Shown here: positions 1-64,000 of the stretch, in pieces | Layout of the letters: each line of letters opens with the position of its first letter | How positions within the stretch are numbered: the stretch's first letter is position 1 | Made by a program: the position numbers and the translations under genes | Assembly (NCBI GenBank): GCA_963800195.1 | Contig: CAWCZZ010000005.1 | Coordinates: forward strand, 18,483-82,482 | Direction of reading: 5' to 3' | Source: an uncultured Acidobacteriota bacterium | GTDB lineage: Bacteria; Acidobacteriota; Terriglobia; Terriglobales; Acidobacteriaceae | DNA length: 64,000 bases | Notes under the pieces: generated by a model | What the model was told of the DNA's origin: nothing | Databases searched by the model: none | What the model saw: the letters and a program-made list of their open reading frames with translations, nothing else

Positions 1-327
1 GAGGACCCAAACGCGCGGTTCGGAACTGAGATTCCCAGTGGTAGCGGTGGCAGCATAGACCTTGTGGTCAAAACTGTCGAGGGATTCTTCGATTTGTACG
101 AAGTCAAACCCGCGGATGCAGCCCGCCACGCCATTCGGCAGGCGCTTCCACAGCTCCTTGAGTACGCTTTCCGGTCCGAAAATCCAAAAATACGGAACCT
201 CTATATCGTTTCCAATGCTGATTTGGATATCGTTTCTGAGAAGTTCTTGCGCAAACTGCAGGCTCGGAATCTCCCCGTCTACTATCGGCACGTGCCTTGT
301 GTTCTGACTGAAATATCTGACAAATAA
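1..327 (+). CDS. C-terminal fragment of a PD-(D/E)XK (NucS/DUF91-like) nuclease-fold protein; 5-prime end lies outside the window
   Basis: Frame 1 is open from base 1 to the stop at 325-327; track ORF 64..327 is its tail. The translation GSGGSIDLVVKTVEGFFDLYEVKP...RQALPQLLEYA has a D-x(n)-E-x-K layout typical of this fold. Convergent with the pAgo gene. Confidence 0.3.
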   Translation, partial: EDPNARFGTEIPSGSGGSIDLVVKTVEGFFDLYEVKPADAARHAIRQALPQLLEYAFRSENPKIRNLYIVSNADLDIVSEKFLRKLQARNLPVYYRHVPCVLTEISDK

Positions 328-510
328 GACAAGGCGGCTTGCAATTTTGGTGGTTCCTGCCAGTGTCGGTACCGACAAGTCGGCATCGCAACTGGAATCT
401 CGCGACCACGTCCCGGACTGACCATCGGCGTCGTGGTCGGCGTTTCACAGTACCTATTCTGGGATCGATCCGCCTACCTGGTCTTCGGCAGCTTGGCGTC
501 GAACGAACAG

Positions 511-1920
511 TTACATATAGAAACTGTATCGAGGCTCTATTCGTTGACCTTCTGTACAGTGCTTCAAAACTTTTCCTACACCCGCTGCCGCCGTAATAGT
601 CAAAGGCATGCTGCCATCGAATTGTGTGCTGTTCCAGTTCATTTTCGTTAGCGCGAGGATTTCCTTTGCAAGCGCAAGCGGCGTTTCCTCCCCGCCAGCG
701 ATGGTAACCTCAATCGGTCGAGGGACATATAAACCTGGATAGGTCTCGAAAAATGGGACACTGCCTTTGGTATAGAGACAGAAGCTTCTCGAACTCGCTT
801 GCAAGAAGGTCCCGCGAAGCGGAGGATATACGCCATCGCGGTAAAGTCGGATATTCGAATCGGTAACGTGCAGAAAATCGAAAATATCAACGCCTGCCTG
901 ATGCATCGCGGATTTTGCACCCGCTAATTCGTCCGCTGAAAACGCAGAACTCTTATGAACTACAACCCTCGCCGGAAGTGTTTATGCATTTCGCGGTATC
1001 GCGCTAGAGAGTTCTTGAGTAGTCCCTCACAATCTTTTCTTCTCAGATGTGGCTGCCGATCTTCTTTCGACAGCGCGGCGGCCCCGCCACGCACAACGAT
1101 GCCTTCACCTAATTCGTTGAAGACCTGGGCCATACTCGTAGTCAGGCGCGACTGATCGAGGGTCTCGAAGAAACTGATGCCGACGAAGCAAGAGGCAAGC
1201 TGATATGGGTCTCGTTGAAGTCTCCAGGGGTACCACCCGCCTTGTAGTAGAGAGCCGAGAAAAAGTTCCACGCTCTGGTCGCCTCATCCTGAAGTGGCCG
1301 TGGTGTTCCTGCACGCTTCTGTTCTTGGCTTTCGATTCGTCGTACGTACCCGGAAGAACTAGCTGAATAGGTATACGCAATTGCATCGAGCGAGCCTTCA
1401 AGAGATGGTGCAAGTCCATTCTTCCAGGTGACCGCCGTTCTTCCGAGAGGAGCTCAAGTAATTCAAGGGGAATGGCGCACACTATGACATCCGGCTTTGC
1501 GTTCTCGCAGAGAACTTCCATCTCGCTGAGAAAAAGCTGCGTAGCCGATTCAATTCGAAGGTTCATATCGGCAACCGCGCTCAGTTTCGAGATTGAGCCT
1601 CCAGCGATGTTTCTTATCAACGCTCGATCTGTCTCAAAGAGGCAACAAAACGAACTTGAAGAGGAGATTGGAGGAAATGCCGGAAATAGATTAGGCTGTT
1701 TGCTCTCTTTCCGTCCAATGCCAAGTTTGCATTTCTCGATCCAAAGCGAGGCTGCCTCGGTTGTTTCAGCAGTGCCAATTAGTCCAATCTGAATTCGCTT
1801 GGGCGCCCGTGGCGATTGCATATCGAAAGGGCCGTAATCACGAATGCCAAAACGAATATCGATATGTCGGGCATTCCCGCCGAACTCCAATTCCGGTTCT
1901 TCCAATATCGACAGATTCAT
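511..1920 (-). pseudogene. short prokaryotic Argonaute (MID-PIWI only), reading frame broken at 3 or more places (true pseudogene or assembly indels)
   Basis: Minus-strand ORFs 1105..1920, 960..1271 and 511..906, plus one short segment in the third frame, join into one protein of about 470 aa. The pieces read MNLSILEEPELEFGGN...LKARSMQLRIPIQLVLPGTY / LQDEATRAWNFFSALYYKAGGTP / WRLQRDPYQLASCFVGISFF...MAQVFNELGEG / VVVHKSS...MHQAGVDIFDF...LALTKMNWNSTQFDGSMPLTI. There is no N or PAZ region. The ATG overlaps the upstream stop (ATGA). Confidence 0.75.
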
Positions 1921-3299
1921 AACCCAAGCTCTCCCTGTTCCAGATCTTCTGCTTGCTCTTGCTCCGGATCCATCTGCTTTTCAGCATCTTCCCGCTTGAG
2001 CCAGTCAGAATCATTGAATCCGCTATCCACCTTGAATTGCAGGAGAGGGAAAAACTTCAGCTGGTTACTTTGATTGAACAAGTTCTCTGTCTGGACGACT
2101 GCGCCCCACATCACGACTTGCCCGTGAACCGCCTGGTTGTTTTCAAGGCGTTTGATTCCACTTAGCGCATCAGAACTGAATCGGCTGTCATTCCACCCGT
2201 CCCGCGTGAACCGATAGGTTGGCGTAATCTGCAAAAACCAGTTTCCGTCCAGTTGCAAGAAGTGACCAGTGAACGCCGAATGGCGGTAATAGGAGGTCTT
2301 GCTCGGATCTAGCTTCGATTGATACCGCTTGAAGACATCACGGCTTGCCTCCTTTCGCCGACTCATGTACTTCCGGCTAACGTCCGAAAGATCATCACTC
2401 GCCCGATGATAAAAACATCCGAGCAGCTTTGAGTAATAGATGTCGTCTTCGCGAAGCTGTTCCTGAAGCGTGACGTTCAAAAGCTCGACGAAAAGGTTTC
2501 GACGAACAGGATCCGTATTCAATGACCATTCGAAAGTGAGATCACTTTCAACTGTGCCAGTTTCCGCGACAGGTTCCCATCGATTCTCCGAAAGGTCAAA
2601 AAAAGAGTAGATCGTCTGATCGTGGACGATAAAGGCGCGTGCCACTTTTCCGTTGGGGTGAGCCGCATAGAGCTCATTCAACGCATCCTTACGTGACGAC
2701 TGAATGGCGCGTGCTCGGAAATAGCGATTAGGGAATTCGCGAATGGGCAGCAAGTCCGAAAAGATGACCTCCCGTCGTGGCTTCGCGCCCAGGTAATACC
2801 CGCCATCGGTCGGGACAGCGATTCGCTTCAGACATTCTGCGGCTGACAAATCGAAAACATCGTCCAACTTTGAAAAGCGAATGGTCTTGCTGGCCTTGCG
2901 CTGTGGGTCGGCGAAGTAGTCGCGTATGGAAACCCAGTACGCTTCATCCGTCCTTGGCCGCGAGCATATCAAAATTACCGGAAGGTTTCCCCGAAGCCAA
3001 TACTGGAGATCTCTGTCGCTGCATCCAAAACTAAAGTGACTGGGCGTTTCGGATTGGAATGCCCCATCAGTCGCCTTGCTTTGCACCGAAATTACGAGAT
3101 TGGTGACCTCGCCGGATTCCGCGCGGATTTCTAGCCGACCATCAATGCCGGCTTCGACGCCGCCGGACGGATACCAGAGATATCCCATCTCCAGAAGGCG
3201 GCGCTCGATGATGTTGACGCCAAGAGCGCCCGTGATGTCGCTCTTCCCGATCTTTTTGGGGCCACCGACACGCTGGGTCATGGATAGTCCGTCCGGCAA
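1917..3299 (-). CDS. DUF4365 (Mrr/DREN-type PD-(D/E)XK nuclease) fused to an APAZ-like region; effector partner of the short pAgo (SPARDA-type)
   Basis: Intact 460-aa ORF. The N-terminus GALGVNIIERRLLEMGYLWYPSGGVEAGIDGRLEIR...LVISVQSKAT matches the DUF4365 D...E...QxK pattern. About 300 aa of C-terminal region has the size and position of APAZ. The gene sits directly upstream of the pAgo and is translationally coupled to it. Confidence 0.7.
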   Translation of the reverse strand: MPDGLSMTQRVGGPKKIGKSDITGALGVNIIERRLLEMGYLWYPSGGVEAGIDGRLEIRAESGEVTNLVISVQSKATDGAFQSETPSHFSFGCSDRDLQYWLRGNLPVILICSRPRTDEAYWVSIRDYFADPQRKASKTIRFSKLDDVFDLSAAECLKRIAVPTDGGYYLGAKPRREVIFSDLLPIREFPNRYFRARAIQSSRKDALNELYAAHPNGKVARAFIVHDQTIYSFFDLSENRWEPVAETGTVESDLTFEWSLNTDPVRRNLFVELLNVTLQEQLREDDIYYSKLLGCFYHRASDDLSDVSRKYMSRRKEASRDVFKRYQSKLDPSKTSYYRHSAFTGHFLQLDGNWFLQITPTYRFTRDGWNDSRFSSDALSGIKRLENNQAVHGQVVMWGAVVQTENLFNQSNQLKFFPLLQFKVDSGFNDSDWLKREDAEKQMDPEQEQAEDLEQGELGL

Positions 3300-3542
3300 T
3301 AAATGCTTTAATTCTAGTGCATTATTGGCGTAGCAAGAATTGCCCTCCAGGTTTCGGACAGGTTCGGGGCTTTTCCCGGCCGCAGGTCGTCGGTAACCAT
3401 GAAGTCGGCTACCTCCCCGGTTGGGCGTCTTGACGCTCTTTTTGGGCTCACGTAACGGTATAGTGACCGGTCAGTGTCATACCGAGATTCTCGATCAGTT
3501 CGGCAGGAGCTAAGGTTAGGCTGTGCATTGGGAGCGAGAGCC

Positions 3543-4400
3543 ATGGAGGCATTCAAGTATTCTGACCTGCTTCTTCGCTTAGCAGGTTTCGACGCGTGGC
3601 TGACTGGCCTAGGATTGACGCTGCATCCGAACGACCGCATTCACGAAGCTATCAAAACTCTTCACAGGGCGGAAGAGGCGAGTCGCAAAGGACGAGAAAC
3701 TGGGGTCTACATCGATATTCAACCCCGGGACTGGTTCCCGATTATCGAAGCACTTGAAGCACATGATGTCTTTACTGCCTTTCAGAACGACCCGTCACCC
3801 GCGATTGCTGCAGCACTGAAAAGAGCTCTATCCGGCCCGATCCACCCGATTAACGAAAGCCCGAAGAACAGCGATGGTAGGAATATTTGGTATGAACTCG
3901 CACTTGCAGCCGAATGGAGATTGCGGGGTGCTTCGGTTATCGTGGAAGAGCCGGACTTGCGACTCACTAGAAATAGCGTCACATTTCTGGTGGCGTGCAA
4001 GCGACCAGCGAAGGAACAGAGCATTCACGCAAATATTCGCGACGCGATAGAGCAGCTTCAACAAACCTTGGACAAGACACCGCATGGCGCTTTTGGAGTC
4101 GCTGCGATTTCTCTTACTTGTGTATTCAATCCCGGAGACAAGGTTTTCTCGGGAGAGATGAAGGCGCTAGGAAAGCTCCTCGAAAATGAACTCGATAAAC
4201 ACCGGCGGTACCTTCGGTCGGTGGATGATCCCAGAATCTGCTGCGTTGTGTTTCATATTGCGACGCCTTGTGTTGGTGGCGAAATCGTTGATCTGGCGCG
4301 GGCAACGTACAGCGTTGCGCAGGAGCTGAAACACTCTTCCATCGGCTCGAGGACCTTTCGGGAACATGCACTAGATATGCGTAGTAGCCGTAGATGTTGA
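3543..4400 (+). CDS. hypothetical protein with a possible restriction-endonuclease-like core
   Basis: ORF 3474..4400. The ATG at 3543 is preceded by gggag. The segment NIWYELALAAEWRLRG...VEEPDLRL...TFLVACKRP resembles an E...PD...xK core. Divergent from the DUF4365-APAZ gene. Confidence 0.45.
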   Translation: MEAFKYSDLLLRLAGFDAWLTGLGLTLHPNDRIHEAIKTLHRAEEASRKGRETGVYIDIQPRDWFPIIEALEAHDVFTAFQNDPSPAIAAALKRALSGPIHPINESPKNSDGRNIWYELALAAEWRLRGASVIVEEPDLRLTRNSVTFLVACKRPAKEQSIHANIRDAIEQLQQTLDKTPHGAFGVAAISLTCVFNPGDKVFSGEMKALGKLLENELDKHRRYLRSVDDPRICCVVFHIATPCVGGEIVDLARATYSVAQELKHSSIGSRTFREHALDMRSSRRC

Positions 4401-4407
4401 GAGCGGT

Positions 4408-4430
4408 GCTTCGCTTTAGCGAAGCTTATT
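4408..4430 (+). terminator. weak hairpin terminator after the 3543..4400 gene
   Basis: gcttcgc-ttta-gcgaagc followed by ttatt, 8 nt after the stop codon. Confidence 0.3.
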
Positions 4431-4799
4431 CGGTACGCCACGCAGACTTCGCTACTAGCCCAAAAGCGGCCCGCGTCAGAAAAGTTTGAAAGGCTTGCAA
4501 GCGATGCGAACTCAGACCTTATTCGACCGCAATAGGTGACATCAAACCGGCTGAACCAGCAGCAAAGTCGTTTTGAGGCGATGTCCACTCGTCTGCCAGA
4601 AAACTGCAGACGAGAAAATAGCTGACCATCCTCTGCGCTCCAATCGCGGTTGCCCGCCACATTTTCTTGTCTACGCTCTGCCGCGGACACTCCCTAACAG
4701 CTGGCGTTCTACTTCTTGCAATGGAATCCTGTCGCCGATCGCCAATGCGAATGCGTAAGGCGAGGCAACTCTGCATTGAGTAAAACGGAGCGAGATCGA

Positions 4800-5033
4800 A
4801 TGGAAACGATATCAGTGAGACGAGCTGCCGCGGAGCTGCGCTGCACCATCACCTACGTGTATCAGCTCTTATGGGCGGGAAGAATCGACGGAGCAACCAA
4901 AGTGGGACGGCAATGGAAGATTCCGTCGGAAGCCATCAACAAGAGAGTGTCCTCAAGCCAAGCGATCGCGGCCACGATCGCCAGCCCGAAATTGAATGCC
5001 AAAAACCGCGCACCGCGCCTGGAGAGTCTATGA
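4800..5033 (+). CDS. excisionase/MerR-type helix-turn-helix DNA-binding protein
   Basis: METISVRRAAAELRCTITYVYQLLWAGRIDGATKVGRQWKIP is an excisionase-family HTH pattern. The RBS acggag lies upstream of the ATG at 4800. Confidence 0.55.
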   Translation: METISVRRAAAELRCTITYVYQLLWAGRIDGATKVGRQWKIPSEAINKRVSSSQAIAATIASPKLNAKNRAPRLESL

Positions 5034-5263
5034 CCACAATTGCTTTGCGTAATCAACTAGTTAGCACCAAAGAAGCCTCCGAGATCCTGGGCCGTTCGCC
5101 GGCCACGCTGAAGCGCTGGCGCTACGAAGGGGACGGGCCAAAGTATGTAGAAATCCGGCGCAGAATCCGCTACGATGTCTCCGTTCTTCAGGAGTACATC
5201 CGGACGAACACACGAGTGCCTTCCGTGCGGGCTGCATTGGAGGAGATTCGTGGAAGTATTTAA
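5030..5263 (+). CDS. AlpA/excisionase-type helix-turn-helix protein
   Basis: MTTIALRNQLVSTKEASEILGRSPATLKRWRYEGDGPKYVEIRRRIRYDVSVLQEYI. Overlaps the stop of the previous gene and runs into the integrase start. Confidence 0.55.
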   Translation: MTTIALRNQLVSTKEASEILGRSPATLKRWRYEGDGPKYVEIRRRIRYDVSVLQEYIRTNTRVPSVRAALEEIRGSI

Positions 5264-6293
5264 ACAAAAGAAGTCGAAGTTCTGGTGGTATGACTTCGCC
5301 GTCCGGGGCAAAAGATTTCGAAGGTCCACGGGCGAGACGAACAAAAATAGGGCAGAGAAAATCGCGTCCTTGAAGTTCGCTGAGATTTGCGAGCACGGAG
5401 ATCCTCTTCCAAGGAAGGCTCCCACCGTGCTCGAAGTGTCAAAGCGCTTTTTGGAATCGGTGGACGATTCCCGGCTGGTGGAGAATTCCAAACTGTATTA
5501 CCACCGTGGATGGCGTCTTCTGTCAAAAACGCCCGTCATTGGACTGCGCCTGGATTTGGTGACGAACGAGGTTGCCGGGACTCTCCGGTTTGGGGGATCG
5601 CCGGCCACCACCAACTGCGCGTTGCGGACTCTGCGAAGACTCCTGCACAAAGCCGAGGATTGGAAGCTGATTCGGAGAGCACCGAAGATCAAGTTGGTCA
5701 ACGAGCAGGCGCGCAGCTTGCGTTTGGACGAAACGGCCGAGCGCAAACTTTTGGAAGCTGCTGCTCTTTGCAAGTGGAGGAGCAAGAGAACCCTGGAGCG
5801 GTTTACCCAAGTCTTGATCTTGGCCCGGGATACCGGAATGCGCAATGAGAAGGAGCTCTATCGGATGCGCATTGAGGATCTTTACTGGGACCAGCGGCTC
5901 ATCCATGTGGTGGACAGCAAGACCGAGAACGGCATCAGGTACGTACCGATGAGCGACCGGGTTTTTACAGTGTTGAAGACGCTTTGCGGGACCAGGAAAA
6001 AGGGCTGGGTGTTCGCGTCCAAGCGATCTGAATCCGGACATCTGACCACGATGGCCGCGAAGTTTCGCCAGGCACGCGAGAAGGCCGGACTGCCCAAGAA
6101 ATTGGTGTTGTATTGTGGCCGGCATGACTTCGGAACACGAGTTCTGAAGAATACCGGGAATCTGAAGCTGGTCATGAGTGCGATGGGGCACGTGGACGTC
6201 AAGACCGCGATGAAGTATCAGCATCCGGAACTTGGTATTGTGCGCTCGGCGCTCAACGACAGTAATCATGCGGTGTTGCCGCCAAGTGCGTAG
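5250..6293 (+). CDS. int: tyrosine-type site-specific recombinase (phage integrase family)
   Basis: GTG at 5250 follows aggag. Catalytic signature pieces are ARDTGMR, CGRHDFGTR (HxxR) and MGHVDVKTAMKYQH (Tyr). Ends 68 nt from the tRNA. Confidence 0.85.
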   Translation: MEVFKQKKSKFWWYDFAVRGKRFRRSTGETNKNRAEKIASLKFAEICEHGDPLPRKAPTVLEVSKRFLESVDDSRLVENSKLYYHRGWRLLSKTPVIGLRLDLVTNEVAGTLRFGGSPATTNCALRTLRRLLHKAEDWKLIRRAPKIKLVNEQARSLRLDETAERKLLEAAALCKWRSKRTLERFTQVLILARDTGMRNEKELYRMRIEDLYWDQRLIHVVDSKTENGIRYVPMSDRVFTVLKTLCGTRKKGWVFASKRSESGHLTTMAAKFRQAREKAGLPKKLVLYCGRHDFGTRVLKNTGNLKLVMSAMGHVDVKTAMKYQHPELGIVRSALNDSNHAVLPPSA

Positions 6294-6360
6294 CCAAAAT
6301 CGGCTACGTCATACTTTACGTCATACCGTTAAATCTCAACTTTGTAAGTTATTGAAAAGA

Positions 6361-6437
6361 TGGTGGGCCTGGTAGGGATTCGAACCTACAACCAAAGGAT
6401 TATGAGTCCTCTGCTCTGACCGTTGAGCTACAGGCCC
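6361..6437 (-). tRNA. tRNA with CAT anticodon, either elongator Met or Ile2 (lysidine) type
   Basis: The reverse complement GGGCCTGTAGCTCAACGGTCAGAGCAGAGGACTCATAATCCTTTGGTTGTAGGTTCGAATCCCTACCAGGCCCACCA folds as a cloverleaf with an encoded CCA. The acceptor pairs C4-G69 and C5-G68 resemble tRNA-Ile2. Confidence 0.85.
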
Positions 6438-6668
6438 TTTCAAACCTTCCGCTGCACGCGTGCAGACGGTGAACTTAGTTTAACTCACCTGGTGCGTCGC
6501 CGGAGAATCCCGGCTCTAATCGATTTTCACTCACGAATTGATGATCTTGATTTGGAGTTGACCGATGGCCTTTGCCGGCCGGTTCTACGTTTGGCGGGGG
6601 CACGGAAACCGCGGCGTCAGCATGAAGAGCCGCCCGCCGAGGCGGCTCTCGTGCGCAGGAAAACGGCG

Positions 6669-9149
6669 TTAGCTGGTGAACGCTAACGAGAGTAGGGTAC
6701 GTTGCTCCATCTGGTGAGCCTTGGCGGAGCCGGTGGCGGGGCTGGCCGCCGCCTGCCGCTTGATGGATAGCACGGGAAGGTTCGCTCCCGCCAGGCGGCG
6801 CAGGCGCGGATTCACAAAACTGAGCGCGCCCATGTTGGCTGGTTCCTCCTGCACCCACACCAGATCATGTGCGTTCTTGTAAGGCGCTATTGCGTCCAAA
6901 ATGTCCCGTTCCGGGAAGGGATAGAGCTGGTCCAGAAATAGGATTGCCGTGCTGGTGTTTTTCAGGCGTTTGCGCTCAGCCTCTAAATCGTGGCCGATCT
7001 TGCCGGTGCAGAGCAGAACGCGCGAGACATCGGAGGGTGAAATGTGGCTGTCCGGCACGACGGTCTGGAAGCGCCCTGCGCTCAGCGCGCTCAGCTCGCT
7101 GGCCGCGTCAGGATGACGCAACATGCTCTTTGGCGTGAAGCAAACCAGCGGCTTGCGCCACTTGCGCAGAGCCTGGCGGCGCAGCAGGTGGAAGAATTGT
7201 GCCGACGAAGATGGCTGGCATACCTGCATGTTGTCCCGTGCACACAGTTGCAGGTAGCGCTCGATGCGGGCGCTGGAGTGCTCCGGTCCCTGGCCCTCGT
7301 AGCCGTGCGGCAGCAGCAGAACCAGTCCCGAGAGCAGGCCCCATTTCTCTTCGCCCGCGCTGATGAACTGATCGATGACAATCTGCGCGCCGTTGGCAAA
7401 GTCTCCGAACTGCGCTTCCCATAGCGTCAGCGCCTCCGGAAAATCGCGGCTGAATCCATACTCAAAGCCGAGCACCGCGGCTTCTGAGAGCTCGGAGTTG
7501 TAGATCTCGATCATCGCCTGGTCGGGCGAGAGGTGCGCCAGCGGCATGTATTCACTCTCGTTCTCAACGTCGATGAGATAGGAGTGGCGATGGCTGAAAG
7601 TACCACGGCGCGAGTCCTGTCCACTCATCCGGATCGGGACGCCACTGGTGACCAGGCTGGCAAAGGCCAGCGCCTCGGCCATGCCGTAATCGATAAGGCG
7701 CTTGCCCGCCGCCATCTCCTGGCGCTGCTTGAGCAGGGCGGCAACCTTGGGATGGATGTGGAACTCCGCCGGATATTCGCCAAGCTTCATGCCAAGGCGC
7801 GTCAGCTCTTCCTCTGCCACCCCAGTATCAATCTCGTCGTCGGGCGTCCATTTGCCTCCAACGTATCCATCCCAGTAATCGGGGAGTTTGTAGAGCTTGG
7901 GCTTTTTGGTCATGGCCTTGGCCTCGACCTTGGCCTGCTGATAGCGCTCCCGGGATTCTGCAACCTGGCTCGCTACGTCAACGCCCAGACGCTTGGCGTA
8001 AATTTCATAGAGGGGCGGATGGGCCTTGATCTTGGCATACACAATGGGCTGCGTAATCGTGGGATCATCGACCTCGGAATGTCCATGGCGGCGGTAGCCA
8101 ATCAGGTCGATGAGAACATCGGAACCGAACTGGTAGCGATACTCAAGCGCGAGACGGCCGATGCGAACCACCGCCTCAGGGTCTTCTGCGTTGACGTGGA
8201 AGATAGGAATCGGCAGCCGCTTGGCGAGGTCGCTGGCGAAGCGTCCGCTGGCGTAATCGCAGGGATTGGTTGTGAAGCCGATCAGATTGTTGACGATGAT
8301 GTTGATGGTGCCGCCGACCTCGTAAGCGGGCAGGCAGCTCATGTTGAGGGTCTCGGCCCAGATACCCTGTCCCGCAAAGGCGGAATCGCCGTGCATCAGG
8401 ATAGGTAGCGTCTGGCGTTTGCCTTCTGCGCCGCGGCGGGTCTGCTTGGCACGCACTCTTCCCAGCGCTACCGGATCGACCGCCTCCAGATGGCTGGGAT
8501 TGCTGACCAGATGAATTCTCATGCGCTGGCCGTTGAAGTCGCGGAAGCCTGTGGCACCCAGATGATACTTCACGTCTCCGCCGCCCAGAGTCGAGCGCGG
8601 GTCAACGTCTTCAAAGCCGGCGTAAATATCGCTCGCCGAGCGGCCCACGGTATTGCGCACCACGGTAAGGCGTCCGCGATGGCTCATCGCCATCACGCAC
8701 TCTTCGGCGCCGTGTGAGGCGGCTCCGGTGAGGATCTCCTCCAGCAGCGGGATCAGCGAGGTATTGCCTTCCAGCGAGAATCGCTTGGTGCCGATGTAGA
8801 GTGTCTGCAACATCTGCTCAAAAATATCGGCTTCCACCAGCTGCTCGAGGATGGCTTTACTATCGACCTCGGGCTGCGCTCCTTCCAGACGGTCGATGAT
8901 CCATTGGCGCCGCTCAGGGTCGGGAATGTGCATGAACTCGGCGCCAACGGTGCCGCAGTAAATTTCGCGTGCCCGCTCCGCCTCCGGGCCGCTGATTCTA
9001 AGTGCGGGATAATCAAGCCGGGGAAAGTGGCCGAGTGGGTCGAGGTCGGCCTGCAGGTATCCCCAGCGACGGAAAAGATCGTAGATAAGTTCTGCCGGTT
9101 TGCCTTCCGGACTGACTTCAGCAGATGAAATAACTTGAGCCTGCGACAC
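6669..9149 (-). CDS. sucA: 2-oxoglutarate dehydrogenase E1 component
   Basis: Track ORF 6669..9218 contains GAEFMHI, LEGNTSLIPLL, HGDSAFAGQG and GYRRHGHSE motifs. The likely start is the GTG at 9149, which has aggag 4 nt upstream. Confidence 0.85.
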   Translation of the reverse strand: MSQAQVISSAEVSPEGKPAELIYDLFRRWGYLQADLDPLGHFPRLDYPALRISGPEAERAREIYCGTVGAEFMHIPDPERRQWIIDRLEGAQPEVDSKAILEQLVEADIFEQMLQTLYIGTKRFSLEGNTSLIPLLEEILTGAASHGAEECVMAMSHRGRLTVVRNTVGRSASDIYAGFEDVDPRSTLGGGDVKYHLGATGFRDFNGQRMRIHLVSNPSHLEAVDPVALGRVRAKQTRRGAEGKRQTLPILMHGDSAFAGQGIWAETLNMSCLPAYEVGGTINIIVNNLIGFTTNPCDYASGRFASDLAKRLPIPIFHVNAEDPEAVVRIGRLALEYRYQFGSDVLIDLIGYRRHGHSEVDDPTITQPIVYAKIKAHPPLYEIYAKRLGVDVASQVAESRERYQQAKVEAKAMTKKPKLYKLPDYWDGYVGGKWTPDDEIDTGVAEEELTRLGMKLGEYPAEFHIHPKVAALLKQRQEMAAGKRLIDYGMAEALAFASLVTSGVPIRMSGQDSRRGTFSHRHSYLIDVENESEYMPLAHLSPDQAMIEIYNSELSEAAVLGFEYGFSRDFPEALTLWEAQFGDFANGAQIVIDQFISAGEEKWGLLSGLVLLLPHGYEGQGPEHSSARIERYLQLCARDNMQVCQPSSSAQFFHLLRRQALRKWRKPLVCFTPKSMLRHPDAASELSALSAGRFQTVVPDSHISPSDVSRVLLCTGKIGHDLEAERKRLKNTSTAILFLDQLYPFPERDILDAIAPYKNAHDLVWVQEEPANMGALSFVNPRLRRLAGANLPVLSIKRQAAASPATGSAKAHQMEQRTLLSLAFTS

Positions 9150-9327
9150 TGTGCTCCTGGCCCGAAACAAATCTCCGGGACTTGGCTGACATGAACAACG
9201 ACGCTCAGCCCACCGCAAAGGTTATCAAATCTTAAAGAAAGTGGGCCACATAGTTGGATTCGCCACGCCCGCCGCAGGATTGAGAAATTTAGATGCCGCC
9301 AGTTCATACGGGCATCTTGCAAGGGTG

Positions 9328-10002
9328 CTAAGCCTTCATCGCGCCGGTGTACACGGCCATGCCCACAACGGCGTCCACTCCTTCGGCATCAAGCCGGTTC
9401 ACTTCGTCCATCGATCGAATGCCGCCTGCCACAATGAGCTTGCGATCGGTTGCCGCCTTCAGTGTCGCGACCACCTCGAACGGAAAGCCGCTCATCGTGC
9501 CTTCCGTATCGATGTGGGTATAGAGATAGCCGGAGCAGTACGCGCCGGTCTGTTGCATCATCTCCGCTGGCGTCAGGGCCGTGCCTTCCTTCCAGCCCTT
9601 AATCGAGACTTTGCCGCCGCGCGAATCAACCGCAAAGAGCAGGCGATTCGGTGCTGCATAGTGCGCCAGCGCCTGTGCCATCTGCAGATCAACCGCGCCG
9701 TCTTTCAACAGCGCCGAACCGATGATGACCTTCTTGGCCCCCGCCTGCAGCATCTTCGACGCAGCTTCCACGTTGCGAATTCCTCCCCCTACCTGCACCG
9801 GAAGGTGCTGGCAGATGTGATGAATCAGCGCGGTATTTTCACCTTTGCCCATCGCCGCATCCAGGTCGATGAGCTGCACCATCGGATAGGGAAGGAAGCG
9901 GTCGATCCAGTATTGAAGGTCGTCGAATTCCAGCGCCTTCTTTTCGCCTTGCACAAGTTGGACGACTTTGCCGCCCATAAGATCAATCGAAGGAATAAGC
10001 AT
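9328..10002 (-). CDS. hisA: ProFAR isomerase (HisA-type)
   Basis: MLIPSIDLMGGKVVQLVQGE...VQVGGGIR...IVAGGIRS. Last gene of the his cluster. Confidence 0.75.
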   Translation of the reverse strand: MLIPSIDLMGGKVVQLVQGEKKALEFDDLQYWIDRFLPYPMVQLIDLDAAMGKGENTALIHHICQHLPVQVGGGIRNVEAASKMLQAGAKKVIIGSALLKDGAVDLQMAQALAHYAAPNRLLFAVDSRGGKVSIKGWKEGTALTPAEMMQQTGAYCSGYLYTHIDTEGTMSGFPFEVVATLKAATDRKLIVAGGIRSMDEVNRLDAEGVDAVVGMAVYTGAMKA

Positions 10003-10107
10003 TTTTGTCGAGTCCTGGTTTGTCGATTCTGTTTAGTTCTCGCCAGTTGCACACGATGGTGGGAAGGCCGGCGAACTCCACTTGCCGATGCACAGTGCAC
10101 CTCGCGA

Positions 10108-10938
10108 TCAGCATGGCAGCCGCACCGGAATGCCCTCGCTCTGTAACTGCGCTTTCAACTGGCGCACATCGTGAATGCCAAAATGAAAGATTGAGGCCGC
10201 CAGCGCCGCATCGGCACAGCCTGCCTTGAACACATCCACAAAGTGGTCGCCCGAACCCGCGCCGCCGCTGGCAATCACCGGAATGTTCACCGCCCTGGCA
10301 ACGGCTGCGGTAAGCGGACAGTCAAAGCCGGTACGGGTGCCGTCGCAGTCCATCGAGGTGAGCAGAATTTCGCCGCCGCCGCGCGACTCGGCTTCGCGCG
10401 CCCACTCTACTGCGTCGCGCCCGGTAGCGATGCGTCCCCCAGCCAGATAGACTTCGGCGGCAATCGCGCCTTCGGTGGAAACCGCGTCGTTGGAAATGAC
10501 ACCTGTGGAAGCTGACGCGGCGCCGGCCTTGCGCTTGGCATCAATCGCAACAATCACAGCCTGCGAGCCGAAGCGTTCAGCGATCTCTGTAATAATTTCC
10601 GGAGCTTTGATGGCCGCGGAGTTGATGCTGATCTTGTCTGCGCCCGCATCAAAGAGTGCGCTTGCATCGTCGAGCGAGCGCACTCCGCCGCCCACTGTGA
10701 ATGGCACAAAGAGCTGCCGCGCGGTGCGCCGCACCACGTCGATGAGGATGGGGCGTGCATCGCTGGTGGCCGTGATGTCGAGCAATACGATCTCATCGGC
10801 TCCGCTGGTGGCGTGCAGATGCGCAAGTTCGGCGGGATCACCGGCGTCGATCAGATCCACAAACTGCACTCCCTTGACCACGCGGCCCTTGGTCACGTCG
10901 AGGCAGGCAATGATGCGCTTAGTGATTCCGGTGCTCAT
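10108..10938 (-). CDS. hisF: imidazole glycerol phosphate synthase cyclase subunit
   Basis: [26 protein letters not shown]...FTVGGGVRS...IASGGAG. The ATG at 10938 overlaps the hisH stop (ATGA). Confidence 0.85.
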
Positions 10939-11558
10939 CGCGTGCTCCTTTCGGCCACATAGTCGCAAAAGTTTTTCAACATGCGCAGACCCGTGTCGCC
11001 CGATTTTTCCGGATGGAACTGCACACCGAAAACGTTATCCCGTTCCACCGCCGATGCAAAGGTCTCACCATAAGTCGTGACCGTGGAGACTCCCTCGACC
11101 ACCGGTGCGCGATACGAATGGGTGAAATAAACGAAGCTATCGTCGGGCACTCCGTCCAGCAGACGCGACTGCGCTCCCTGCGTGGTGCGGCGAATCTGGT
11201 TCCAGCCCACGTGCGGCACTTTGAGCGTGGTCGTCTGAAAGCGCTCACACTCGCCTTCGAAGAGCGCCAGCCCCTTCGTGCCGGGTGCTTCCGTCGATCC
11301 CGCAAATTGCCACTGCATTCCCACGCAGATGCCGAGGAACGGAACGCCGCGCCCAATCGCCTCACATAGCGCATCGCGCACCCCGCTGGAGGCAAGCCGC
11401 TCGGTAGTGCAGAAGTGGCCGACGCCCGGCAGCACCAGAGCCTGCGCTTCGCGTACCTGCTCAGGATCGTCCGTCACCACCGAATCCTGCCCCAGATAGG
11501 TAAAAGCTTTGCGAACGCTGGTCAGATTGCCAGCCTTGTAATCGATCAACGTGATCAT
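10935..11558 (-). CDS. hisH: imidazole glycerol phosphate synthase glutamine amidotransferase subunit
   Basis: [15 protein letters not shown]...LPGVGHF...GICVGMQ...VQFHPEKS. Confidence 0.85.
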
Positions 11559-12182
11559 CTACAAAAGTCCTTTGGTGGATGGCAACATTTCGGCCAGCCT
11601 TTGATCTTTGCTGCATGCAGCTCGCAAGGCACGCGCGAAGGCCTTGAAGAGCGCCTCGATCTTGTGATGGTTGGAACGGCCATACATCGTTTTCAGGTGA
11701 ACGTTGGCGCGCGCCCCGCGTGCAAATCCCTCAAAGAAATCAAAGACCAGTTCGCTCTGCAGATCGCCGACCAGGCGCACCCGCACTTTGGTATCGACCA
11801 CGCATGCGGCGCGTCCACTCAGGTCCACCGCCGCAATCCCCAGCGTCTCGTCCATTGGCATCAGGAAATATCCCGCGCGCAGGATTCCTTTCTTGTCGCC
11901 GAGAGCGCGATCGAATGCTTCGCCCAGAGCGATGCCAACGTCTTCCACTGTATGGTGCTGATCAACATCGAGATCTCCGCGGCAGGCCAGCGCCAGATCG
12001 AATCCTCCGTGTCGGGTGAACAACTCCAGCATGTGGTCCAGGAAGCGAATGCCGGTTTCCACCTTGTAGATTCCCGTTCCATCGATATTGAGCGCGAGCG
12101 CGATCTGGGTCTCCGTCGTGATGCGCTCCAGCTCCGTGCCTCGCGGCAAAGGCTGGGCTACGGTTTTCGCTGTTTGAGTCAT
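11559..12182 (-). CDS. hisB: imidazoleglycerol-phosphate dehydratase
   Basis: MTQTAKT...[16 protein letters not shown]...[16 protein letters not shown]...[14 protein letters not shown]. The track ORF extends further upstream, but the ATG at 12182 overlaps the hisC stop. Confidence 0.85.
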
Positions 12183-13287
12183 TGCGCCTCCTTGGCGGCG
12201 AAGGTGGGGCGCGGTTGCGGCGTAAATCCAATGCTGGCCAGCGCCTCCGGAAGTTCTCTCAGAAGGCGCTCGGTCTGCAGACGATTGCCAACCGTGATGC
12301 GGACGCAGCCCGCACAGCCGGGATCGCTGTTGCGGTCGCGCACCAGGATGCCGCGTTCGCGCATCTGCTCCACGAGGGCCTTGCGATAGTCGCCGAAGTA
12401 GGCGAGAACAAAGTTCGCCTGCGAAGGCCAGTACGGAATGTTGCGCTCGCGGTAGAAGCTCTCCAGCCGCTTCCGCCCCTCCAGGACCTGCTCGACGTAG
12501 CTGGCGATGTAATCGCGATCGTCCAGTGCGGCGCCAGGCAAGTGAGTGCAATACCGTTCACGTTGTACGGCGAAGCAACGCGGCGCAGCATCTTCAATTG
12601 TCCGGTCGAACCCAGCAGCGCGCCCAGGCGGAAGCCCGCCAGCCCATGCGCCTTGGAAAATGTCCGGCTGATGAAGAGATTGTCAATCTGTCCGAGCTCA
12701 TCGAGCAGGCTCTCGCCGCCAAAATGAATGTAGGCTTCATCGATCAGCACCGCCGCCTGCGGTGCGGCGCGCACAATCGCCAGCAACTGCTCGCGTGTGG
12801 CGATGGCGCCCGTGGGGTTGTTGGGATTGGCAACACAGATCAGGCGAGTTTTCTCGGTGATCGCCTTCATCAACCCGAAGGCCGGAAAATCCAGGGCTTC
12901 GCCGGATTGCACGTAGCGAACCGCCGCGCCGGTTGCCAGCGCGTAGATCTCATACATGCTGAACGTGGGCACGGCGATCAGCGCCTCGTCTCCCGGCTCA
13001 AGGTAGGTCTCCGCCAACAGGTGGATTGCCTCATCCACGCCATTGGTCAGCAGCACCTGCTCGGAGGGTATGCCGAGATGGCGCGCAACCGCGCGTTCGC
13101 CGGGCTCGCGCTCAGGATATTTGTTCAGAGTTTCGGACGTGATGGAGTGCAGGGTTTGCAGAACCCGTGGCGAGCAGCCATCCACATTCTCGTTAAAGTC
13201 CAGGCGCAGTCCATCGCGCCCTCCAAGGGGCGGGTGATACTCCTTCAAAGTTTGGACAGCGCGGCGAGCGCGCAAAAGGTTACTCAT
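12179..13287 (-). pseudogene. hisC: histidinol-phosphate aminotransferase, one frame disruption near 12540
   Basis: MSNLLRARR...LDFNENVDG...CVANPNNPTG...SRTFSKAHGLAGFRLG...[10 protein letters not shown] in one frame continues as [15 protein letters not shown]...VRITVG in ORF 12179..12541. The span length is not a multiple of 3. Confidence 0.8.
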
Positions 13288-14529
13288 TTCTTCATCCTCA
13301 CCCGCACGCTCGCTGCGTGGCCCTTCAACCCCTCGGCTTCGGCCAGCAGCATCACCGTGGGGCCAATCTTTTCCAGGCCTTTGGGGCTCGCTTCCTGCAA
13401 GGTGATGATGCGAACGAAATCGATCACATTCAGCCCGCCGCGATAGCGCGCCACATTGCCGGTAGGCAGGGTATGGTTGGGACCGCTGGCGTAGTCTCCC
13501 AGCGACTGCGGCGTGTGATCGCCGAGGAAGATCGACCCGGCGCATTTCACGTCGTACACGTCTTCCGATGGCACGGTGACGTGTTCTCCGCCCAGTTTGT
13601 TGGTCCACTCGATTGCCTGTTTGCGGCTCTTTGCGACCAGCGCGACTCCACGCGCGGCCAATGACTGCTTGGCAATCGCATTGTCTTCGGCCATGGCTGT
13701 TGCGTGCATGATTACGGCCTTTGCCAGCCGCGTGCTCGCCGTGACAAAGATGGCCAACGCTTCCGGGTCGTGCTCGGCCTGCGCTACCAGGTCGCTGGCG
13801 ATGAACTCGGCATTGCCCTCGCTGGCGCAATATACAATTTCGGTCGGTCCGGCAAGGAAGTCGATGCCGCAATCAAAGGCGACCAGCTTTTTCGCCAGAG
13901 TAACGTAGGTGTTGCCGGGGCCCACAATCTTGTTGACCGCCGCAATGCTCTCCGTGCCGTAAGCAAATGCTGCAATGGCCTGCGCGCCGCCAACCCGGTA
14001 AAACTCGGTAACGCCGAGCATCGCTGCGGCCGCCAGCGTCTCCGGCGCGGGACGCGGCGATGCGACCGCGATCCGCTTTACACCTGCAACCTGCGCCGGA
14101 ATCACCGTCATCAGCACCGTCGAAGGCAGCGGATAGCGGCCGCCGGGGGCGTAGCAGCCCACCGACTCCAGCGGGCGAATCGCCTGGCCCACGCGCAAGC
14201 CTGGTTGAATGGTGCGAATCCACGGACGCGGCAATTGCCACTCGGCAAAATTGCGGATGTTTTTTGCCGCCGCCTCAAGGGCCCGAAGGAACTCGGCGCT
14301 CACCATGCCGAGAGCCGCCCGCAACTCTTCCACCGGGACAAGCATCGGCTCACCCTCGCGCCAGTCTGTCGAACTTATGCGCGTAGTCAAGCAGCGCGGC
14401 ATCGCCGCCGGCGCGCACCCGGCTCACGATTTCCGCAACCGTCTTCTCCACCGCTGGATCGAACGATGCGTAGCGATGTGCGAGCGAAGCGACCGCTTGC
14501 GCCGCCTCCTCGCCGCTGAGCAGCTTCAT
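13284..14529 (-). pseudogene. hisD: histidinol dehydrogenase, one frame disruption near 14375
   Basis: ORF 13284..14402 has typical HisD motifs (YAPGGRYPLPSTVLM, GPGNTYVT, AQAEHD, GDYASGPNHTLPT). The N-terminal 45 aa (MKLLSGEEAAQAV...DAALLDYAHKFDRLAR) lie in another frame, starting at 14529. Confidence 0.8.
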
Positions 14530-15402
14530 TACATCACCACCTTGTTCAACGGATACTCAACGATTCCAGTGCCGCCCGCAGCCTTCAGTCGCGGAATTAC
14601 GTCACGCACAACCGTCTCCTCCAGAATGGTGTTAACCGCCACCCACTCGGAGTTGCTGAGCGCGGAAATCGTCGGGGAGTTGAGCGCGGGCAGCACGGCG
14701 AGTACGGTCGCCAGATCTTTCTGCTGCACGTTCAGCATCAATCCAACCCGCCCCTGCGCCGCAATCGCGCCCTGCAGCATCAAGCGCTATGTTGTCGATC
14801 TTCTGGCGCTTCCATTCGTCGGCATACGCTTTCCTGTTCGCAATCACCTGCGTGTTGGATTCCAGCACGGTCTCCACGATGCGCAGACGATTGGCGCGCA
14901 ATGAACTTCCCGTCTCTGTCACCTCGACGATTGCGTCGGCCAGCATCGGCGGCTTCACCTCGGTGGCACCCCAGCTGAAGTCCACCTGCACCGAAACGTT
15001 CCTCGAAGCAAAGTATTTCTTCGTTACCTCGACAAGTTCGGTCGCGATGGTTTTGCCTTCCAGATCCTCGGCGCGTTTCACGGCTGAGTCTTCCGGCACC
15101 GCCAGCACCCAGCGAACGCCGCCGCGGCTCTGTTTGGAGTAAACCAGGTCGCAGACAGTTTCCACCCTGCGCCCGCTCTCCACCACCCAGTCCAACCCGG
15201 TAAGACCTGCGTCCAGCACACCCTGCTCCACGTAGCGCGCCATCTCCTGCGCACGAATCAGCATGCATTCCAGCTCGGGATCGTCAGTGGTAGGGAAGTA
15301 GGAGCGGCCGTTAGCGTAAATCTTGAATCCGGCGGCGGCAAACAATGCGATCGTCGCATCCTGCAGCGAACCCTTCGGAATGCCAAGTCGAATCTTAGCC
15401 AT
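14529..15402 (-). pseudogene. hisG: ATP phosphoribosyltransferase (long form), one frame disruption near 14783
   Basis: [14 protein letters not shown]...[15 protein letters not shown]...[11 protein letters not shown] continues in ORF 14529..14783 (C-terminal regulatory domain ...AAGGTGIVEYPLNKVVM). Confidence 0.8.
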
Positions 15403-15742
15403 TGGAAACCTCCGGAGCGGCGGTAAAAGCCATGGGCTTGGTGAAGCAGGAGCGAGTGCCTTCATGGCAAACCAGCCCGTCGCCCTCTACTCGAACCTTG
15501 CAAAGCACCGTATCGCTGTCGCAATCAGTCGCGGCAGAGCTGAGGCGCAGCCGGTTTCCGCTGGTCTCGCCCTTGGTCCACAGCTTGTTGCGGGTGCGGC
15601 TATAGAAGGTCACATAGCCGGTCTGGAGCGTCTTGTCGAGCGCCTCCTGGTTCATGAAGCCCACCATGAGAACCTCGCCGTTGTCGGCATCCTGTACGAT
15701 GGCCGGGGCAAGTCCCCCCATCTTTTCAAAATCGATCTGCAT
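15395..15742 (-). CDS. hisI: phosphoribosyl-AMP cyclohydrolase
   Basis: [18 protein letters not shown]...[18 protein letters not shown]...DCDSDTVL...CHEG. First gene of the operon. Confidence 0.85.
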
Positions 15743-15794
15743 TTGTCCTCTTCCTCTTCGGACTGGCTTTCCTGGAGCATTCGCGCGCAGCGGT

Positions 15795-15833
15795 CAAAAA
15801 AGAAAACCCGCTGGGTTTGATTGCGCCAGCGGG
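15795..15833 (-). terminator. Rho-independent terminator acting as the his attenuator
   Basis: On the minus strand, CCCGCTGG-cgcaatcaaa-CCAGCGGG is followed by TTTTCTTTTTT. It lies between the His-rich leader ORF and the hisI start. Confidence 0.65.
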
Positions 15834-15855
15834 CCAGTGCTTGGATGATTGCTTG

Positions 15856-15936
15856 TTACAAAGATCCACGCGCCTCCGCCGACACAATCGCCGTATGGTG
15901 ATGATGGTGATGGCGGTGATGTAGCAGAGATGTCAT
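15856..15936 (-). promoter_or_regulatory. hisL: his operon leader peptide (26 aa, 8 His in 9 consecutive codons)
   Basis: Hand translation of the minus strand gives ATG ACA TCT CTG CTA CAT CAC CGC CAT CAC CAT CAT CAC CAT ACG ... TAA, which is MTSLLHHRHHHHHHTAIVSAEARGSL. It lies 23 nt upstream of the terminator hairpin. Confidence 0.7.
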
Positions 15937-16084
15937 GTACAACTATCCTAACCAGAGAGCCGCTGACAGGTCAACGGCAAAAAGCAGCAATTCCCTGGAA
16001 ATAGCGAACCGGAAGCAGCCTTGCGCCGTATCCCGGCGCTGCGTCCAATTACACTAGATGGTTGCATTAAGACGGATAGGTACC

Positions 16085-16792
16085 ATGAGCACAGAGACAG
16101 GCGCGGCCATTGAAGCTCGCGGCGCCAGCCGATACTACAAAATGGGCGAGACCACCGTGCGCGCGGTCGAAGATGTGAGCTTCAGCATCGCGCGCGGAGA
16201 GTTTGCCGCCTTGCTCGGCCCTTCGGGTTCGGGCAAATCTACGCTGCTCAACCTTTTGGCCGGACTCGACCGGCTCAGCGCGGGCACCATCGTGGTCGCC
16301 GGACGAGACCTGAGCACGATGGACTCAGAGGCGCTGGCCCGCTTCCGCCGGCTCAGCGTCGGAATGATCTTTCAATCCTTCAACCTCGTGCCCACCATGA
16401 CTCTGGCCGACAACATAGAATTGCCCCTCCGCTTCGCCGAAACGCCCCGCAGTGAGCGGCGTGATCGCGTCCACCAGTTGCTCACCAATGTCGGCCTCGC
16501 CCATCGCAGCACGCACAAGCCCACCGAACTCAGCGGAGGCGAGCAGCAGCGCGCCGCGATCGCCCGCGCTCTCGCCAATCGTCCGGCAGTGCTGCTGGCC
16601 GACGAGCCTACCGGAAATCTGGACAGCCGCAACGGCCACGAGGTGTTGACCTTGCTGCGCGAACTCAACGAGACCATGAGCGTGACCGTGCTGATGGTGA
16701 CGCATGATCCGGTCCTGGCCTCGCAGTATGCCTCCAAGTCTCTACATATGGCTGACGGAAGGCTGGTTGAAACCCTGGAGGCGTCGCGATGA
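16085..16792 (+). CDS. ABC transporter ATP-binding protein (MacB/LolD/FtsE type)
   Basis: GPSGSGKSTLLN (Walker A), LSGGEQQRAAIARAL, LLADEPTGNLD. Confidence 0.85.
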   Translation: MSTETGAAIEARGASRYYKMGETTVRAVEDVSFSIARGEFAALLGPSGSGKSTLLNLLAGLDRLSAGTIVVAGRDLSTMDSEALARFRRLSVGMIFQSFNLVPTMTLADNIELPLRFAETPRSERRDRVHQLLTNVGLAHRSTHKPTELSGGEQQRAAIARALANRPAVLLADEPTGNLDSRNGHEVLTLLRELNETMSVTVLMVTHDPVLASQYASKSLHMADGRLVETLEASR

Positions 16793-18108
16793 TTCGCCAG
16801 GACCTGTTTGAACTTGCGGCCCGCAACATGCGCAATGCGCGCCTGCGCAATGCCCTCACCACCATGGGAATCGCAGTCGGAGTGGCCTCGCTGGTCGCAA
16901 TGCTTTCACTCGGCATCGGACTGCAGAATTTCGCCAATCACCAGCTTATGAAATCCGGAATGTTCCAGACCGTCTTTGTCACCGGCAAGCAGGATATCCG
17001 CAACATGGAGAGGAACTCCGAGCAGAACGCCGACGCCAAACCCGAAGACGCTCCGGCGCTGAATGACGATGCGCGCAGCAAAATTGCCGCGTTGCCGGGA
17101 GTCGAAGAAGTTGTTCCCGAAGTGCGCGCAATGTCCGAGGTGGTCTACGGCGACAAAACTAATTTCACCCTCCTCGCCGGGCTTCCGATGTCGGCTCGCG
17201 AAGAGGACGCGGTGGAAAACGTCAAAGGCAGGTTTTTCAGCGCCGCCAACGCCGACGAAGTTTTGCTGCAGCGAGATTTCGCGAAGCGGCTGGAAAAAGA
17301 TTCTGACTCCGTGCTGGGAAAAACCCTGACCGTGCGCTACGCCGAACGGCAAGCCGGGGAGAGCGGCACCAGTTTCAGCATCGAGCGCAAAGAAAAGCAG
17401 TTCCGCATCGTCGGGGTGTTGGACGCAGAGCCATTCGGCGGCATGCGCATGGCCAGCCGCGCACGTGTTTTTCTTCCCACTCAGACCGCCGAGGAGATGA
17501 ATCTGATGCAGCCCGCGGACACTCAGCAACTGGTCCGCTCAACCGCTGGCGCGCACACCTATTCCATGCTCACCGTCCGCATGAAATCGGCAGCCTACGC
17601 CGAGAAGGTGGAGGAGTCGGTCAAGCAGATGAACTATTCGGCTTACTCCTACCTTGATGCCACCAAAAGCATTCGCCGCTTTTTTGCCGTGCTGGACATG
17701 TTCCTGGGAATTTTTGGCTCGCTGGCACTGGCCGTGGCATCCCTGGCAATCGTCAACACCCTGGTGATGGCCGTCCTGGAGCGCCGCCGCGAGATCGGAA
17801 TCATGAAGGCCCTGGGCGCCAGCGATGCCGATGTCAAGAAGCTTTTCTTCGCTGAAGCCGCAACCATGGGATTGGCCGGCGGAGTCGCAGGTGTGGCGCT
17901 CGGATGGATCATCGGGCGTGCCATTAACTTCGGCACCAATATTTATCTCCACAAAATGAAAATGCCGGCGGAAAATCTCTGGACGATTCCACTCTGGCTT
18001 GTCATCTCCGCCGTTGCTTTCGCCGTGCTGGTCAGCGTACTTGCCGGCATCTATCCGGCAGCCCGCGCCGCGCGGCTCGATCCCGTACAGGCCTTGCGCT
18101 ATGAATGA
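16789..18108 (+). CDS. ABC transporter permease (FtsX/MacB-like)
   Basis: 439 aa with an N-terminal TM helix, a large periplasmic domain and a C-terminal FtsX-type 3-TM bundle (EIGIMKALGAS). Overlaps the ATPase stop codon. Confidence 0.8.
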   Translation: MIRQDLFELAARNMRNARLRNALTTMGIAVGVASLVAMLSLGIGLQNFANHQLMKSGMFQTVFVTGKQDIRNMERNSEQNADAKPEDAPALNDDARSKIAALPGVEEVVPEVRAMSEVVYGDKTNFTLLAGLPMSAREEDAVENVKGRFFSAANADEVLLQRDFAKRLEKDSDSVLGKTLTVRYAERQAGESGTSFSIERKEKQFRIVGVLDAEPFGGMRMASRARVFLPTQTAEEMNLMQPADTQQLVRSTAGAHTYSMLTVRMKSAAYAEKVEESVKQMNYSAYSYLDATKSIRRFFAVLDMFLGIFGSLALAVASLAIVNTLVMAVLERRREIGIMKALGASDADVKKLFFAEAATMGLAGGVAGVALGWIIGRAINFGTNIYLHKMKMPAENLWTIPLWLVISAVAFAVLVSVLAGIYPAARAARLDPVQALRYE

Positions 18109-18148
18109 TCGTGTATCGACATATGTCAATTGACGACTGCGGTGCGAA

Positions 18149-19048
18149 ATGAAATTCGCAAGCCAATGGCGTGCCGTGCTTGCCTGTCTTTTGCTTTTGC
18201 TTTCGCATAGCCTTGCTCAGTCTGCCGCTCCGCAATCCAAGGTAGAGTGTTCCACCCTCAACAGCACGATTCTCGCGCGCCCAGTGCCTTATTGCGTTAT
18301 GCTTCCTCCCAGCTACGCGCAGGATAAGGTTCGCCGTTATCCCGTGGCTTATTACCTGCACGGCTTGGGAGATAACGAGCAGTCGCTGGTGAACCTTGGC
18401 GGCTGGGCGATTTACGACCGCCTGATGCGCGAGAACAAGATTGGTGAGTTCGTGGTCGTGGCACCGGCGGGCTTCGCATCGTTTTACATCAATTCCAGAG
18501 ATGGTAGATTCCGCTACGAAGATTTTTTTCTGCGCGAGTTTCTTCCCGCCATGGAGAAGAAGTACCGCATCGGCACCTCGCGCCGCGAACGCGGAATCAT
18601 GGGTGTTTCCATGGGCGGCTTCGGCGCTTTGCACTATGCCTTCAAGTACCCGGAAATGCTTGCCGCCGTCAGCGCCAACATGCCCGCCCTGATCGAGCAT
18701 CTGCCCCGCCAGTTCTATCAAGAGTGGCAGCGGACCCTGATGGGCAGAATTTTCGGCGATCCGCCTGACATGGCGTTCTATGAAAAGAACTCCGTCTTTC
18801 ACCTGGCAAGCACCGTCTCTCTGCCGGCCCTCAAGCGGATGACGATCTATTTCGATTGCGGCGCACAGGATCGTTACGGCTTCAATGAAGGAACCGTGGC
18901 TTTGGACAAGTTGCTCACCCGGCGTGGGATTCCGCATGAGGCGCACATCTACCCCGGCGGCCATGATTGGCCGTTCGTGCTGGAGCATTTTGCAGCATCG
19001 CTCGAGGCGCAGTCGAAAGCCTTTGGAGTCAGACCCTATCCAAAGTAG
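18149..19048 (+). CDS. secreted alpha/beta hydrolase (putative esterase family)
   Basis: Signal peptide MKFASQWRAVLACLLLLLSHSLAQS, plus YLHGLGDNEQS and the nucleophile elbow GVSMGGFGA. Confidence 0.7.
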   Translation: MKFASQWRAVLACLLLLLSHSLAQSAAPQSKVECSTLNSTILARPVPYCVMLPPSYAQDKVRRYPVAYYLHGLGDNEQSLVNLGGWAIYDRLMRENKIGEFVVVAPAGFASFYINSRDGRFRYEDFFLREFLPAMEKKYRIGTSRRERGIMGVSMGGFGALHYAFKYPEMLAAVSANMPALIEHLPRQFYQEWQRTLMGRIFGDPPDMAFYEKNSVFHLASTVSLPALKRMTIYFDCGAQDRYGFNEGTVALDKLLTRRGIPHEAHIYPGGHDWPFVLEHFAASLEAQSKAFGVRPYPK

Positions 19049-19068
19049 GATGCAGAAGAAAGTAGGAT

Positions 19069-19818
19069 TTGAACAGCATGGCTCCGTCAGCCCAATTCGT
19101 GATCAGCGGCGACGACCAGGTCTTCGTGCTAACGGGTGCGGGGATCAGCGCCGAGAGCGGACTGGCAACCTTCCGCGGTCCCGGTGGTCTCTGGGAAGGC
19201 CAGCGCGTGGAAGACTTGGCCTCGCCGCACGCGTGGAAGCGCGACCCCGAGCGTGTCTGGCGATTCTATTCAATGCGCCGCAAGGCTGCTGCATCTGCCG
19301 AGCCCAACCCCGCCCATCTCGCACTGGCTGAACTGGAGCGCAGGATCGGCCAGCGCTGTTTCCTCTGCACGCAGAATGTGGACGATCTGCACGAGCGCGC
19401 GGGCTCCCGCAACTTCGCGCACATGCACGGAGAACTCTTCCAGTCCCGTTGCGACCGTTGCACCCGCTCGCCCTTTCGTGACCTGCGACTCTACGAGCGC
19501 AAAGCCGACCACCTCGCCTGCGAGTGTGGCGGACGTATCCGGCCCAACATCGTCTGGTTTGGCGAGATGCCATTTCACATGGATCGCATTCTCGAAGAGC
19601 TGCGGCGTTGCACCGTGATGCTCGTAGTTGGAACCTCAGGGGTGGTGCAACCTGCGGCAAGCTTTGTGCAACTGGTCAAGCAGCGTGATTTCCCGGGAGC
19701 CACCCCCGTGCGCACCTACTACGTCGGGCTGGAAGCTCCGGCCAACGCCGCGCAGTTCACTCAGTCTTTCGAGGGCAAGGCTGGCGAACTGCTACCGCAA
19801 CTGCTCGCCCTGCGTTAG
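19069..19818 (+). CDS. cobB: NAD-dependent protein deacylase (Sir2/CobB family)
   Basis: GAGISAESGLATFRG, TQNVDDLHERAG, Zn ribbon CDRC...CECGG, and VVGTSGVVQPAA. Confidence 0.85.
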   Translation: MNSMAPSAQFVISGDDQVFVLTGAGISAESGLATFRGPGGLWEGQRVEDLASPHAWKRDPERVWRFYSMRRKAAASAEPNPAHLALAELERRIGQRCFLCTQNVDDLHERAGSRNFAHMHGELFQSRCDRCTRSPFRDLRLYERKADHLACECGGRIRPNIVWFGEMPFHMDRILEELRRCTVMLVVGTSGVVQPAASFVQLVKQRDFPGATPVRTYYVGLEAPANAAQFTQSFEGKAGELLPQLLALR

Positions 19819-20018
19819 TCCCCCGATTTCGCAAGGGCCTTCCGTCGAATGGATCGTCTGGATGGATCGTCCCGTGCCGCCGCCGCTTCTATTATTGATT
19901 CCATCTTGCACCAAGCCTCCGTAGATTGTGATTGACCTAGGGATGCAGGGCGAACGACAATCTGCTTTCCATCGCGGTCACCACGCGCCGCGCATTCAAC
20001 TCACCCCAGGGGTTAATC

Positions 20019-20249
20019 ATGACGGACACCGAAAAGAACCTGGACCCGCAAGCCGTTACCAAAACACGCCGGCGCCTTGGATTCGTTGCGTGCCTGTGGT
20101 GGATCGCAGCCCTCTCCGGAAGCATCGGCCTGATACAAGGAATCTCGGCTGGCTGGGTTCGGCTTCTCTTCGTTGCTCTGTCCTGGGTGCTCGCATTGTT
20201 TTTCAGCTACGCGTGGTGGGAAGTTCGCAGAGGGCGCGTCCCGCAATAG
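20019..20249 (+). CDS. small two-TM membrane protein (hypothetical)
   Basis: 76-aa ORF with two hydrophobic helices (FVACLWWIAALSGSIGLI and LLFVALSWVLALFF). No homology recognised. Confidence 0.3.
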   Translation: MTDTEKNLDPQAVTKTRRRLGFVACLWWIAALSGSIGLIQGISAGWVRLLFVALSWVLALFFSYAWWEVRRGRVPQ

Positions 20250-20401
20250 TTCGCAGGGACCAACACGAACATTCGTTTATCTTCTGAGCCCGTCTGCGGG
20301 ACTTCGTTTCGTCAGGCAGCCTGATCGGCGGCCTCGCGCGCCACTGTCTTTGAATTTTCATCGCGTGGTGCTAGAGTTCATCTCCGAAGGTTCATTCCTT
20401 T

Positions 20402-21395
20402 ATGCCAAAACGCTTGCTTGCGCTGGTAATCATTGCCGCATCCGTCTTGCTGCCGGCGCTCGCTCCAGGATGGGGCGACGTTGGACACACCACCATCAAT
20501 CGCGTCGCTGCCGAAAAAATTCCCTCCGACATGCCGCAGTTTCTCAAGGCTGCCTCCATCCATATCGGCTGGCTTGGCCCCGAGCCGGACCGCTGGCGCT
20601 CCAATCTGGAAAAGCCGCTCAATGACGCGCAGGCTCCCGATCATTTCATCGATCTCGAGTACGTGGACTGGCTCAAGCCCTTGCCGCCGAGCCGCTATGA
20701 ATTTATCCACGCCGTCTACGAATACCGTGCACAACATCCACAGGCCGGCCTGCCGCAACCGGAAAAGATCGGCTTTCAGCCTTACATCACCATCGAGGTC
20801 TTTGACCGGCTCAAGGTCGCCTTCCGCGAGTATCGCCAAGCCCAGGCCGAGCGACGCCCTACCGCCGATGCCGAGGCCAACGCGATCTTCTACGCAGGCT
20901 GGCTCGGGCACTATGTCGGCGACGGTTCCAACCCCATGCATACCTCCATCCAATACAACGGCTGGGTCGGGCCCAATCCCAAGCACTACACCACCTCGCA
21001 TGACGTGCATTCTAAAATGGAGACGACATTCGTCAACGCCAACCCGGAGGTCACTCGCATTGCGGATCTCGTGCGAACACCCAGGCATCTCGACCGTCCC
21101 TTCGAGGACTACTGTCGCCTACTTGCGCGAGTCGCAATCCAAAATTGAACGCGCCTACGCCTTGGAGAAGCTAGGCGGTTTCGATGGCAATGGCACGCCT
21201 GAGTCGCGCGAGTTCATCCGTCAGCAACTCGGCCGCGGGGCGCAGATGCTGCTGAACCTGTGGTACACCGCATGGATCGATTCGGCAAAGGAGCCCGAAT
21301 CCCGGCATGGCGAAAAACGCGAGCCTCGCCTCTGCAATCGCATCCAACTGGAAAGGTGGCTCTCGCCACCCGGGAATAATCCGTGCATGAACTAA
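20402..21395 (+). pseudogene. secreted S1/P1 nuclease / zinc phospholipase C superfamily protein, one frame disruption near 21110
   Basis: A signal peptide is followed by the mature N-terminus WGDVGHTTINRVAAEKIP, then DHFIDLE and HYVGDGSNPMH. The C-terminus continues in ORF 20433..21395 (SQSKIERAYALEKLGG...LLNLWYTAWIDS). Confidence 0.55.
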
Positions 21396-21796
21396 GCGCA
21401 GAGCAGATCGAGCAACTAATAGCGGCGGCGCAGCAGGCCAGCGAACGCGCCTACACGCCCTTCAGCAGATTCCAGGTGGGCGCGGCCATTCTCACCCAGG
21501 GCGGCGAGATTTTTACCGGCTGCAATGTGGAGAACTCTTCTTACGGCCTCACCAACTGTGCCGAGCGCACTGCCATCTTTACGGCGGTTGCCGACGGAGC
21601 TCTCAGCGCCGAACGCACTCTCGTCGCTGTCGCGGTGGTCAATCGCCAGGGAGCGGTCTGTTCGCCCTGCGGAGCCTGCCGCCAGGTCATCTTCGAGTTC
21701 GGCCCTGAAGCGGTCGTGATCTATCGCGCTCAAAGCGGCGAGATCACGCAAACCAAAATCAAGGATTTGCTGCCAGAGGGTTTCCGCCTGCGCTAA
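21383..21796 (+). CDS. cdd: cytidine deaminase
   Basis: CAERTAIF and PCGACRQVIFEF zinc-binding motifs; 137 aa. Confidence 0.85.
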   Translation: MHELSAEQIEQLIAAAQQASERAYTPFSRFQVGAAILTQGGEIFTGCNVENSSYGLTNCAERTAIFTAVADGALSAERTLVAVAVVNRQGAVCSPCGACRQVIFEFGPEAVVIYRAQSGEITQTKIKDLLPEGFRLR

Positions 21797-21815
21797 ACCG
21801 AAACCTGAGCACTGC

Positions 21816-23411
21816 CTAGAACTTGCTTTCAAAGTCAGCCAGGCGACGCTCCAGCCGCCATTCTTCCCTTGCTTTTTCGCTGCCGTTCAGGAACTTTGTG
21901 CAAGCCGAATTGGGCACCGCTGTGGGCCGCTCGCCCACGCACTCGCGCACCGGAACAAATTTGCGAGCATCGCTCCATAGGCTGGCGCCCGGAAGAAAGG
22001 AGTGCTCCAGGCTGGTGCGGGCCATCTTTTTCAGCGTCGAATAGTCCAGCCCCTGGTCCGTCACCGCGCGCTCGTACTCGCGCGTCATCTCCGAGCGGGA
22101 AACGCCCTCGTCATCAGTTGCCAGCGCCACCGGAACCCCTGCCTTTAAGTACATTGCCAGCGGGTGTTGCCGCCCCCGCACTCCCAAAATGCTGTCGTTC
22201 GAGCTCAGGCAGATTTCGACTGTGACGTTGCGCCGGGCCATCATGGCGAGCAGTTCGTGCGGGTTTTCCTCGTACATCACATCCACGCCGTGGCCAATTC
22301 GCTCGGCTTTGCCCAATTCGATGGATTCGCGGATATGAAAGCGCAATCCATCCGGCGGCACGATTCCTGGCGCGAGTTCTCCGGCGTGCAATGCAATATG
22401 CACGTTCGGGTACACGCTCTTCAGGTAGCTCAACATCATCATGTGGAATTGGAAGTCGTGCATCGGCACGTACCAATCTTCGGGTTGCACCAGGTTCAAC
22501 CCAACTACGCGTGGATCATGGCTGGCCAACTCAAACCCCATCAGCATCTGCGCAAAAACCTGTGACGGCCTTGCGCCGCGTGCCACGCTATAGATGTAGC
22601 GCACACGCACCGAGCAGGCGCCGCCCTGGGCTTCGGGCTCACGGTTGCACTTGAGCTGTGTGTTCTTGCCCTCTTCCATGGTGTCCAGGTTCTTGCGCGC
22701 CTCTTCCACCGCACTGTTGAAATCAGCGTCCAGAAGCTTTTTGCGCATCGCGGCAAAGTCGGCGTCGTAGCCGGCGCTAGCGCCCAGGGCCGAGGCGCGT
22801 CCGTGGTCCGGAGAGATCATCAGCTCCAGGTATTGCACGTTTCCGTTCGCAGCCCGCTGCGTCACCTCGGCCAGAATCTGCGACATATGAGCTTCGGTTG
22901 CGGGACCAAACTTGGAAAAGGTATCGAAGAAGTGATCGTGTCCATTGACCCACGGCTTCATACCCCGCATCGACCATGCATTGATCTCATTGCGATAAAG
23001 CTCCGGATCGGTCAATGCCTGGCGTGCTTCAGCCTGGTTGGGCTGGCAAGGAGCCTGCGCCAGTGCCAGTGACTGGCGATCCACGCACAGTCCAGACTCG
23101 GCCGCAAACTGCATCAGGCTCTCGGCGTAAACCGCGCCGGTAATGTGATTGTGCAGGTCGCCGCCCTTCGGCATCTCCTTCAGCAGGGCGTAAAGCGCAC
23201 CGTTGTTGCCGCGCGCCTCGTTCAGAGCTTTTTCCGCGCGTCCCTCCGGGGTCTCGGGTCGAGCTTCGGCCTGTTCTTTGGCAACTTGCTGAGCTGCGGT
23301 AGCCGGCCGTGCCGGAGAATTTTTGAACGCCTGAATCTGTGACCCGGCGGCGCCGATGGAAAGAACGGCGACAAGACAAATAGATAGCTTTCCCGCGCTA
23401 AGCAGGCGCAT
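21816..23411 (-). CDS. secreted adenosine deaminase family protein
   Basis: Signal peptide MRLLSAGKLSICLVAVLSIGAAGS, then DLHNH, IALHAGE, RIGHGVD, VEICLSSN and ATDDEGVSRS. Confidence 0.75.
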   Translation of the reverse strand: MRLLSAGKLSICLVAVLSIGAAGSQIQAFKNSPARPATAAQQVAKEQAEARPETPEGRAEKALNEARGNNGALYALLKEMPKGGDLHNHITGAVYAESLMQFAAESGLCVDRQSLALAQAPCQPNQAEARQALTDPELYRNEINAWSMRGMKPWVNGHDHFFDTFSKFGPATEAHMSQILAEVTQRAANGNVQYLELMISPDHGRASALGASAGYDADFAAMRKKLLDADFNSAVEEARKNLDTMEEGKNTQLKCNREPEAQGGACSVRVRYIYSVARGARPSQVFAQMLMGFELASHDPRVVGLNLVQPEDWYVPMHDFQFHMMMLSYLKSVYPNVHIALHAGELAPGIVPPDGLRFHIRESIELGKAERIGHGVDVMYEENPHELLAMMARRNVTVEICLSSNDSILGVRGRQHPLAMYLKAGVPVALATDDEGVSRSEMTREYERAVTDQGLDYSTLKKMARTSLEHSFLPGASLWSDARKFVPVRECVGERPTAVPNSACTKFLNGSEKAREEWRLERRLADFESKF

Positions 23412-23576
23412 GGCATTCTCCGGGGGGCGAACATGGCCCATAGAAGCGGAACACTCCGATCATATCGTGAAATAATGATTTCGGATGGGCCCAACGAATT
23501 CTATTGCGGCTGACGTCTTGCAGCCTTGGCCGATACCTTCTGGCATCCCCTTCTTCATCTCTGCCATAATCGCAAT

Positions 23577-24107
23577 ATGGAGCAACCCACAGTGCCGGAG
23601 CTAAGAGTACTTTTCTCGCGTCAACAGATTGCGTCCCGTGTCGCCGAATTGGCTCAGCAGATTTCCCGGGATTTTGCCGGTGAGCCGGTCGTTCTGGTGG
23701 GCGTACTCAAAGGCGCGGCCATCTTTCTCAGCGATCTCGCGCGCCTCCTCGAACTTGATGCCACCTTCGACTTCATCTCTGTTTCCAGCTATGCCAATCA
23801 GAAGCAGAACAGCGGCGAAGTCAAATTGCTGAAGGACGTCGATCAGTCGATGCAGGGCAAAAACGTCATTCTGGTCGAAGATATTCTCGACACCGGATTG
23901 ACCCTCTCCTACCTTAAAGACATGATTCTGGCACACCGTCCCAGGAGCTTCAAAATTGTTGCCCTGCTGGATAAAAAATGCCGCCGTCAGCAGCCCATTC
24001 AAGCCGACTACGTGGGATTTGAGATTCCCGATGAGTTCGTTGTAGGTTACGGCATGGACTACGCCGAGCGTTACCGCAACCTCCCCGATATTTGCGTCCT
24101 CCCGTAG
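23577..24107 (+). CDS. hpt: hypoxanthine phosphoribosyltransferase
   Basis: VLVGVLKGAAIFLSDLAR, ILVEDILDTGLTLSYL (PRPP loop), and VVGYGMDYAERYRNLP. Confidence 0.85.
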   Translation: MEQPTVPELRVLFSRQQIASRVAELAQQISRDFAGEPVVLVGVLKGAAIFLSDLARLLELDATFDFISVSSYANQKQNSGEVKLLKDVDQSMQGKNVILVEDILDTGLTLSYLKDMILAHRPRSFKIVALLDKKCRRQQPIQADYVGFEIPDEFVVGYGMDYAERYRNLPDICVLP

Positions 24108-24175
24108 CGGCGGCACACTCGTCTTCGTCGTACACTAGGGGTAGCATTCTTTCTACGCCTTAAGCAGGTACTTGG

Positions 24176-24892
24176 ATGTCCGATGTGATCGGTTTGAATC
24201 CCTCCGTTGAAGTCATTCACAGCGATTGGCGCCTGGCGGCAAAGCTTATCGACCATACCCTGCTCAAACCGGAAGCCACGCGCCAGCAGGTCGCCAGGCT
24301 CTGCCGGGAGGCTGGCTGAATACGGCTTCTACTCGGTGATGGTGAATCCTTGCAACATCGCGCAGTGCAAAGCTGAATTGCGTGGGACAGGCGTGGTTGT
24401 TGGCGCCGTGATCGGCTTTCCCCTGGGCGCTACCACCTCCACCACCAAACTCGCCGAAGCCGGCGATGCGCTGCGCCTCGGGGCCTCCGAACTTGACATG
24501 GTCATCAACGTCGGAGCCCTCAAGAGCGGAGACCGCGATCTGGTGCAAATGGAGATGCAGTCGCTCGCGCAACTCTGCCACCGCTCCGCTGCACTGCTCA
24601 AAGTCATCATTGAAACCGCGCTGTTGACCACCGAAGAAAAAATTCTCGTTTGCCAGCTGGCTGCCGCCGCGGAAGTGGATTTCGTAAAGACCTCCACCGG
24701 CTTTTTCAACCCCGGAGCCACCGTTGCCGACGTTTCGCTGATGCGCGGCGTGGTCGGCCACAAGATTGGCGTCAAAGCCGCCGGTGGAATCCGTAGCGCC
24801 TGCCGCTCTGCTCGCCATGATCGAGGCCGGAGCCAGTCGCGTGGGCTCAAGTGCCAGCGTATCCATCGTCCAGGAACTTGGCGCAAGGTAGT
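24176..24892 (+). pseudogene. deoC: deoxyribose-phosphate aldolase, two frame disruptions (near 24316 and near 24800)
   Basis: MSDVIG...LIDHTLLKPEATRQQVARLCREAG stops at TGA; deleting one t restores EYGFYSVMVNPC. The middle part is ORF 24207..24902 (...DFVKTSTGF...GVKAAGGIRS). The tail AMIEAGASRVGSSASVSIVQELGAR is back in the first frame. Confidence 0.8.
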
Positions 24893-25057
24893 TTCTTCCT
24901 GACCTCTGCCCGCCCTGATTCGTCCACAATCCGCTCGCCTTAGCTTTCCAGCCGGCAGGCAGGAGAATCTGCTTTGCGCGAAATACCGCGTGGGATAAGC
25001 TCGATGCGTCTGATCAATGTCATCCATCGGGCACTCCTGATCCCGGAACGGTCTCCG

Positions 25058-26382
25058 ATGCTTTTTGTCGAACTGATTCGCAAGAAGCGCGACGGCGGGG
25101 AACTGTCGCGTGACGAAATCGAGTTCATCGTCTCCGGTTACACCCGCGGCGCAACTTCCCGACTATCAGGTCGCCGCGTTCTTGATGGCCGCATTCCTGC
25201 GCGGGCTGAGCCATGAAGAGACCGCTGCGCTTACCGCCGCCATGCTCAACTCTGGCGAGGTGCTCGATTTTTCTGCCATTCCTGGCAGCAAGATAGACAA
25301 GCACTCCACCGGCGGCGTCGGCGACAAAACTTCGCTCCTGCTCGCCCCCATCGTAGCCGCTGGTGGCATCAACGTGCCCATGATCAGCGGTCGCGGTCTC
25401 GGACACACCGGCGGCACGCTGGACAAACTCGAAGCCATTCCCGGCTTCAACGTTCATCTCTCGCTCGAAGAGTTCCGCCGCATCCTCGCCGCAATCGGCT
25501 GCGCCATGATCGGCCAGACTGCCGATCTCGCTCCGGCCGACAAAAAGCTTTACGCCTTGCGCGATGTTATCGGAACCGTCGAAAGCCCATCCCTCATCTG
25601 CGCCTCCATCATGAGCAAAAAACTCGCCGAAGGAATCGACGGCCTCGTGCTTGACGTCAAGACCGGCTCCGGTGCTTTCATGAAAGAACCCGCCGACAGC
25701 CGTCTCCTGGCCCGCTTGATGGTGGAGACCGGCGAACGCATGGGCAAGAAGATGATCGCGCTCATCACCGATATGGATCAACCCCTGGGCCGTTACATCG
25801 GCAACGCCCTTGAGGTCGTCGAATGCGTCAACGTACTGCGCGGCCGCTTTGATGGCTCTGAAGATCTCGTCGAACTCACCCTTGAACTCTGCGGCTGGAT
25901 GTTTTTCCTCGGCCGGCGAAGCGCCACCAAGGACGAAGGACGCTCGCTCGCCCTTGAAATCATTCGCAGCGGCCAAGCCTTGCAGAAGTTCCGCGACCTC
26001 ATCCGCGAACAGGGCGGCGATCTTCGCTGCGTTGACGATCTCGCTCGCTTGCCGCGCGCCGCTTTTTGCGAAGATATCCTCGCCCCCGATAGTGGATTTG
26101 TCACGGCCATCCAGTGCGAGCGCATCGGCATAGCCGGAGTCCTCCTCGGCGCGGACGGAGCACCAATGAAGAAGCGATCGATCCCGCCGTTGGAATCGTG
26201 CTGCACAAAAAGGTGGGCGAAGCAGTCTCCGCCGCGGAAGCTGCTCTGCACCGTTCATTACAATTCAGTCAGAGCGTTTTGCCCAGGCCAAGCCGGTCAT
26301 CGCCGCTGCCTACTCCATCGCCGCGCAAGCACCACCAGCGCGCGCGTTAATTCAGAAAGTGATTCAGGGCAGCTCAGTTTGA
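25058..26382 (+). pseudogene. deoA: thymidine/pyrimidine-nucleoside phosphorylase, at least 4 frame disruptions
   Basis: MLFVELIRKKRDGGELSRDEIEFIVSGYTRG, then (shift) PDYQVAAFLMA...DKHSTGGVGDK...SGRGLGHTGGTLDKLE. Further shifts occur near 26150, 26240 and 26270. The C-terminus reads AAAYSIAAQAPPARALIQKVI. Confidence 0.8.
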
Positions 26383-26413
26383 TTCAAACTCCGTGCCACT
26401 GAGGAGGGAAGCG

Positions 26414-27649
26414 ATGGGACGATTTACTGGAGTGCTCGGAGTGGTCCTGATGCTGGCTGTTGCCTGGCTCTTTTCCAGCAACCGCAAGGCCATTCGCTGG
26501 CGCGTCGTAGCCACCGGAGTCGCGTTGCAGATCCTCTTCGCCATCTTCGTTATCAAAGTATTGTGGGGACAACTGGCGATCGCCAAGGCCGGGGAAGGTG
26601 CCAGGCGCCTGCTCGCCTGCTCCTTTGCAGGTTCCCGCTTTGTCTTCGGAGAAGCCGGCGCGCAGAACTCCAGCCTCGGCTTCATCTTCGCCTTCCAGGT
26701 CTTGCCCGCCATTATTTTCATCGCGGCTTTTTTCGCCATTCTTTACTACTTCGGCGTCATGCAGATTCTCATTCGCATGGTCGCCGTGGTCATGGAGAAA
26801 ACTATGGCGCCAGCGGTGCCGAGTCGCTCAACGTCGCTGCCTCCATCGTCATGGGCCAGACCGAAGCTCCGCTCACCATTCGCCCTTATCTCCCGCGCCT
26901 CACTCAGTCTGAGCTGATGGTGGTCATGACGGCGGGCATGGCGCACGTCTCTGGCAGCATCATGGCCGCCTACATCGCCACCGGCGTAGCTCCCGCGCAC
27001 TTGCTGGCCGCCGTGATTATGACCGCGCCCGGAACTCTTACCGTGGCCAAAATGCTGGTGCCGGAGACCGAAGTTCCGGAGACCGCCAGCGGTGCCGCAT
27101 TGCCCAGCGAGGAGCGCGCCAGCAACGTGCTGGAAGCCGCAGCCAAGGGTACCAGTGACGGCTTCGCGCTGGCCCTGAACGTCGCTGCCATGCTGATCTC
27201 ATTCCTGGCCATCATCTTCCTCATCAATTCGCTGCTCGGTGGCACCCACAATTTTCTCGCCGCCCACGGCTTCGCCTGGTTCCCTGTCCAGCCTGGAGAA
27301 AATTTTCGGCATACTTTTCTGCTCCCATTGCCTTTATCATCGGAGTGCCATGGCATGATTGCATGGCCATCGGCAATCTGCTGGGTACGCGCATGGTATT
27401 GAATGAACTGGTCGCCTTTACCATGCTCGGCGCGCAGAAATCGGCGCTCGATCCACGCTCGTTCACCATCGCTACCTTTGCGCTTTGCGGCTTTGCCAAT
27501 TTCGGCTCCATCGGTATTCAGATTGGCGGTCTCGGCGCGCTGGCGCCATCGCGTCGCGCGCGACCTTGCCCGGCCTTGGCTTTAAAGCCATGATCGCCGG
27601 AACCATGGCGAATCTTATGTCGGCCTGCATTGTGGGAGTCCTGTTATGA
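26414..27649 (+). pseudogene. nupC: NupC-family nucleoside transporter, at least 4 frame disruptions
   Basis: MGRFTGVLGVVLMLAVAWLFSSNRKAIRWR..., then (shift) GASGAESLNVAASIVMGQTEAPL...SGSIMAAY, (shift) SLEKIFGILF, (shift) APIAFIIGVPWHDC...LCGFANFGSIGIQIGG, (shift) MIAGTMANLMSACIVGVLL. The RBS gaggaggg lies upstream of the ATG. Confidence 0.8.
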
Positions 27650-28527
27650 GTTCGCACGCAGATGTAAAGCACATGGCGATGGATGAGTTCACCCGCGCCG
27701 AATCCGCGGCGATGGTCATTCGTATGCAGCTTCGCAAAAGCCGCATCTCGGAGTACCGGAAATTGCGGTTGTGCTGGGTTCTGGCCTGGGTGCTTTTGCC
27801 GAGGAGTCTGGAAGATTCCGTTGCCATCCCGTACGCCGACATTCCAAATTTTCCGCGCTCCACCGCCATCGGCCATGCCGGACGCCTCGTCATAGGAAAG
27901 CTCGGCGCCTTACCGTCGCCGCCATGCAGGGACGCGTTCATCAATACGAAGGCTACAGCAGCCGCGAAGCTGGATTTCCGGTGCGCGTCCTCGCCCGCCT
28001 TGGCGTAAAGAGCCTCGTCCTCACCAACGCCGCCGGAGGCATCAACTCCGCTTACAGCCCAGGGAACGCTCGTCCTGCTCAGCGATCACATCAATCTGCA
28101 AGGAACCAACCCGCTCAACGGACCGAACGATGATCGTTTCGGCCCGCGCTTTCCGGACCTGAGCGAGGCCTATTGCCCCGACTATCGCCGCCTTGCGATG
28201 GACGCAGCCCGCGAGGTTGGCATCGATCTAAAGGAAGGTGTCTACGCCGCGTTGCCGGGCCCAAGTTACGAAACTCCAGCCGAGATCCGCTATCTTCGCA
28301 CCATTGGCGCCGATCTGGTCGGCATGTCCACCGTCCCCGAAGTCATCGTGGCCCGGCACATGGGAATCGCCGTACTGGCGATTTCCTGCGTAACCAATAT
28401 GGCCGCAGGACTTTCCGCTGGCACGATCAATCATGACGAGGTGTTGCAAACGGGAGAGCGCGTGCGCGAATCCTTCATTGCTCTTCTCACCGCGGTTCTT
28501 CCCCGAATCGCAGCTCACGGAAAATAA
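27646..28527 (+). pseudogene. punA: purine nucleoside phosphorylase (PunA type), 4 frame disruptions
   Basis: The segments alternate between two frames: AESAAMVIR... / PEIAVVLGSGLGAFAEE / VAIPYADIPNFPRSTAIGHAGRLVIGKLG / MQGRVHQYEGY...FPVRVLARLGVKSLVLTNAAGGIN / DHINLQGTNPL...STVPEVIVARHMG...TNMAAG. Confidence 0.8.
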
Positions 28528-28645
28528 AGTGAGCCCGCGAACTGCCGCGGTTCAATACAACCTAGGAAATATTCGGGGGCCAATTCCGTTCTTCGTTACA
28601 AACAGACGCTAGACCAGTTCCAGGGAAAATGTATCCCGTGAGGTG

Positions 28646-28676
28646 CCCCATATTTGCCTCAGTTAGCAAATGTGGG
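28646..28676. repeat. REP-like palindromic element, family CCCCACATTTGCC-loop-GGCAAATGTGGGG
   Basis: ccccatatttgcc-tcagtt-agcaaatgtggg, between the convergent punA and IclR 3-prime ends. Confidence 0.6.
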
Positions 28677-28703
28677 TTCACAGTGACGGCCTCCGAAACG
28701 CCT

Positions 28704-29525
28704 TTAGCGCATAAAGCGGCTTTGCATTGTTTCCGTCCGCTCCCGTAACGTGCTGACCAGAGTTTTTTCCGTGCTGATGAATCGCTCGGAAGGGACAGGC
28801 ATTGACACGGCGGCGATATCACCGTTAGGAGCGTGCAGCGCTACCGCAATCGCACAGATGCCGGCGAAGCACTCCTCGCGGTCAATCGCCATGCCGCGGC
28901 GGCGGATCTCCTCGATTTCGGCCATTAGCACGTTCCAGTCCGCAATCGAATTACGGGTGCTGGGGATAAGTCGATAATGCCGGCTCAACTTGCCCAGTTC
29001 CTCTTCCGCCAGCGTCGCCAGCAGCACCTTGCCACTGGCCGAGCAATGCAGCGGGAGCGATGAGCCCACATGCGAAACAGCCATCAACGGATGTATGCCC
29101 GGAATCTGGTCCACAACCACTGCCTTCTCGCTTCCGAGCACAGCCAGATCCACGGTTTCACCAAGATCTTTGGAGAGTTGCACCAGCAGGGGACGCAGCG
29201 TTTCAACGATGTCGAACTGCTTGGCTAAAGCGCCCAGAGAAATTAATTCCGGCCCAAGACGAACCCCGCTCGTGGGAGAGGCTGGGATCAGGAGGTTGGC
29301 ATCATCCAGTGCGCTCACGATGCGTTGCACCGTGGAGCGCGGCAGATGAACGCGATCGGCAATCTCGCGAAGCGTCAGTCCCTCAGGATGCATGCCGACA
29401 ATCTTCAGGATTTCCGCAGCACGGGAGATGACCCGGATACCGGACGAATCAGAGTCCTTCTTAGTCTTCCTGATAAGAAGAGAATTTCTCGGCTTAAAAT
29501 GTTCGGTGAGCTTGTCTTTGGCCAT
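28704..29525 (-). CDS. IclR family transcriptional regulator
   Basis: N-terminal wHTH (RAAEILKIVGMHPEGLTLREIADRVHLPRSTVQRIVSAL) followed by a C-terminal IclR effector domain. Confidence 0.8.
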   Translation of the reverse strand: MAKDKLTEHFKPRNSLLIRKTKKDSDSSGIRVISRAAEILKIVGMHPEGLTLREIADRVHLPRSTVQRIVSALDDANLLIPASPTSGVRLGPELISLGALAKQFDIVETLRPLLVQLSKDLGETVDLAVLGSEKAVVVDQIPGIHPLMAVSHVGSSLPLHCSASGKVLLATLAEEELGKLSRHYRLIPSTRNSIADWNVLMAEIEEIRRRGMAIDREECFAGICAIAVALHAPNGDIAAVSMPVPSERFISTEKTLVSTLRERTETMQSRFMR

Positions 29526-29821
29526 GGTTCCTAACGCTAACCAGTTAATCCATCAACATCCTTTATAGCATATACAGAGGTCTCAATGCCTCCAACGCCT
29601 ATTCGTTGCATAGCCTTCCGGCAGCGCTGCAAAGAGTGCTCGTCCTCCCGCAGGCATGTGCCTTCACGCGCAATCATTGCGGCCTCGAAGCTTCTTCTTC
29701 CGAATCAATCGTCTCATTGACTCTCTCCTTGACTCCAATCTCCGCAGGGCGCGGAATCGGAAGCCGCATCGGCCCCTTCGAAGTTTGCCATTCGGAACCT
29801 CTCCTTATGCAAAAGCATTTG

Positions 29822-29850
29822 TTGACAGCCGCACATATTAGGTGAATACT
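29822..29850 (+). promoter_or_regulatory. candidate sigma-70 promoter (TTGACA, 17 nt spacer, AATACT)
   Basis: ttgaca gccgcacatattaggtg aatact, in the 616-bp IclR-IclR intergenic region. It points toward the gene at 30141, about 290 nt downstream. Confidence 0.35.
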
Positions 29851-29862
29851 TTGCTTGTAATG

Positions 29863-29878
29863 CGGTACGGCAGTACCG
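29863..29878. promoter_or_regulatory. perfect palindrome CGGTAC-GGCA-GTACCG, operator-like
   Basis: Lies 13 nt downstream of the candidate -10 element. IclR-type regulators bind palindromes. Confidence 0.3.
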
Positions 29879-30140
29879 AATGACAATATGTCTCGCTTCG
29901 CACTGGAGTCTGCGGACTTGCGTTATCTGGCGGCTGGACGATCCTCGGTAGCATTTCGGTGATGCTCCGTGTACGAATCCTATCGCTCCTGCTGGAGTTG
30001 CATCACGGTCTGGAATTTGGCGAGCTTCGTTCCGGCACACGCCGCTGCCGAGTCTCACACCCCAGCCGGCTGCAGGGAAGAGCATGATTGAATCGAAATA
30101 AATGAGGAGGACCGCCACCGCGATTTAGGCGAGCGGGCAT

Positions 30141-30959
30141 ATGCCTACACAACGAACCAACGCCAAGCCGGACAAATCCAAGCTGGGCGTGCAAGTGATC
30201 GCGCGCGCCGTCGAAATTTTGCGCGCCTTGGAAGGCAATGATCAGGGCCTCAGTCTTGGGCAGTTGTCGCGTCAACTTGACTTGCCGAAATCGACCGTCC
30301 AGCGCATCGTGGCCGCACTGGACGCCGAGAACTTCGTCGTAGCCGCTTCCCCTTCGGCCAGGGTACGGCTAGGCCCTGCGCTCGTGCGTATCGCCCGCTC
30401 CATTCGCTTTCAAGTCGCGGAGATCGCACATCCTTACATCGAAGAGCTTTCGCAGAACACCGGCGAGGCTGTCGATTTGGCAATTCTGGATGGGGCGAAG
30501 GCGGTCTTCATTGATCACATGGAAGGGTCAGGAAGGCTTCGTGCAGTCTCGGCCGTCGGGCTCTCATTTCCTCTCCACTGCACGGCGAATGGCAAGGCAA
30601 TGCTGGCTACGCTTGACGATGAGGCGCTTGCACGCATGAAGCGGAGCTTGACGCTTTCTGCCTTTACCACCAATTCCGTTCGCTCATGGTCCAAACTGGA
30701 GGCCGAACTCCAGAACATTCGCACCTCCGGCGTCGCATATGACCGGGAGGAGCACACCATCGGCATATCGGCGGTTGGTTCCGCCTTGCGCGGGCCTGAG
30801 GGCGAGATAGCGGCAATTTCCGTATGCACTCCGTCCGTTCGCTTCGCGCAGGAAGAGAAGTCTTTGATTGATGGTTTGCGGCGGTGCCACGCTGCGATTT
30901 CAAAAGTATTTGGAAATCGGGAACTCACCCCGCTGCCGCCTTTCGTCGGATCGAAGTAG
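30141..30959 (+). CDS. IclR family transcriptional regulator (paralog of 28704..29525)
   Basis: RAVEILRALEGNDQGLSLGQLSRQLDLPKSTVQRIVAAL with the same architecture. It aligns by eye along its whole length with the divergent IclR. Confidence 0.8.
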   Translation: MPTQRTNAKPDKSKLGVQVIARAVEILRALEGNDQGLSLGQLSRQLDLPKSTVQRIVAALDAENFVVAASPSARVRLGPALVRIARSIRFQVAEIAHPYIEELSQNTGEAVDLAILDGAKAVFIDHMEGSGRLRAVSAVGLSFPLHCTANGKAMLATLDDEALARMKRSLTLSAFTTNSVRSWSKLEAELQNIRTSGVAYDREEHTIGISAVGSALRGPEGEIAAISVCTPSVRFAQEEKSLIDGLRRCHAAISKVFGNRELTPLPPFVGSK

Positions 30960-31039
30960 TTGTTTTTCCGTACAGACGTAGAGACTTGACTTGCGTTAGA
31001 GTTGGTAAGCACCAATAATATTGTTTGTCTTCGATCGGA

Positions 31040-31152
31040 GTTCTCTACAGGCGCGCTAGCGTTCATGAGAATCCCGGCGGTGACCGGCCTCGCATGAGGT
31101 GATGGTCCGAGGGTCGCACTGGAAACGGCGCAACCTCCCGAATGGAAAGGAG
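31040..31152 (+). ncRNA. possible Moco (molybdenum cofactor) riboswitch in the moaA leader
   Basis: The GC-rich structured leader ...ggtccgagggtcgcactggaaacggcgcaacctcccgaatggaaaggagac runs into the moaA RBS and ATG. CCGAG, CCUCC and GGAAAGGAG elements resemble what I recall of the motif. Not verified by a covariance model. Confidence 0.35.
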
Positions 31153-31154
31153 AC

Positions 31155-32174
31155 ATGATGTCGGCCTCATTGATCCAGTTTTCCTCCTGCCCTGAAGGCT
31201 TTCTTAAGGAGGCTTCCGCTTCGCCGGCTCTGCCGCGTCTGCGCTTACTCCGCCTTTCAGTCACCGAACTATGCAACTTTCGTTGCCGCTATTGCATGCC
31301 CGCCAAGGGTGTGCCCAAGGTCGCGCATTCCGACCTTTTAACCCTGGAAAGCCTGGCGGAACTGGTCAAGTGGTTAGCCGCTCACGCCGGAATCTCCCGA
31401 GTTCGGCTTACCGGTGGCGAGCCCTTAGTGCGTCCGGGCATCGAGCATCTGATCACCGAACTATCCGTGCTGCCAGGGATTCGGGAAGTGTCGCTAACCA
31501 CCAACGGCTCGCTGCTGGCCCGCATGGCGGCCACGCTGAAGTCGGCAGGGCTAAATCGCGTCAACATCTCGCTTGATTCGCTTGATGACGAGCGCTTTGC
31601 CGAGGTAACGCGCGGAGGAAATCTCAAGCAGACGCTGGCCGGCATACAGGCGGCCCAGGATGTCGGACTGACGCCGATCAAGCTCAACAGCGTTCTGCGG
31701 CGCTCTACCTGGAAGCAGGAGGTGCCGCGTTTGCTGGACTACGCCGCCAGCACCGGCCATGAGATTCGCTTTATCGAACTGATGCGGACGGGCACCGAGC
31801 GCACATGGTGCGAAGCCGAACTGATCTCGGTGGACGAAGTCTGCCAGGAGCTTGGGGCTGAGATTGTTCCGGCGGAGACCGAGAGCCGGGCTCCGGCGCG
31901 AAAGACTCGGATGAACTGGCGCGGCACGGCTTTGACCGTGGGCTGGATCACGCCACGCTCTCATCCCTTCTGCCAACACTGCGAGCGCCTGCGCATGGAC
32001 GCGCGAGGCCGCATTCGCCGCTGCCTGATGGATCCAACGACGCTGGACCTGGCCCATGCGGTGGCTACGCTGGACGGCCGCGCCGCCCAGCAGGAGTTCC
32101 AATCCTATCTGGCGGGAAAGGTTCTGCCGCAGGACATGGACAGCCCTCTCTCGATGAGCCAGATCGGCGGATAG
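31155..32174 (+). CDS. moaA: GTP 3',8-cyclase (radical SAM)
   Basis: LSVTELCNFRCRYCMP (CxxxCxxC), RLTGGEPL, TTNG, and C-terminal CxxCxRxR. Confidence 0.85.
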   Translation: MMSASLIQFSSCPEGFLKEASASPALPRLRLLRLSVTELCNFRCRYCMPAKGVPKVAHSDLLTLESLAELVKWLAAHAGISRVRLTGGEPLVRPGIEHLITELSVLPGIREVSLTTNGSLLARMAATLKSAGLNRVNISLDSLDDERFAEVTRGGNLKQTLAGIQAAQDVGLTPIKLNSVLRRSTWKQEVPRLLDYAASTGHEIRFIELMRTGTERTWCEAELISVDEVCQELGAEIVPAETESRAPARKTRMNWRGTALTVGWITPRSHPFCQHCERLRMDARGRIRRCLMDPTTLDLAHAVATLDGRAAQQEFQSYLAGKVLPQDMDSPLSMSQIGG

Positions 32175-33358
32175 TGGTGCGCGAAATGACTTCTCCAGCC
32201 GGCGCGCAGGATTTCGGAGCGCCCGTGCTTGCCGTGTGCGGCTTCTCCGGCTCCGGCAAAACCACGTTGCTGGAAGCTGCCATCCCGCACTTGATCGCTC
32301 GCGGCCTTTCGGTTGCGGCCGTCAAGCATGACTCCCACGGTTTCGTCGTCGACAAGGAAGGCAAGGATTCAGAACGGCTCTTTCGTGCCGGGGCCACGGT
32401 CGCACTGCGCGGCCCGTCTGAGCAGTTTCTTCGGCGCGGCGCATCCTCGGCGCTCACCCTGCAGGCAACCCTAGCCGATCTGGCGCGTGACCATGACCTG
32501 TTGCTGGTGGAAGGCCACAAGGATACCCCGCTCCCAAAGCTTTGGATTGGCAATGCCGAGACCTCCTCGCCTCCCGACCACGTGACCGCCGTTCAGCAGA
32601 TTCTTCCATGGGACAGCGATCGCCTGAAAATCTTTTTGGACTTCGTCGAGCATTGGCTCCCTGAGGCGTGGTCCGCGCGTCCGCTCTTTGCCGGCTTGCT
32701 GGTTGGTGGCAAGAGCTCGCGCATGGGAACACCCAAACAGCTCGTGAGCTTTGCCGGCAGTACGCTCTCCGAGATCGCTGCACACGCCCTCAGTGAAGCG
32801 CTTAAGGGGCGGGGGACAGCCAACCCCGGCGGCGTGCCATCGCTGAATCCAAACGTCGTTATTCTCGGCGCGGGACCTGTTCCCGAGCCGTTGCAATGCC
32901 TGCCGCGCTTGCCTGATGTGCCACAAGTCGGTGGCCCGATTGCCGGGCTGCTCGCCGCGCACCGCTGGATGCCACGTGCTGCCTGGATTCTGGCCGCCTG
33001 CGATCATCCCTGGCTCACTGCCGAAGACATCAGCTGGCTAATTAGCCAGCGCAGGCCGGGCGCGTGGGCCATCCTGCCGCGTCAGCCTGACGATCACCCC
33101 TGTCCCACCCTGGCGCTGTACGAGCCGCAATCGCTTACCGTTCTCGAGCGCTCGCTGCTCGTCCGTGGGCCTGCCGATGTGCGCCTCGCTGAGTTGTTCA
33201 ATCACCAGCATTCATTCATCGGCCCGCGCTTCACTCGCGCTTTGGTCAACGTGAATACGCCGCAGGAACTGCTGGCGGAGGCCGAACTGGCCGGAGCCGA
33301 CGCGTCGCCCGAAGAGAGGTCGCGCTTGTTAGAATGGAAAGACAAAAGGAACCAATGA
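32174..33358 (+). CDS. mobA: fused MobB (GTP-binding adaptor) and MobA (Moco guanylyltransferase)
   Basis: The N-terminus VCGFSGSGKTTLLEAAIPHLIARGLSVAAVKHDSHGF is MobB-like. The C-terminal half, LLVGGKSSRMGTPKQL...ACDHPWL, is MobA-like. Single 394-aa ORF. Confidence 0.7.
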   Translation: MVREMTSPAGAQDFGAPVLAVCGFSGSGKTTLLEAAIPHLIARGLSVAAVKHDSHGFVVDKEGKDSERLFRAGATVALRGPSEQFLRRGASSALTLQATLADLARDHDLLLVEGHKDTPLPKLWIGNAETSSPPDHVTAVQQILPWDSDRLKIFLDFVEHWLPEAWSARPLFAGLLVGGKSSRMGTPKQLVSFAGSTLSEIAAHALSEALKGRGTANPGGVPSLNPNVVILGAGPVPEPLQCLPRLPDVPQVGGPIAGLLAAHRWMPRAAWILAACDHPWLTAEDISWLISQRRPGAWAILPRQPDDHPCPTLALYEPQSLTVLERSLLVRGPADVRLAELFNHQHSFIGPRFTRALVNVNTPQELLAEAELAGADASPEERSRLLEWKDKRNQ

Positions 33359-34557
33359 CGAGTTTTGAAGAAGCACGCGATATTATCCTGAGCAATGTCG
33401 CCCCCATGGAAACTGAGCAGATGGAACTGCTCGACTCGCTGGGGCGAGTGGCTGCGGAAACCATCACCGCCCCGTATAATCTGCCCTCTTTTGACAACTC
33501 CGCCATGGATGGCTACGCGGTTCGTGTCGCGGATTCTACTCGATTCGCATCGCTCCCCATCACGGGTTATATCCCCGCTGGCGGAGTCGCAACTGCCACA
33601 ATCTCCCCTGGGAGTGCGATCAAGATTATGACCGGCGCGCCGGTTCCTCCGGGCTGCGACGCGATTGTGCCTTTCGAAGATGCGACGGAGTCCGATCAGG
33701 CGGTCAGGATTGAGATTGCGCCCCTCCCCGGCCAGCATGTCCGCCGCGCCGGAGAAGACATCAAGCTCGGTGACACCGTTCTGGCTGTTGGCACTCCGAT
33801 TCGTATACCGGAGATCAGCATTCTCGCCTCGCTCGGCCGGAGCTCCCTTCGCGTTTATCGCAAGCCGCTTGTTGCGATTCTCGCCACCGGCGATGAACTC
33901 GTGGAGCTTGGCCAGCCGCTCCCGGAAGGCAGGCTCTACAACAGCAACTCACCAGGCCTGGCAGCAGCCGTGCTGGAAGCAGGAGCCGCTTACAAGATGA
34001 TCGGCATTGCTCGCGACGAGCCCGAGCATCTGCGCCAGAAGCTTGCCGAAGGACTCCAGGCGGATGCACTAATTACGGCTGCCGGCGTATCGGTAGGAGA
34101 TCGCGATTTCGTTCGAGAGATTCTTGCCGAGCTCGGGGTCAAGCAGTTGCTCTGGAAGGTGAACATCAAGCCAGGAAAATCGGCAGCCTTCGGTTCCTAC
34201 CTTGGCAAGCCGGTCTTTTCGCTGCCCGGCAATCCCGTCTCTGCCATCGTGACCTTTGAAGAACTGGTGCGGCCTGCGCTCCTCAAGATGATGGGTCACC
34301 AGCACGTCGTCAAGCCGTTCGTAACGGCCGTTCTGCAGGAGGAGCTGCACAAAAAGCCGGGCAGGACATTCTTATCGCGAGTCAGATTAGTCCACTCCGA
34401 CGGCAAGTATCTGGCTTGGAGCGCCGGCAATCAGGACACCGGAATCTTGCAAACCATGCTGCAAACCAACGCTCTGGCGATTCTTCCGGCTGACCGCACA
34501 TCGTTTGCCGCCGGCGAAGAGATCAAGGTCCATCTGCTTTCGGATCCCCACGCATAG
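33355..34557 (+). CDS. moeA: molybdopterin molybdenumtransferase
   Basis: SFDNSAMDGYAV, TGAPVPPGCDAIV, TGDEL, SVGDRDF, LPGNPVS. The ATG overlaps the mobBA stop (ATGA). Confidence 0.85.
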   Translation: MTSFEEARDIILSNVAPMETEQMELLDSLGRVAAETITAPYNLPSFDNSAMDGYAVRVADSTRFASLPITGYIPAGGVATATISPGSAIKIMTGAPVPPGCDAIVPFEDATESDQAVRIEIAPLPGQHVRRAGEDIKLGDTVLAVGTPIRIPEISILASLGRSSLRVYRKPLVAILATGDELVELGQPLPEGRLYNSNSPGLAAAVLEAGAAYKMIGIARDEPEHLRQKLAEGLQADALITAAGVSVGDRDFVREILAELGVKQLLWKVNIKPGKSAAFGSYLGKPVFSLPGNPVSAIVTFEELVRPALLKMMGHQHVVKPFVTAVLQEELHKKPGRTFLSRVRLVHSDGKYLAWSAGNQDTGILQTMLQTNALAILPADRTSFAAGEEIKVHLLSDPHA

Positions 34558-34924
34558 CGGGCTTGCCGAACTCAACGCAACTCAGCGCTGCTCACCGTTC
34601 GCTGTGTATCATCCAGCAAACGTGATCTCTGACAGCGTGCATCGCTGTTTCGGTTGCGCGCCGTAGCATGAGAACAGCCTTGGCCAGCGCTGGACTTGGC
34701 AAATCCTCGATTTCCCGGCGCGACCTGATTCGATCGTTGTTCCGTATTACCAAGTCCCTCGTCATCCATTCAGATTGCGATATGTTCCGTAGTACGAGAC
34801 TGTTCCGTACATCAAGACACTTGTCTTGTTCTGTAGTTAGTGGTTAAATGGCTTTGGTTTGACCAATTGATAAGTTTTTCATATAGTGGGCAAGCTCAAT
34901 CCCAGAGAGGCCTGAGGGATTTTC

Positions 34925-35869
34925 ATGGAACCTCGTCAACTGCGCTACTTTCTTGCGGCCGCACAGGAGTTGCATTTTACCCGCGCGGCGCAGCAGCTTC
35001 ACGTGGCTCAACCTGCCCTCAGCCAGCAGATCCGTCTGCTCGAAGAAGAAGTTGGCACCAAGCTGTTTGAGCGCTCCAATCGTCGCGTTTATCTCACTCC
35101 GGCGGGCGAAGCCTTTCGCGTTCGCGCCACATTGTCCGTTGAGCAAGCCGTGCGCGCTGCCTCCGATGCGCTCAGCGTCGGTCGTGGCGAAAGCGGTAGC
35201 GTCTCCATCGGCTTCGTAAGCTCGACGGTTTACAGCGCCCTTCCCTCGCTCGTGCGCTGGTTCCGCGCCAACGTGCCCAAGGCCAAGCTCGAGCTGAAGG
35301 AACTCGAACCGTGGGAGCAATGGGAGCCTATCGAGCACGGCACTCTCGACTTCGGCCTCATGCACGCCTCGCTGGACAATCCCGCGCTTGAGACCACTGT
35401 GATCTCGCGCGAAAAGCTCGTCCTCGCGCTTCCTGAACACCACGTGGTCGCCATGAAGCAGCGTGTACATCTCAAGCTGCTCGAGAATGAGACCTTCATC
35501 GCTCCGCCCAAGCATCGCCTCTCGGGATACTACGACGCGGTCGTGGCAGCATGTCGCCGCAACGGCTTTGCACCCGCCAATATCCTCACCACGCGCTTCC
35601 TTCAGACCAGCCTCGGACTCGTCGCAGGCGGCCTCGGAGTAGCCCTCGTCCCGTCCGCCTTCCGCGAGAATGTTCGAGTGCGCGGTGTCGTCTATCGTTG
35701 TCTTATGCCGCCGGTGCCTGAGGTTGAATTGATTGCCGTCTGGCGCAAAGGCGAGACCTCTCCTCTGCTGCAACGAGTGCAAACCACCCTGCAGAACTTC
35801 GAGGCTTTAATGCGCGAAGAAAAATGCCTCCGGCGCTGGTGTGAACCGGCAATCGCCCGCGGCAGCTAA
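34925..35869 (+). CDS. LysR family transcriptional regulator
   Basis: MEPRQLRYFLAAAQELHFTRAAQQLHVAQPALSQQIRLLEEEVG. Confidence 0.85.
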   Translation: MEPRQLRYFLAAAQELHFTRAAQQLHVAQPALSQQIRLLEEEVGTKLFERSNRRVYLTPAGEAFRVRATLSVEQAVRAASDALSVGRGESGSVSIGFVSSTVYSALPSLVRWFRANVPKAKLELKELEPWEQWEPIEHGTLDFGLMHASLDNPALETTVISREKLVLALPEHHVVAMKQRVHLKLLENETFIAPPKHRLSGYYDAVVAACRRNGFAPANILTTRFLQTSLGLVAGGLGVALVPSAFRENVRVRGVVYRCLMPPVPEVELIAVWRKGETSPLLQRVQTTLQNFEALMREEKCLRRWCEPAIARGS

Positions 35870-35919
35870 AAGCAAAAAGAGACTACAATCAATTCAGCGC
35901 AAACTCCCGTTTTCAACAA

Positions 35920-37359
35920 ATGGACAAGGATCGGCTTGACCGAAAGATGATTCCTCGCAAATTTCTCTCCGACGTGCACCCCAAATGGTGGGTGCTCCTG
36001 GCTGTCGGCATCGGCAGCTTGATGGGAAGCCTCGACAACAGCGTCGTCAATATCATTTTGCCCACCTTGCGTCACGATTTCGGCTCTACTGTGGCCAACA
36101 TCGAGTGGGTCATCACCATATATCTTCTAGTAGTCTGCGGATTGCTTTTGCCCTTTGGCAGGATCGGCGATATGCGCGGTCACAAGCGTATCTATATCGT
36201 TGGCTTCGCCGTCTTCACACTGGCCTCGGCCGCTTGCGGACTGGCCTGGGGTGTCGCTCCCCTGATTGCCGCACGCGCCGTTCAAGCCTTGGGCGCAGCA
36301 GTATTGTTTGCCTGCTCTCCCGCCATTTTGACCGCCAACTTTCCGGCCTCCGAGCGTGGCCGGGCAATCGGTCTGCAGGTCATCATGGTCTATCTCGGAT
36401 CTCTGATGGGCCCATTGTTTGGTGGCTGGTTGACTGACCATTTCAGTTGGCGCGCCGTTTTTTATATCAATGTGCCCGTCGGTCTGGTGGCTGCGCTCAT
36501 GTGCCTCAAGTTCATTCCCGCCGATCATGGCAAGGGCCGCGATGAGCCATTCGATTTTGCCGGAGCCATATTGTTTATGGCTGTTTTCGTGGCGCTGCTC
36601 TGGGGCCTCAATCAAGGCTATGACCGCGGTTGGACATCGCCTCCCATCCTCGCCCTCATGGGGGGAGCCGCTTTGCTCCTGCTCGTCTTCATTTTGCTCG
36701 AACGCCGTAGAACCCATCCCCTGCTCGACCTCAGCCTCTTCCGCAGGACGCAGTTTTCCATGAGCGTCACTAGCGCGGTGCTGAACTACATTGCCGTCTA
36801 TACCATCCTCTTTCTCATGCCCTTCTACCTAATTCAGGGCCGCGGCATGAGTCCCGGCCAGGCTGGCATGTGGCTGACCATCCAGCCCGCCATCATGACC
36901 ATTTGCGCTCCTATCAGCGGCGCCCTCTCCGATCGCATCGGGACCAAAACCCCCTCTGGCGTCGGAATGGCCATCCTCGGGGTGGGGCTCTTCCTGCTCG
37001 CAATCGTTGGTCCCGAGTCATCCATGATTCGTGTCGCCACGGCCCTGGGCATAGCCGGTCTCGGTACCGGAATCTTCATCGCCCCCAACAGCAGCGCCAT
37101 GATGGGTGCGGCTCCCGGTCATCGCCAGGGTACGGCGGCGGGTGTTCTGGCCACGGCTCGCTACGCCGGCATGATCCTGGGTATCGGAATCGCCGGCGCT
37201 GTCTTTACCAGTTTTCTCACGCGCCACACTCCCATCGCACTTTTCGAAGGCATTCGCGCCAGCTTTTTTGTCGCTTCGTTTGTCGCTTTCCTCGGATGCC
37301 TGACCTCTTTCGTCCGCAAGGAAAGTTTCGGCAAAAAAGAAGCTCCAGAACTCATTTAA
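35920..37359 (+). CDS. MFS transporter, DHA2/EmrB-like (14 TM)
   Basis: 479 aa with multiple TM helices. Motif-A-like GRIGDMRGHKR and LDLSLFR in the central loop. Confidence 0.8.
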   Translation: MDKDRLDRKMIPRKFLSDVHPKWWVLLAVGIGSLMGSLDNSVVNIILPTLRHDFGSTVANIEWVITIYLLVVCGLLLPFGRIGDMRGHKRIYIVGFAVFTLASAACGLAWGVAPLIAARAVQALGAAVLFACSPAILTANFPASERGRAIGLQVIMVYLGSLMGPLFGGWLTDHFSWRAVFYINVPVGLVAALMCLKFIPADHGKGRDEPFDFAGAILFMAVFVALLWGLNQGYDRGWTSPPILALMGGAALLLLVFILLERRRTHPLLDLSLFRRTQFSMSVTSAVLNYIAVYTILFLMPFYLIQGRGMSPGQAGMWLTIQPAIMTICAPISGALSDRIGTKTPSGVGMAILGVGLFLLAIVGPESSMIRVATALGIAGLGTGIFIAPNSSAMMGAAPGHRQGTAAGVLATARYAGMILGIGIAGAVFTSFLTRHTPIALFEGIRASFFVASFVAFLGCLTSFVRKESFGKKEAPELI

Positions 37360-37439
37360 AAGAGTCGCTTCATATCCTCTCGCGCCAAATAGAAAAGGAG
37401 CTGGCGCTTGCCAGCTCCCTCTCTCGCATTCCGAACTGC

Positions 37440-38177
37440 CTAGTTGTTCACCACTGTGCGAACCTTGCCCGGCCCTGGCATAAAGTGATACGGCGGCCAC
37501 GGTCCGGAGAGCGAGATCTCCACATTTTTGAACTGGCGCAGCGCACTCGAATACCGGTTCTGGTATTTCTCCACGCCGTCGGAGTCGATCAGATGCGCAA
37601 TGTCCAGCACAATTCCGCTATCCATCTTCTTGCAGGAGACCTCCTCCTGCAGTGGACTCAGCAGCTTGCTCACCTGCACGGTAAGCGCCCGCGCACGTGA
37701 CGTCCGCTCCCGATCGCGGCTCGCCTGCTCCCGCAGTTTCGTCAGGTATTCGCCGCCCGCCTTATGTGGCAGCAGCGGCAGTACCTCGGCAATTGTGGCT
37801 CCCTCGTGCACCGTGAGTTTAATGTGCATCTCGCTTTTGCCGCGCAATTTAGCGATGCAGTCCGCAAAGATTTTCTTATTATTTCGTATCGCCTGCCGCA
37901 ATGCTTCGTCGGATTCAAACACCGTACCGAACTTGAAGGGCAGCAGTGTTGCCACCTTAAAGCATTCGCTTACGATTCTTGCATGTTGCATGGCTGCTTG
38001 TTGAGTCAGTGGCTGTCCGTGTTCAATTTCGCTCACGATCACCACAAACTCGCCGCAGGGAAATCCCCGCACTGGGGTTGCATTTACGCCTTTAAGAGAT
38101 TCGATAAGAAACGGGCGGCGAACACGCCCTTGCTGAAAGTTCGCCTGTTCGCTGATGCAGTATGCGTACCACGCCAT
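37440..38177 (-). CDS. GvpL/GvpF family protein (orphan; no other gvp genes nearby)
   Basis: MAWYAYCI...GEFVVIVSE...HARIVSECFKVATLLPFKFGTVF...GGEYLTKL...LSGPWPPYHF matches the GvpL/GvpF pattern. Confidence 0.6.
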   Translation of the reverse strand: MAWYAYCISEQANFQQGRVRRPFLIESLKGVNATPVRGFPCGEFVVIVSEIEHGQPLTQQAAMQHARIVSECFKVATLLPFKFGTVFESDEALRQAIRNNKKIFADCIAKLRGKSEMHIKLTVHEGATIAEVLPLLPHKAGGEYLTKLREQASRDRERTSRARALTVQVSKLLSPLQEEVSCKKMDSGIVLDIAHLIDSDGVEKYQNRYSSALRQFKNVEISLSGPWPPYHFMPGPGKVRTVVNN

Positions 38178-38561
38178 CGTCAGCTCTCCATTGATGCCCG
38201 GCATAGGTACTCCGGGAGACAGGACTAGCTTTTAACTGGGTTGGAAACTTATGGAATACTGCCCTTGGTGGAGGTGAATCATATGATCCTGCTTCGCTGC
38301 TGCTCGGCTGCCGTGGAGCTTGGATCCAGCGTTCTCTTTCGTCTCAGCGCGTTCCTCGTGATCTTCCGAATGCGAGTTCATCGAGGAATCTGCTTTCTGG
38401 AGTCCAACCCAAGCTGTAGCCTGCAGATTACAGCTAATCTAAGGTGATTCTAACCTTCTTAATCCTAAGCCGAAACGCCGCAATTAGCAATCAAAAGTCG
38501 AAAATCGCCATTAAACGGAGGCGCCAGAGCTGCTGATTGTCAAATCCTAAGGCAGCAATTC

Positions 38562-39722
38562 ATGTGCCGGAAGCATCCAAGTAGTAACGTGGTAATTTCG
38601 GTCTTCGCCAAGGGCCTCATGCCGTATCCATCGCTGTCTCCTGAATTCGGGCCGCTGGAGCGCTATGCCGTCGAGGTCTTCTCGGAGCTCAACGAGGAAA
38701 CCGTCGTACGCCGCGCCCGCGAGGTCAACGTTCTGCTCCGCATGAGCATGTTGGCCGGCCTTGAGATGGAGCTCTCATCTACCCTCAATCTGATCTGCGA
38801 TATGGCCGCCGAGATCGTCAGTTTCCCGCGCGGCGCTGTCTACTTCTGGGATGAGGATAGTGATAGGATGCACGCCCGCGTTACCCGCAATATGCCTGAA
38901 GCCGATGAGGGGATACTGGCGCGTGCCAACGTGCTCAACTATTGGGCGGCTAAACTGGCGCGGCCCATGCTCCTCACCCGCCATGGCCAGTTGGAGTTGC
39001 TGCATTCCGTGGATGCCCCCAGTTTGCTCGTCGTGCCTCTCTTCGTGCGCAACCGGGTCATGGGCTCAATGCAGCTCTTCGGCGAGCGCGCCGATAGCTT
39101 CTCCCGTGAAGATGCGCAGCTCCTCTGGATGCTCTCCCTCATCGCCGAGAGCATGTTGGCCCGCGACTACTCCAATGACACGCTGCTGCGCTTCGCCTTC
39201 ACCGACTTCCTCACCGGACTCAAGAGCCGGGGCTTCTTCGAGCAGCAACTCGTCCTCGAGATGGCGCGCGCCGAGCGCCGCGAAACTCCTCTGGCCGTTC
39301 TCATGATCGACATTGATCACTTCAAGCGCCTCAATGACACCCATGGCCACCCCGTCGGCGACCTCGTCCTGCGTGACGTTGCCGCCATTCTCACCCGCGA
39401 CCTGCGCGAGATTGATACCGCCGCCCGCTACGGCGGCGAGGAGTTCATCCTGCTGCTTCCCGAAACCACTCTCCAGGGCGCCCAACTGGTGGCCCAGCGC
39501 CTGCTCTCCTCTGTCGCACAGGCTAATTTCGTAATCGGCAGCAGCCCTGCTCAGAGAGCCGAGCACGTCACCATTAGCATCGGCATCGCGCTCTTTCCCG
39601 AGGATGCCCCCACCAAATCTGATCTGCTTGAAGCCTCCGATGCTGCTCTCTACGAAGCCAAAGGCAGGGGCCGCAATCGTGTCGTCTCCTTCTCCGAGAT
39701 TAAGAGTCGTAAAGCTTCCTAA
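38562..39722 (+). CDS. GAF domain-containing diguanylate cyclase (GGDEF)
   Basis: GAF-like N-terminal half; C-terminus FTDFLTGLKSRGFF...DIDHFKRLNDTHGHPVGD...RYGGEEF...YEAKGRGRN. The true start may be an internal Met. Confidence 0.8.
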   Translation: MCRKHPSSNVVISVFAKGLMPYPSLSPEFGPLERYAVEVFSELNEETVVRRAREVNVLLRMSMLAGLEMELSSTLNLICDMAAEIVSFPRGAVYFWDEDSDRMHARVTRNMPEADEGILARANVLNYWAAKLARPMLLTRHGQLELLHSVDAPSLLVVPLFVRNRVMGSMQLFGERADSFSREDAQLLWMLSLIAESMLARDYSNDTLLRFAFTDFLTGLKSRGFFEQQLVLEMARAERRETPLAVLMIDIDHFKRLNDTHGHPVGDLVLRDVAAILTRDLREIDTAARYGGEEFILLLPETTLQGAQLVAQRLLSSVAQANFVIGSSPAQRAEHVTISIGIALFPEDAPTKSDLLEASDAALYEAKGRGRNRVVSFSEIKSRKAS

Positions 39723-39801
39723 GGACAATTTTTCCAAAGATTCTAAGTACCCGTCCCTAAATATCCCCGATGCGCATAGCCCTCGAATCTCCCCAGCCGA
39801 A

Positions 39802-39836
39802 CCACATCCACCCCGCTGTTGCTGGGCGAATGTGGG
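39802..39836. repeat. REP-like palindromic element (degenerate copy)
   Basis: ccacatccaccc-cgctgttgct-gggcgaatgtgg, between the convergent GGDEF and aroDE 3-prime ends. Confidence 0.45.
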
Positions 39837-39939
39837 TGACAAATCGCGCCGGCTTGGCTGCGAAACAAAACAAAGGGCAGAAATGATCACCTCCATTCCT
39901 GCCTTTCAACAACTTTGAAACCGTGAATCCCGCTTCAGT

Positions 39940-41962
39940 TCACCGCTTCTTAGCCTTTTTCTTCTCCACTGCCTTTGCGGTAGTTTTCTTCGCCACAGGC
40001 TTCGCCGTTGGCTTGCTCGCAGCTTTGGCCGCAACCTTGGAAGGAGCTTTGGCTGCGACCTTGGCCTTTGCCGACTCAGCCTTCACTGCTGCAGCTTTCA
40101 CCGCTGCTTTCACCGGAGCAGCCTTTGCGGGCGGAGCTTGCGCCTTGACCGGCGGGGCCACTTTTGCCTCCACCGCAGTCTTCGCCACGGCGACCTTCGC
40201 GCCGGCCGCCTTGGACAATGTCTTTTCCGCTTTACCGGCGTTCTCTGCCTTGGCCGCGCCAGCCACGCCTTGATCCGCCTTGGCTGCGCTCTCTGCTTCC
40301 GGCTCGGCAGCAGCGCTGATCGTGCTGGCCGCCAGCGCCCTTGCCTTCGGCATAACCACCGTCGGAATCGGCGTCGGGCTCTCCACCCCAATCGCTCCCA
40401 GCTGGCGCAGCAGAACCTGCCGGATGTTGTCGATTGGCGCCGGTTTTCCAGTCCAGATTTCGAACTGTCGTGCCGCCTGGTGCACAAACATCTCCGCTCC
40501 GCTGATTGTGCCGCAGCCTTTGGACTGAGCCAACTTGATCAGCGGCGTTTCAATCGGGTTGTACACCGAGTCGAAGATCCAGGGCGCGTTCAATTCATTT
40601 TCTTCCAGCGGCGTCTCTCGATTGCTTCCCATCCCCACCGGCGTCGCGTTGAAGATCATGTCGAAATTCAGCTTCGGCAGATCGCTGCGCTTCACCACCT
40701 TCGCGCCGGAATCCTTGGCCAGCGCCTGTGCCGTCGCCGGAGTTCGATTCAGAATCGAGACCACCGCGCCCTTTTCCCGTCAGTCCAAAGACTGCGGCGC
40801 GTGCCAGTCCGCCTGCGCCCAGCACCAGCACTTGCGCCCCCTGCAGCGGAATCCGCGCCTCAATCGCCGCAATAATGCCGTAAACGTCCGTGTTGAATCC
40901 GAACAGTCTTCCGTCCTTGCCGCGAACAATCGTGTTGCAGGCTCCGGTCTTCTGGGTCAGCACGTCGCTGTTGTCCAGGTGCTCCACCACTGCCTGCTTG
41001 TAGGGCATGGTCACGCTCAGCCCATCCAGCGGCAGGTCTTTGACCGTGGAAAGCAGGTCGTCAATGGTCTTGGCATGCAGCGGCAGGTAAACGGCGTTTA
41101 CGTTCTCCCTGCGGAAGGCCGCGTTCATTACCCACGGCGACATCGAGTGCGAGACCGGATCGCCTGCAACCCCGTACACCTTGGTCACCGACTCAATCTG
41201 CTCGATGCGGTAGAAGTCCCGCAATTCACGATACGTCGGCTGCCCCGGAGCCGTCTCCTGCCCCTGCCCGGTCGAGCCGAAGGTGAACGATCCCCCGGCG
41301 CGAATGCACAGCACCCGGCTCAGCATCCCTTGCTCGCCCATGCAGGCGCCCACCATCGTGTACTCGGAGCTATGCCGCTCCAAAAAGCGGGTGAGCAACA
41401 CATTGTCATGCAGGCATGTGGCCGTGCCGATCACCTTGTAAAAGTCTGCGGTAAAGGCGCGCATCCGCGCAAAGCTCTCTTCCAGTTTGCTGCAGCTTTC
41501 AAAGTCGTGGCTTGAGAGCACGATCGCGGCGCGAGCGCGAAGCTCTTCCCAATCCGCTCCGCTCATCGCCTCGGCGCTCTCAATCGCCACGTCCAGAGCG
41601 GGGCAGCCGGCATCGGCCGCCTTGCGCAGCACTTCCAACTCGGTCTCCAGCGGCCCTTGGAACTTGCCTCCAGACACGGTACGTCGGCAGGTGGCGATGA
41701 CGATCGCATCGGGCCTCAACTCCATCAGCCGCCGCAACCGCGGTATCCCCGCCAGTGGAGCTTTCAGGTGGTCGAGCCGAAGCTCAATCAGCGTGTTTTC
41801 GCGCAATACCGTCTCCGCCTTTTCCATCATCTCGGCGGCGTCGGTACTCGTAATTGCAACGCATATCCGTGGAATACGGAGGCGTAGGGAGCGTGCGGCG
41901 TAGTTCATTTCTGGAACAGTCATTTCTGGGCAAATGGTAATGATGCAATCGCCCGGTTGCAA
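39940..41962 (-). pseudogene. fused 3-dehydroquinate dehydratase / shikimate dehydrogenase with an Ala/Lys/Pro-rich tail of about 150 aa; one frame disruption near 40770
   Basis: ORF 40595..41962 holds AroD-like (ICVAITS...ELRLD...SSHDF) and AroE-like (VYGVAGDPVSHSMSP...NTD...LVLGAGGLARA) parts. ORF 39940..40764 continues with NATPVGM...DSVYNP...FVHQAARQFEIWTG, then KAAxK-type repeats in the same frame. Confidence 0.7.
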
Positions 41963-42244
41963 TGCCTGAATGCATTTTTAGTTCATAATTATCAAGAAAG
42001 TTGCGGAAGTGCCCTTTCAGTCACCGGTTTACGCACGCTTTACGTGCACGGTCCACTGCTTACCTCTATGTTTGCGTCCATGAGTGCTTGTATCGTGCGT
42101 CCTGGGGTGCGTTGTCCCGGAGTGCGTCTGGGGTACGTCCATAGTTACTTGACCATCGCTTCCCGCTTTGTTAGCTTCCGATTCATAATCGTGCACGCTT
42201 TTTTTGGGCAAGCGCCGCTCAGCGGCTGAAATGAGAGCACGGAA

Positions 42245-43280
42245 TGAAACCTCTGATCGTAGCAATCGCCCTGCTGTCCGGAACCCTGCTTGGCGCAGTC
42301 AGGCCTCAAGCCCAACATTCCCTCCGGCTCAGCGCCGGCCAATGGTCCCAGCTATAGCCAGCAGTACTGTGCTGGCTTTGTCACCACCGTAAGCATTCCC
42401 CGCACCAACTATATCCTTGGCTCCAAGGAGAGTCCGCACGAGAACACGATTCCGGGGCACGCGCAGCTCTTTCTCGGAGGCCCGGGCCTGGTCGCCGGGG
42501 AGCGTTACACCGTCCTGCGCCAGATCGATGATCCCAACCGCGAAACATCCTCTCCCGAGCAGCGCAGCAAACTCGCTAAACTCGGTGCGCTCTATCAGGA
42601 TATCGGTTGGGTCACGGTCCATTCGATAGCCAGTGGCGCCGCCATTGCCAGCTTCGATTTCGCTTGTGACGCCGCCCTGCGTGGCGATATCGTGGTGCCC
42701 TTCAAGCAAAGGCCTACTCTCGACTGTCCGCACCGTGGATGGCCCCGTCGATTCCTTCCGCGAGCTCTCCACCGCCCCCAAGGGCCACATCCTCGGCGCC
42801 AAGGACTTCGTCGATCTTCTCGGTACCGGCCTCGTCGTCTATACCGACTTCGGCAGCAACAAGGGGGCCAAGCCCGGAGACTATCTCTACGTCCTGCGTG
42901 GATACACCGCCGGCGATCTCAACAAGATTGACCGCGCCACCATGGCCCTGCCCAACGGTGCCGAGGCCGATGCTTCCGTCGTCAATCCCGCGCACGTCAA
43001 AGCCAGCGCCGATGCCCACATTCCGCAACGCGTGCTGGGAGAGATGCTGGTGCTCAACGCAACTCCCGGCTCCTCCACCGCCATCATCACTCGCAGCTTC
43101 GCTGAAATGCAGCTTGGCGATGTCGTGATCGGTGAAGACCAGCTGATTGCCAGTGTCGCGCCAGCAGCCACCGCCGATAACCCCGCGCCTTGCACTCTTG
43201 TTTCGCGCCTGCACCGGCTCCTTCTTCTCCATCCTCACTCCTGCCCGGACTCCAAGACCGTCCAGACGGCTGCTCGGTAG
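42245..43280 (+). pseudogene. secreted hypothetical protein, two frame disruptions (near 42300 and near 42715)
   Basis: Signal peptide MKPLIVAIALLSGTLLGAV. The body comes from ORF 42290..42931 and then ORF 42633..43280. No family recognised. Confidence 0.4.
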
Positions 43281-43320
43281 GAGGGAACATCAGGTAGGCC
43301 GTCGAACACGCGGAGCACTT

Positions 43321-43375
43321 CGCTCTTGCTCCTGCTTTCAACTTTGAAACCTTGAAACTTTGAAACCCGGAACTT
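43321..43375. repeat. composite repeat: GCTCTTGCTC block plus tandem TTGAAAC(C/T)T units
   Basis: cgctcttgctcctgctttcaactttgaaaccttgaaactttgaaacccggaac, immediately upstream of the APC permease gene. Confidence 0.6.
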
Positions 43376-43380
43376 AAAAA

Positions 43381-44673
43381 TTGAAGAGTCTCCGCAAGAT
43401 AGGACTGCTCGCTCTCGTCGCGGCCACATATGCCATGGTCGCCGGCGGTCCTTTCGGGCTTGAGCAGATCGTCGCTGACAACGGTTACAGCGGCGCCATC
43501 CTCATCCTCTGCATCACGCCCATCCTCTGGGCTGTGCCCACGACGCTCATGGTCAGCGAACTAGCCTCCGCGCTTCCCCAAACCGGAGGCTTCTACATCT
43601 GGGTACGCCGCGCCCTCGGCCCATTCTGGGGCTTTCAGGAATCCTGGCTCACCTTCACCGGCAGCATTTTTGATATGGCCATCTACCCTATTCTCTTCGC
43701 TGCCTATCTCGCGCATCTCGTGCCTGCGCTCGGCCAGGGTCGCATCCCGCTCGTCGTCGGAGTTCTGATGATCGCCGTCTGCGTCCTCATGAATCTCTTC
43801 GGAACCAATTTCGTAGGGCAGGGAACTGTCGTCTTTGTCGTGCTTCTTCTCGCGCCCTTTGCGTTTCTCATCTGGTATGGTCTCGCGCTCCCGCATCCCA
43901 CACTCGCGCCGCCGGCTCTCACCAAAACCGATTTGATGGGCGGCCTGCTCATCGCCATGTGGAATTACATGGGCTGGGACAACGCTTCCACCATCGCCGG
44001 AGACGTCAAGAACGCTCGCCGCACTTACAGCCGCGCCATGCTTGTCTCCGTTGTGCTTGTCGTCATCACCTACATCGCGCCCATCCTCGCCGTCGCCCAC
44101 GCGGGCCTTCCGTTATCCGCCTGGGAAACCGGCTCCTGGGTAACCATCGCAGGTAGCCTCGGTGGTCAGCGCCTCGCCCTATGCATGACCGCGGCAGGCG
44201 TTCTGGCCGCCTTCGCCACCTTCAACGCACTCGTTCTCTCCCTCTCGCGTCTGCCTTACGCCATGGCTCGCGATGGTTTCCTGCCCAAATCATTCGCCAA
44301 AGAAAATCGCCGCGGCGCCCCCTGGGTCGCCATCCTCGTCTGTTCATTTTTCTGGGCTCTCGCCATGGGCCTGGGCTTCGAGAGAACTGTAATGCTTGAT
44401 GTCCTGCTCACCGGCCTCAGCATTCTTCTTGAATTTGCCGCGCTCATCGCACTGCGCATCCGCGAACCGCATCTCCCGCGTCCCTTCCGTGTCGCCGGAG
44501 GCCGCGCCGGACTCGTTCTGTTAGCCGCCCCTCCCGCCATCCTCATCGTGATTGCCTGCGCCCGTAATCACGCCGAACGAATCGGCTCCATCAACGCCCT
44601 CATTGTCGGAGTCGTCATCGTCCTTCTCGGAGTGATCTTCTATTTCCTCGGCAATCGCCCGCGCACCGCCTAG
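43381..44673 (+). CDS. APC-family amino acid/polyamine permease
   Basis: 430 aa with about 12 TM helices. N-terminus LVAATYAMVAGGPFGLE, plus SELASALPQTGGFYIW. Confidence 0.8.
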   Translation: MKSLRKIGLLALVAATYAMVAGGPFGLEQIVADNGYSGAILILCITPILWAVPTTLMVSELASALPQTGGFYIWVRRALGPFWGFQESWLTFTGSIFDMAIYPILFAAYLAHLVPALGQGRIPLVVGVLMIAVCVLMNLFGTNFVGQGTVVFVVLLLAPFAFLIWYGLALPHPTLAPPALTKTDLMGGLLIAMWNYMGWDNASTIAGDVKNARRTYSRAMLVSVVLVVITYIAPILAVAHAGLPLSAWETGSWVTIAGSLGGQRLALCMTAAGVLAAFATFNALVLSLSRLPYAMARDGFLPKSFAKENRRGAPWVAILVCSFFWALAMGLGFERTVMLDVLLTGLSILLEFAALIALRIREPHLPRPFRVAGGRAGLVLLAAPPAILIVIACARNHAERIGSINALIVGVVIVLLGVIFYFLGNRPRTA

Positions 44674-44770
44674 ACGGCTGCTGCAATTGGCAACAGCAAG
44701 AGGAATGGACATAACAACTGCGAGGACATGAATGTGGAGATAATGAATGTGGAAATATCAAAGGACGAAG

Positions 44771-44841
44771 GGCGGCCCACATCCGCCCCGTCGTTGGGCG
44801 AATGGCGGCCCACATCCGCCCCGTCGTTGGGCGAATGGCGG
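44771..44841. repeat. 33-bp tandem duplication (2.2 copies) of a REP-like unit
   Basis: ggcggcccacatccgccccgtcgttgggcgaat occurs at 44771-44803 and identically at 44804-44836, followed by a partial third copy. Confidence 0.8.
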
Positions 44842-44854
44842 GAACATCGCCTTC

Positions 44855-44920
44855 CAAGTTGCCCTTGCTCTTGCCTTTAACCTTGAAACCTTGAAACTCT
44901 GAAACCTTGAACTCGAAACC
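44855..44920. repeat. composite repeat: GCCCTTGCTCTTGCC block plus tandem TTGAAAC(C/T)T units
   Basis: gcccttgctcttgcctttaaccttgaaaccttgaaactctgaaaccttgaactcgaaacc. Same orientation as the copy at 43321..43375. Confidence 0.6.
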
Positions 44921-44921
44921 C

Positions 44922-45569
44922 TCACCCCTTCAAACTCTCTCCCGGCTCCGTCTCTCCGAACACCTCTGCCGTGAACGCCTCCAGCTTTGCCCCATGCTTC
45001 CATTGATCCAGCACCAGCCCCGCCTTGCGGCACGTTTGCGCCAGAAAAGTCTCCCGATCCCAGCCCCACTCCGGTGCTACCTGGGGCAGCAATAATCCGC
45101 GCCGATCGCCGTAGCTCACCATCAGTCCGTGCCGTCCCACCACCACATCTTCGGGAGCAATCTCAAACATCGGAGACAACACGCTGATCTCAAGCTGCAA
45201 ACTCTCCAGCTCCGCCTCCGTCACCGGCGGAAAGCGCGTGTCTTCCAAAGCAGCCGCACGAGCCATCGCGCGCACCGTCTCATCCAGCGGCCCCACGGCT
45301 ATCACCATTCCAATGCATCCGCGCAGAGCCCGGTTCTCATGCAGCGTCACAAACGCACCGCGCCTCTCTTTCAGATGATCGGAGAAATTAGAGAACGCCG
45401 TCGCGCCTGCGGCCGGCAGCGCAGCGTTACCCGACGGGTGGCCGTTGGGCGAATGTGGGGACTGCTCAGTCGAGCGACTCTGCCCGACCGCTTCGCGAAT
45501 GCTTTGATGGGCCAGCCTCAGCAGCCAGCGCCGTTCTTCAGCGGAGTACTCTGCATGCAGCTCGTTCAT
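44922..45569 (-). CDS. AMMECR1 domain protein
   Basis: GAFVTLHENRALRGCIG, AAALEDTRFPPV, LLPQVAPEWGWD. Confidence 0.8.
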   Translation of the reverse strand: MNELHAEYSAEERRWLLRLAHQSIREAVGQSRSTEQSPHSPNGHPSGNAALPAAGATAFSNFSDHLKERRGAFVTLHENRALRGCIGMVIAVGPLDETVRAMARAAALEDTRFPPVTEAELESLQLEISVLSPMFEIAPEDVVVGRHGLMVSYGDRRGLLLPQVAPEWGWDRETFLAQTCRKAGLVLDQWKHGAKLEAFTAEVFGETEPGESLKG

Positions 45570-45608
45570 AGTCGATTACGCAACCTGGCCTGTTATTTAT
45601 GTACTGTG

Positions 45609-46298
45609 TTACGCGCGCGCGTCTTTATCACCCGGCCGCGGAATCACAAACGGAATGGGCGCCCGCCGCTGCCTGCTCTGCGCCAATGCTGTAACCCAGA
45701 AAGACCGCAGATAGACGAACGCCGAGAGCAGCGATACCACCAGCATCAGCCAGATCGCGCCGGTCGCGATTGCCTCGCCCGGCAGCACCACGCCGCCCAC
45801 CGGCCACTGCTTCCAGCCATGCGCCATCAGCACGCTCAACACGGAAACAATTTGTAATGCTGTCTTGACCTTGCCGATGTCGCGCACGTCCAGCTTCATG
45901 CCTTCCTGCACTGCCACCGAGCGAAGCCCGGTCACCAGGAATTCCCGTCCTACGATCAGCACCGCGATCCACGCCGGTACCAGCGTTGGAGCAAGCTGCA
46001 CCAGTGCGATGTAGGCCGTCGTCACCAGCAGCTTATCGGCCAGCGGTGAGAGCAGCATTCCCAACGTGGTTACCTGATGCATCCGCCGCGCCAAGTAGCC
46101 ATCCAATCCGTCGGTCAGCGAAGCCAGCAGAAACACCGCTGCCGCCAGCAGCTCCTGCCGTCCATGCATCCCATGCCAGCCACTTCCGGAGAGAATCCAG
46201 AGAAATAGAGGCACACAACAAATCCGTGCAAGCGTGATGGAGTTTGGCAGATTCACTTGGAATACAGATTGGCGTCGAATACAAACTGGCGTCGCCAC
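45609..46298 (-). CDS. pgsA: CDP-diacylglycerol--glycerol-3-phosphate 3-phosphatidyltransferase
   Basis: NLPNSITLARI...DGLDGYLARRMHQVTTLGMLLSPLADK (CDP-alcohol phosphatidyltransferase motif). The start codon is uncertain. Confidence 0.75.
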   Translation of the reverse strand: MATPVCIRRQSVFQVNLPNSITLARICCVPLFLWILSGSGWHGMHGRQELLAAAVFLLASLTDGLDGYLARRMHQVTTLGMLLSPLADKLLVTTAYIALVQLAPTLVPAWIAVLIVGREFLVTGLRSVAVQEGMKLDVRDIGKVKTALQIVSVLSVLMAHGWKQWPVGGVVLPGEAIATGAIWLMLVVSLLSAFVYLRSFWVTALAQSRQRRAPIPFVIPRPGDKDARA

Positions 46299-46413
46299 GC
46301 TTTGATTATGCGGCCATCAGCAGCCACTTTCAACCCTGCGCCTGCGGTTGGCAGCGCAGCGTTACCCGCCAGCGCCTGCGGCCGACGCCGCCAGCAGACC
46401 CGAAAAACAAATA

Positions 46414-46448
46414 CCCCACATCTGCCCCGTTGTCAGGCAAATGCGGGA
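46414..46448. repeat. REP-like palindromic element
   Basis: ccccacatctgcc-ccgttgtca-ggcaaatgcggg, just downstream of the IHF/HU gene 3-prime end. Confidence 0.6.
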
Positions 46449-46474
46449 GATATCAAGCGAATGTGCAACCCGGC

Positions 46475-46822
46475 CTAGAGCTCCGGCTCGCTCGCATGTC
46501 TCTCGGTGGAACCAGCTTCTGCGGCTGAGGCCCTCAGCTGTTCGCCGTCGTGGTTCACCATGTCCTTCAGCTCTTTGCTGGGCTTAAAGAAGGGAATCTT
46601 CTTGGGAGGAACTTCGACACGATCGCCGGTTTTCGGATTGCGCCCCACTCGTGGTTTGCGCTGCCGTGTGCGGAAGCTGCCAAAGCCTCGAATTTCGATC
46701 TTGTCCCCCGTGCGCAGGGCACGCACCACGCTGTCGAATATGGTCTCCACAATGACTTCACTATCCTTGCGGGTTAACTCGGCCAGTCGCGAGACTTCTT
46801 CGATCAGATCGGCTTTCGTCAT
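46475..46822 (-). CDS. integration host factor / HU family DNA-binding protein
   Basis: MTKADLIEEVS...IEIRGFGSFRTRQRKPRVGRNPKTGDRVEVPPKKIPFFKPSKELK. Confidence 0.85.
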   Translation of the reverse strand: MTKADLIEEVSRLAELTRKDSEVIVETIFDSVVRALRTGDKIEIRGFGSFRTRQRKPRVGRNPKTGDRVEVPPKKIPFFKPSKELKDMVNHDGEQLRASAAEAGSTERHASEPEL

Positions 46823-46966
46823 CTCTTTGTCACTCCGTGTAAGCGGATTTTTGCACTCCCGTCGCCGGGCCTCGCAAACGAAGGTTAAAACATTGGCACA
46901 TTGGAGTTTACCACGCCTAAACCTAAAAATTGCAGCAGACTTTTCATAGTCATCGGCGCCACCCCC

Positions 46967-47851
46967 TCAATCCTTGAACAATCCGCCCAGAAACTTGCCG
47001 AAGCGCCGCAGCTTTCCTTCCTTCTTTTTGGCTGCCTGCTGTTCCTCCCTCGGCCCGCTCACCTGGGGAAGCAGGGCCATCACCATCTTCGAGTTGTCGG
47101 TTGAAAGCGAGAGCTTGGAAACCGATCCATAGTAATCCTGTACCATCTGGTTTCCCTGGAAAACAAAAGTACTTCCCACCTCCAGATGTGTTTCGCCGGC
47201 ATCCTTCGCCGCAACCGGCTCTTCCGCCCTCTCTGGAACCGTGACTGGAACCGCAGCGGGCAATATCATTCCCGGCTTCGGAGCCGGGCAGCCGCAAACC
47301 TCCGGCGCCTCCTCTGCCCCGGAGATCTTTCCCTTGCGGAACATAACATTTTTTCCCGGTGAGAGCTGATAGGAGTCGCTGCCCATCATCTCGGCCACAA
47401 ATACTGCTGCATCGTTACCCGGCAGCGTGCGCAGGCAGGTATCGCCGGAGCCGCTCACCGAGATCGCAAAGTGGAATGTCCCCGGGCTGATCAGTCGCAT
47501 CCGGAAGTCCGGTGTAATCAGCGCATCGACCGAGGTGTGCAGCGTGTAATCCACCTCCATTGCGCCCGTGCTCAATCCCAGCACCAGTGATTTGCCCGTC
47601 GCGTCCGAGCTCAATGACAAACTTGTCTTCGCGCAAATGCGTACTTCACCGCCGCGTTCCAGCTTCAGCAGCGCTGTTCCATCCCCGGCTGCAACCTCCG
47701 AGCCGCTCAGTACGTGGGTGCCGCCGCTTGCGAGCAGCACTGAGCCGCGCACGCTGGCCTCGCCCGAAAAGACCTCGCCAATTACGTGCTGCGCGTACGC
47801 CGCGGGAGCAACCGCCAGTGCAACGCCGAGAAGCAACAGAGGCTTTTTCAC
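46967..47851 (-). CDS. secreted hypothetical protein
   Basis: Signal peptide MKKPLLLLGVALAVAPAAYA. 294 aa, directly downstream of the PilZ gene. Confidence 0.5.
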   Translation of the reverse strand: MKKPLLLLGVALAVAPAAYAQHVIGEVFSGEASVRGSVLLASGGTHVLSGSEVAAGDGTALLKLERGGEVRICAKTSLSLSSDATGKSLVLGLSTGAMEVDYTLHTSVDALITPDFRMRLISPGTFHFAISVSGSGDTCLRTLPGNDAAVFVAEMMGSDSYQLSPGKNVMFRKGKISGAEEAPEVCGCPAPKPGMILPAAVPVTVPERAEEPVAAKDAGETHLEVGSTFVFQGNQMVQDYYGSVSKLSLSTDNSKMVMALLPQVSGPREEQQAAKKKEGKLRRFGKFLGGLFKD

Positions 47852-47865
47852 GATGAGCTATTGAA

Positions 47866-48249
47866 TCACAGAGTAGACGGCGCGTCATCGGCGCCAATAA
47901 ATTTCTGCTTATCGTCGTCGGCCACAAAATCGTAGCTGTCAATCGCCGCCGCAATGGCGAATTTGCCGTCGCCCTGGTCCGGCTCCACCCGCACCACCTT
48001 GCCGTGGCACTGCACCCTCAGCGGCTCTGACATCGTTACCTCGACCGGGAGCATCACCGTGAACTCAATCTCCGAATCAGCGACCATCGCCGCATCGCAA
48101 TAAAAACATATCCCATTCGAGCTTACGTCGCGGGTCTCCGCCGCCTTCTGCAACACCTCGCCGGATTCTGATACCGCGTTCACGATCACCGGGAGTTGGA
48201 GTGCAAACCGCCGGATCGCCCGCTTCTCTGGTGCCGTCCCATCGCCCAT
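47866..48249 (-). CDS. PilZ domain protein
   Basis: RAIRRFALQLPV...ETRDVSSNGICF matches the RxxxR...D/NxSxxG c-di-GMP binding motifs. Confidence 0.65.
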   Translation of the reverse strand: MGDGTAPEKRAIRRFALQLPVIVNAVSESGEVLQKAAETRDVSSNGICFYCDAAMVADSEIEFTVMLPVEVTMSEPLRVQCHGKVVRVEPDQGDGKFAIAAAIDSYDFVADDDKQKFIGADDAPSTL

Positions 48250-48546
48250 GGCGTCAGTTCCTCGTTCTCCAGCTTACGATATCCAGCTTACGATTCAACC
48301 CGAAAGTGTCAAGTCACTTGTTCGCCTTAAGCGCTTTAAAAAGCACTTATCTCTTCCCTCCACGGAAATCTGTGTCAGGATGATCTTGCCGGTACCGCCG
48401 TTTTGGCCATCACTATCGTTTGGCCCACGCTCGGTACTGGCATATACTGTTCTCGTTCTCCTTCATCGGTCACACTGCAGTCGCGGTTCCGCTTTACCCC
48501 GCCTGTTTTGTGCAACTTTGCCCTTGAACCAGTCCGGAAGGGACGC

Positions 48547-49365
48547 ATGCAGATCAGATTCTGGGGAGTTCGTGGCTCAACCCCTACACCGCAGGTGGAG
48601 AACATGCGGTATGGCGGAAACACCCCATGCGTCGAAGTGCGCATTAAAGACCGCATCTTTATCTTCGATTGCGGTACCGGATTTCGCAATCTGGGCAAGA
48701 GTCTCATGGCCGAGTACGCCTACACTCCCATCTACGCCCACGTCTTTCTCTCCCATTTTCACTGGGATCACATCCAGGGCATCCCGTTCTTTCAGCCCTT
48801 GTATGAGAATCCCGACAACTATTTCTTCTTCCACTCCTCCAGCCGAACCCGCGGCCTGCAGCGCGCCATCGAGGAGCAGATGGTTGACCCTTATTTCCCG
48901 GTCGATATGACCGAGATGGCCGCCCATTGCAATTTCTATGACATGGAAGAGGAGCGCGTCGCCTTTGACGATTGCACCGTCCAGTCCATGTGGCTCAATC
49001 ATCCCCAGGGCTGCCTCGGCTTCCGCCTTGAAACCGACAGCGGAATCTTCGTCTACGCCACCGACACTGAGCCCGGCCATCCCGTATTTGACCGCAATGT
49101 CCGCAAACTGGCCGAAGGTGCCGACGTCGTCATCTACGACGCGCAATATTCACCCGAACAATACCAGTCCAAGCATCGCGGCTGGGGACATAGCCACTGG
49201 CACGAAGCCGCCGACGTCGTCCGCGCCACCGGCGCCAAGGAACTGGTGCTCTTCCACCACGATCCCGACCACGATGATCAATGCCTCGACGCCATCGTAG
49301 CCTCCGCCTCCAACTACTGCCCCAAAGTCCGCGCCGCACGTGAGGGCGACCTCATCGAACTCTAG
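48547..49365 (+). CDS. MBL-fold metallo-hydrolase
   Basis: MQIRFWGVRGSTPTP...CGTG...SHFHWDHIQG...HHDPDHDD. Confidence 0.8.
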   Translation: MQIRFWGVRGSTPTPQVENMRYGGNTPCVEVRIKDRIFIFDCGTGFRNLGKSLMAEYAYTPIYAHVFLSHFHWDHIQGIPFFQPLYENPDNYFFFHSSSRTRGLQRAIEEQMVDPYFPVDMTEMAAHCNFYDMEEERVAFDDCTVQSMWLNHPQGCLGFRLETDSGIFVYATDTEPGHPVFDRNVRKLAEGADVVIYDAQYSPEQYQSKHRGWGHSHWHEAADVVRATGAKELVLFHHDPDHDDQCLDAIVASASNYCPKVRAAREGDLIEL

Positions 49366-49385
49366 CTCAGCTCTGAGGTTTGGTG

Positions 49386-49417
49386 GCCCATATTTGCCGT
49401 TTTTGGCAAATGTGGGG
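49386..49417. repeat. REP-like palindromic element (best copy)
   Basis: gcccatatttgcc-gttttt-ggcaaatgtgggg, between the convergent MBL and SBP 3-prime ends. Confidence 0.65.
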
Positions 49418-49475
49418 TAGCTGGCTTTGACCTGGCTTATGTACTCTGCCTCTGCACATTTTTCTCGGCCAGTGC

Positions 49476-50633
49476 TTACTTAAACTCGGCATAGTCTTCC
49501 AGCTTCCAGCCTCCGTTTTGCACGCGGATCACAGCCATGCCCAACTTATCGACTCCCGTGTGGTCGTTCGCCGTGAAGTTGAACACCGCCATCGCTCCCT
49601 TGTATCCCTTGGTCTCCTCGATCGCGTTCCGCAGAGCCTCGCGGAATTGCACCGTTCCCGGCTTGGCGCCGCTCTTCAGGGCCTTGGGAATAGCGATCCG
49701 CAAAATGTTCATGGTGTCCCAAACTTGCGCTGCAAACGGCGAACGCAGACCGAACTTGGGCTCGTAAGCATTGCCAAATTTGGTCGCTTCGGCCTTGGTG
49801 GGATAACCCGCAGGCAACTGTTCATAGACGAAAACCGGAGACTGCGTTACATAGATGCCTTCGATTGCCTTCCCGCCAAGGCGCAGGAATTCCGGATTGG
49901 CGACGCTGCCGGTGTGGTAGATCTTGCCCTTGTAGTTGCGCTCCACCAGCGCAAAGTTAGGCGTCGCTGCGGTGGTTCCAACCGCCGCAATGTACACCGC
50001 GTCGGGATTCCCACTTACGATCCGAAGCACCTGCGGAGTGACGCCGTTATCGCCCTTCGAGAATTTCTCTACGTCCAGGATTTTGATCCCTTTGGGCCCC
50101 GCCTGCTTTTTCAGTTCATCGGCGTTGCTCTCGCCGAACGGATCGTCGGTGGCGATAATCGAGACGGTCTTCACTCCCTTTCTCACCATGTTCCTCACCA
50201 TGGTCGCGATGTACAGGTCGACGTTGCCGCCGATCTTGAAGACCCATCGCCGCCTCGCATCCATCGGCTCGACGATTGCAGTAGCCGAACCAAATGAGAA
50301 CATCGGTGTCTTTAGCTGTGAAACCGTGTCGATCACGGCCAGCGATGTCACGGTGAGGCTCGGCCCAAGCAGCGCGTCGATGTTGTCTTCTAAAATGAGG
50401 CGCTTCACATTCTGCACTGCCATCGTCGGATCGGAGGCGTCGTCGTACACCACGTACTTCACTTTGAGTCCGGCGATCTCGCCAGGCGCCAGGGTCAACG
50501 CATTCTTTTCCGGAATGCCCAGCGAAGCTCCCGGCCCGGTGGTGGAGATATCCACACCGATGGTGATCTGCGCCTGCACCAGCAGAGCGGCGAAGACCAT
50601 GCATGACAAGACAAAAATAGACCTGCTTCGCAT
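49476..50633 (-). CDS. ABC transporter substrate-binding protein (LivJ/branched-chain amino acid type)
   Basis: A signal peptide followed by a periplasmic-binding-protein type 1 pattern (IGVDISTTGPGASLGIPEKNA...YDDASDP). Confidence 0.75.
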   Translation of the reverse strand: MRSRSIFVLSCMVFAALLVQAQITIGVDISTTGPGASLGIPEKNALTLAPGEIAGLKVKYVVYDDASDPTMAVQNVKRLILEDNIDALLGPSLTVTSLAVIDTVSQLKTPMFSFGSATAIVEPMDARRRWVFKIGGNVDLYIATMVRNMVRKGVKTVSIIATDDPFGESNADELKKQAGPKGIKILDVEKFSKGDNGVTPQVLRIVSGNPDAVYIAAVGTTAATPNFALVERNYKGKIYHTGSVANPEFLRLGGKAIEGIYVTQSPVFVYEQLPAGYPTKAEATKFGNAYEPKFGLRSPFAAQVWDTMNILRIAIPKALKSGAKPGTVQFREALRNAIEETKGYKGAMAVFNFTANDHTGVDKLGMAVIRVQNGGWKLEDYAEFK

Positions 50634-51070
50634 TGCGTTACCTCCAATTTTAGTCAGTGATTTCCTCTTGCCTTGTTGAACTTCAGCACCCCTGCCTTGG
50701 CATCATACTCACCACGCAACTGTCCAGCAACCACAAACCGAGACCAGATAACGTACACACAACGGCAGGGTTCGACACATCCCGAACGACTCCCGCGCCG
50801 CATTCAATACCCATAAGCCCCGCGTTTGCCGCGCCAGCGGCTTCCTTCTGACGGCTTCATCGAACGCGCGTACCATAAAGCACTAAAGTGACTCTGAAAC
50901 AATCCCGGGAAGTCTCAGACGATCTCCGGGCGGGCTGGCAGTTTTGCCAGTGGATGGGGCGGCGCGGTGTTTTTAGATCGAGTGCGGGTACGTTCAGGTG
51001 CGTCTAATGGGGGAGAGGTAGCGTCAAGCGCTAAGGGCCTAGAGGAGGCAGAGATATTGTGGGGCTGGTG

Positions 51071-51096
51071 GGAGCGGACATCGTGGTCCGCTCCCA
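51071..51096 (-). terminator. perfect 10-bp stem hairpin just downstream of the 51106..51693 gene
   Basis: gggagcggac-atcgtg-gtccgctccc. There is no U-tract, so it may be a transcript-end or processing hairpin rather than a canonical terminator. Confidence 0.35.
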
Positions 51097-51105
51097 GGTG
51101 CTCAG

Positions 51106-51693
51106 CTATCTTGCTTCGCAGGTGGAAGCCTGACGGCTGTTGGGGAGTTGAGCTTCGATGCGCACCGAGACCGGCGGCTTCCTGGGGGGAAGGAGTGCCG
51201 CGGGCTGGGTGGGATCGTGCTCATCCCCGGCTTCGCTGGAGGCAAAGACAGGCCGAAGGAGACCGACCTCAAGGAGGACTGCGGAGAGGGAGTCAAGGGC
51301 TGCGGCGTAGCGGCGCTCGGCACGCTGCACGGTAATGCCGAGACGGAGTGCCGCTTCCGGGATGCTGTAGTCGAGCAGAATAACGCCGGCGATGATCTCC
51401 AGAGATTGACGCTTGATGCGCTCAAAGACGCGCTCAATGTCATGGACGAAGATCACGGCATCCTCAAAGGTGTTGAGTTTGTAGGAGCTGACGCGGGCGC
51501 GGAAGCAGAGGCCTCCGAGGATGCTTGGCAAGCGTCCGATGTCAACCGCCGTGCGGAAGTAGCGCCGCAGGAGGGCGCGTGTGTAAGAGCGATAAGCGCT
51601 CAAGTTGGCGGACGCGGATTGCCGGTTGCGTCCGCCGGAGACGAGGCGCATTGCGGAGTTAGCGGGACGATCGTTCATGCTTGCATCGTTCAT
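51106..51693 (-). CDS. sigma-70 region-4-like / HTH regulatory protein (phage early gene?)
   Basis: The internal ATG at 51693 overlaps the upstream stop (ATGA). The C-terminal LLDYSIPEAALRLGITVQRAERRYAAALDSL resembles a sigma region 4 HTH. Confidence 0.4.
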   Translation of the reverse strand: MNDASMNDRPANSAMRLVSGGRNRQSASANLSAYRSYTRALLRRYFRTAVDIGRLPSILGGLCFRARVSSYKLNTFEDAVIFVHDIERVFERIKRQSLEIIAGVILLDYSIPEAALRLGITVQRAERRYAAALDSLSAVLLEVGLLRPVFASSEAGDEHDPTQPAALLPPRKPPVSVRIEAQLPNSRQASTCEAR

Positions 51694-51893
51694 GCCTGCA
51701 CCTCCGCCCGAAGCCGGGTCCAGCACTGCAGAAAGGAAACTGGACGGTCGAGCAGAAGCGAGGCTTCCGCCCTGGCGCACGGCGCGCAATGGATGAGGGC
51801 GCTGCCCGAACGGCGAAGCCAGATGTTGCCACAACGTTCGCAATACTTGAGTTCCATGTGGCGCAAGTGTGGTAGTTCGTTTTTTGCTTTCAT
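51690..51893 (-). CDS. small zinc-ribbon protein
   Basis: MKAKNELPHLRHMELKYCERCGNIWLRRSGSALIHCAPCAR carries two CxxC pairs. Translationally coupled to the next gene. Confidence 0.4.
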   Translation of the reverse strand: MKAKNELPHLRHMELKYCERCGNIWLRRSGSALIHCAPCARAEASLLLDRPVSFLQCWTRLRAEVQA

Positions 51894-52107
51894 TGTTTTC
51901 TGCCCCCCTGCAAGAAAAAATCCTGCCGCCGGCAACGGGTGATGCTTGCAGGAGCTGGGCTCCAGCAAGCATCACGACAATGCCAACGACAGGGCTCGAT
52001 TAGTTTGCGATGACCTGTTTGTTATGAAAGTTGAAGCAGCGCGTCCTGAATACGACCATGGATTTGCCGTCAACTGAGTTGCTGTTTGCTTCTTCCTGAG
52101 ACCGGAA

Positions 52108-52323
52108 TCAGGTCAGCCTGCGGTCGTCCTTACGCGTAAAGTAACCTTCTTCGTAACCTGATTTGAGAATTGTGCCGTTCTGAACTACGACACTAAGCCG
52201 CCCGGTAAAGCGTATTTCCCGGAGAAGTTTCGAGACCCCCGGGGCAATTAACTGGGAATCACGAACTTTGCGGCGAAACTCGACGAAAATGGTTTCGCTT
52301 GAAGCATTACTGTCTTGCTCCAT
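52108..52323 (-). CDS. small hypothetical protein (Cro-position gene, divergent from the repressor)
   Basis: 71-aa ORF. GRLSVVVQNGTILKSGYEE is reminiscent of DUF2292/YezD-type small proteins, but the match is weak. Confidence 0.35.
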   Translation of the reverse strand: MEQDSNASSETIFVEFRRKVRDSQLIAPGVSKLLREIRFTGRLSVVVQNGTILKSGYEEGYFTRKDDRRLT

Positions 52324-52466
52324 GCTCTAGCTCCTCGTTTGATAGCCAATTGGTTTATCGGGTGAATCATTGAGTAGGGGGTAAGGGGAAGTCAACTAGA
52401 TATTGCTAGTAGTTGTTACTAAAGTTTTTAATCAATTCTAAAAGTTATAGTCCGCGAGGCAGCGCG

Positions 52467-53174
52467 ATGTTGATTTCAGATTTGCAGGATCGTCTGCGGG
52501 CTCTGGTTGGTGAGCGCATTGATGCCGGTGAGTTGTCAGGGACGAAGTTGGCAAAGCTGGCCGGTTTTCAGCAAGCGCATGTTTCCAATTTTCTAAATCG
52601 ACGCAGGGGATTGAGCATCGAGGCGATGGACCGGATCATGGAGGTCCTACGGCTGGACGTTCGCGACCTGACGCCGGAGGAGCGCAGACGGAGAGAACCG
52701 GCAGGTGGCGGTGAAGCCGGCTTTGATTCGATTCCAATGGTGCGGAACGAGGATTTGTTGCGGCGCGATTTCAATGCCGGCAGGGTCATTGAGTATCTGC
52801 ACTTCAAGAAGAGCTTTTTGCGGCGGCTTCGTCCGGAGATGGCGAACCAGCGCCAACATTGGCAGCGCTTTGTGCTGATCAAGGCAGATAAGGATTGTGG
52901 TGCGGCGATGAGTCCGAGGTTGCCGCCGGGAGCGACGCTGTTGATCGACCGGCACTACAACTCGCTGCGCTGCTACCGGCGGATGGAGCCGAATCTATAC
53001 GTTGTAAAGAGCGGCGACGACTTTGTGGTTCGCTATGTGGAGATGCAAGGGGACCAACTTACGCTTCGTCCCGAGAATCCGAAGCATGCTCTGGGATGGG
53101 TGCGGTTGGGCAAGGGCGAGACATTTGCGGACTGCGTGGTTGGACGGGTGGCTATAGTCGCGATGGAAATTTAA
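52467..53174 (+). CDS. CI/LexA-like repressor (XRE HTH plus S24 peptidase-like C-terminal domain)
   Basis: LAKLAGFQQAHVSNFLNRRRGLSIEAMDRIMEVL is an HTH. The C-terminal AAMSPRLPPGATLLIDR...YVVKSGDDFVVRYVE has the S24 Ser...Lys layout. Confidence 0.6.
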   Translation: MLISDLQDRLRALVGERIDAGELSGTKLAKLAGFQQAHVSNFLNRRRGLSIEAMDRIMEVLRLDVRDLTPEERRRREPAGGGEAGFDSIPMVRNEDLLRRDFNAGRVIEYLHFKKSFLRRLRPEMANQRQHWQRFVLIKADKDCGAAMSPRLPPGATLLIDRHYNSLRCYRRMEPNLYVVKSGDDFVVRYVEMQGDQLTLRPENPKHALGWVRLGKGETFADCVVGRVAIVAMEI

Positions 53175-53206
53175 GCGACTTTCAAAACCTATAGAAGGGG
53201 AGAGGG

Positions 53207-53349
53207 TTGCTTCCCAGCTTATCGCCGAAAAACGTCGGCGCGAAGCTGGGGCACCCGACCGCTTCGTATAACCGCGTAGTAGGCAAGAGCAACAGCCATT
53301 GCAAAGGTTGCAGGTGCGGAGGACATTGCTTCCCAGCTTATCGCCGAAA
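53207..53349. repeat. two 24-bp direct repeats (ttgcttcccagcttatcgccgaaa), 119 bp apart, each opening a long imperfect hairpin
   Basis: Copies at 53207-53230 and 53326-53349 are identical. The first forms CCCAGCTT-at-CGCCGA-aaaacg-TCGGCG-cg-AAGCTGGG. Confidence 0.7.
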
Positions 53350-53554
53350 GGCCGCGGCTTCGCAGTCGGGGACGCGGCAAATACCGCCGCTTCGGCTGCG
53401 GGCGCAGGACGAGAATTTTTGTTGTCAAGAGCAGATATTTTCAAATCACAAAGTAAGTAGCTGATATCAAATCAAATAGAGTTTGTGTCTCTGGTGAGGG
53501 GGAACAGGGGGTGAAGTTGATATCCTGAAGATAAGAAGAGGGAGAGGGGCGGCG

Positions 53555-54103
53555 GTGGCATCGAAGAAGAAGGCGGTGGTAGTTGCAAAGAAGAACGGAG
53601 CCGGCAAAGATGCTGCCTGCGAGGACGGATCAGCGTCCAAGCAGACAAGAGGAGTGAAGGCGAAGAAAACGGAAGCATCCGGGAATGGCGCGGGTGAGGG
53701 CGAGGCGAAGCGCGGGACAACACTCGGGACAAAGCGTGAGGTAAAACGCAAGCCAAAGCGAGAGGCTGAAAAGCATCCGAAGGTGCGGGCGGCGGGCGGG
53801 GCCAGGAAGAATCTCGGAAGCGAGCAAGAGTTGGACCCATTCGAGGTTGCGAAGCGGAAGGTGAAGGGGTCGGTTCCGGCAATTGTGGAAGCGATGGTGG
53901 AACTGGCCAAGCAGGGAAGCTGTACGCACGCGAAGACGCTGCTGGAGATGACGGGCGCCAGGCATATGTTCGACGGCGACGCCGAAGCGCAGGGTGGCGA
54001 GTCGTGGGCGAAGCTGGTGCTGGAGCGACTGGACGAAGCGGATTGCGAAGCCGAGCGGGAGAGCGTGCAAGAGGAATCGCAGGAAGTTGCGGTGGCGGAG
54101 TAG
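53555..54103 (+). CDS. Lys-rich hypothetical protein
   Basis: 182-aa ORF. The N-terminal half is K/A/G-rich. The C-terminal half (VPAIVEAMVELAKQGSCTHAKTLLEMTG) looks like a small helical DNA-binding module. Confidence 0.4.
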   Translation: MASKKKAVVVAKKNGAGKDAACEDGSASKQTRGVKAKKTEASGNGAGEGEAKRGTTLGTKREVKRKPKREAEKHPKVRAAGGARKNLGSEQELDPFEVAKRKVKGSVPAIVEAMVELAKQGSCTHAKTLLEMTGARHMFDGDAEAQGGESWAKLVLERLDEADCEAERESVQEESQEVAVAE

Positions 54104-54158
54104 GGTAGAAGGGCGAGCACCGGGCAGTAAGCCGGAATCGAGCGGGGCGAGCGCTGGC

Positions 54159-54650
54159 ATGGACATGACGTGGGTGACTGACCGGATCGCGGTCGGCGGC
54201 GGAATCTGGGTGGAAGAGCGAATGGCCGAGGTGGCACGGGCCGGGGTGACGCACGTCATCGACATGCAGATGGAGTTCGACGACACAGCGCTGGGCGAAC
54301 GAGTCGGAGTGAAGGTGCTGTGGAATCCGGTTGACGACGACTTTGAGCCGAAGCCGCGAGAGATCTTCGAGCGCGGAGTTCGATTTGCGATGGGGGCGTT
54401 GGAAGATCCGCTGGCGAAGGTGTTTGTGCACTGCGCGGCGGGAGTACATCGTGCTCCGATGATGGCGCTGGCGGTGCTGTGCGCGACGGGATACTCGCTG
54501 GAGCAGGCGAAGCGTTTGATCCAGACGAAGCGGTATGTGGTGGACTTTGCCGAGGTGTATGTCCGCAGCGTGGAGCGCTTTCTTGCGGGCTACGCGGAAA
54601 GCAAGGGCGGAGCGGGAATGAGCCGAAAGGACGGCGACAGAAGAGCATGA
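54159..54650 (+). CDS. dual-specificity / Cys-based protein phosphatase
   Basis: VHCAAGVHRAP is the HCxxGxxR P-loop. 163 aa from the ATG at 54159. The stop overlaps the tail-fibre ATG (ATGA). Confidence 0.7.
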   Translation: MDMTWVTDRIAVGGGIWVEERMAEVARAGVTHVIDMQMEFDDTALGERVGVKVLWNPVDDDFEPKPREIFERGVRFAMGALEDPLAKVFVHCAAGVHRAPMMALAVLCATGYSLEQAKRLIQTKRYVVDFAEVYVRSVERFLAGYAESKGGAGMSRKDGDRRA

Positions 54651-57600
54651 ATACGAGAGCGATGGGAAGTTCAAGCCGCCTTTTGGGGCGGCTTATCATT
54701 TTTGTGTGGGCGGGGCTATTTTTGGGCGCGGCAGGGGCGAAGGCGACTCCAGTGAAGGCGCTGGTGCAGGACACTCTGTACCGGGCGGACGGAAGCGCTG
54801 CACAAGGCGACATCACGATCCGCTGGACTGGGTTTTCGACGAGTGCGGGAGAGGCGGTGGCGGCTGGGCAGATGACGGTGAAGACGGACGCCAACGGCGG
54901 AATTGCAATCCCTCTGATTCCGAATACGGGGGCGAGCCCTTCGGGAAGCTACTACAGAGTTGTGATCAAGCTGGACGATGGAACGACGAGCGAGGAAATG
55001 TGGGTTGTTCCGGCGGTGGCGACGACGACGGTGGCGACGATCCGGGCGAAGATTGTGCCGCAGGCAGTAGCAGCGCAGTTTGCGAGCGTTGACTACCTGG
55101 ACACAGAACTGGCCGGAGTGGTGCATCTGGCAGGGACGGAGACGATCCAGGGCGCAAAAACCTTTGTGCCTTCGCCGCAGGTTCCGGCGCCAACGGCGGC
55201 GGGTGGAGCGGCGAATAAGGGCTATGTGGACCAGGCGATGGCAGGGCTGGCGACGGTGGCTTCGACGGGAAATTATAACGATCTGCTGAACAAGCCGGCG
55301 GGTGCGAATCTGGCCTCGCCTGGAGCGATCGGCGTGGTCGCTCCAGGGCCGATAAACGCAACGGCGTATACGGTAAATGGAGCGCCGCTGGCAAGCGCGG
55401 ACCTGAGCGATGGTGCGTTGCTGGCAAAAACCAGCACCACGATCAACGGTTTTCCAATCTCGTCGAACGTAACGCTGTCGGCTTCCAATCTAACGATGGG
55501 AGCGTTGCCAAACGGCACGACAGCTACGACGCAGGCAGCCAACGACAACTCGACGAAGTTGGCGACAACGCAGTATGTGACTTCTTCACTTGCCGCGCCT
55601 GGCGCGATAGGCAGCACCACGCCGGGATTAGTCAACGCGACCAACGTCAATGCGTCAGGCAGCGTCGCGGCGGGGACGACGTGTCCGGCAAGTTATCCAT
55701 CGGGAACGCTGTGCGCGAAGATGGTCAACGGGATGATTAACGCCGTTGGCTACGGGGCTGACCCAACCGGAGTGAGCGACAGCGGGGCGGGGATTCTGGC
55801 CGCAGTGGTGGCGGCGACCACCACCAATCCAGGGCTGGAGTCGAACACGATTTATTTCCCCTGCGGCGACTACTCGATACATGAAGTTGATCTTAGCTCC
55901 TACGGCAACCTGATGCTAAAGGGCGAAGACAACGATATGTGTGTTCGCTTCTTCTATAACGGTGCGGGTGGGGTGGGAAGCTATCTGCTCAAGACGGGGC
56001 CGCTGACTTCAGGCGGCTTGCAATACCTTCGCTTCTTCGGCACCGCGAGCACCTACGCCAGTTCAATTACCACGCTGGCGCAGAACGCCCTCATCATCGC
56101 TCAGGCCGATTCGATGACTACGCTGGAACATTTGAGCTTTGTCACTTTCTTCGGCGATGCGGCAGTATTCACGTATGGGCCGACCAATCTTTACATGCGG
56201 CACTTCCGCGCCGATGCGGTGGGTGGCTACGTAATCGCCATTGCGGCAAACAATACCGCCGACGGCGATCCAATCCATCTTTACGACTTCACGGTGGACA
56301 ACGTGCCGAGCAGTTTGCTCAACAGCTTTGTCGCGGCCAATCCCTACACCACCGGCGCGGTATCAACGGTTTCGATTGCAACTGCCGGGTCGGGCATGAC
56401 CAATGGAACGTATTTAGTCCCGGCAACGGGAACGAGCCTCGCGCTCCGCCTATGTGCAGATTGTGGTATCGGGCGGGGTGCTGACTCAGGCAACGGTGCT
56501 TGGCGAAGGCTCGCAGTACACTACGGCTCCGACCTTTAATCTGGCTAACGCGACCACGATGAGCGGTGGCACGATTGGCGGCGGCTTGGGCGGCACGCTG
56601 GGCACGCTGACGGCAACCTTGGGCACCATCTCCAACACGGCATGGGGCAAGGGCATTTTGTTCTGCTCAAAATGCAGCGGTTGGAGCCTCTACACTGAGC
56701 ACATTCGCTATGAGCACAACTGGCCGGATGTGACCGTAGGCAACGCCGACGAGGGTAGCTACTACTTCAACGACGATGCCAGTTCTTCAACGCCGATCGC
56801 TAGGCTTCAAGAACATGCTGGATATTCAGAACACGAGTTCGCGGCATCCGGTAATCTCGACGGCGCAGGGCTATGTGCAGGCGACGTTACTGGGGCCGAA
56901 CCGCTATTCCTACAACAGTTCAATCTACAAGAACCGTTCGACGCAGCAGGAGTACGGCGATTCCTTTTTAGGGCAGGCAGCTTACTGGAGCTTTGGAAAA
57001 AGTGCGGTGCAGTTCCGGGGAACCTCGATTGAGGGGCAACTGTTCGACAGCATCGGCTCGACTACCACCAACACGCAGCCACGGAAGTTAGGTGACGTGC
57101 TTTATCGCAGCACGGACTTTGTGCCGGGAACCAACGGGCCAATCCGGGTGCTGACTTACCCGGCCACCGGACGCTCGACCATCGACGCGGGCGGGTTGAA
57201 TATCTCGACTACGGCGACGATTGCGACGAACGCCAGCACCGGCACCGCCAACTTTACCGGCTTCAATCCGCTGGCATCGAATCTTCAACTTAACGACAAC
57301 CTGCTGTGCAAGAACTGCGATGCCACGGGCGCGCTGACGGTGCCATTCCAGGTTACATGCATTGATGGCACCGGGAGCGGAACGGTCTGCGCCGGATTGG
57401 GCGCACAGGGCATTGTGGCATCGGTTGCGCCTGGATGTATTGGCGCAAGTACTTGTCCAGCGGCAGGCGCGGAGACTGTGCAGTGGCAGATTGGACAGCT
57501 TGGCGACTTCGGCTTTGAGGCGACCTGGGGCAGTGCGGCACCAAGCAGCGGGACGTATGGCGTGGGGCGCGTGGTGTGGAATACTAACATCAGTAGCGGC

Positions 57601-58284
57601 CAGCCGATCTACTGGATTTGCTCGACGGCGGGCACGCCGGGAACGTGGACGGCAGGGCCGCTGTACGGGCCGGTGTTGTCGAATCCGATGACCACGCAGG
57701 GCGACATCATTTACAGCAGCAGCGGCACAGGCACGGCGAGCCGCTTGGGCATTGGCACGGCAGGGCAGGTGCTTACGGTCAACTCCGGGGCAACGGCTCC
57801 AAGCTGGCAACCGATTCCAACCAGTACGGGCGACTACATCCTTTCAAGCTGCACAGCGGCGGCAAGTGGAGCGATTACCGGAACGAGCGCGGCAGTTAAT
57901 GTGTACTCCTGCTCTGTTCCAGCTAACGCGATTCCTACGGGCGGGTGCCTTCGGGCGACGGCCTACTTCATCCATACCGGCAGCACTTCGGTGGCCTATG
58001 TGTGGAACTTCGGAGCCACGGCAACGGCAGCGCAGAATAGTTCGACATCGGCCACCACCAACGGCAAGTCGGTAATGATGGCTTGTGCGTTGGCGGGGTC
58101 ATCAACTAGCGAGTTCATTAACGTTGATCCGATGATAATAGGTACGAGCCTTGCAGCCAGCGGTGCGACGGCAACCGCCAGTCAAGACTATGCTTCGGGT
58201 TTTACTGTAACCTTTACCTTCAACGTCGCCAATACGGATTCGGTGACGCCCAAGGGCGCGGTATTTGAGGTATTGCAGCCGTAG
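54647..58284 (+). pseudogene. giant tail fibre / tailspike-like protein (about 1210 aa) with two frame disruptions (near 56450 and near 56800)
   Basis: ORFs 54479..56539, 56454..57032 and 56776..58284 are contiguous. Fibre-collar motifs AANKGYVDQA and NDNSTKLATTQYV are present. INAVGYGADPTGVSDSGAGILAAV is a pectate-lyase-3/beta-helix entry motif. The N-terminus has a hydrophobic signal/anchor, LLGRLIIFVWAGLFLGAAGAKA. Confidence 0.65.
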
Positions 58285-58334
58285 GGGAAGGCAGCAGCTG
58301 GTAGCGTCGGCATCGGCACAACCATGTATAAAGT

Positions 58335-58361
58335 GGGGCCGCTCGAAGGGGCGGCCTTTTT
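58335..58361 (+). terminator. Rho-independent terminator after the tail-fibre gene
   Basis: ggggccgc-tcgaa-ggggcggcc followed by ttttt. Confidence 0.65.
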
Positions 58362-58480
58362 GCATGCGCGTGCGGGGGACGACAGCGAAGAAGTGGGCGG
58401 GCAAGGCGAGGGCTTGAGGCCGAAAAGCCTATGGAGCAACGGGGAGATTTGAGCGGTGATGGGGTTCCTAGCGTTGCTCG

Positions 58481-58529
58481 GAATGACACCTCTCAGGGCG
58501 CGCATGAATGACACCCTTTAGGGCGCGCA
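58481..58529. repeat. tandem 26-bp repeat x2 (gaatgacaccYYtYagggcgcgca)
   Basis: Copies at 58481-58503 and 58507-58529, followed by a GCAAGAGC-type block at 58548-58590. Confidence 0.6.
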
Positions 58530-58604
58530 ATGGGGTAGGCAGTCGAACGAGCAAGAGCAAGAGCAAATGCGAAAGGCAAGAGCACATACAAAAGGGGAAG
58601 AAGG

Positions 58605-58796
58605 ATGGCGGAGATTTTGGGACGGGTAGTTGGGCATCCGAGGACAAGCGCGGCGGGATTGCTGCTGGCGGTGAGCACCGTGCTGGGTGTGTTGCAGCAG
58701 CAGGGGGTTTCACTGGGGCACGTGGGGACGGGAAGCGTGCTTTCGCTGGCGAGCGCGCTGGCGACGGCGCTGTTGGGACTGATGGCGAAGGATTAA
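58605..58796 (+). CDS. small two-TM protein (holin-like position)
   Basis: 63 aa with two hydrophobic helices; RBS gaaggat. There is no endolysin nearby, so the holin call is weak. Confidence 0.35.
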   Translation: MAEILGRVVGHPRTSAAGLLLAVSTVLGVLQQQGVSLGHVGTGSVLSLASALATALLGLMAKD

Positions 58797-58800
58797 ATGC

Positions 58801-59073
58801 ATGGCATGGCAGCCTATCGTTATCTCTCTTACGCCGGCGGAGCTGGCGGCCTGCGAGCAGCGGCTGGTCCGCGCGGGGGTTGCGGTTCCGCAGGGTTATG
58901 CAGGTTCTCTGACGCACGAAGGGGTGACGGTTACGTGCGACTACGACGGGACGGACACGCTCACCGTAAGGGTTGTTGATAAGCCCTGCTGGGTTTCAGA
59001 GGGCTATGTCGAAAACAAGATCCGTGGGTGGTTTGCGGAAGTTCGAGCGACAGGAGAAGCGCAATGTCAGTAG
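58801..59073 (+). CDS. hypothetical phage protein
   Basis: 90-aa ORF tightly packed between neighbouring genes. No family recognised. Confidence 0.35.
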   Translation: MAWQPIVISLTPAELAACEQRLVRAGVAVPQGYAGSLTHEGVTVTCDYDGTDTLTVRVVDKPCWVSEGYVENKIRGWFAEVRATGEAQCQ

Positions 59074-59468
59074 CAAATGTGGAAGAGAAGTTTGTCAGCG
59101 TGCTGGATAAGATTGGCCTGGATTTTGTGAAGGGGCTGAGTGAAGTGCAGAGGTACCTTCCGGCGGCGGCGACCTTGGCGTCGCTGATTTTCCCGGCCGA
59201 TGCGGCGGCGATTGCCGGGGTGGTGAACACGACGCAGCTGATTCAATCGGCGGTTGCCAGCGTGCGGCAGAAGCTGGCGGCGGCGGGGGTGGCGACGGCT
59301 AGCGGAGGTGAGCTGACGGCTGACGTGTTGACGATCGTGACTCCGACGGTGACGCAGTTACTTACCGAGGCGGGAGTGAAGAACGTCAACTCAACCTACA
59401 TCCAGAACATTGTGAATGCGGTGGTGGCGATTCTGAATGTGCAACAGGCTCCGGCCGCAGCGGCATGA
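59064..59468 (+). CDS. hypothetical phage protein
   Basis: MSVANVEEKFVSVLDKIGLDFVKG...; 134 aa from the ATG at 59064, overlapping the previous stop. Confidence 0.35.
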   Translation: MSVANVEEKFVSVLDKIGLDFVKGLSEVQRYLPAAATLASLIFPADAAAIAGVVNTTQLIQSAVASVRQKLAAAGVATASGGELTADVLTIVTPTVTQLLTEAGVKNVNSTYIQNIVNAVVAILNVQQAPAAAA

Positions 59469-59553
59469 TGGCAGGCATGGCGGGAGAGATTTTGTTCCGG
59501 GGCGTGGCGAGGTGAATGGGGTGAAGAAGGCGACGCAGCAGGCAGGGGCGGCC

Positions 59554-61107
59554 ATGCGGAAAAACCAGGTGATGGACATGGCGGCCCTGATGGCGCTAGG
59601 CAAGAGGCTGAACAGACGGACGCGGCGAGGAAGCTATCGCGAGGTGCTGGCGGCGAGTTTGCTGAAGATCCGCAACAAGCGCGGCCGGCTGGTGAAGCTG
59701 GAAGCCAACCTGGCGCAACGGGAATTTGAATCGAAGTGCGGGGCCAAGAACATTGTGCTGAAGGCGAGGCAGATGGGAATCTCGACGTGGGTGGCGGCGA
59801 GATTCTTTCTGAGCACGATTACACGGCCAGGCACTTTGACGGTGCAGGTAGCGCATACGCAAGAGGCGGCGGAGGAGATCTTCCGCATGGTGCACAGGTT
59901 CGTGGAGAATCTGCCACAGGACCTGCGGGGCGGAGCGCTGAAACGATCGAAGTCAAACCGGAGGCAGCTGGTGTTTCCGGGGCTGGACAGCGAGTATCGC
60001 GTGGAGACGGCGGGGGACGCGAACGCTGGCCGGGGACTGACGATCCAGAACCTGCACTGCTCGGAGGTGGCACGGTGGGGAGCGAACGCGCCAGAGGTAT
60101 TGGCGTCGCTGCGGGCCGCCGTGCCACCGGATGGGGAGATTGTGCTGGAGTCAACGGCGAATGGGATGGGCGGGTGCTTCTATCGCGAGTGGCAGAGGGC
60201 GGCGGAGACGGGATACGCGCGGCACTTTTTTCCCTGGTGGATGGACGAGGGATACCGGATCGAGGGAGCGGCGGCCGAGGAGCTGATGGATGGGCCGCTG
60301 AACGAGGAAGAGCTGCGGCTGATGGAGCAGCTTCGGGCTGGACGAGGGCAGATTGCCTTCCGGCGGGAGGTGCAGAGCAACTTCGGCGAGCGGGCGGCGG
60401 AGGAATATGCCGAGGATGCGGCGACCTGTTTTCTGGCCAGCGGCTCGGCGGTGTTTGACACGGCGAAGATCGAGGCACGGATGCGCGGGCTGGCGGCGCC
60501 GATGGAGCAGAGGGAGAACGGACGGATCCTGGTGTGGCTGCCTCCGGCGAGGGAGCGGAAGTACATTCTGGGGGTGGACGCGGCGGGCGGCGGCGCGGGC
60601 GGCGATTATGCCTGCGTCGAGGTGATCGACCAGGTGAGCGGACTGCAATGCGCGGAGCTGTATGGGCACTACACGCCGGAGGAGCTGGCGGCGCAGGCGG
60701 CGAGGCTGGGGCGCGAATACAACGAGGCGCTGATGGTGGTGGAGCGCAACAATCATGGCCACGCGGTGCTGGCGATGCTGGAACGGGTGGAGCAGTACGA
60801 GCCGCTTTTCCGCAACAACCGCTATGCGGGGTGGGTGACGACGGTGCTGACGCGTCCGACGATGCTGGAGCGCTTTGGGGCGATTCTGGTGGCGAATCCG
60901 GAGCTGTTCCAGAGCCGGAAGCTGCTGGAGGAGTGCAGGACCTTTGTGCGGCACGCGGATGGACGGATCGCGGCCTCGGAGGGATCGCACGACGACGCGA
61001 TCATGGCGATGGCGATGGCCCTGGCGGTGCGGGAGCGGGATGAGCGATCCTGGCGAGTGCAGCGAATGGCAGTGAGCGTGCGTATTAGAACAGGTGCGAA
61101 GCGGTAG
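59554..61107 (+). CDS. terL: phage terminase large subunit
   Basis: NIVLKARQMGISTWVAARFF (ATPase entry), LHCSEVARW, VLESTANG, and nuclease half ILGVDAAGGGAGGDYACV...SHDDAIMAMAMAL. The start is uncertain (the ORF opens at 59437). Confidence 0.75.
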   Translation: MRKNQVMDMAALMALGKRLNRRTRRGSYREVLAASLLKIRNKRGRLVKLEANLAQREFESKCGAKNIVLKARQMGISTWVAARFFLSTITRPGTLTVQVAHTQEAAEEIFRMVHRFVENLPQDLRGGALKRSKSNRRQLVFPGLDSEYRVETAGDANAGRGLTIQNLHCSEVARWGANAPEVLASLRAAVPPDGEIVLESTANGMGGCFYREWQRAAETGYARHFFPWWMDEGYRIEGAAAEELMDGPLNEEELRLMEQLRAGRGQIAFRREVQSNFGERAAEEYAEDAATCFLASGSAVFDTAKIEARMRGLAAPMEQRENGRILVWLPPARERKYILGVDAAGGGAGGDYACVEVIDQVSGLQCAELYGHYTPEELAAQAARLGREYNEALMVVERNNHGHAVLAMLERVEQYEPLFRNNRYAGWVTTVLTRPTMLERFGAILVANPELFQSRKLLEECRTFVRHADGRIAASEGSHDDAIMAMAMALAVRERDERSWRVQRMAVSVRIRTGAKR

Positions 61108-61250
61108 ACGAGTCGAGTCAAGGACGGCTAGGGTAGAGTATGAAACTTCAGGCAGGAGGCTGAACGATGGCGAAGCGGTAGACTTCGCCAGGTGGAAGAC
61201 GTGGCGGCACGATGAGGTAGCGCATAACTGAGCAATCGGAAGGGGCGGGC

Positions 61251-62057
61251 TTGGCGGTTGCGGCGGTACAGCACGTGAGAAGGATGCGGGGCGGGGCGCA
61301 GAGTCATCTGATGCGCTGCTCGGACGGTCACTTCTACGTGGTGAAGTTCCAGGGCAATCCGCAGCACACGCGGGTGCTGGCCAACGAGATGCTGGCGACG
61401 CGGCTGGCGCAGACGGCGGGGCTGCCGGTGCCGGCGACGGAGGTGGTGGAGGTCGATTCCTGGCTGATCGAACACACGCCGGAGCTAAAATTCGAGCTGC
61501 AGCATGGCTCGAAGGCGTGCACGCCGGGGTTGCAATTCGGCTCGCGCTTTGTGGTTCCGCCGCTGGAGGGAATGATCTATGACTACCTGCCCGAGCATCT
61601 GCTGGACCGGGTGCGGAACCTGGGCGCGTTTGCGGGAATTCTGGCGCTGGACAAGTGGACCTGCAATGCGAACGGGCGGCAGGCGGCATTCTGGAAGCGG
61701 AGCCGGGAGCGCAAGTTCACGGTCTCGTTCATCGACCAGGGATACTGCTTCAACGCGGGGGAGTGGTCGTTTCCGGATTCGCCGCTGCGCGGGGTGTACG
61801 CCCGCAATGACGTTTACCGCGAGGTGAGCGGCTGGGAGAGCTTCCAGCCCTGGCTGGGCAACATCGAGAGCATGGATGAGCAGGCGATGTGGCGCTGCGC
61901 CGAGGAGATTCCGACGGCGTGGTACGGCGAGAGCTGCGAGCTGGAGCGGCTGGTGGAAGCCCTGGGGCGGCGGAGAGCAAGGGTGGCCGAGCTGATCCTG
62001 GAGTTCAGGAATTCGAGCCGGGCGCCATTCCCAAAGTGGAGGGACGTGGTGAACTGA
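61251..62057 (+). CDS. HipA-like / protein-kinase-fold protein (small stand-alone kinase)
   Basis: 268 aa. GHFYVVKFQG supplies the Lys, LALDKWTCNANG is a DxxxxN catalytic loop, and SFIDQGYCF is a DxG metal-binding motif. Matches my recollection of the family annotated as HipA family kinase that pairs with DUF3037. Confidence 0.55.
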   Translation: MAVAAVQHVRRMRGGAQSHLMRCSDGHFYVVKFQGNPQHTRVLANEMLATRLAQTAGLPVPATEVVEVDSWLIEHTPELKFELQHGSKACTPGLQFGSRFVVPPLEGMIYDYLPEHLLDRVRNLGAFAGILALDKWTCNANGRQAAFWKRSRERKFTVSFIDQGYCFNAGEWSFPDSPLRGVYARNDVYREVSGWESFQPWLGNIESMDEQAMWRCAEEIPTAWYGESCELERLVEALGRRRARVAELILEFRNSSRAPFPKWRDVVN

Positions 62058-62176
62058 GGGAAGAGCTGAGGGGAAAGATGGCGGAAGATGGGGGAAAGGG
62101 TTGGAAAGGGCGGTAGGATGGTGGAGATTCTGGAGGGAGCCGGTTCTGGAGAGCGGCGAGCTGAGAGTCATCGAGG

Positions 62177-62982
62177 ATGAAAGAGCGCCGACAATGCGAG
62201 TTTTTCCTGCTGCGGTATGTGCCCGACGCGGTGAAGGACGAGTTCGTCAACGTGGGCGTGGTGCTGTTTGAGAGCAGCAGCGGCTGGGCCGACGTGCGTT
62301 TTACCAGGGACTGGAAGCGGGTGCGCTGCCTGGATCCGGATGCCGACGTGGAGATGCTGGAAGGGCTGGAGCGGGAGATCAAGGAGCGGTTGCTGGAGGG
62401 CGCGAGCAGCCAGGAATGGCTGCTGAAGCGGATGGAAGATACGTTCTCCAATGCGATCCGGCTGACTCCGGCGAAGGCGGTGCTGGCGGATTCGCCGCAG
62501 GAGGAGATCGGGCGGCTGGCCGAGATGTACCTGGAGCGCGCGAAAAGAGGAGCGCGCACGGCGAGCGGAAGGATGCAGATCTTCCAGACGATGCGGGGCG
62601 AGTTCGAGCGGCAGGGAGTGTGGGGGCTGATGCGGCACAACATCGCGGTGAGCGAGTACACCCATCGCGGCGATCCGCTGAAGATCGACGCGGCCTACCG
62701 GCCCAACGGCACGGTGCATATGTACCAGGCGCTCTCGCTGGAACGGATGTGAACGCGGCCAAGGTGCTGGCGTTTACTTATCCGAAGCTGCGCGAGGGCG
62801 TGCTGCGGGCGGAGCAGGCGGAGGCGTTGCTGACGGCGATTGTGGAGAGCGAACTGGAGCGCGAGGACGACGAGACGATGTTCGCGCTGGAGACACTGTC
62901 GAGCAGCCGGATCATGGTGGCGGCGACCTCGGAGCTGCCGCGGATTGCGGCGAGCGTGCGGCAGAAGATGGGATTGCAGTAG
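62177..62982 (+). pseudogene. DUF3037 domain protein, one frame disruption near 62745
   Basis: The N-terminus CEFFLLRYVPDAVKDEFVNVGVVLFE is the characteristic DUF3037 opening. The C-terminus continues in ORF 62416..62982 (DVNAAKVLAFTYPKLREG...). Confidence 0.55.
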
Positions 62983-62984
62983 GG

Positions 62985-63017
62985 CAAGGTTCAAGGTTTC
63001 AAAGGTTTCAAGGTTCA
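62985..63017. repeat. tandem GGTTTCAA(A/G) units, inverse orientation of the repeats at 43.3 and 44.9 kb
   Basis: caaggttcaaggtttcaaaggtttcaaggttca, immediately after the DUF3037 stop codon. Confidence 0.55.
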
Positions 63018-63133
63018 TAGGGGACGAGGGCTTCATAGGGCACCAGAGGCTGAAGTGAAGCAGAGATTTCAAGAGGACGCTGCGGCGTCCTTTTTTATTT
63101 TGCGCGGGGAAAGCACCCGGCGCGGGGGAGCCA

Positions 63134-64000
63134 ATGAAGATAGGGGAAAAGATCTGGGAGCCGGTGCGGCGGGCGGGGGTGCGGGTGCTGGGAGCGGCAG
63201 ACGCCGCGGCACCGAAGCGCAAGACGGCCCCGCTGCCGTCGATTCTGCAGACGTGGACGTTGGGAACGCGGGCGGAGCTGCTGCCGAAGAAGACGCCGGA
63301 GGCGCTGCGGCGCTTTGCCGAGACGCCGATCGCACGCAAGGCGATCAACACGATCAAGGACCGGGTGGCGGGAATGAACTGGCGCATCCAGCCGCGGCGG
63401 GGACGGGTGCTGGACGAGGAGATGCAAGCAGCGCATCCAGGTGCTGACCGAGACCCTGGAGCAGCCGAATCCGGACGATTCGTTCCGTTCGCTTTGCGAA
63501 GCGGTGCTGGAAGACATCATCGTCGGCGGATATGGCGCGATGGAGCTGCGGCTGACCGGCGACGCGCGGAAGCCGCTGGCGCTGTATCCGGTGGACGGCG
63601 CGACGATCCAGATGCGGGCGGACTGGAATGGCGATCCGAACTCGGTTCGCTATGTGCAGGCGAGGCCCGCTGCTGGCACCGGCGCAGCGGATCGAGCTGA
63701 AGGACAACGAGCTGTCTTATATCCGGCTGAACCCGCGCAGCTACACGCCGTTTGGACTGGGGCGGCTGGAGGTTGCGTTCGAGACGATCCACGAGTTTCT
63801 GGGGGCGCACCGCTTTGCGGCCAAGCTGGCGAGCAACTCGGTGGTGCAGTATGCGCTGTGGATGCAGGACCTGGATCCGGGGCAGCATGAGCGGCTGATT
63901 CGCTGGTGGCAGGACGACATTGAGGGCACGGGGCGGGTTCCGATTCTGACGGCGGAGAACAAGCCGGAGGTGTTGCGCTTTGGCGCGGGGACGGATGCGG
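63134..64000 (+). pseudogene. phage portal protein (partial at window end), two frame disruptions (near 63430 and near 63665)
   Basis: ETPIARKAINTIKDRVAGMNWRI, then (shift) LEQPNPDDSFRSLCEAVLEDIIVGGYGAMEL, then (shift) ELSYIRLNPRSYTPFGLGRLEVAFE...WWQDDIEGTGRVPIL. Confidence 0.65.

Follow-up and report, generated by a model that had tools for sequence, protein, structure and literature searches.

The three frame breaks that interrupt a short prokaryotic Argonaute (pAgo) gene in this Acidobacteriaceae genome are very probably single-base consensus errors of the assembly, and the locus would then be an intact SPARDA operon carried on a tRNA-Met island. The reason for reading them as errors of sequencing or assembly is that indels of the same kind occur in housekeeping genes of the window (the whole stretch of DNA analysed, 64,000 nucleotides). 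The original prediction had set out two readings, a knocked-out sensor beside a retained toxic effector and an artefact hiding an intact system; intact relatives and the host-gene indels favour the second.

The operon consists of the following features:

511..1920, minus strand: short prokaryotic Argonaute (MID-PIWI only), 1410 nt as written, in three frames
1917..3281, minus strand: DREN-APAZ effector, open throughout, 454 aa from the ATG at 3281
2826..3227, minus strand: DREN (DUF4365, PD-(D/E)xK) nuclease domain, from a Pfam match
1917..1920, minus strand: ATGA overlap of the effector TGA (1917-1919) with the pAgo ATG (1918-1920), read from the sequence

The effector lies directly upstream of the pAgo on the same strand, an arrangement that is also present in five related contigs, and the same 4-nt overlap recurs in L001, L002, L085, L086 and L087. 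The translational coupling proposed from the ATGA junction is thus supported. The effector reading frame (1917-3299) is open, as had been described, and extends to a TTG start at 3299 that would give the proposed 460 aa; on four other contigs, however, the start is called at the ATG corresponding to 3281, and a protein of 454 aa is more likely. An identical effector protein is encoded on four other contigs, and the gene shows zero DNA differences from L001 along its whole length.

The proposed pairing of a short pAgo with a DREN-APAZ effector is borne out by PADLOC, Pfam and matches to solved SPARDA structures. A profile search recovers DUF4365 in the upstream protein (2.6e-26, residues 25-158 of the 460-aa ORF), and the PADLOC model Aga_REase-PNTD1-PNTD2 covers it nearly completely (2.9e-133, model positions 3-426 of 429). 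Among solved structures the effector matches 9qbp_A (4e-51) and the DREN-APAZ chain 9jsb_D (2.1e-47, residues 9-404). Within this protein the APAZ domain follows the nuclease on the C-terminal side, as seen from the full-length PADLOC model and the 9jsb_D match, and SIR2-APAZ models match the effector in its APAZ half only. In the alignment with 9qbp_A, compared after removal of a 21-residue chain offset, the predicted DREN catalytic residues E43, D47, Q67 and K69 (454-aa numbering) occupy the positions of XauSPARDA E37, D41, Q62 and K64, which are catalytic by mutagenesis (bioRxiv 10.1101/2025.04.08.647717).

The Argonaute fragments match positions 1-198, 218-304 and 331-455 of the PADLOC pAgo_I model. 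With three bases restored, the gene spans 1413 nt and encodes 470 aa that match all of the model (9.3e-164, positions 1-455 of 455) and align end to end with the SPARDA Ago chains 9qbp_B (9.9e-103), 9qbl_B (5.6e-102) and 9jsb_A (4.7e-91). Recovery of Piwi/MID in the joined translation, which the original prediction had made a condition of its own claim, was divided: PADLOC returned pAgo_I at the value above, but Pfam Piwi matched neither the fragments nor, at E<=0.01, the repaired protein. Pfam Piwi is recorded for some close homologues of the repaired Argonaute. Because the PADLOC and solved-structure searches are decisive, the Pfam result is judged to reflect a limit of model sensitivity. 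The motifs quoted for the Argonaute are present, ATRAWNFFSALYYKAGGTP/WRL being split by a frame change and LALTKMNWNS being intact. By alignment, the repaired protein comprises MID and PIWI only and falls in the size range that defines short pAgos (about 450-500 aa). Its PIWI domain is inferred to lack the DEDX catalytic tetrad, from close homology to SPARDA Agos described as catalytically inactive. Argonaute homologues of 470 aa and about 70% identity are common in soil Acidobacteriaceae.

Alignment of the DNA with near-identical contigs, combined with frameshift-aware protein-to-DNA alignment, places the breaks in the Argonaute gene. The frame follows the path 2 -> 1 -> 0 -> 2, so that the gene is indeed broken, as reported, and the count of "at least 3" changes becomes exactly three. 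Each break is a 1-nt deletion, relative to the near-identical contigs, in a homopolymer of 3 to 5 bases:

1322..1323, minus strand: frame break 1; plus strand TT where relatives have TTT, gene strand AAA -> AA
1227..1230, minus strand: frame break 2; plus strand GGGG where relatives have GGGGG, gene strand CCCCC -> CCCC
981..983, minus strand: frame break 3; plus strand TTT where relatives have TTTT, gene strand AAAA -> AAA
476..476, no strand: window-specific single-base insertion, intergenic, just downstream of the pAgo stop and absent from L001 and L002

Break 1, in the MID domain, turns AAG AAA CAG (K199 K200 Q201) into AAG AAC AG, as seen in an alignment with five intact contigs. Break 2 turns ACC CCC TGG (T231 P232 W233) into ACC CCT GG, and break 3, in the PIWI domain, turns CAT AAA ACA (H313 K314 T315) into CAT AAA CA. 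Together with the insertion at 476 they form a patch (476-1324) of four indels in 0.85 kb.

Indels of this kind are not confined to the Argonaute. Comparison with up to six relatives reveals 15 or more window-specific single-base indels in chromosomal genes, five of which carry these numbers:

S1/P1 nuclease: 1 window-specific indel
deoC: 2 window-specific indels
pyrimidine-nucleoside phosphorylase: 3-4 window-specific indels
nupC: 5 window-specific indels
gene at 27586-28524: 4 window-specific indels

An aroD/aroE fusion is also broken, its domains lying in two different frames, and in up to six related genomes the indel-bearing host genes are contiguous. After frame correction, in-frame stops are absent from the four genes checked (S1/P1 nuclease, deoC, the phosphorylase and nupC), which are 77-88% identical to their orthologues, a level equal to that of unbroken control genes. 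For the gene at 27586-28524, where frameshift-aware alignment at about 64% identity suggested compensating indels, events were counted only after confirmation by multi-reference DNA alignment; two events suggested in the control gene at 21.8-23.7 kb remained unconfirmed and do not enter the counts. Reference-free spotting of frameshifts relied on a codon-score map that only nominated candidates for testing by Pfam and synteny; GC3 was not discriminating for this purpose.

The host indels are patchy. They reach about 4 per kb at 24.3-28.1 kb, which matches the density of the pAgo patch, and clean stretches lie between the patches (17.5-19.85 kb and 21.8-24.1 kb). At the overall rate of roughly 0.9 indels per kb, a 1.37-kb gene would have a chance of about 0.3 of escaping. 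Because indels come in patches, an intact 1.4-kb effector beside a broken pAgo is unremarkable. The error profile is mixed, the pAgo events being homopolymer deletions and most host-gene events non-homopolymer insertions, and compensating pairs of an insertion and a deletion occur inside one gene.

Mutation by slippage in homopolymers also happens in nature. The deletions may therefore be real, three slippage mutations having inactivated the Argonaute sensor while DREN-APAZ was kept, which would leave a recently dead system or an orphan effector; this reading is unlikely. The three deletions do stand in the given sequence, all in slippage-prone homopolymers, but the damage consists of indels only: relative to the closest contig (L086), the Argonaute gene differs by three deletions and one synonymous change, with no nonsynonymous change and no stop. 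At a natural indel-to-substitution ratio of 1:5 to 1:10, the probability of such a pattern is estimated here at roughly 0.003-0.016. The effector, for its part, is without differences from L001 over 2 kb, and defence systems on islands are frequently lost, yet the Argonaute gene is intact in five other assemblies. The repaired protein is 100% identical to P0129, whose intact gene occurs on four contigs, one from each of four other samples, and a variant (P0001) is intact on a fifth.

A pseudogene is recognised by disruption in independent data, by relaxed selection and by disruption specific to the gene. The independent data comprise the five intact contigs and the JGI metagenome contigs scanned for either allele of site 2, among which there was no deletion allele and only the intact allele, on one contig. 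In place of relaxed selection there is full identity to P0129 with a single synonymous difference from L086, and in place of gene-specific disruption there are the host-gene indels and the split aroDE. Since housekeeping genes of the window carry the same kind of indels, with no stops in the four genes checked, a story specific to the Argonaute is unneeded.

The suggestion that the sensor had been knocked out and a toxic effector retained is accordingly not upheld: the changes are single-base homopolymer deletions unaccompanied by any amino-acid substitution, and unrelated chromosomal genes of the window are broken likewise at the same local density. Its premise is also biologically weak, because SPARDA toxicity requires both Ago and DREN-APAZ, and DREN on its own shows no activity (bioRxiv 10.1101/2025.04.08.647717; PMC12205087). 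In the systems that have been characterised, the effector is not active without its Ago, so no selective advantage of retaining it is evident.

Many frame-broken genes in one window might instead point to genome-wide pseudogenisation, with genuine decay of aroDE and the nucleoside-catabolism genes as well as of the pAgo. Such a process is very improbable, given that none of the four checked genes has an in-frame stop after correction despite up to five indels per gene, and that divergence from orthologues is no greater than in intact neighbours. Compensating insertion/deletion pairs within one gene also speak against decay, as does the presence among the affected genes of aroDE, which belongs to the shikimate pathway; the same genes are contiguous in the relatives, which are free-living Acidobacteriaceae from soil. 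Decoding of the frame changes by programmed ribosomal frameshifting or transcriptional slippage, or their use as phase-variation switches, is rejected as next to impossible even though the events fall in homopolymer runs, for known slippery sites and phase-variable tracts are longer than these runs (2 to 4 nt as written), one gene would need three independent recoding events, and in near-identical relatives one frame suffices for the whole protein.

Read as an intact locus with consensus errors, the operon is by its gene content a typical SPARDA system, combining an S2B-clade short pAgo with a DREN-APAZ nuclease in an Acidobacteriaceae genome. The best solved matches of both proteins are SPARDA chains (9qbp, 9qbl, 9qbq, 9qcc and 9jsb, E 1e-102 to 1e-47). 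Foremost among them are XauSPARDA from Xanthobacter autotrophicus Py2 and EaeSPARDA from Enhydrobacter aerosaccus (PDB 9qbl, 9qbq, 9qcc, 9qbp; bioRxiv 10.1101/2025.04.08.647717), which the pAgo matches at 1e-102 over residues 5-469 and the effector at 4e-51 over residues 6-438. These systems share the two-gene operon of DUF4365/DREN-APAZ and a MID-PIWI short pAgo of about 470-485 aa, and the DREN catalytic E, D and Q-x-K are conserved here. The acidic C-terminal tail of the effector (DSDWLKREDAEKQMDPEQEQAEDLEQGELGL) resembles the autoinhibitory tail described for Xau. In contrast, the sequences here have diverged from those of Xau and Eae, whose solved chains have about 8-13 additional residues inserted in the MID linker. 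The host here belongs to a different phylum, Acidobacteriota.

NbaSPARDA from Novosphingopyxis baekryungensis (PDB 9jsb and related entries; PMC12205087, PMC12774872, bioRxiv 10.1101/2023.06.08.544223) is likewise similar in architecture (pAgo 4.7e-91, DREN-APAZ 2.1e-47). The MID 5'-phosphate pocket (H/R-K-Q-K) whose inspection had been proposed is present: H171, K175, Q186 and K227 align with NbaAgo R183, K187, Q198 and K240, with His in place of Arg at the first position. NbaAgo R221, Q224 and N232 are matched by R208, Q211 and N219, whereas N181, F182 and W201, which together with R183 belong to the 5'-phosphate and adenine pocket, align with D169, L170 and L189. The pocket is therefore HK-type, while the solved SPARDA Agos, with Arg at this contact, are RK-type, and the adenine-specific Asn is aligned with Asp169 here. 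With this HK-type pocket and the altered 5'-adenine-contact residues, the protein may favour guides with a 5' end other than the 5'-AU preferred by characterised SPARDAs. SPARTA and SPARSA systems (TIR-APAZ or SIR2-APAZ; for instance PDB 8fex, 8ifk, 8qlo) too combine a short pAgo with an APAZ sensor and undergo guide/target-triggered oligomerisation. Across the MID-PIWI region their pAgo half is matched at E 1e-32 to 1e-37, but their effector is a NADase (TIR or SIR2) instead of a PD-(D/E)xK nuclease and their active form is a tetramer, not a filament (PMC12205087).

By homology to XauSPARDA, EaeSPARDA and NbaSPARDA, a mode of action can be proposed. The Ago-DREN-APAZ heterodimer would load short 5'-phosphorylated RNA guides in the MID pocket (H171, K175, Q186, K227), and pairing of the guide with complementary invader DNA would push the PIWI sensor loops. 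The complexes would then polymerise into filaments, bringing four DREN domains together, and the PD-(D/E)xK site (E43, D47, Q67, K69) would cut DNA indiscriminately. Such cutting would be expected to kill or arrest the cell and so block the spread of a plasmid or phage. Filaments dependent on guide RNA and target DNA, with collateral nuclease activity, are known for Xau, Eae and Nba only (bioRxiv 10.1101/2025.04.08.647717; PMC12205087).

The operon lies on a tRNA island, as had been proposed:

4716..5263, plus strand: two tandem excisionase-like (Xis-like) HTH_17 ORFs (Pfam HTH_17 5.7e-06 and 1.2e-10)
5175..6293, plus strand: tyrosine integrase of the island (Pfam Phage_integrase 1.7e-21)
6361..6437, minus strand: tRNA-Met (CAT), the integration site (ARAGORN), its 3' end facing the integrase

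The integrase adjoins the tRNA-Met, and GC rises from about 0.52-0.54 on the island side to 0.59-0.61 past the tRNA gene, the island standing at about 52% and the host at about 60%. A search of the window and of related contigs for an att repeat, in the form of a further copy of the tRNA-Met 3' end, found none; the far end of the island is beyond the left edge of the window.

Since the assembly has patches of single-base indels, findings of broken frames or pseudogenes from this window, and probably from the genome, should be discounted pending reads. In the highly improbable event that the homopolymer deletions are real, the locus would be a natural SPARDA case in which the Argonaute sensor has just been lost and the DREN-APAZ nuclease is unchanged, hinting at Ago-independent use of the effector or at a defence system whose decay has only just begun. 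The description of the system as sparsely characterised is outdated, several papers on SPARDA mechanism and structure having appeared from 2023 to 2026. With SPARDA already described and structurally solved, the locus adds one more orthologue, from soil Acidobacteriaceae, and its HK-type MID pocket with altered 5'-adenine-contacting residues offers a minor lead.

Two overlapping genes occupy positions 511-3299 on the minus strand. The upstream open reading frame (ORF; 1917-3299, -) matches Pfam DUF4365 (2.6e-26) and, over its full length (model positions 3-426 of 429), Aga_REase-PNTD1-PNTD2 (2.9e-133), the PADLOC profile that describes nuclease-APAZ proteins partnering class I Argonautes. The originally predicted effector length of 460 aa holds if translation starts at a TTG; on four other contigs the effector start is called at the position of the window's ATG at 3281, and from there the protein has 454 aa. 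The predicted ATGA overlap is present at 1917-1920, where the effector's TGA stop and the start codon of the short Argonaute (pAgo), an ATG, share bases. Once repaired, the pAgo matches PADLOC pAgo_I end to end (9.3e-164), and for both proteins the best solved-structure matches are SPARDA complexes (pAgo: 9qbp_B 9.9e-103, 9qbl_B 5.6e-102, 9jsb_A 4.7e-91; effector: 9qbp_A 4e-51, 9jsb_D, named DREN-APAZ, 2.1e-47, 9qbq_A 2.8e-46). The nuclease-APAZ plus short pAgo architecture is therefore correct on the evidence of DUF4365, PADLOC and the solved structures, and the operon, judged by these matches, is one further member of a well-characterised system, SPARDA.

The pAgo, which ends at a stop codon at 511-513, can be read only by using three frames. 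Its three pieces match consecutive pAgo_I model positions (1-198, 218-304 and 331-455), and the frame path 2, 1, 0, 2 fixes the number of frame changes, predicted as at least three, at exactly three; the pAgo motifs quoted in that prediction are all found in the sequence. Alignment with related contigs locates the breaks:

~1322-1323, minus strand: AAG AAA CAG has become AAG AAC AG, one base missing
1227-1230, minus strand: ACC CCC TGG has become ACC CCT GG, one base missing
981-983, minus strand: CAT AAA ACA has become CAT AAA CA, one base missing

All three are single bases lost inside short homopolymers. A fourth window-specific indel, an extra base at 476, follows shortly after the end of the gene.

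When the joined translation is used as a protein query, it recovers P0001, of 470 aa and 99% identity, besides thousands of homologues, many of them 470-aa Acidobacteriaceae proteins at ~70% identity. Two related contigs, L001 (which encodes P0001) and L002, share 99.4-99.55% identity with the window across 4.7-4.9 kb, and the pAgo is uninterrupted on both. With the three bases restored, the protein is 100% identical to P0129, for which four contigs, each from a different sample, have an intact gene (ERZ27249030, ERZ28653482, ERZ19991534/JGI Ga0302320 and SRR8556253). Compared with the closest of these, the window pAgo lacks the three bases and has one synonymous substitution, and there is no other difference. 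JGI metagenome contigs were also scanned with both alleles of the CCCC(C) site allowed, and the intact allele alone turned up. Upstream of the effector, at 3399-3412, the window and two further reference contigs (L003, L004) share a 9-bp deletion and a C-to-T substitution that L001 and L002 lack; these differences are natural variation, and other samples thus carry the window's haplotype.

The breaks are not special to the Argonaute gene. A rough codon-score gene map, used to nominate candidate split genes that were then tested with Pfam, flagged, in the chromosomal part, several pairs of ORFs that lie on the same strand and overlap extensively. By Pfam, a NupC-type nucleoside transporter is scattered across three ORFs (26363-27593), an AroD/AroE fusion is split (40595-41977 and 39940-40779, with the C-terminal domain in another frame), and the match to an S1/P1 nuclease ends halfway. 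The AroD/AroE split region spans about 40500-40930. The joined NupC served as query to fetch syntenic regions of related Acidobacteriaceae genomes; the best are 79-90% identical and carry a contiguous NupC gene. Indels were called by tblastn of the relatives' ORFs against the window, a custom frameshift-aware protein-to-DNA alignment and multi-reference DNA alignments (up to six relatives). The window-specific single-base indels within coding sequence are:

21113: S1/P1 nuclease
24314, 24801: deoC
25152, 26235, 26271 and probably 26152: pyrimidine-nucleoside phosphorylase
26805, 27285, 27320, 27559, 27574: nupC
27730, 27807, 27907, 28056: gene at 27586-28524, in compensating pairs

Most of these chromosomal indels are insertions outside homopolymers. 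Frame correction was checked on four genes, those for the S1/P1 nuclease, deoC, the phosphorylase and nupC; it leaves no in-frame stops, and the corrected genes are 77-88% similar to their orthologues, the level of unbroken control genes. Patches of ~4 indels per kb lie between clean stretches, which include 17.5-19.85 kb and 21.8-24.1 kb, and the pAgo patch (476-1324) matches the chromosomal patches in density.

Damage that is indel-only and patchy, that includes housekeeping genes and that leaves the proteins otherwise unchanged is the signature of assembly consensus errors. The apparent knocked-out sensor with a retained effector is thus very probably an assembly artefact, one of the two readings that the original prediction had offered; the other, a real loss, is opposed by single-base indels at the same density in chromosomal genes and by the identity of the repaired pAgo to P0129. 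Averaged over the compared regions there are ~0.9 indels per kb, so that a 1.37-kb gene would be unscathed with a probability near 0.3, and nothing can thus be read from an intact effector standing beside a broken sensor. That the pAgo was genuinely inactivated, and very recently, is improbable given these chromosomal indels and given that its only other difference from the closest intact copy is synonymous. Evolutionary decay does not have the signature of indel-only, patchy damage that also affects housekeeping genes and otherwise spares the proteins. The assembly artefact has a parallel elsewhere: a 'MFD' metagenome-assembled genome (L007) has its own frameshift in the orthologue of 21816-23700, which is contiguous in the window and in two other reference genomes (L005, L006), so the window's assembly is not alone in having such errors.

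The SPARDA operon sits on an island. The predicted tRNA island is borne out by a tRNA gene, an integrase, Xis-like ORFs and a GC shift, from 0.52-0.54 on the island to 0.59-0.61 past tRNA-Met:

6361-6437: tRNA-Met
5175-6293: tyrosine integrase
4716-5263: two Xis-like HTH_17 ORFs
3543-4400, plus strand: 285-aa ORF that separates the SPARDA operon from the Xis/integrase module

The 285-aa ORF is kept in L001 and L002 and matches nothing in Pfam or PADLOC. A search of the window and of related-contig DNA for an att repeat gave none. The island extends past the left edge of the window, where related contigs (L085:2962-6782) supply three more proteins downstream of the pAgo:

347 aa: C-terminus at window 64-327, no family match
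412 aa: PADLOC candidate PDC-S60 (5.8e-26), weak DUF4062
292 aa: PADLOC candidate PDC-S31 (1.4e-15), DUF2971

This content suggests that the related island copies are multi-system defence islands. The right end of the window, about 52400-64000, is prophage-like, with GC up to 0.64-0.66 and a strongly positive GC skew:

52413-53174: CI/LexA-like repressor (HTH and Peptidase_S24)
59437-61107: terminase large subunit
62165-62752: DUF3037

In characterised SPARDAs, the MID pocket binds RNA guides bearing a 5' phosphate, and when complementary DNA is recognised, DREN-APAZ has its acidic C-terminal tail displaced and the PIWI beta-relay shifts. The complexes then build filaments, the DREN domains assemble into tetramers, and DNA is cleaved non-specifically at the PD-(D/E)xK site, leading to cell death. 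Toxicity needs both proteins, the DREN domain alone being inactive (bioRxiv 10.1101/2025.04.08.647717; PMC12205087). The window effector likewise has an acidic C-terminal tail, and its E43, D47, Q67 and K69 align with E37, D41, Q62 and K64 of XauSPARDA. In the pAgo, H171, K175, Q186 and K227 align with R183, K187, Q198 and K240 of NbaAgo, and R208, Q211 and N219 with R221, Q224 and N232. The MID pocket is of HK type (H171), whereas the solved SPARDA Argonautes have Arg. The altered pocket positions fall within this stretch:

about 1354-1416, minus strand: pAgo residues 169-189

Here D169, L170 and L189 replace the NbaAgo 5'-adenine contacts N181, F182 and W201, and the preference for the guide 5' nucleotide may accordingly differ in this member of the family.

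Follow-up and report, generated by a model that had tools for sequence, protein, structure and literature searches.

Why do a HipA-like kinase and a DUF3037 protein lie between the terminase and portal genes of an Acidobacteriota prophage, and what might they do there? The locus is part of the window, by which we mean the whole stretch of 64,000 nucleotides that was analysed. An earlier note on this DNA had described the pair as uncharacterised and without an assigned function. This description could not be upheld, since the pair probably corresponds to the PADLOC candidate PDC-M66, homologues have been validated as DS-6/HipAD and as Retron-Sda1-associated defence, and the GenBank annotation of Escherichia phage PhiR5_1 (PV340545.1) already reads HipA toxin and HipD antitoxin. 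We consider it probable that the pair is a divergent Acidobacteriota-phage member of this HipA-like kinase/DUF3037 system (PDC-M66, DS-6, 'HipAD'). What is new is the Acidobacteriota phage context; the type of system is already known, and no new kind of system is involved.

The kinase and its DUF3037 partner

Both genes of the pair were found between TerL and the portal gene with all the features and coordinates that had been claimed for them, and the Cys-based phosphatase described for the same prophage was likewise recovered (Table 1). The DUF3037 ORF starts 119 nt past the stop codon of the kinase gene on the same strand, and the whole DUF3037 gene, including its broken part, covers positions 62177-62982. 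As in PhiR5_1, the kinase comes first and the DUF3037 gene second. Because a cI/LexA-like repressor with an HTH and a Peptidase_S24 domain is present, we regard the element as a temperate phage. The ORF at 49476-50633 near this repressor encodes a periplasmic binding protein, and the host genes stop near 50.7 kb.

Table 1. Positions of the kinase/DUF3037 pair and of neighbouring features in the window
Feature	Position	Strand	Evidence or remark
cI/LexA-like repressor	52413..53174	+	Pfam HTH_31 and Peptidase_S24
Dual-specificity (DSPc-type, Cys-based) phosphatase, same prophage	54159..54650	+	DSPc E=8.6e-10; HCAAGVHR motif
TerL, large terminase subunit	59437..61107	+	Terminase_6C E=2e-8; phrog_2 E=1.6e-28; upstream neighbour of the module
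HipA-like (HipA_2) Ser/Thr-kinase-fold protein, 268 aa, TTG start, putative toxin/effector	61251..62057	+	PF20613, PDC-M66A, phrog_3162
DUF3037 gene, 5' part, 191-aa ORF, putative antitoxin/sensor	62177..62752	+	PF11236, PDC-M66B
1-nt deletion site breaking the DUF3037 frame	62742..62743	+	DNA alignment with 7 relatives
DUF3037 gene, 3' remainder, 77 codons, -1 frame	62749..62982	+	Match to 268-aa homologues
Intrinsic-terminator-like hairpin and T-run, DUF3037/portal interval	63071..63100	+	10-pair stem
Portal gene, runs past the window end	63134..64000	+	Three-frame tblastn match to the intact portal of a related locus (L001); weak Phage_portal match

The kinase fold that had been proposed for the first gene is supported by profiles, residues and predicted structure. 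The motifs YVVKF, DKWTCN and IDQG are all present in the ORF. Pfam HipA_2 was matched above its cut-off (E=1.1e-12, 48.2 bits versus 27) over profile positions 6-89 of 240 only, and the match to PDC-M66A was weak and partial (E=2.2e-6, positions 13-137 of 270, 46% of the model); the Pfam and PADLOC matches are both restricted to the N-terminal half of the models. Using hhalign, the kinase could be aligned over its full length with the 'HipA toxin' of PhiR5_1 (97.9% probability, 208 columns), and its catalytic residues align with DKWILNAD and IDHN of that protein. Residues G14-G15-A16-Q17, K32, D134, N139 and D162 are invariant in 86 family sequences. The AF2 model (pLDDT 85.6) has a confident protein-kinase-like fold, and its Foldseek matches include Fam20C, CtkA, PI4KIIa, HipA and HipT. 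Judged from these residues, the protein is a compact HipA_2-family protein kinase with predicted ATP-binding Lys, catalytic Asp/Asn and metal-binding Asp intact. NCBIfam models matched neither the kinase nor the DUF3037 protein, and a sequence search of the PDB with the profiles of both families returned nothing at E<=1, leaving fold comparison alone informative.

Membership in the classical HipBA type II toxin-antitoxin systems was considered as well and rejected. An Xre-type HTH gene for HipB was not found upstream of the kinase, where the neighbour is TerL; the downstream DUF3037 protein is the sole partner. In addition, the kinase has only 268 aa, and its weak match to HipA_C (23.4 bits, under the cut-off of 30.5) spans aa 15-69 only.

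The DUF3037 assignment of the second gene stands. Its ORF of 191 aa begins CEFFLLRYVPDAVKDEFVNVGVVLFE and matches PF11236 above the cut-off (E=4e-22) and PDC-M66B over positions 4-194 of 281 (E=4.8e-16). Moreover, hhalign related the DUF3037 domain to the N-terminal domain of the 'HipD antitoxin' of PhiR5_1 with 95% probability. In the AF2 model the partner consists of two domains, DUF3037 (aa 1-120) and an endonuclease-like C-terminal domain, for which Foldseek returned weak matches to XisH, Can2 and a DUF1828 phage protein. Past DUF3037, the C-terminal half gave no Pfam match, DUF1829 included, and no sequence alignment to the C-terminus of HipD. According to the model, the downstream gene thus encodes an N-terminal DUF3037 domain followed by a predicted endonuclease-fold C-terminal domain.

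The hairpin and T-run behind the DUF3037 gene occur at the same site in 61 of 96 related loci, with differing stem sequences, and the kinase/DUF3037 unit is predicted to be closed by this terminator. A scan for sigma-70 consensus promoters in the region 58.3-64 kb found nothing. A clade-limited motif, TAGAGTATAAC, was detected with at most one mismatch in 10 of 101 upstream regions, compared to 2 of 600 shuffles.

Frame breaks in the local copy

The frame break that had been noticed in the DUF3037 gene is real in this sequence, as the window is one base short at 62742/62743 compared to seven relatives. The relatives encode a single DUF3037 protein of 268 aa, and the repaired window protein is 94% identical to it over 100% of the length; at the position of the break, intact homologues read SLE(T/A/S)DVNAAK. 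The 191-aa ORF of the window carries the DUF3037 domain and only the first half of the C-terminal domain, so that the break lies inside a folded domain. The GTG start of the 3' fragment and the TGA stop overlap (GTGA). An independent assembly (L168) shows this 191+77 split again, likewise with 4 nt shared by the two fragments; there, a different deletion, 6 nt apart from that of the window, is responsible. Programmed frameshifting at this position was rejected, as the stretch 62730-62752 lacks a slippery heptamer, the intact relatives need no shift and the deletions differ between the two split copies.

The portal gene, too, is interrupted, which had gone unmentioned in the earlier note. One nucleotide is inserted at 63428 and another at 63664, so that the gene is spread over three reading frames. 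Together with the deletion at 62742, these indels fall within 0.9 kb and, compared to seven relatives, are unique to the window. Because the portal gene is affected as well, the local copy may be defective, assembly errors being the alternative explanation. The local prophage is thus either recently decayed or mis-assembled at the indel points. Gene tiling by GC3, with which additional frameshifts were sought in the host portion of the window, gave too much noise at 60% GC.

This raises the question whether the local copy is a non-functional relic, left in a decaying prophage with no functional DUF3037 protein or portal and with a kinase that is silent or being lost. The clustering of three frame-breaking indels unique to the window and the position of the DUF3037 break within a folded domain would fit such a relic. 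However, the protein past each break is still 80-92% identical to that of the relatives, therefore any decay must be very recent, and the genes for TerL, kinase, phosphatase and repressor are all intact. Similar scattered frameshifts, typical of assembly errors, were seen in many related MAG loci (e.g. L013, L023, L024 and L029). Furthermore, the split recurs in L168, and the GTGA stop/start overlap could permit production of both halves. Taken together, we regard a relic as possible, and as the less likely state of this copy.

Distribution and inheritance in Acidobacteriota phages

That kinases and DUF3037 proteins of these families recur together, as had been suggested, was confirmed. About 100 prophage and viral loci of Acidobacteriota share the order TerL, kinase, DUF3037, portal. 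TerL precedes the kinase in nearly all related loci, and the kinase is followed by the DUF3037 gene in almost all of 80 genome loci, except for L065 and L082, in which the DUF3037 gene is divergent, and for short contigs cut at an end; in L065 the pair adjoins a serine recombinase. Based on kinase patterns alone, the system was found in 322 species-representative genomes.

Among the IMG/VR contigs of this phage family the pair is present in 21 of 24 (about 88%). The remaining three (L092, L171 and L175) have the portal gene immediately behind TerL. These contigs are nested within the portal tree, which corresponds to at least two losses of both genes. Because the pair was lost in these three contigs, it is dispensable and not structural. 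The TerL-portal junction is insertion-tolerant, as IS elements and a PIN toxin have also entered it in relatives. In this large family of temperate phages of Terriglobia, the pair is an ancestral, nearly fixed yet dispensable unit at the TerL-portal junction. The term moron, which had been applied to it, agrees with its dispensability and with the terminator at its end, but not with its ancestral and nearly fixed presence, which is no sporadic insertion.

The two proteins have diverged to different degrees. Median identity is 68% for the kinase versus 52% for the DUF3037 partner, which diverges fastest, and conservation of the kinase exceeds that of TerL in 59 of 59 loci and that of the portal protein in 44 of 59. 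The divergence of the kinase is weakly correlated with that of portal and TerL (0.33-0.37), compared to 0.60 between portal and TerL; these values are compatible with either module exchange or saturation. A conserved effector with a fast-evolving partner agrees with a conserved toxin that is paired with a sensor or antitoxin.

A phosphatase gene precedes the kinase in 57 of the 80 genome loci. This co-conservation is confounded by the shared phage backbone, and a functional link to the kinase is hypothetical.

Probable function and comparison with known systems

The toxin-antitoxin, abortive-infection or exclusion role that had been suggested for the pair has been shown or argued experimentally for homologous pairs (PMC12548924; PMC13092281), and by analogy it may apply here. 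HipA/DUF3037 homologues protect E. coli against phages when expressed there (PMC12548924; PMC13092281). In the Retron-Sda1 operon, deletion of the HipA kinase ends defence against Bas51, while deletion of the DUF3037 gene is toxic (PMC12548924). For DS-6/HipAD, a catalytic mutant loses defence and AF3 predicts a complex of the A and B proteins (PMC13092281); this DefensePredictor paper cites Brenes & Laub 2025 for HipAD. Following these homologues, the DUF3037 protein would bind the kinase in the lysogen and keep it inactive. If another phage infected the cell, or if the antitoxin were lost, the kinase would be freed and might then phosphorylate a host factor that is essential, most probably one of translation, as HipA and HipT do. 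Growth would stop as a result and the infection would be aborted. By this toxin-antitoxin logic the prophage would be stabilised, too.

Several observations weigh on this proposal. The validated E. coli homologues are distant (28% identity for the kinase and 21% for the DUF3037 domain). Also weighing against it are the failure of the partner's C-terminal half to align with HipD, the restriction of the Pfam and PADLOC kinase matches to the N-terminal half of the models, and the negative sigma-70 scan together with a putative promoter motif confined to one clade. Moreover, a strict toxin-antitoxin reading predicts toxicity for a copy with a frameshifted antitoxin and an intact kinase, unless the protein still functions when split or the indel is erroneous. 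Defence cargo normally turns over fast. Near-universal retention at one site, together with a kinase that is more conserved than TerL, is unusual for such cargo and speaks against defence.

These same features could instead point to a module of the phage life cycle, in which the DUF3037 protein regulates the kinase and the phosphatase perhaps opposes it, and in which proteins of the host or the phage are phosphorylated by the kinase to the advantage of the phage, without any defence against other phages. Possible roles are host take-over, lysis-lysogeny control or packaging timing. An example of the first is gp0.7 of T7, an early gene product and phage-encoded Ser/Thr kinase that acts on host proteins. 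It is a functional analogue for this explanation only, as its fold family is unrelated and it has no DUF3037 partner, and no homology is claimed. The ancestral presence of the pair, its fixed place inside the packaging module, the strong conservation of the kinase and the occurrence of the phosphatase in the same element would all suit a life-cycle role. Yet three related phages do without the pair, a terminator separates it from the portal operon, and homologous pairs occur elsewhere as stand-alone defence or toxin-antitoxin units (next to cI in PhiR5_1, in the Sda1 retron operon and by the serine recombinase in L065), while the phosphatase is subject to the confounding described above. We therefore think a life-cycle module rather unlikely. 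Doubtful to a similar degree is the broader idea that kinase, DUF3037 protein and phosphatase form a lineage-fixed phosphorylation switch that the phage uses for its own life cycle, unlike fast-exchanged defence cargo. Such a switch may act, for example, in host take-over, in the control of lysogeny or in prophage addiction, and if true it would account for the higher conservation of the kinase compared to the terminase.

A pure addiction module, stabilising the prophage by post-segregational killing and having no anti-phage activity, is improbable: the toxicity of the DUF3037 deletion in the homologous system (PMC12548924) and the very high retention along the phage lineage are what a selfish stabilising module would show, but homologues defend E. 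coli against phages and both genes were cleanly lost at least twice. A virion structural or assembly component (scaffold or decoration) that is merely kinase-like, for which position and family conservation are the sole support, was ruled out by relatives with the same TerL and portal that lack both genes, by the confident kinase-like fold and invariant catalytic residues, and by homologues outside packaging modules (PhiR5_1, L065).

As a probable member of the HipA-like kinase/DUF3037 system, the pair would widen the range of HipAD/DS-6/PDC-M66 from Enterobacteria to soil Acidobacteriota. It would also indicate that a defence-type toxin-antitoxin module can be passed on vertically over the long term at one site in the packaging module, with the effector under stronger constraint than the terminase and the partner evolving fast. 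For questions about the target and release of the kinase, the pair-less relatives and the recurrent split variant of the partner offer natural controls, with the phosphatase as a candidate counter-enzyme.

The closest known counterpart is HipAD (DS-6) of E. coli prophages such as PhiR5_1. Like the pair described here, it is prophage-borne and consists of a compact HipA_2 kinase followed on the same strand by a DUF3037 protein with a C-terminal extension of about 150 aa. However, beyond the low identity given above, there is a 4-nt overlap between the two E. coli genes instead of a gap of 119 nt, and the PhiR5_1 pair adjoins cI in the immunity region instead of lying between TerL and portal. 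DS-6B contains DUF1829, in contrast to the endonuclease-like C-terminal fold predicted here, which has no Pfam match and is unalignable by sequence; the host phylum also differs. The Retron-Sda1 pair and PDC-M66 comprise the same two families, with both PDC-M66A (weakly and in part) and PDC-M66B matching the window proteins, and the Retron-Sda1 pair has toxin-antitoxin genetics. In contrast to the phage pair, it is located inside a type III retron operon of Pseudomonadota and Bacteroidota, and the C-terminus of its DUF3037 protein resembles the retron DNA-binding protein. HipBA and HipBST are more distant. Their kinases belong to the same superfamily, share the catalytic Asp/Asn and the GxGAQ-type loop, and are recovered here through the weak HipA_C match and the Foldseek matches to HipA and HipT; their toxins work by phosphorylation, as the kinase described here may do by analogy. 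Unlike these systems, the phage pair lacks HipB or any other HTH antitoxin as well as HipS, its kinase is without the N-terminal domains of HipA (268 versus about 440 aa), and the putative antitoxin gene lies downstream of the kinase instead of upstream.

Gene order at the TerL–portal junction

The earlier note had described two genes between the phage terminase and portal, and ORF and Pfam analysis found TerL, both genes and the portal as described. The distances are 143 nt between TerL and the kinase gene and 119 nt between the kinase gene and the DUF3037 ORF, and the kinase start is backed by an ATG at the same position in two related loci (L016 and L018). The element is a temperate phage; the host genes stop near 50.7 kb, and no integrase was observed on the left side of the prophage.

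Features of the prophage in the window
Feature	Position	Strand	Remarks
Conserved ORF, 264 aa	51148-51942		between repressor and host genes; no family match
cI/LexA-like repressor	52413-53174	+	HTH + Peptidase_S24; near left prophage end
DSPc-type Cys phosphatase	54159-54650	+	HCAAGVHR
Pectate-lyase-like tail protein	54479-56539		ORF start overlapped by phosphatase gene
TerL	59437-61107	+	Terminase_6C, phrog_2
HipA-like kinase, 268 aa	61251-62057	+	TTG start; HipA_2 (PF20613)
DUF3037 gene, first ORF, 191 aa	62177-62752	+	PF11236
DUF3037 gene, remainder, 77 codons	62749-62982	+	starts at GTG overlapping the TGA stop as GTGA
GC-rich hairpin and T-run	63071-63100	+	3′ of DUF3037 gene
Portal gene	63134-64000	+	read in three frames

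Because a hairpin with T-run is kept 3′ of the DUF3037 gene in 61 of 96 loci, with stems of different sequence, the transcription unit seems to stop short of the portal. Evidence that the pair has its own promoter is weak. Just past the DUF3037 stop, at 62985-63015, lies the tandem repeat CAAGGTTT (3.9 copies). A different repeat, TTCAGGGAAAAG (3.6 copies in the related locus L017, 9940-9981; also in L007 and L009), separates the kinase start from a promoter-like motif; the window lacks this repeat. These repeats flanking the module may be operator-like sites or mere low-complexity spacers.

The kinase, its DUF3037 partner and the frame breaks

In Pfam, the kinase matched HipA_2 above the gathering score (E=1.1e-12) and HipA_C below threshold. 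Its AlphaFold2 model was confident (pLDDT 85.6, pTM 0.86) and resembled atypical protein kinases in structure comparison, namely Fam20C, H. pylori CtkA (TM 0.62), PI4K II-alpha, HipA, CotH and HipT. The HipA_2 match and the kinase-like predicted structure bear out the kinase assignment made earlier. Residues G14-G15-A16-Q17, K32, D134, N139 and D162 are invariant among 86 family members, and the catalytic site is intact.

The assignment of the second gene to DUF3037 was likewise correct (E=4e-22). The protein was modelled as a two-domain protein (pLDDT 82) with a disordered linker at residues 122-129. Its C-terminal domain (130-268) matched PD-(D/E)xK-type nucleases weakly but consistently (XisH, the nuclease domains of Can2/Card1 and Avs4, viral endonucleases), and it also matched a DUF1828 phage protein. 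This domain has the conserved residues D166 and D171 but no evident canonical (D/E)xK, and nuclease catalysis is therefore uncertain.

The DUF3037 frame break noticed earlier is real in the window sequence: the repaired 268-aa protein matches 268-aa homologues over its whole length with 94% identity. DNA alignment with seven relatives placed one missing base at 62742/62743, and the resulting frameshift at residue 190 lies within the C-terminal domain, in the stretch that joins a strand to a helix, and at no domain boundary. Two window-specific 1-nt insertions (63428 and 63664; alignment with seven relatives) divide the portal into three reading frames. Within 0.9 kb there are thus three frame-breaking coding indels; TerL and the kinase are free of them, and the flanks are otherwise well conserved. 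A further 1-nt insertion is present at 63110 in an intergenic T/A run. Similar scattered frameshifts were found in several related MAG loci, and the three local indels may stem either from very recent decay or from errors in the consensus. In an independent assembly (L168; GCA_903933645.1, CAIZLA010001492.1, 2207-3012), another single base, 6 nt further upstream than in the window, is deleted, which produces the same 191-aa + 77-aa split with the GTGA stop/start overlap. Two cases are not proof, but they hint that the DUF3037 gene may be tolerated in split form or may be split recurrently.

Distribution and retention of the pair

Relatives of the kinase were collected by a pattern scan with one genome per species; 322 were found and the best 80 examined. 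Across Terriglobia MAGs the prophage family is very widespread, the kinase patterns having matched 322 loci in species-representative genomes, and one MAG has two copies on different contigs (L007, L008). Nearly all of the best 80 are labelled Acidobacteriota/Terriglobia, with four carrying other bin labels. In almost all of them the order TerL–kinase–DUF3037–portal is kept on one strand, even at a TerL identity of ~50-60%. The exceptions are short contigs cut at one end and two loci, L065 and L082, with a divergent short DUF3037 and neither TerL nor portal. In L065 (7154-10843), the kinase is 66% identical to that of the window, the DUF3037-only protein (148 aa) is divergently transcribed and a large serine recombinase adjoins. 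L065 and L082 represent a variant arrangement outside a packaging module.

Among these best 80 loci, 57 have the Cys phosphatase at a distance of 5-8 kb upstream of the kinase; the earlier note had suggested this enzyme as a possible counter-enzyme to the kinase. Its conservation is compatible with that idea and also explained by the shared phage backbone.

Since the set of 80 had been chosen by the kinase, IMG/VR was also scanned with TerL and portal profiles. The pair was present in 21 of 24 distinct contigs of the phage family; in the other three (L092, L171, L175) the portal directly follows TerL. The pair is dispensable. In a neighbour-joining tree of the portal, the contigs without the pair fall within clades that have it, at two separate places, and the pair is present on the deepest branches. 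It is therefore an ancestral feature that has been kept by vertical descent and lost from time to time. Over 59 loci, the kinase had a median identity to the window of 68%, followed by the portal (66%), TerL (57%) and DUF3037 (52%). Near-fixation of the pair and the strong constraint on the kinase suggest a role in the life cycle of the phage itself, which is the main alternative to a conflict system and which we consider unlikely. A structural component was rejected on the three contigs in which TerL directly precedes the portal.

The junction in relatives also holds a DDE transposase, IS200-like transposases, a PIN_3 toxin gene and second DUF3037 copies (L038 12051-13271; L084 12578-13051; L073 11513-12037; L095 10084-10491; L035; L096), and it therefore tolerates insertions. 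One IS200-like insertion sits between kinase and DUF3037.

Relation to known kinase–DUF3037 systems

The two models of the PADLOC candidate system PDC-M66 match both proteins of the pair, A the kinase (E=2.2e-6, partial) and B the DUF3037 protein (E=4.8e-16). The HipA-like kinase and DUF3037 genes of the Retron-Sda1 operon protect against phage Bas51 by themselves: defence is abolished by deletion of the kinase, the retron parts are not needed, and deletion of DUF3037 is toxic (PMC12548924). The same authors noted that the two families are strongly associated in genomes, and they also noted the label PDC-M66 (PMC12548924); recurrent pairing was mentioned in the earlier note as well. DS-6, validated through DefensePredictor, consists of a HipA-family kinase and a DUF3037+DUF1829 protein; a catalytic mutant of the kinase loses defence, AlphaFold3 predicts an A-B complex, and, according to the authors, others discovered the system independently in E. 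coli prophages and gave it the name HipAD (PMC13092281). With these pairs labelled and validated, the description of the system as uncharacterised is out of date, and the functional guess that came with it agrees with present knowledge of homologous pairs (PMC12548924; PMC13092281).

By homology, the DUF3037 protein would bind the kinase and keep it silent until a competing phage arrives or the partner is lost. The freed kinase would then phosphorylate an essential host factor and arrest growth, resulting in abortive infection, with prophage stabilisation as a side effect.

A tblastn search of phage genomes identified Escherichia phage PhiR5_1 (PV340545.1), whose record lists a 'HipA toxin' (249 aa) and a 'HipD antitoxin' (275 aa) directly after cI. 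This HipA is a full-length PF20613 protein and HipD carries an N-terminal DUF3037. HipA aligned with the window kinase family over 208 columns (hhalign probability 97.9%, 28% identity), including the DKW..N catalytic loop, the ID(Q/H) motif and the C-terminal IPxEW motif. HipD aligned with the DUF3037 domain of the window (95%, hhalign; 21-25% identity), whereas the C-terminal halves of the two partners gave no alignment. The window pair is a new, divergent member of this known kind of system in an unusual, lineage-fixed position.
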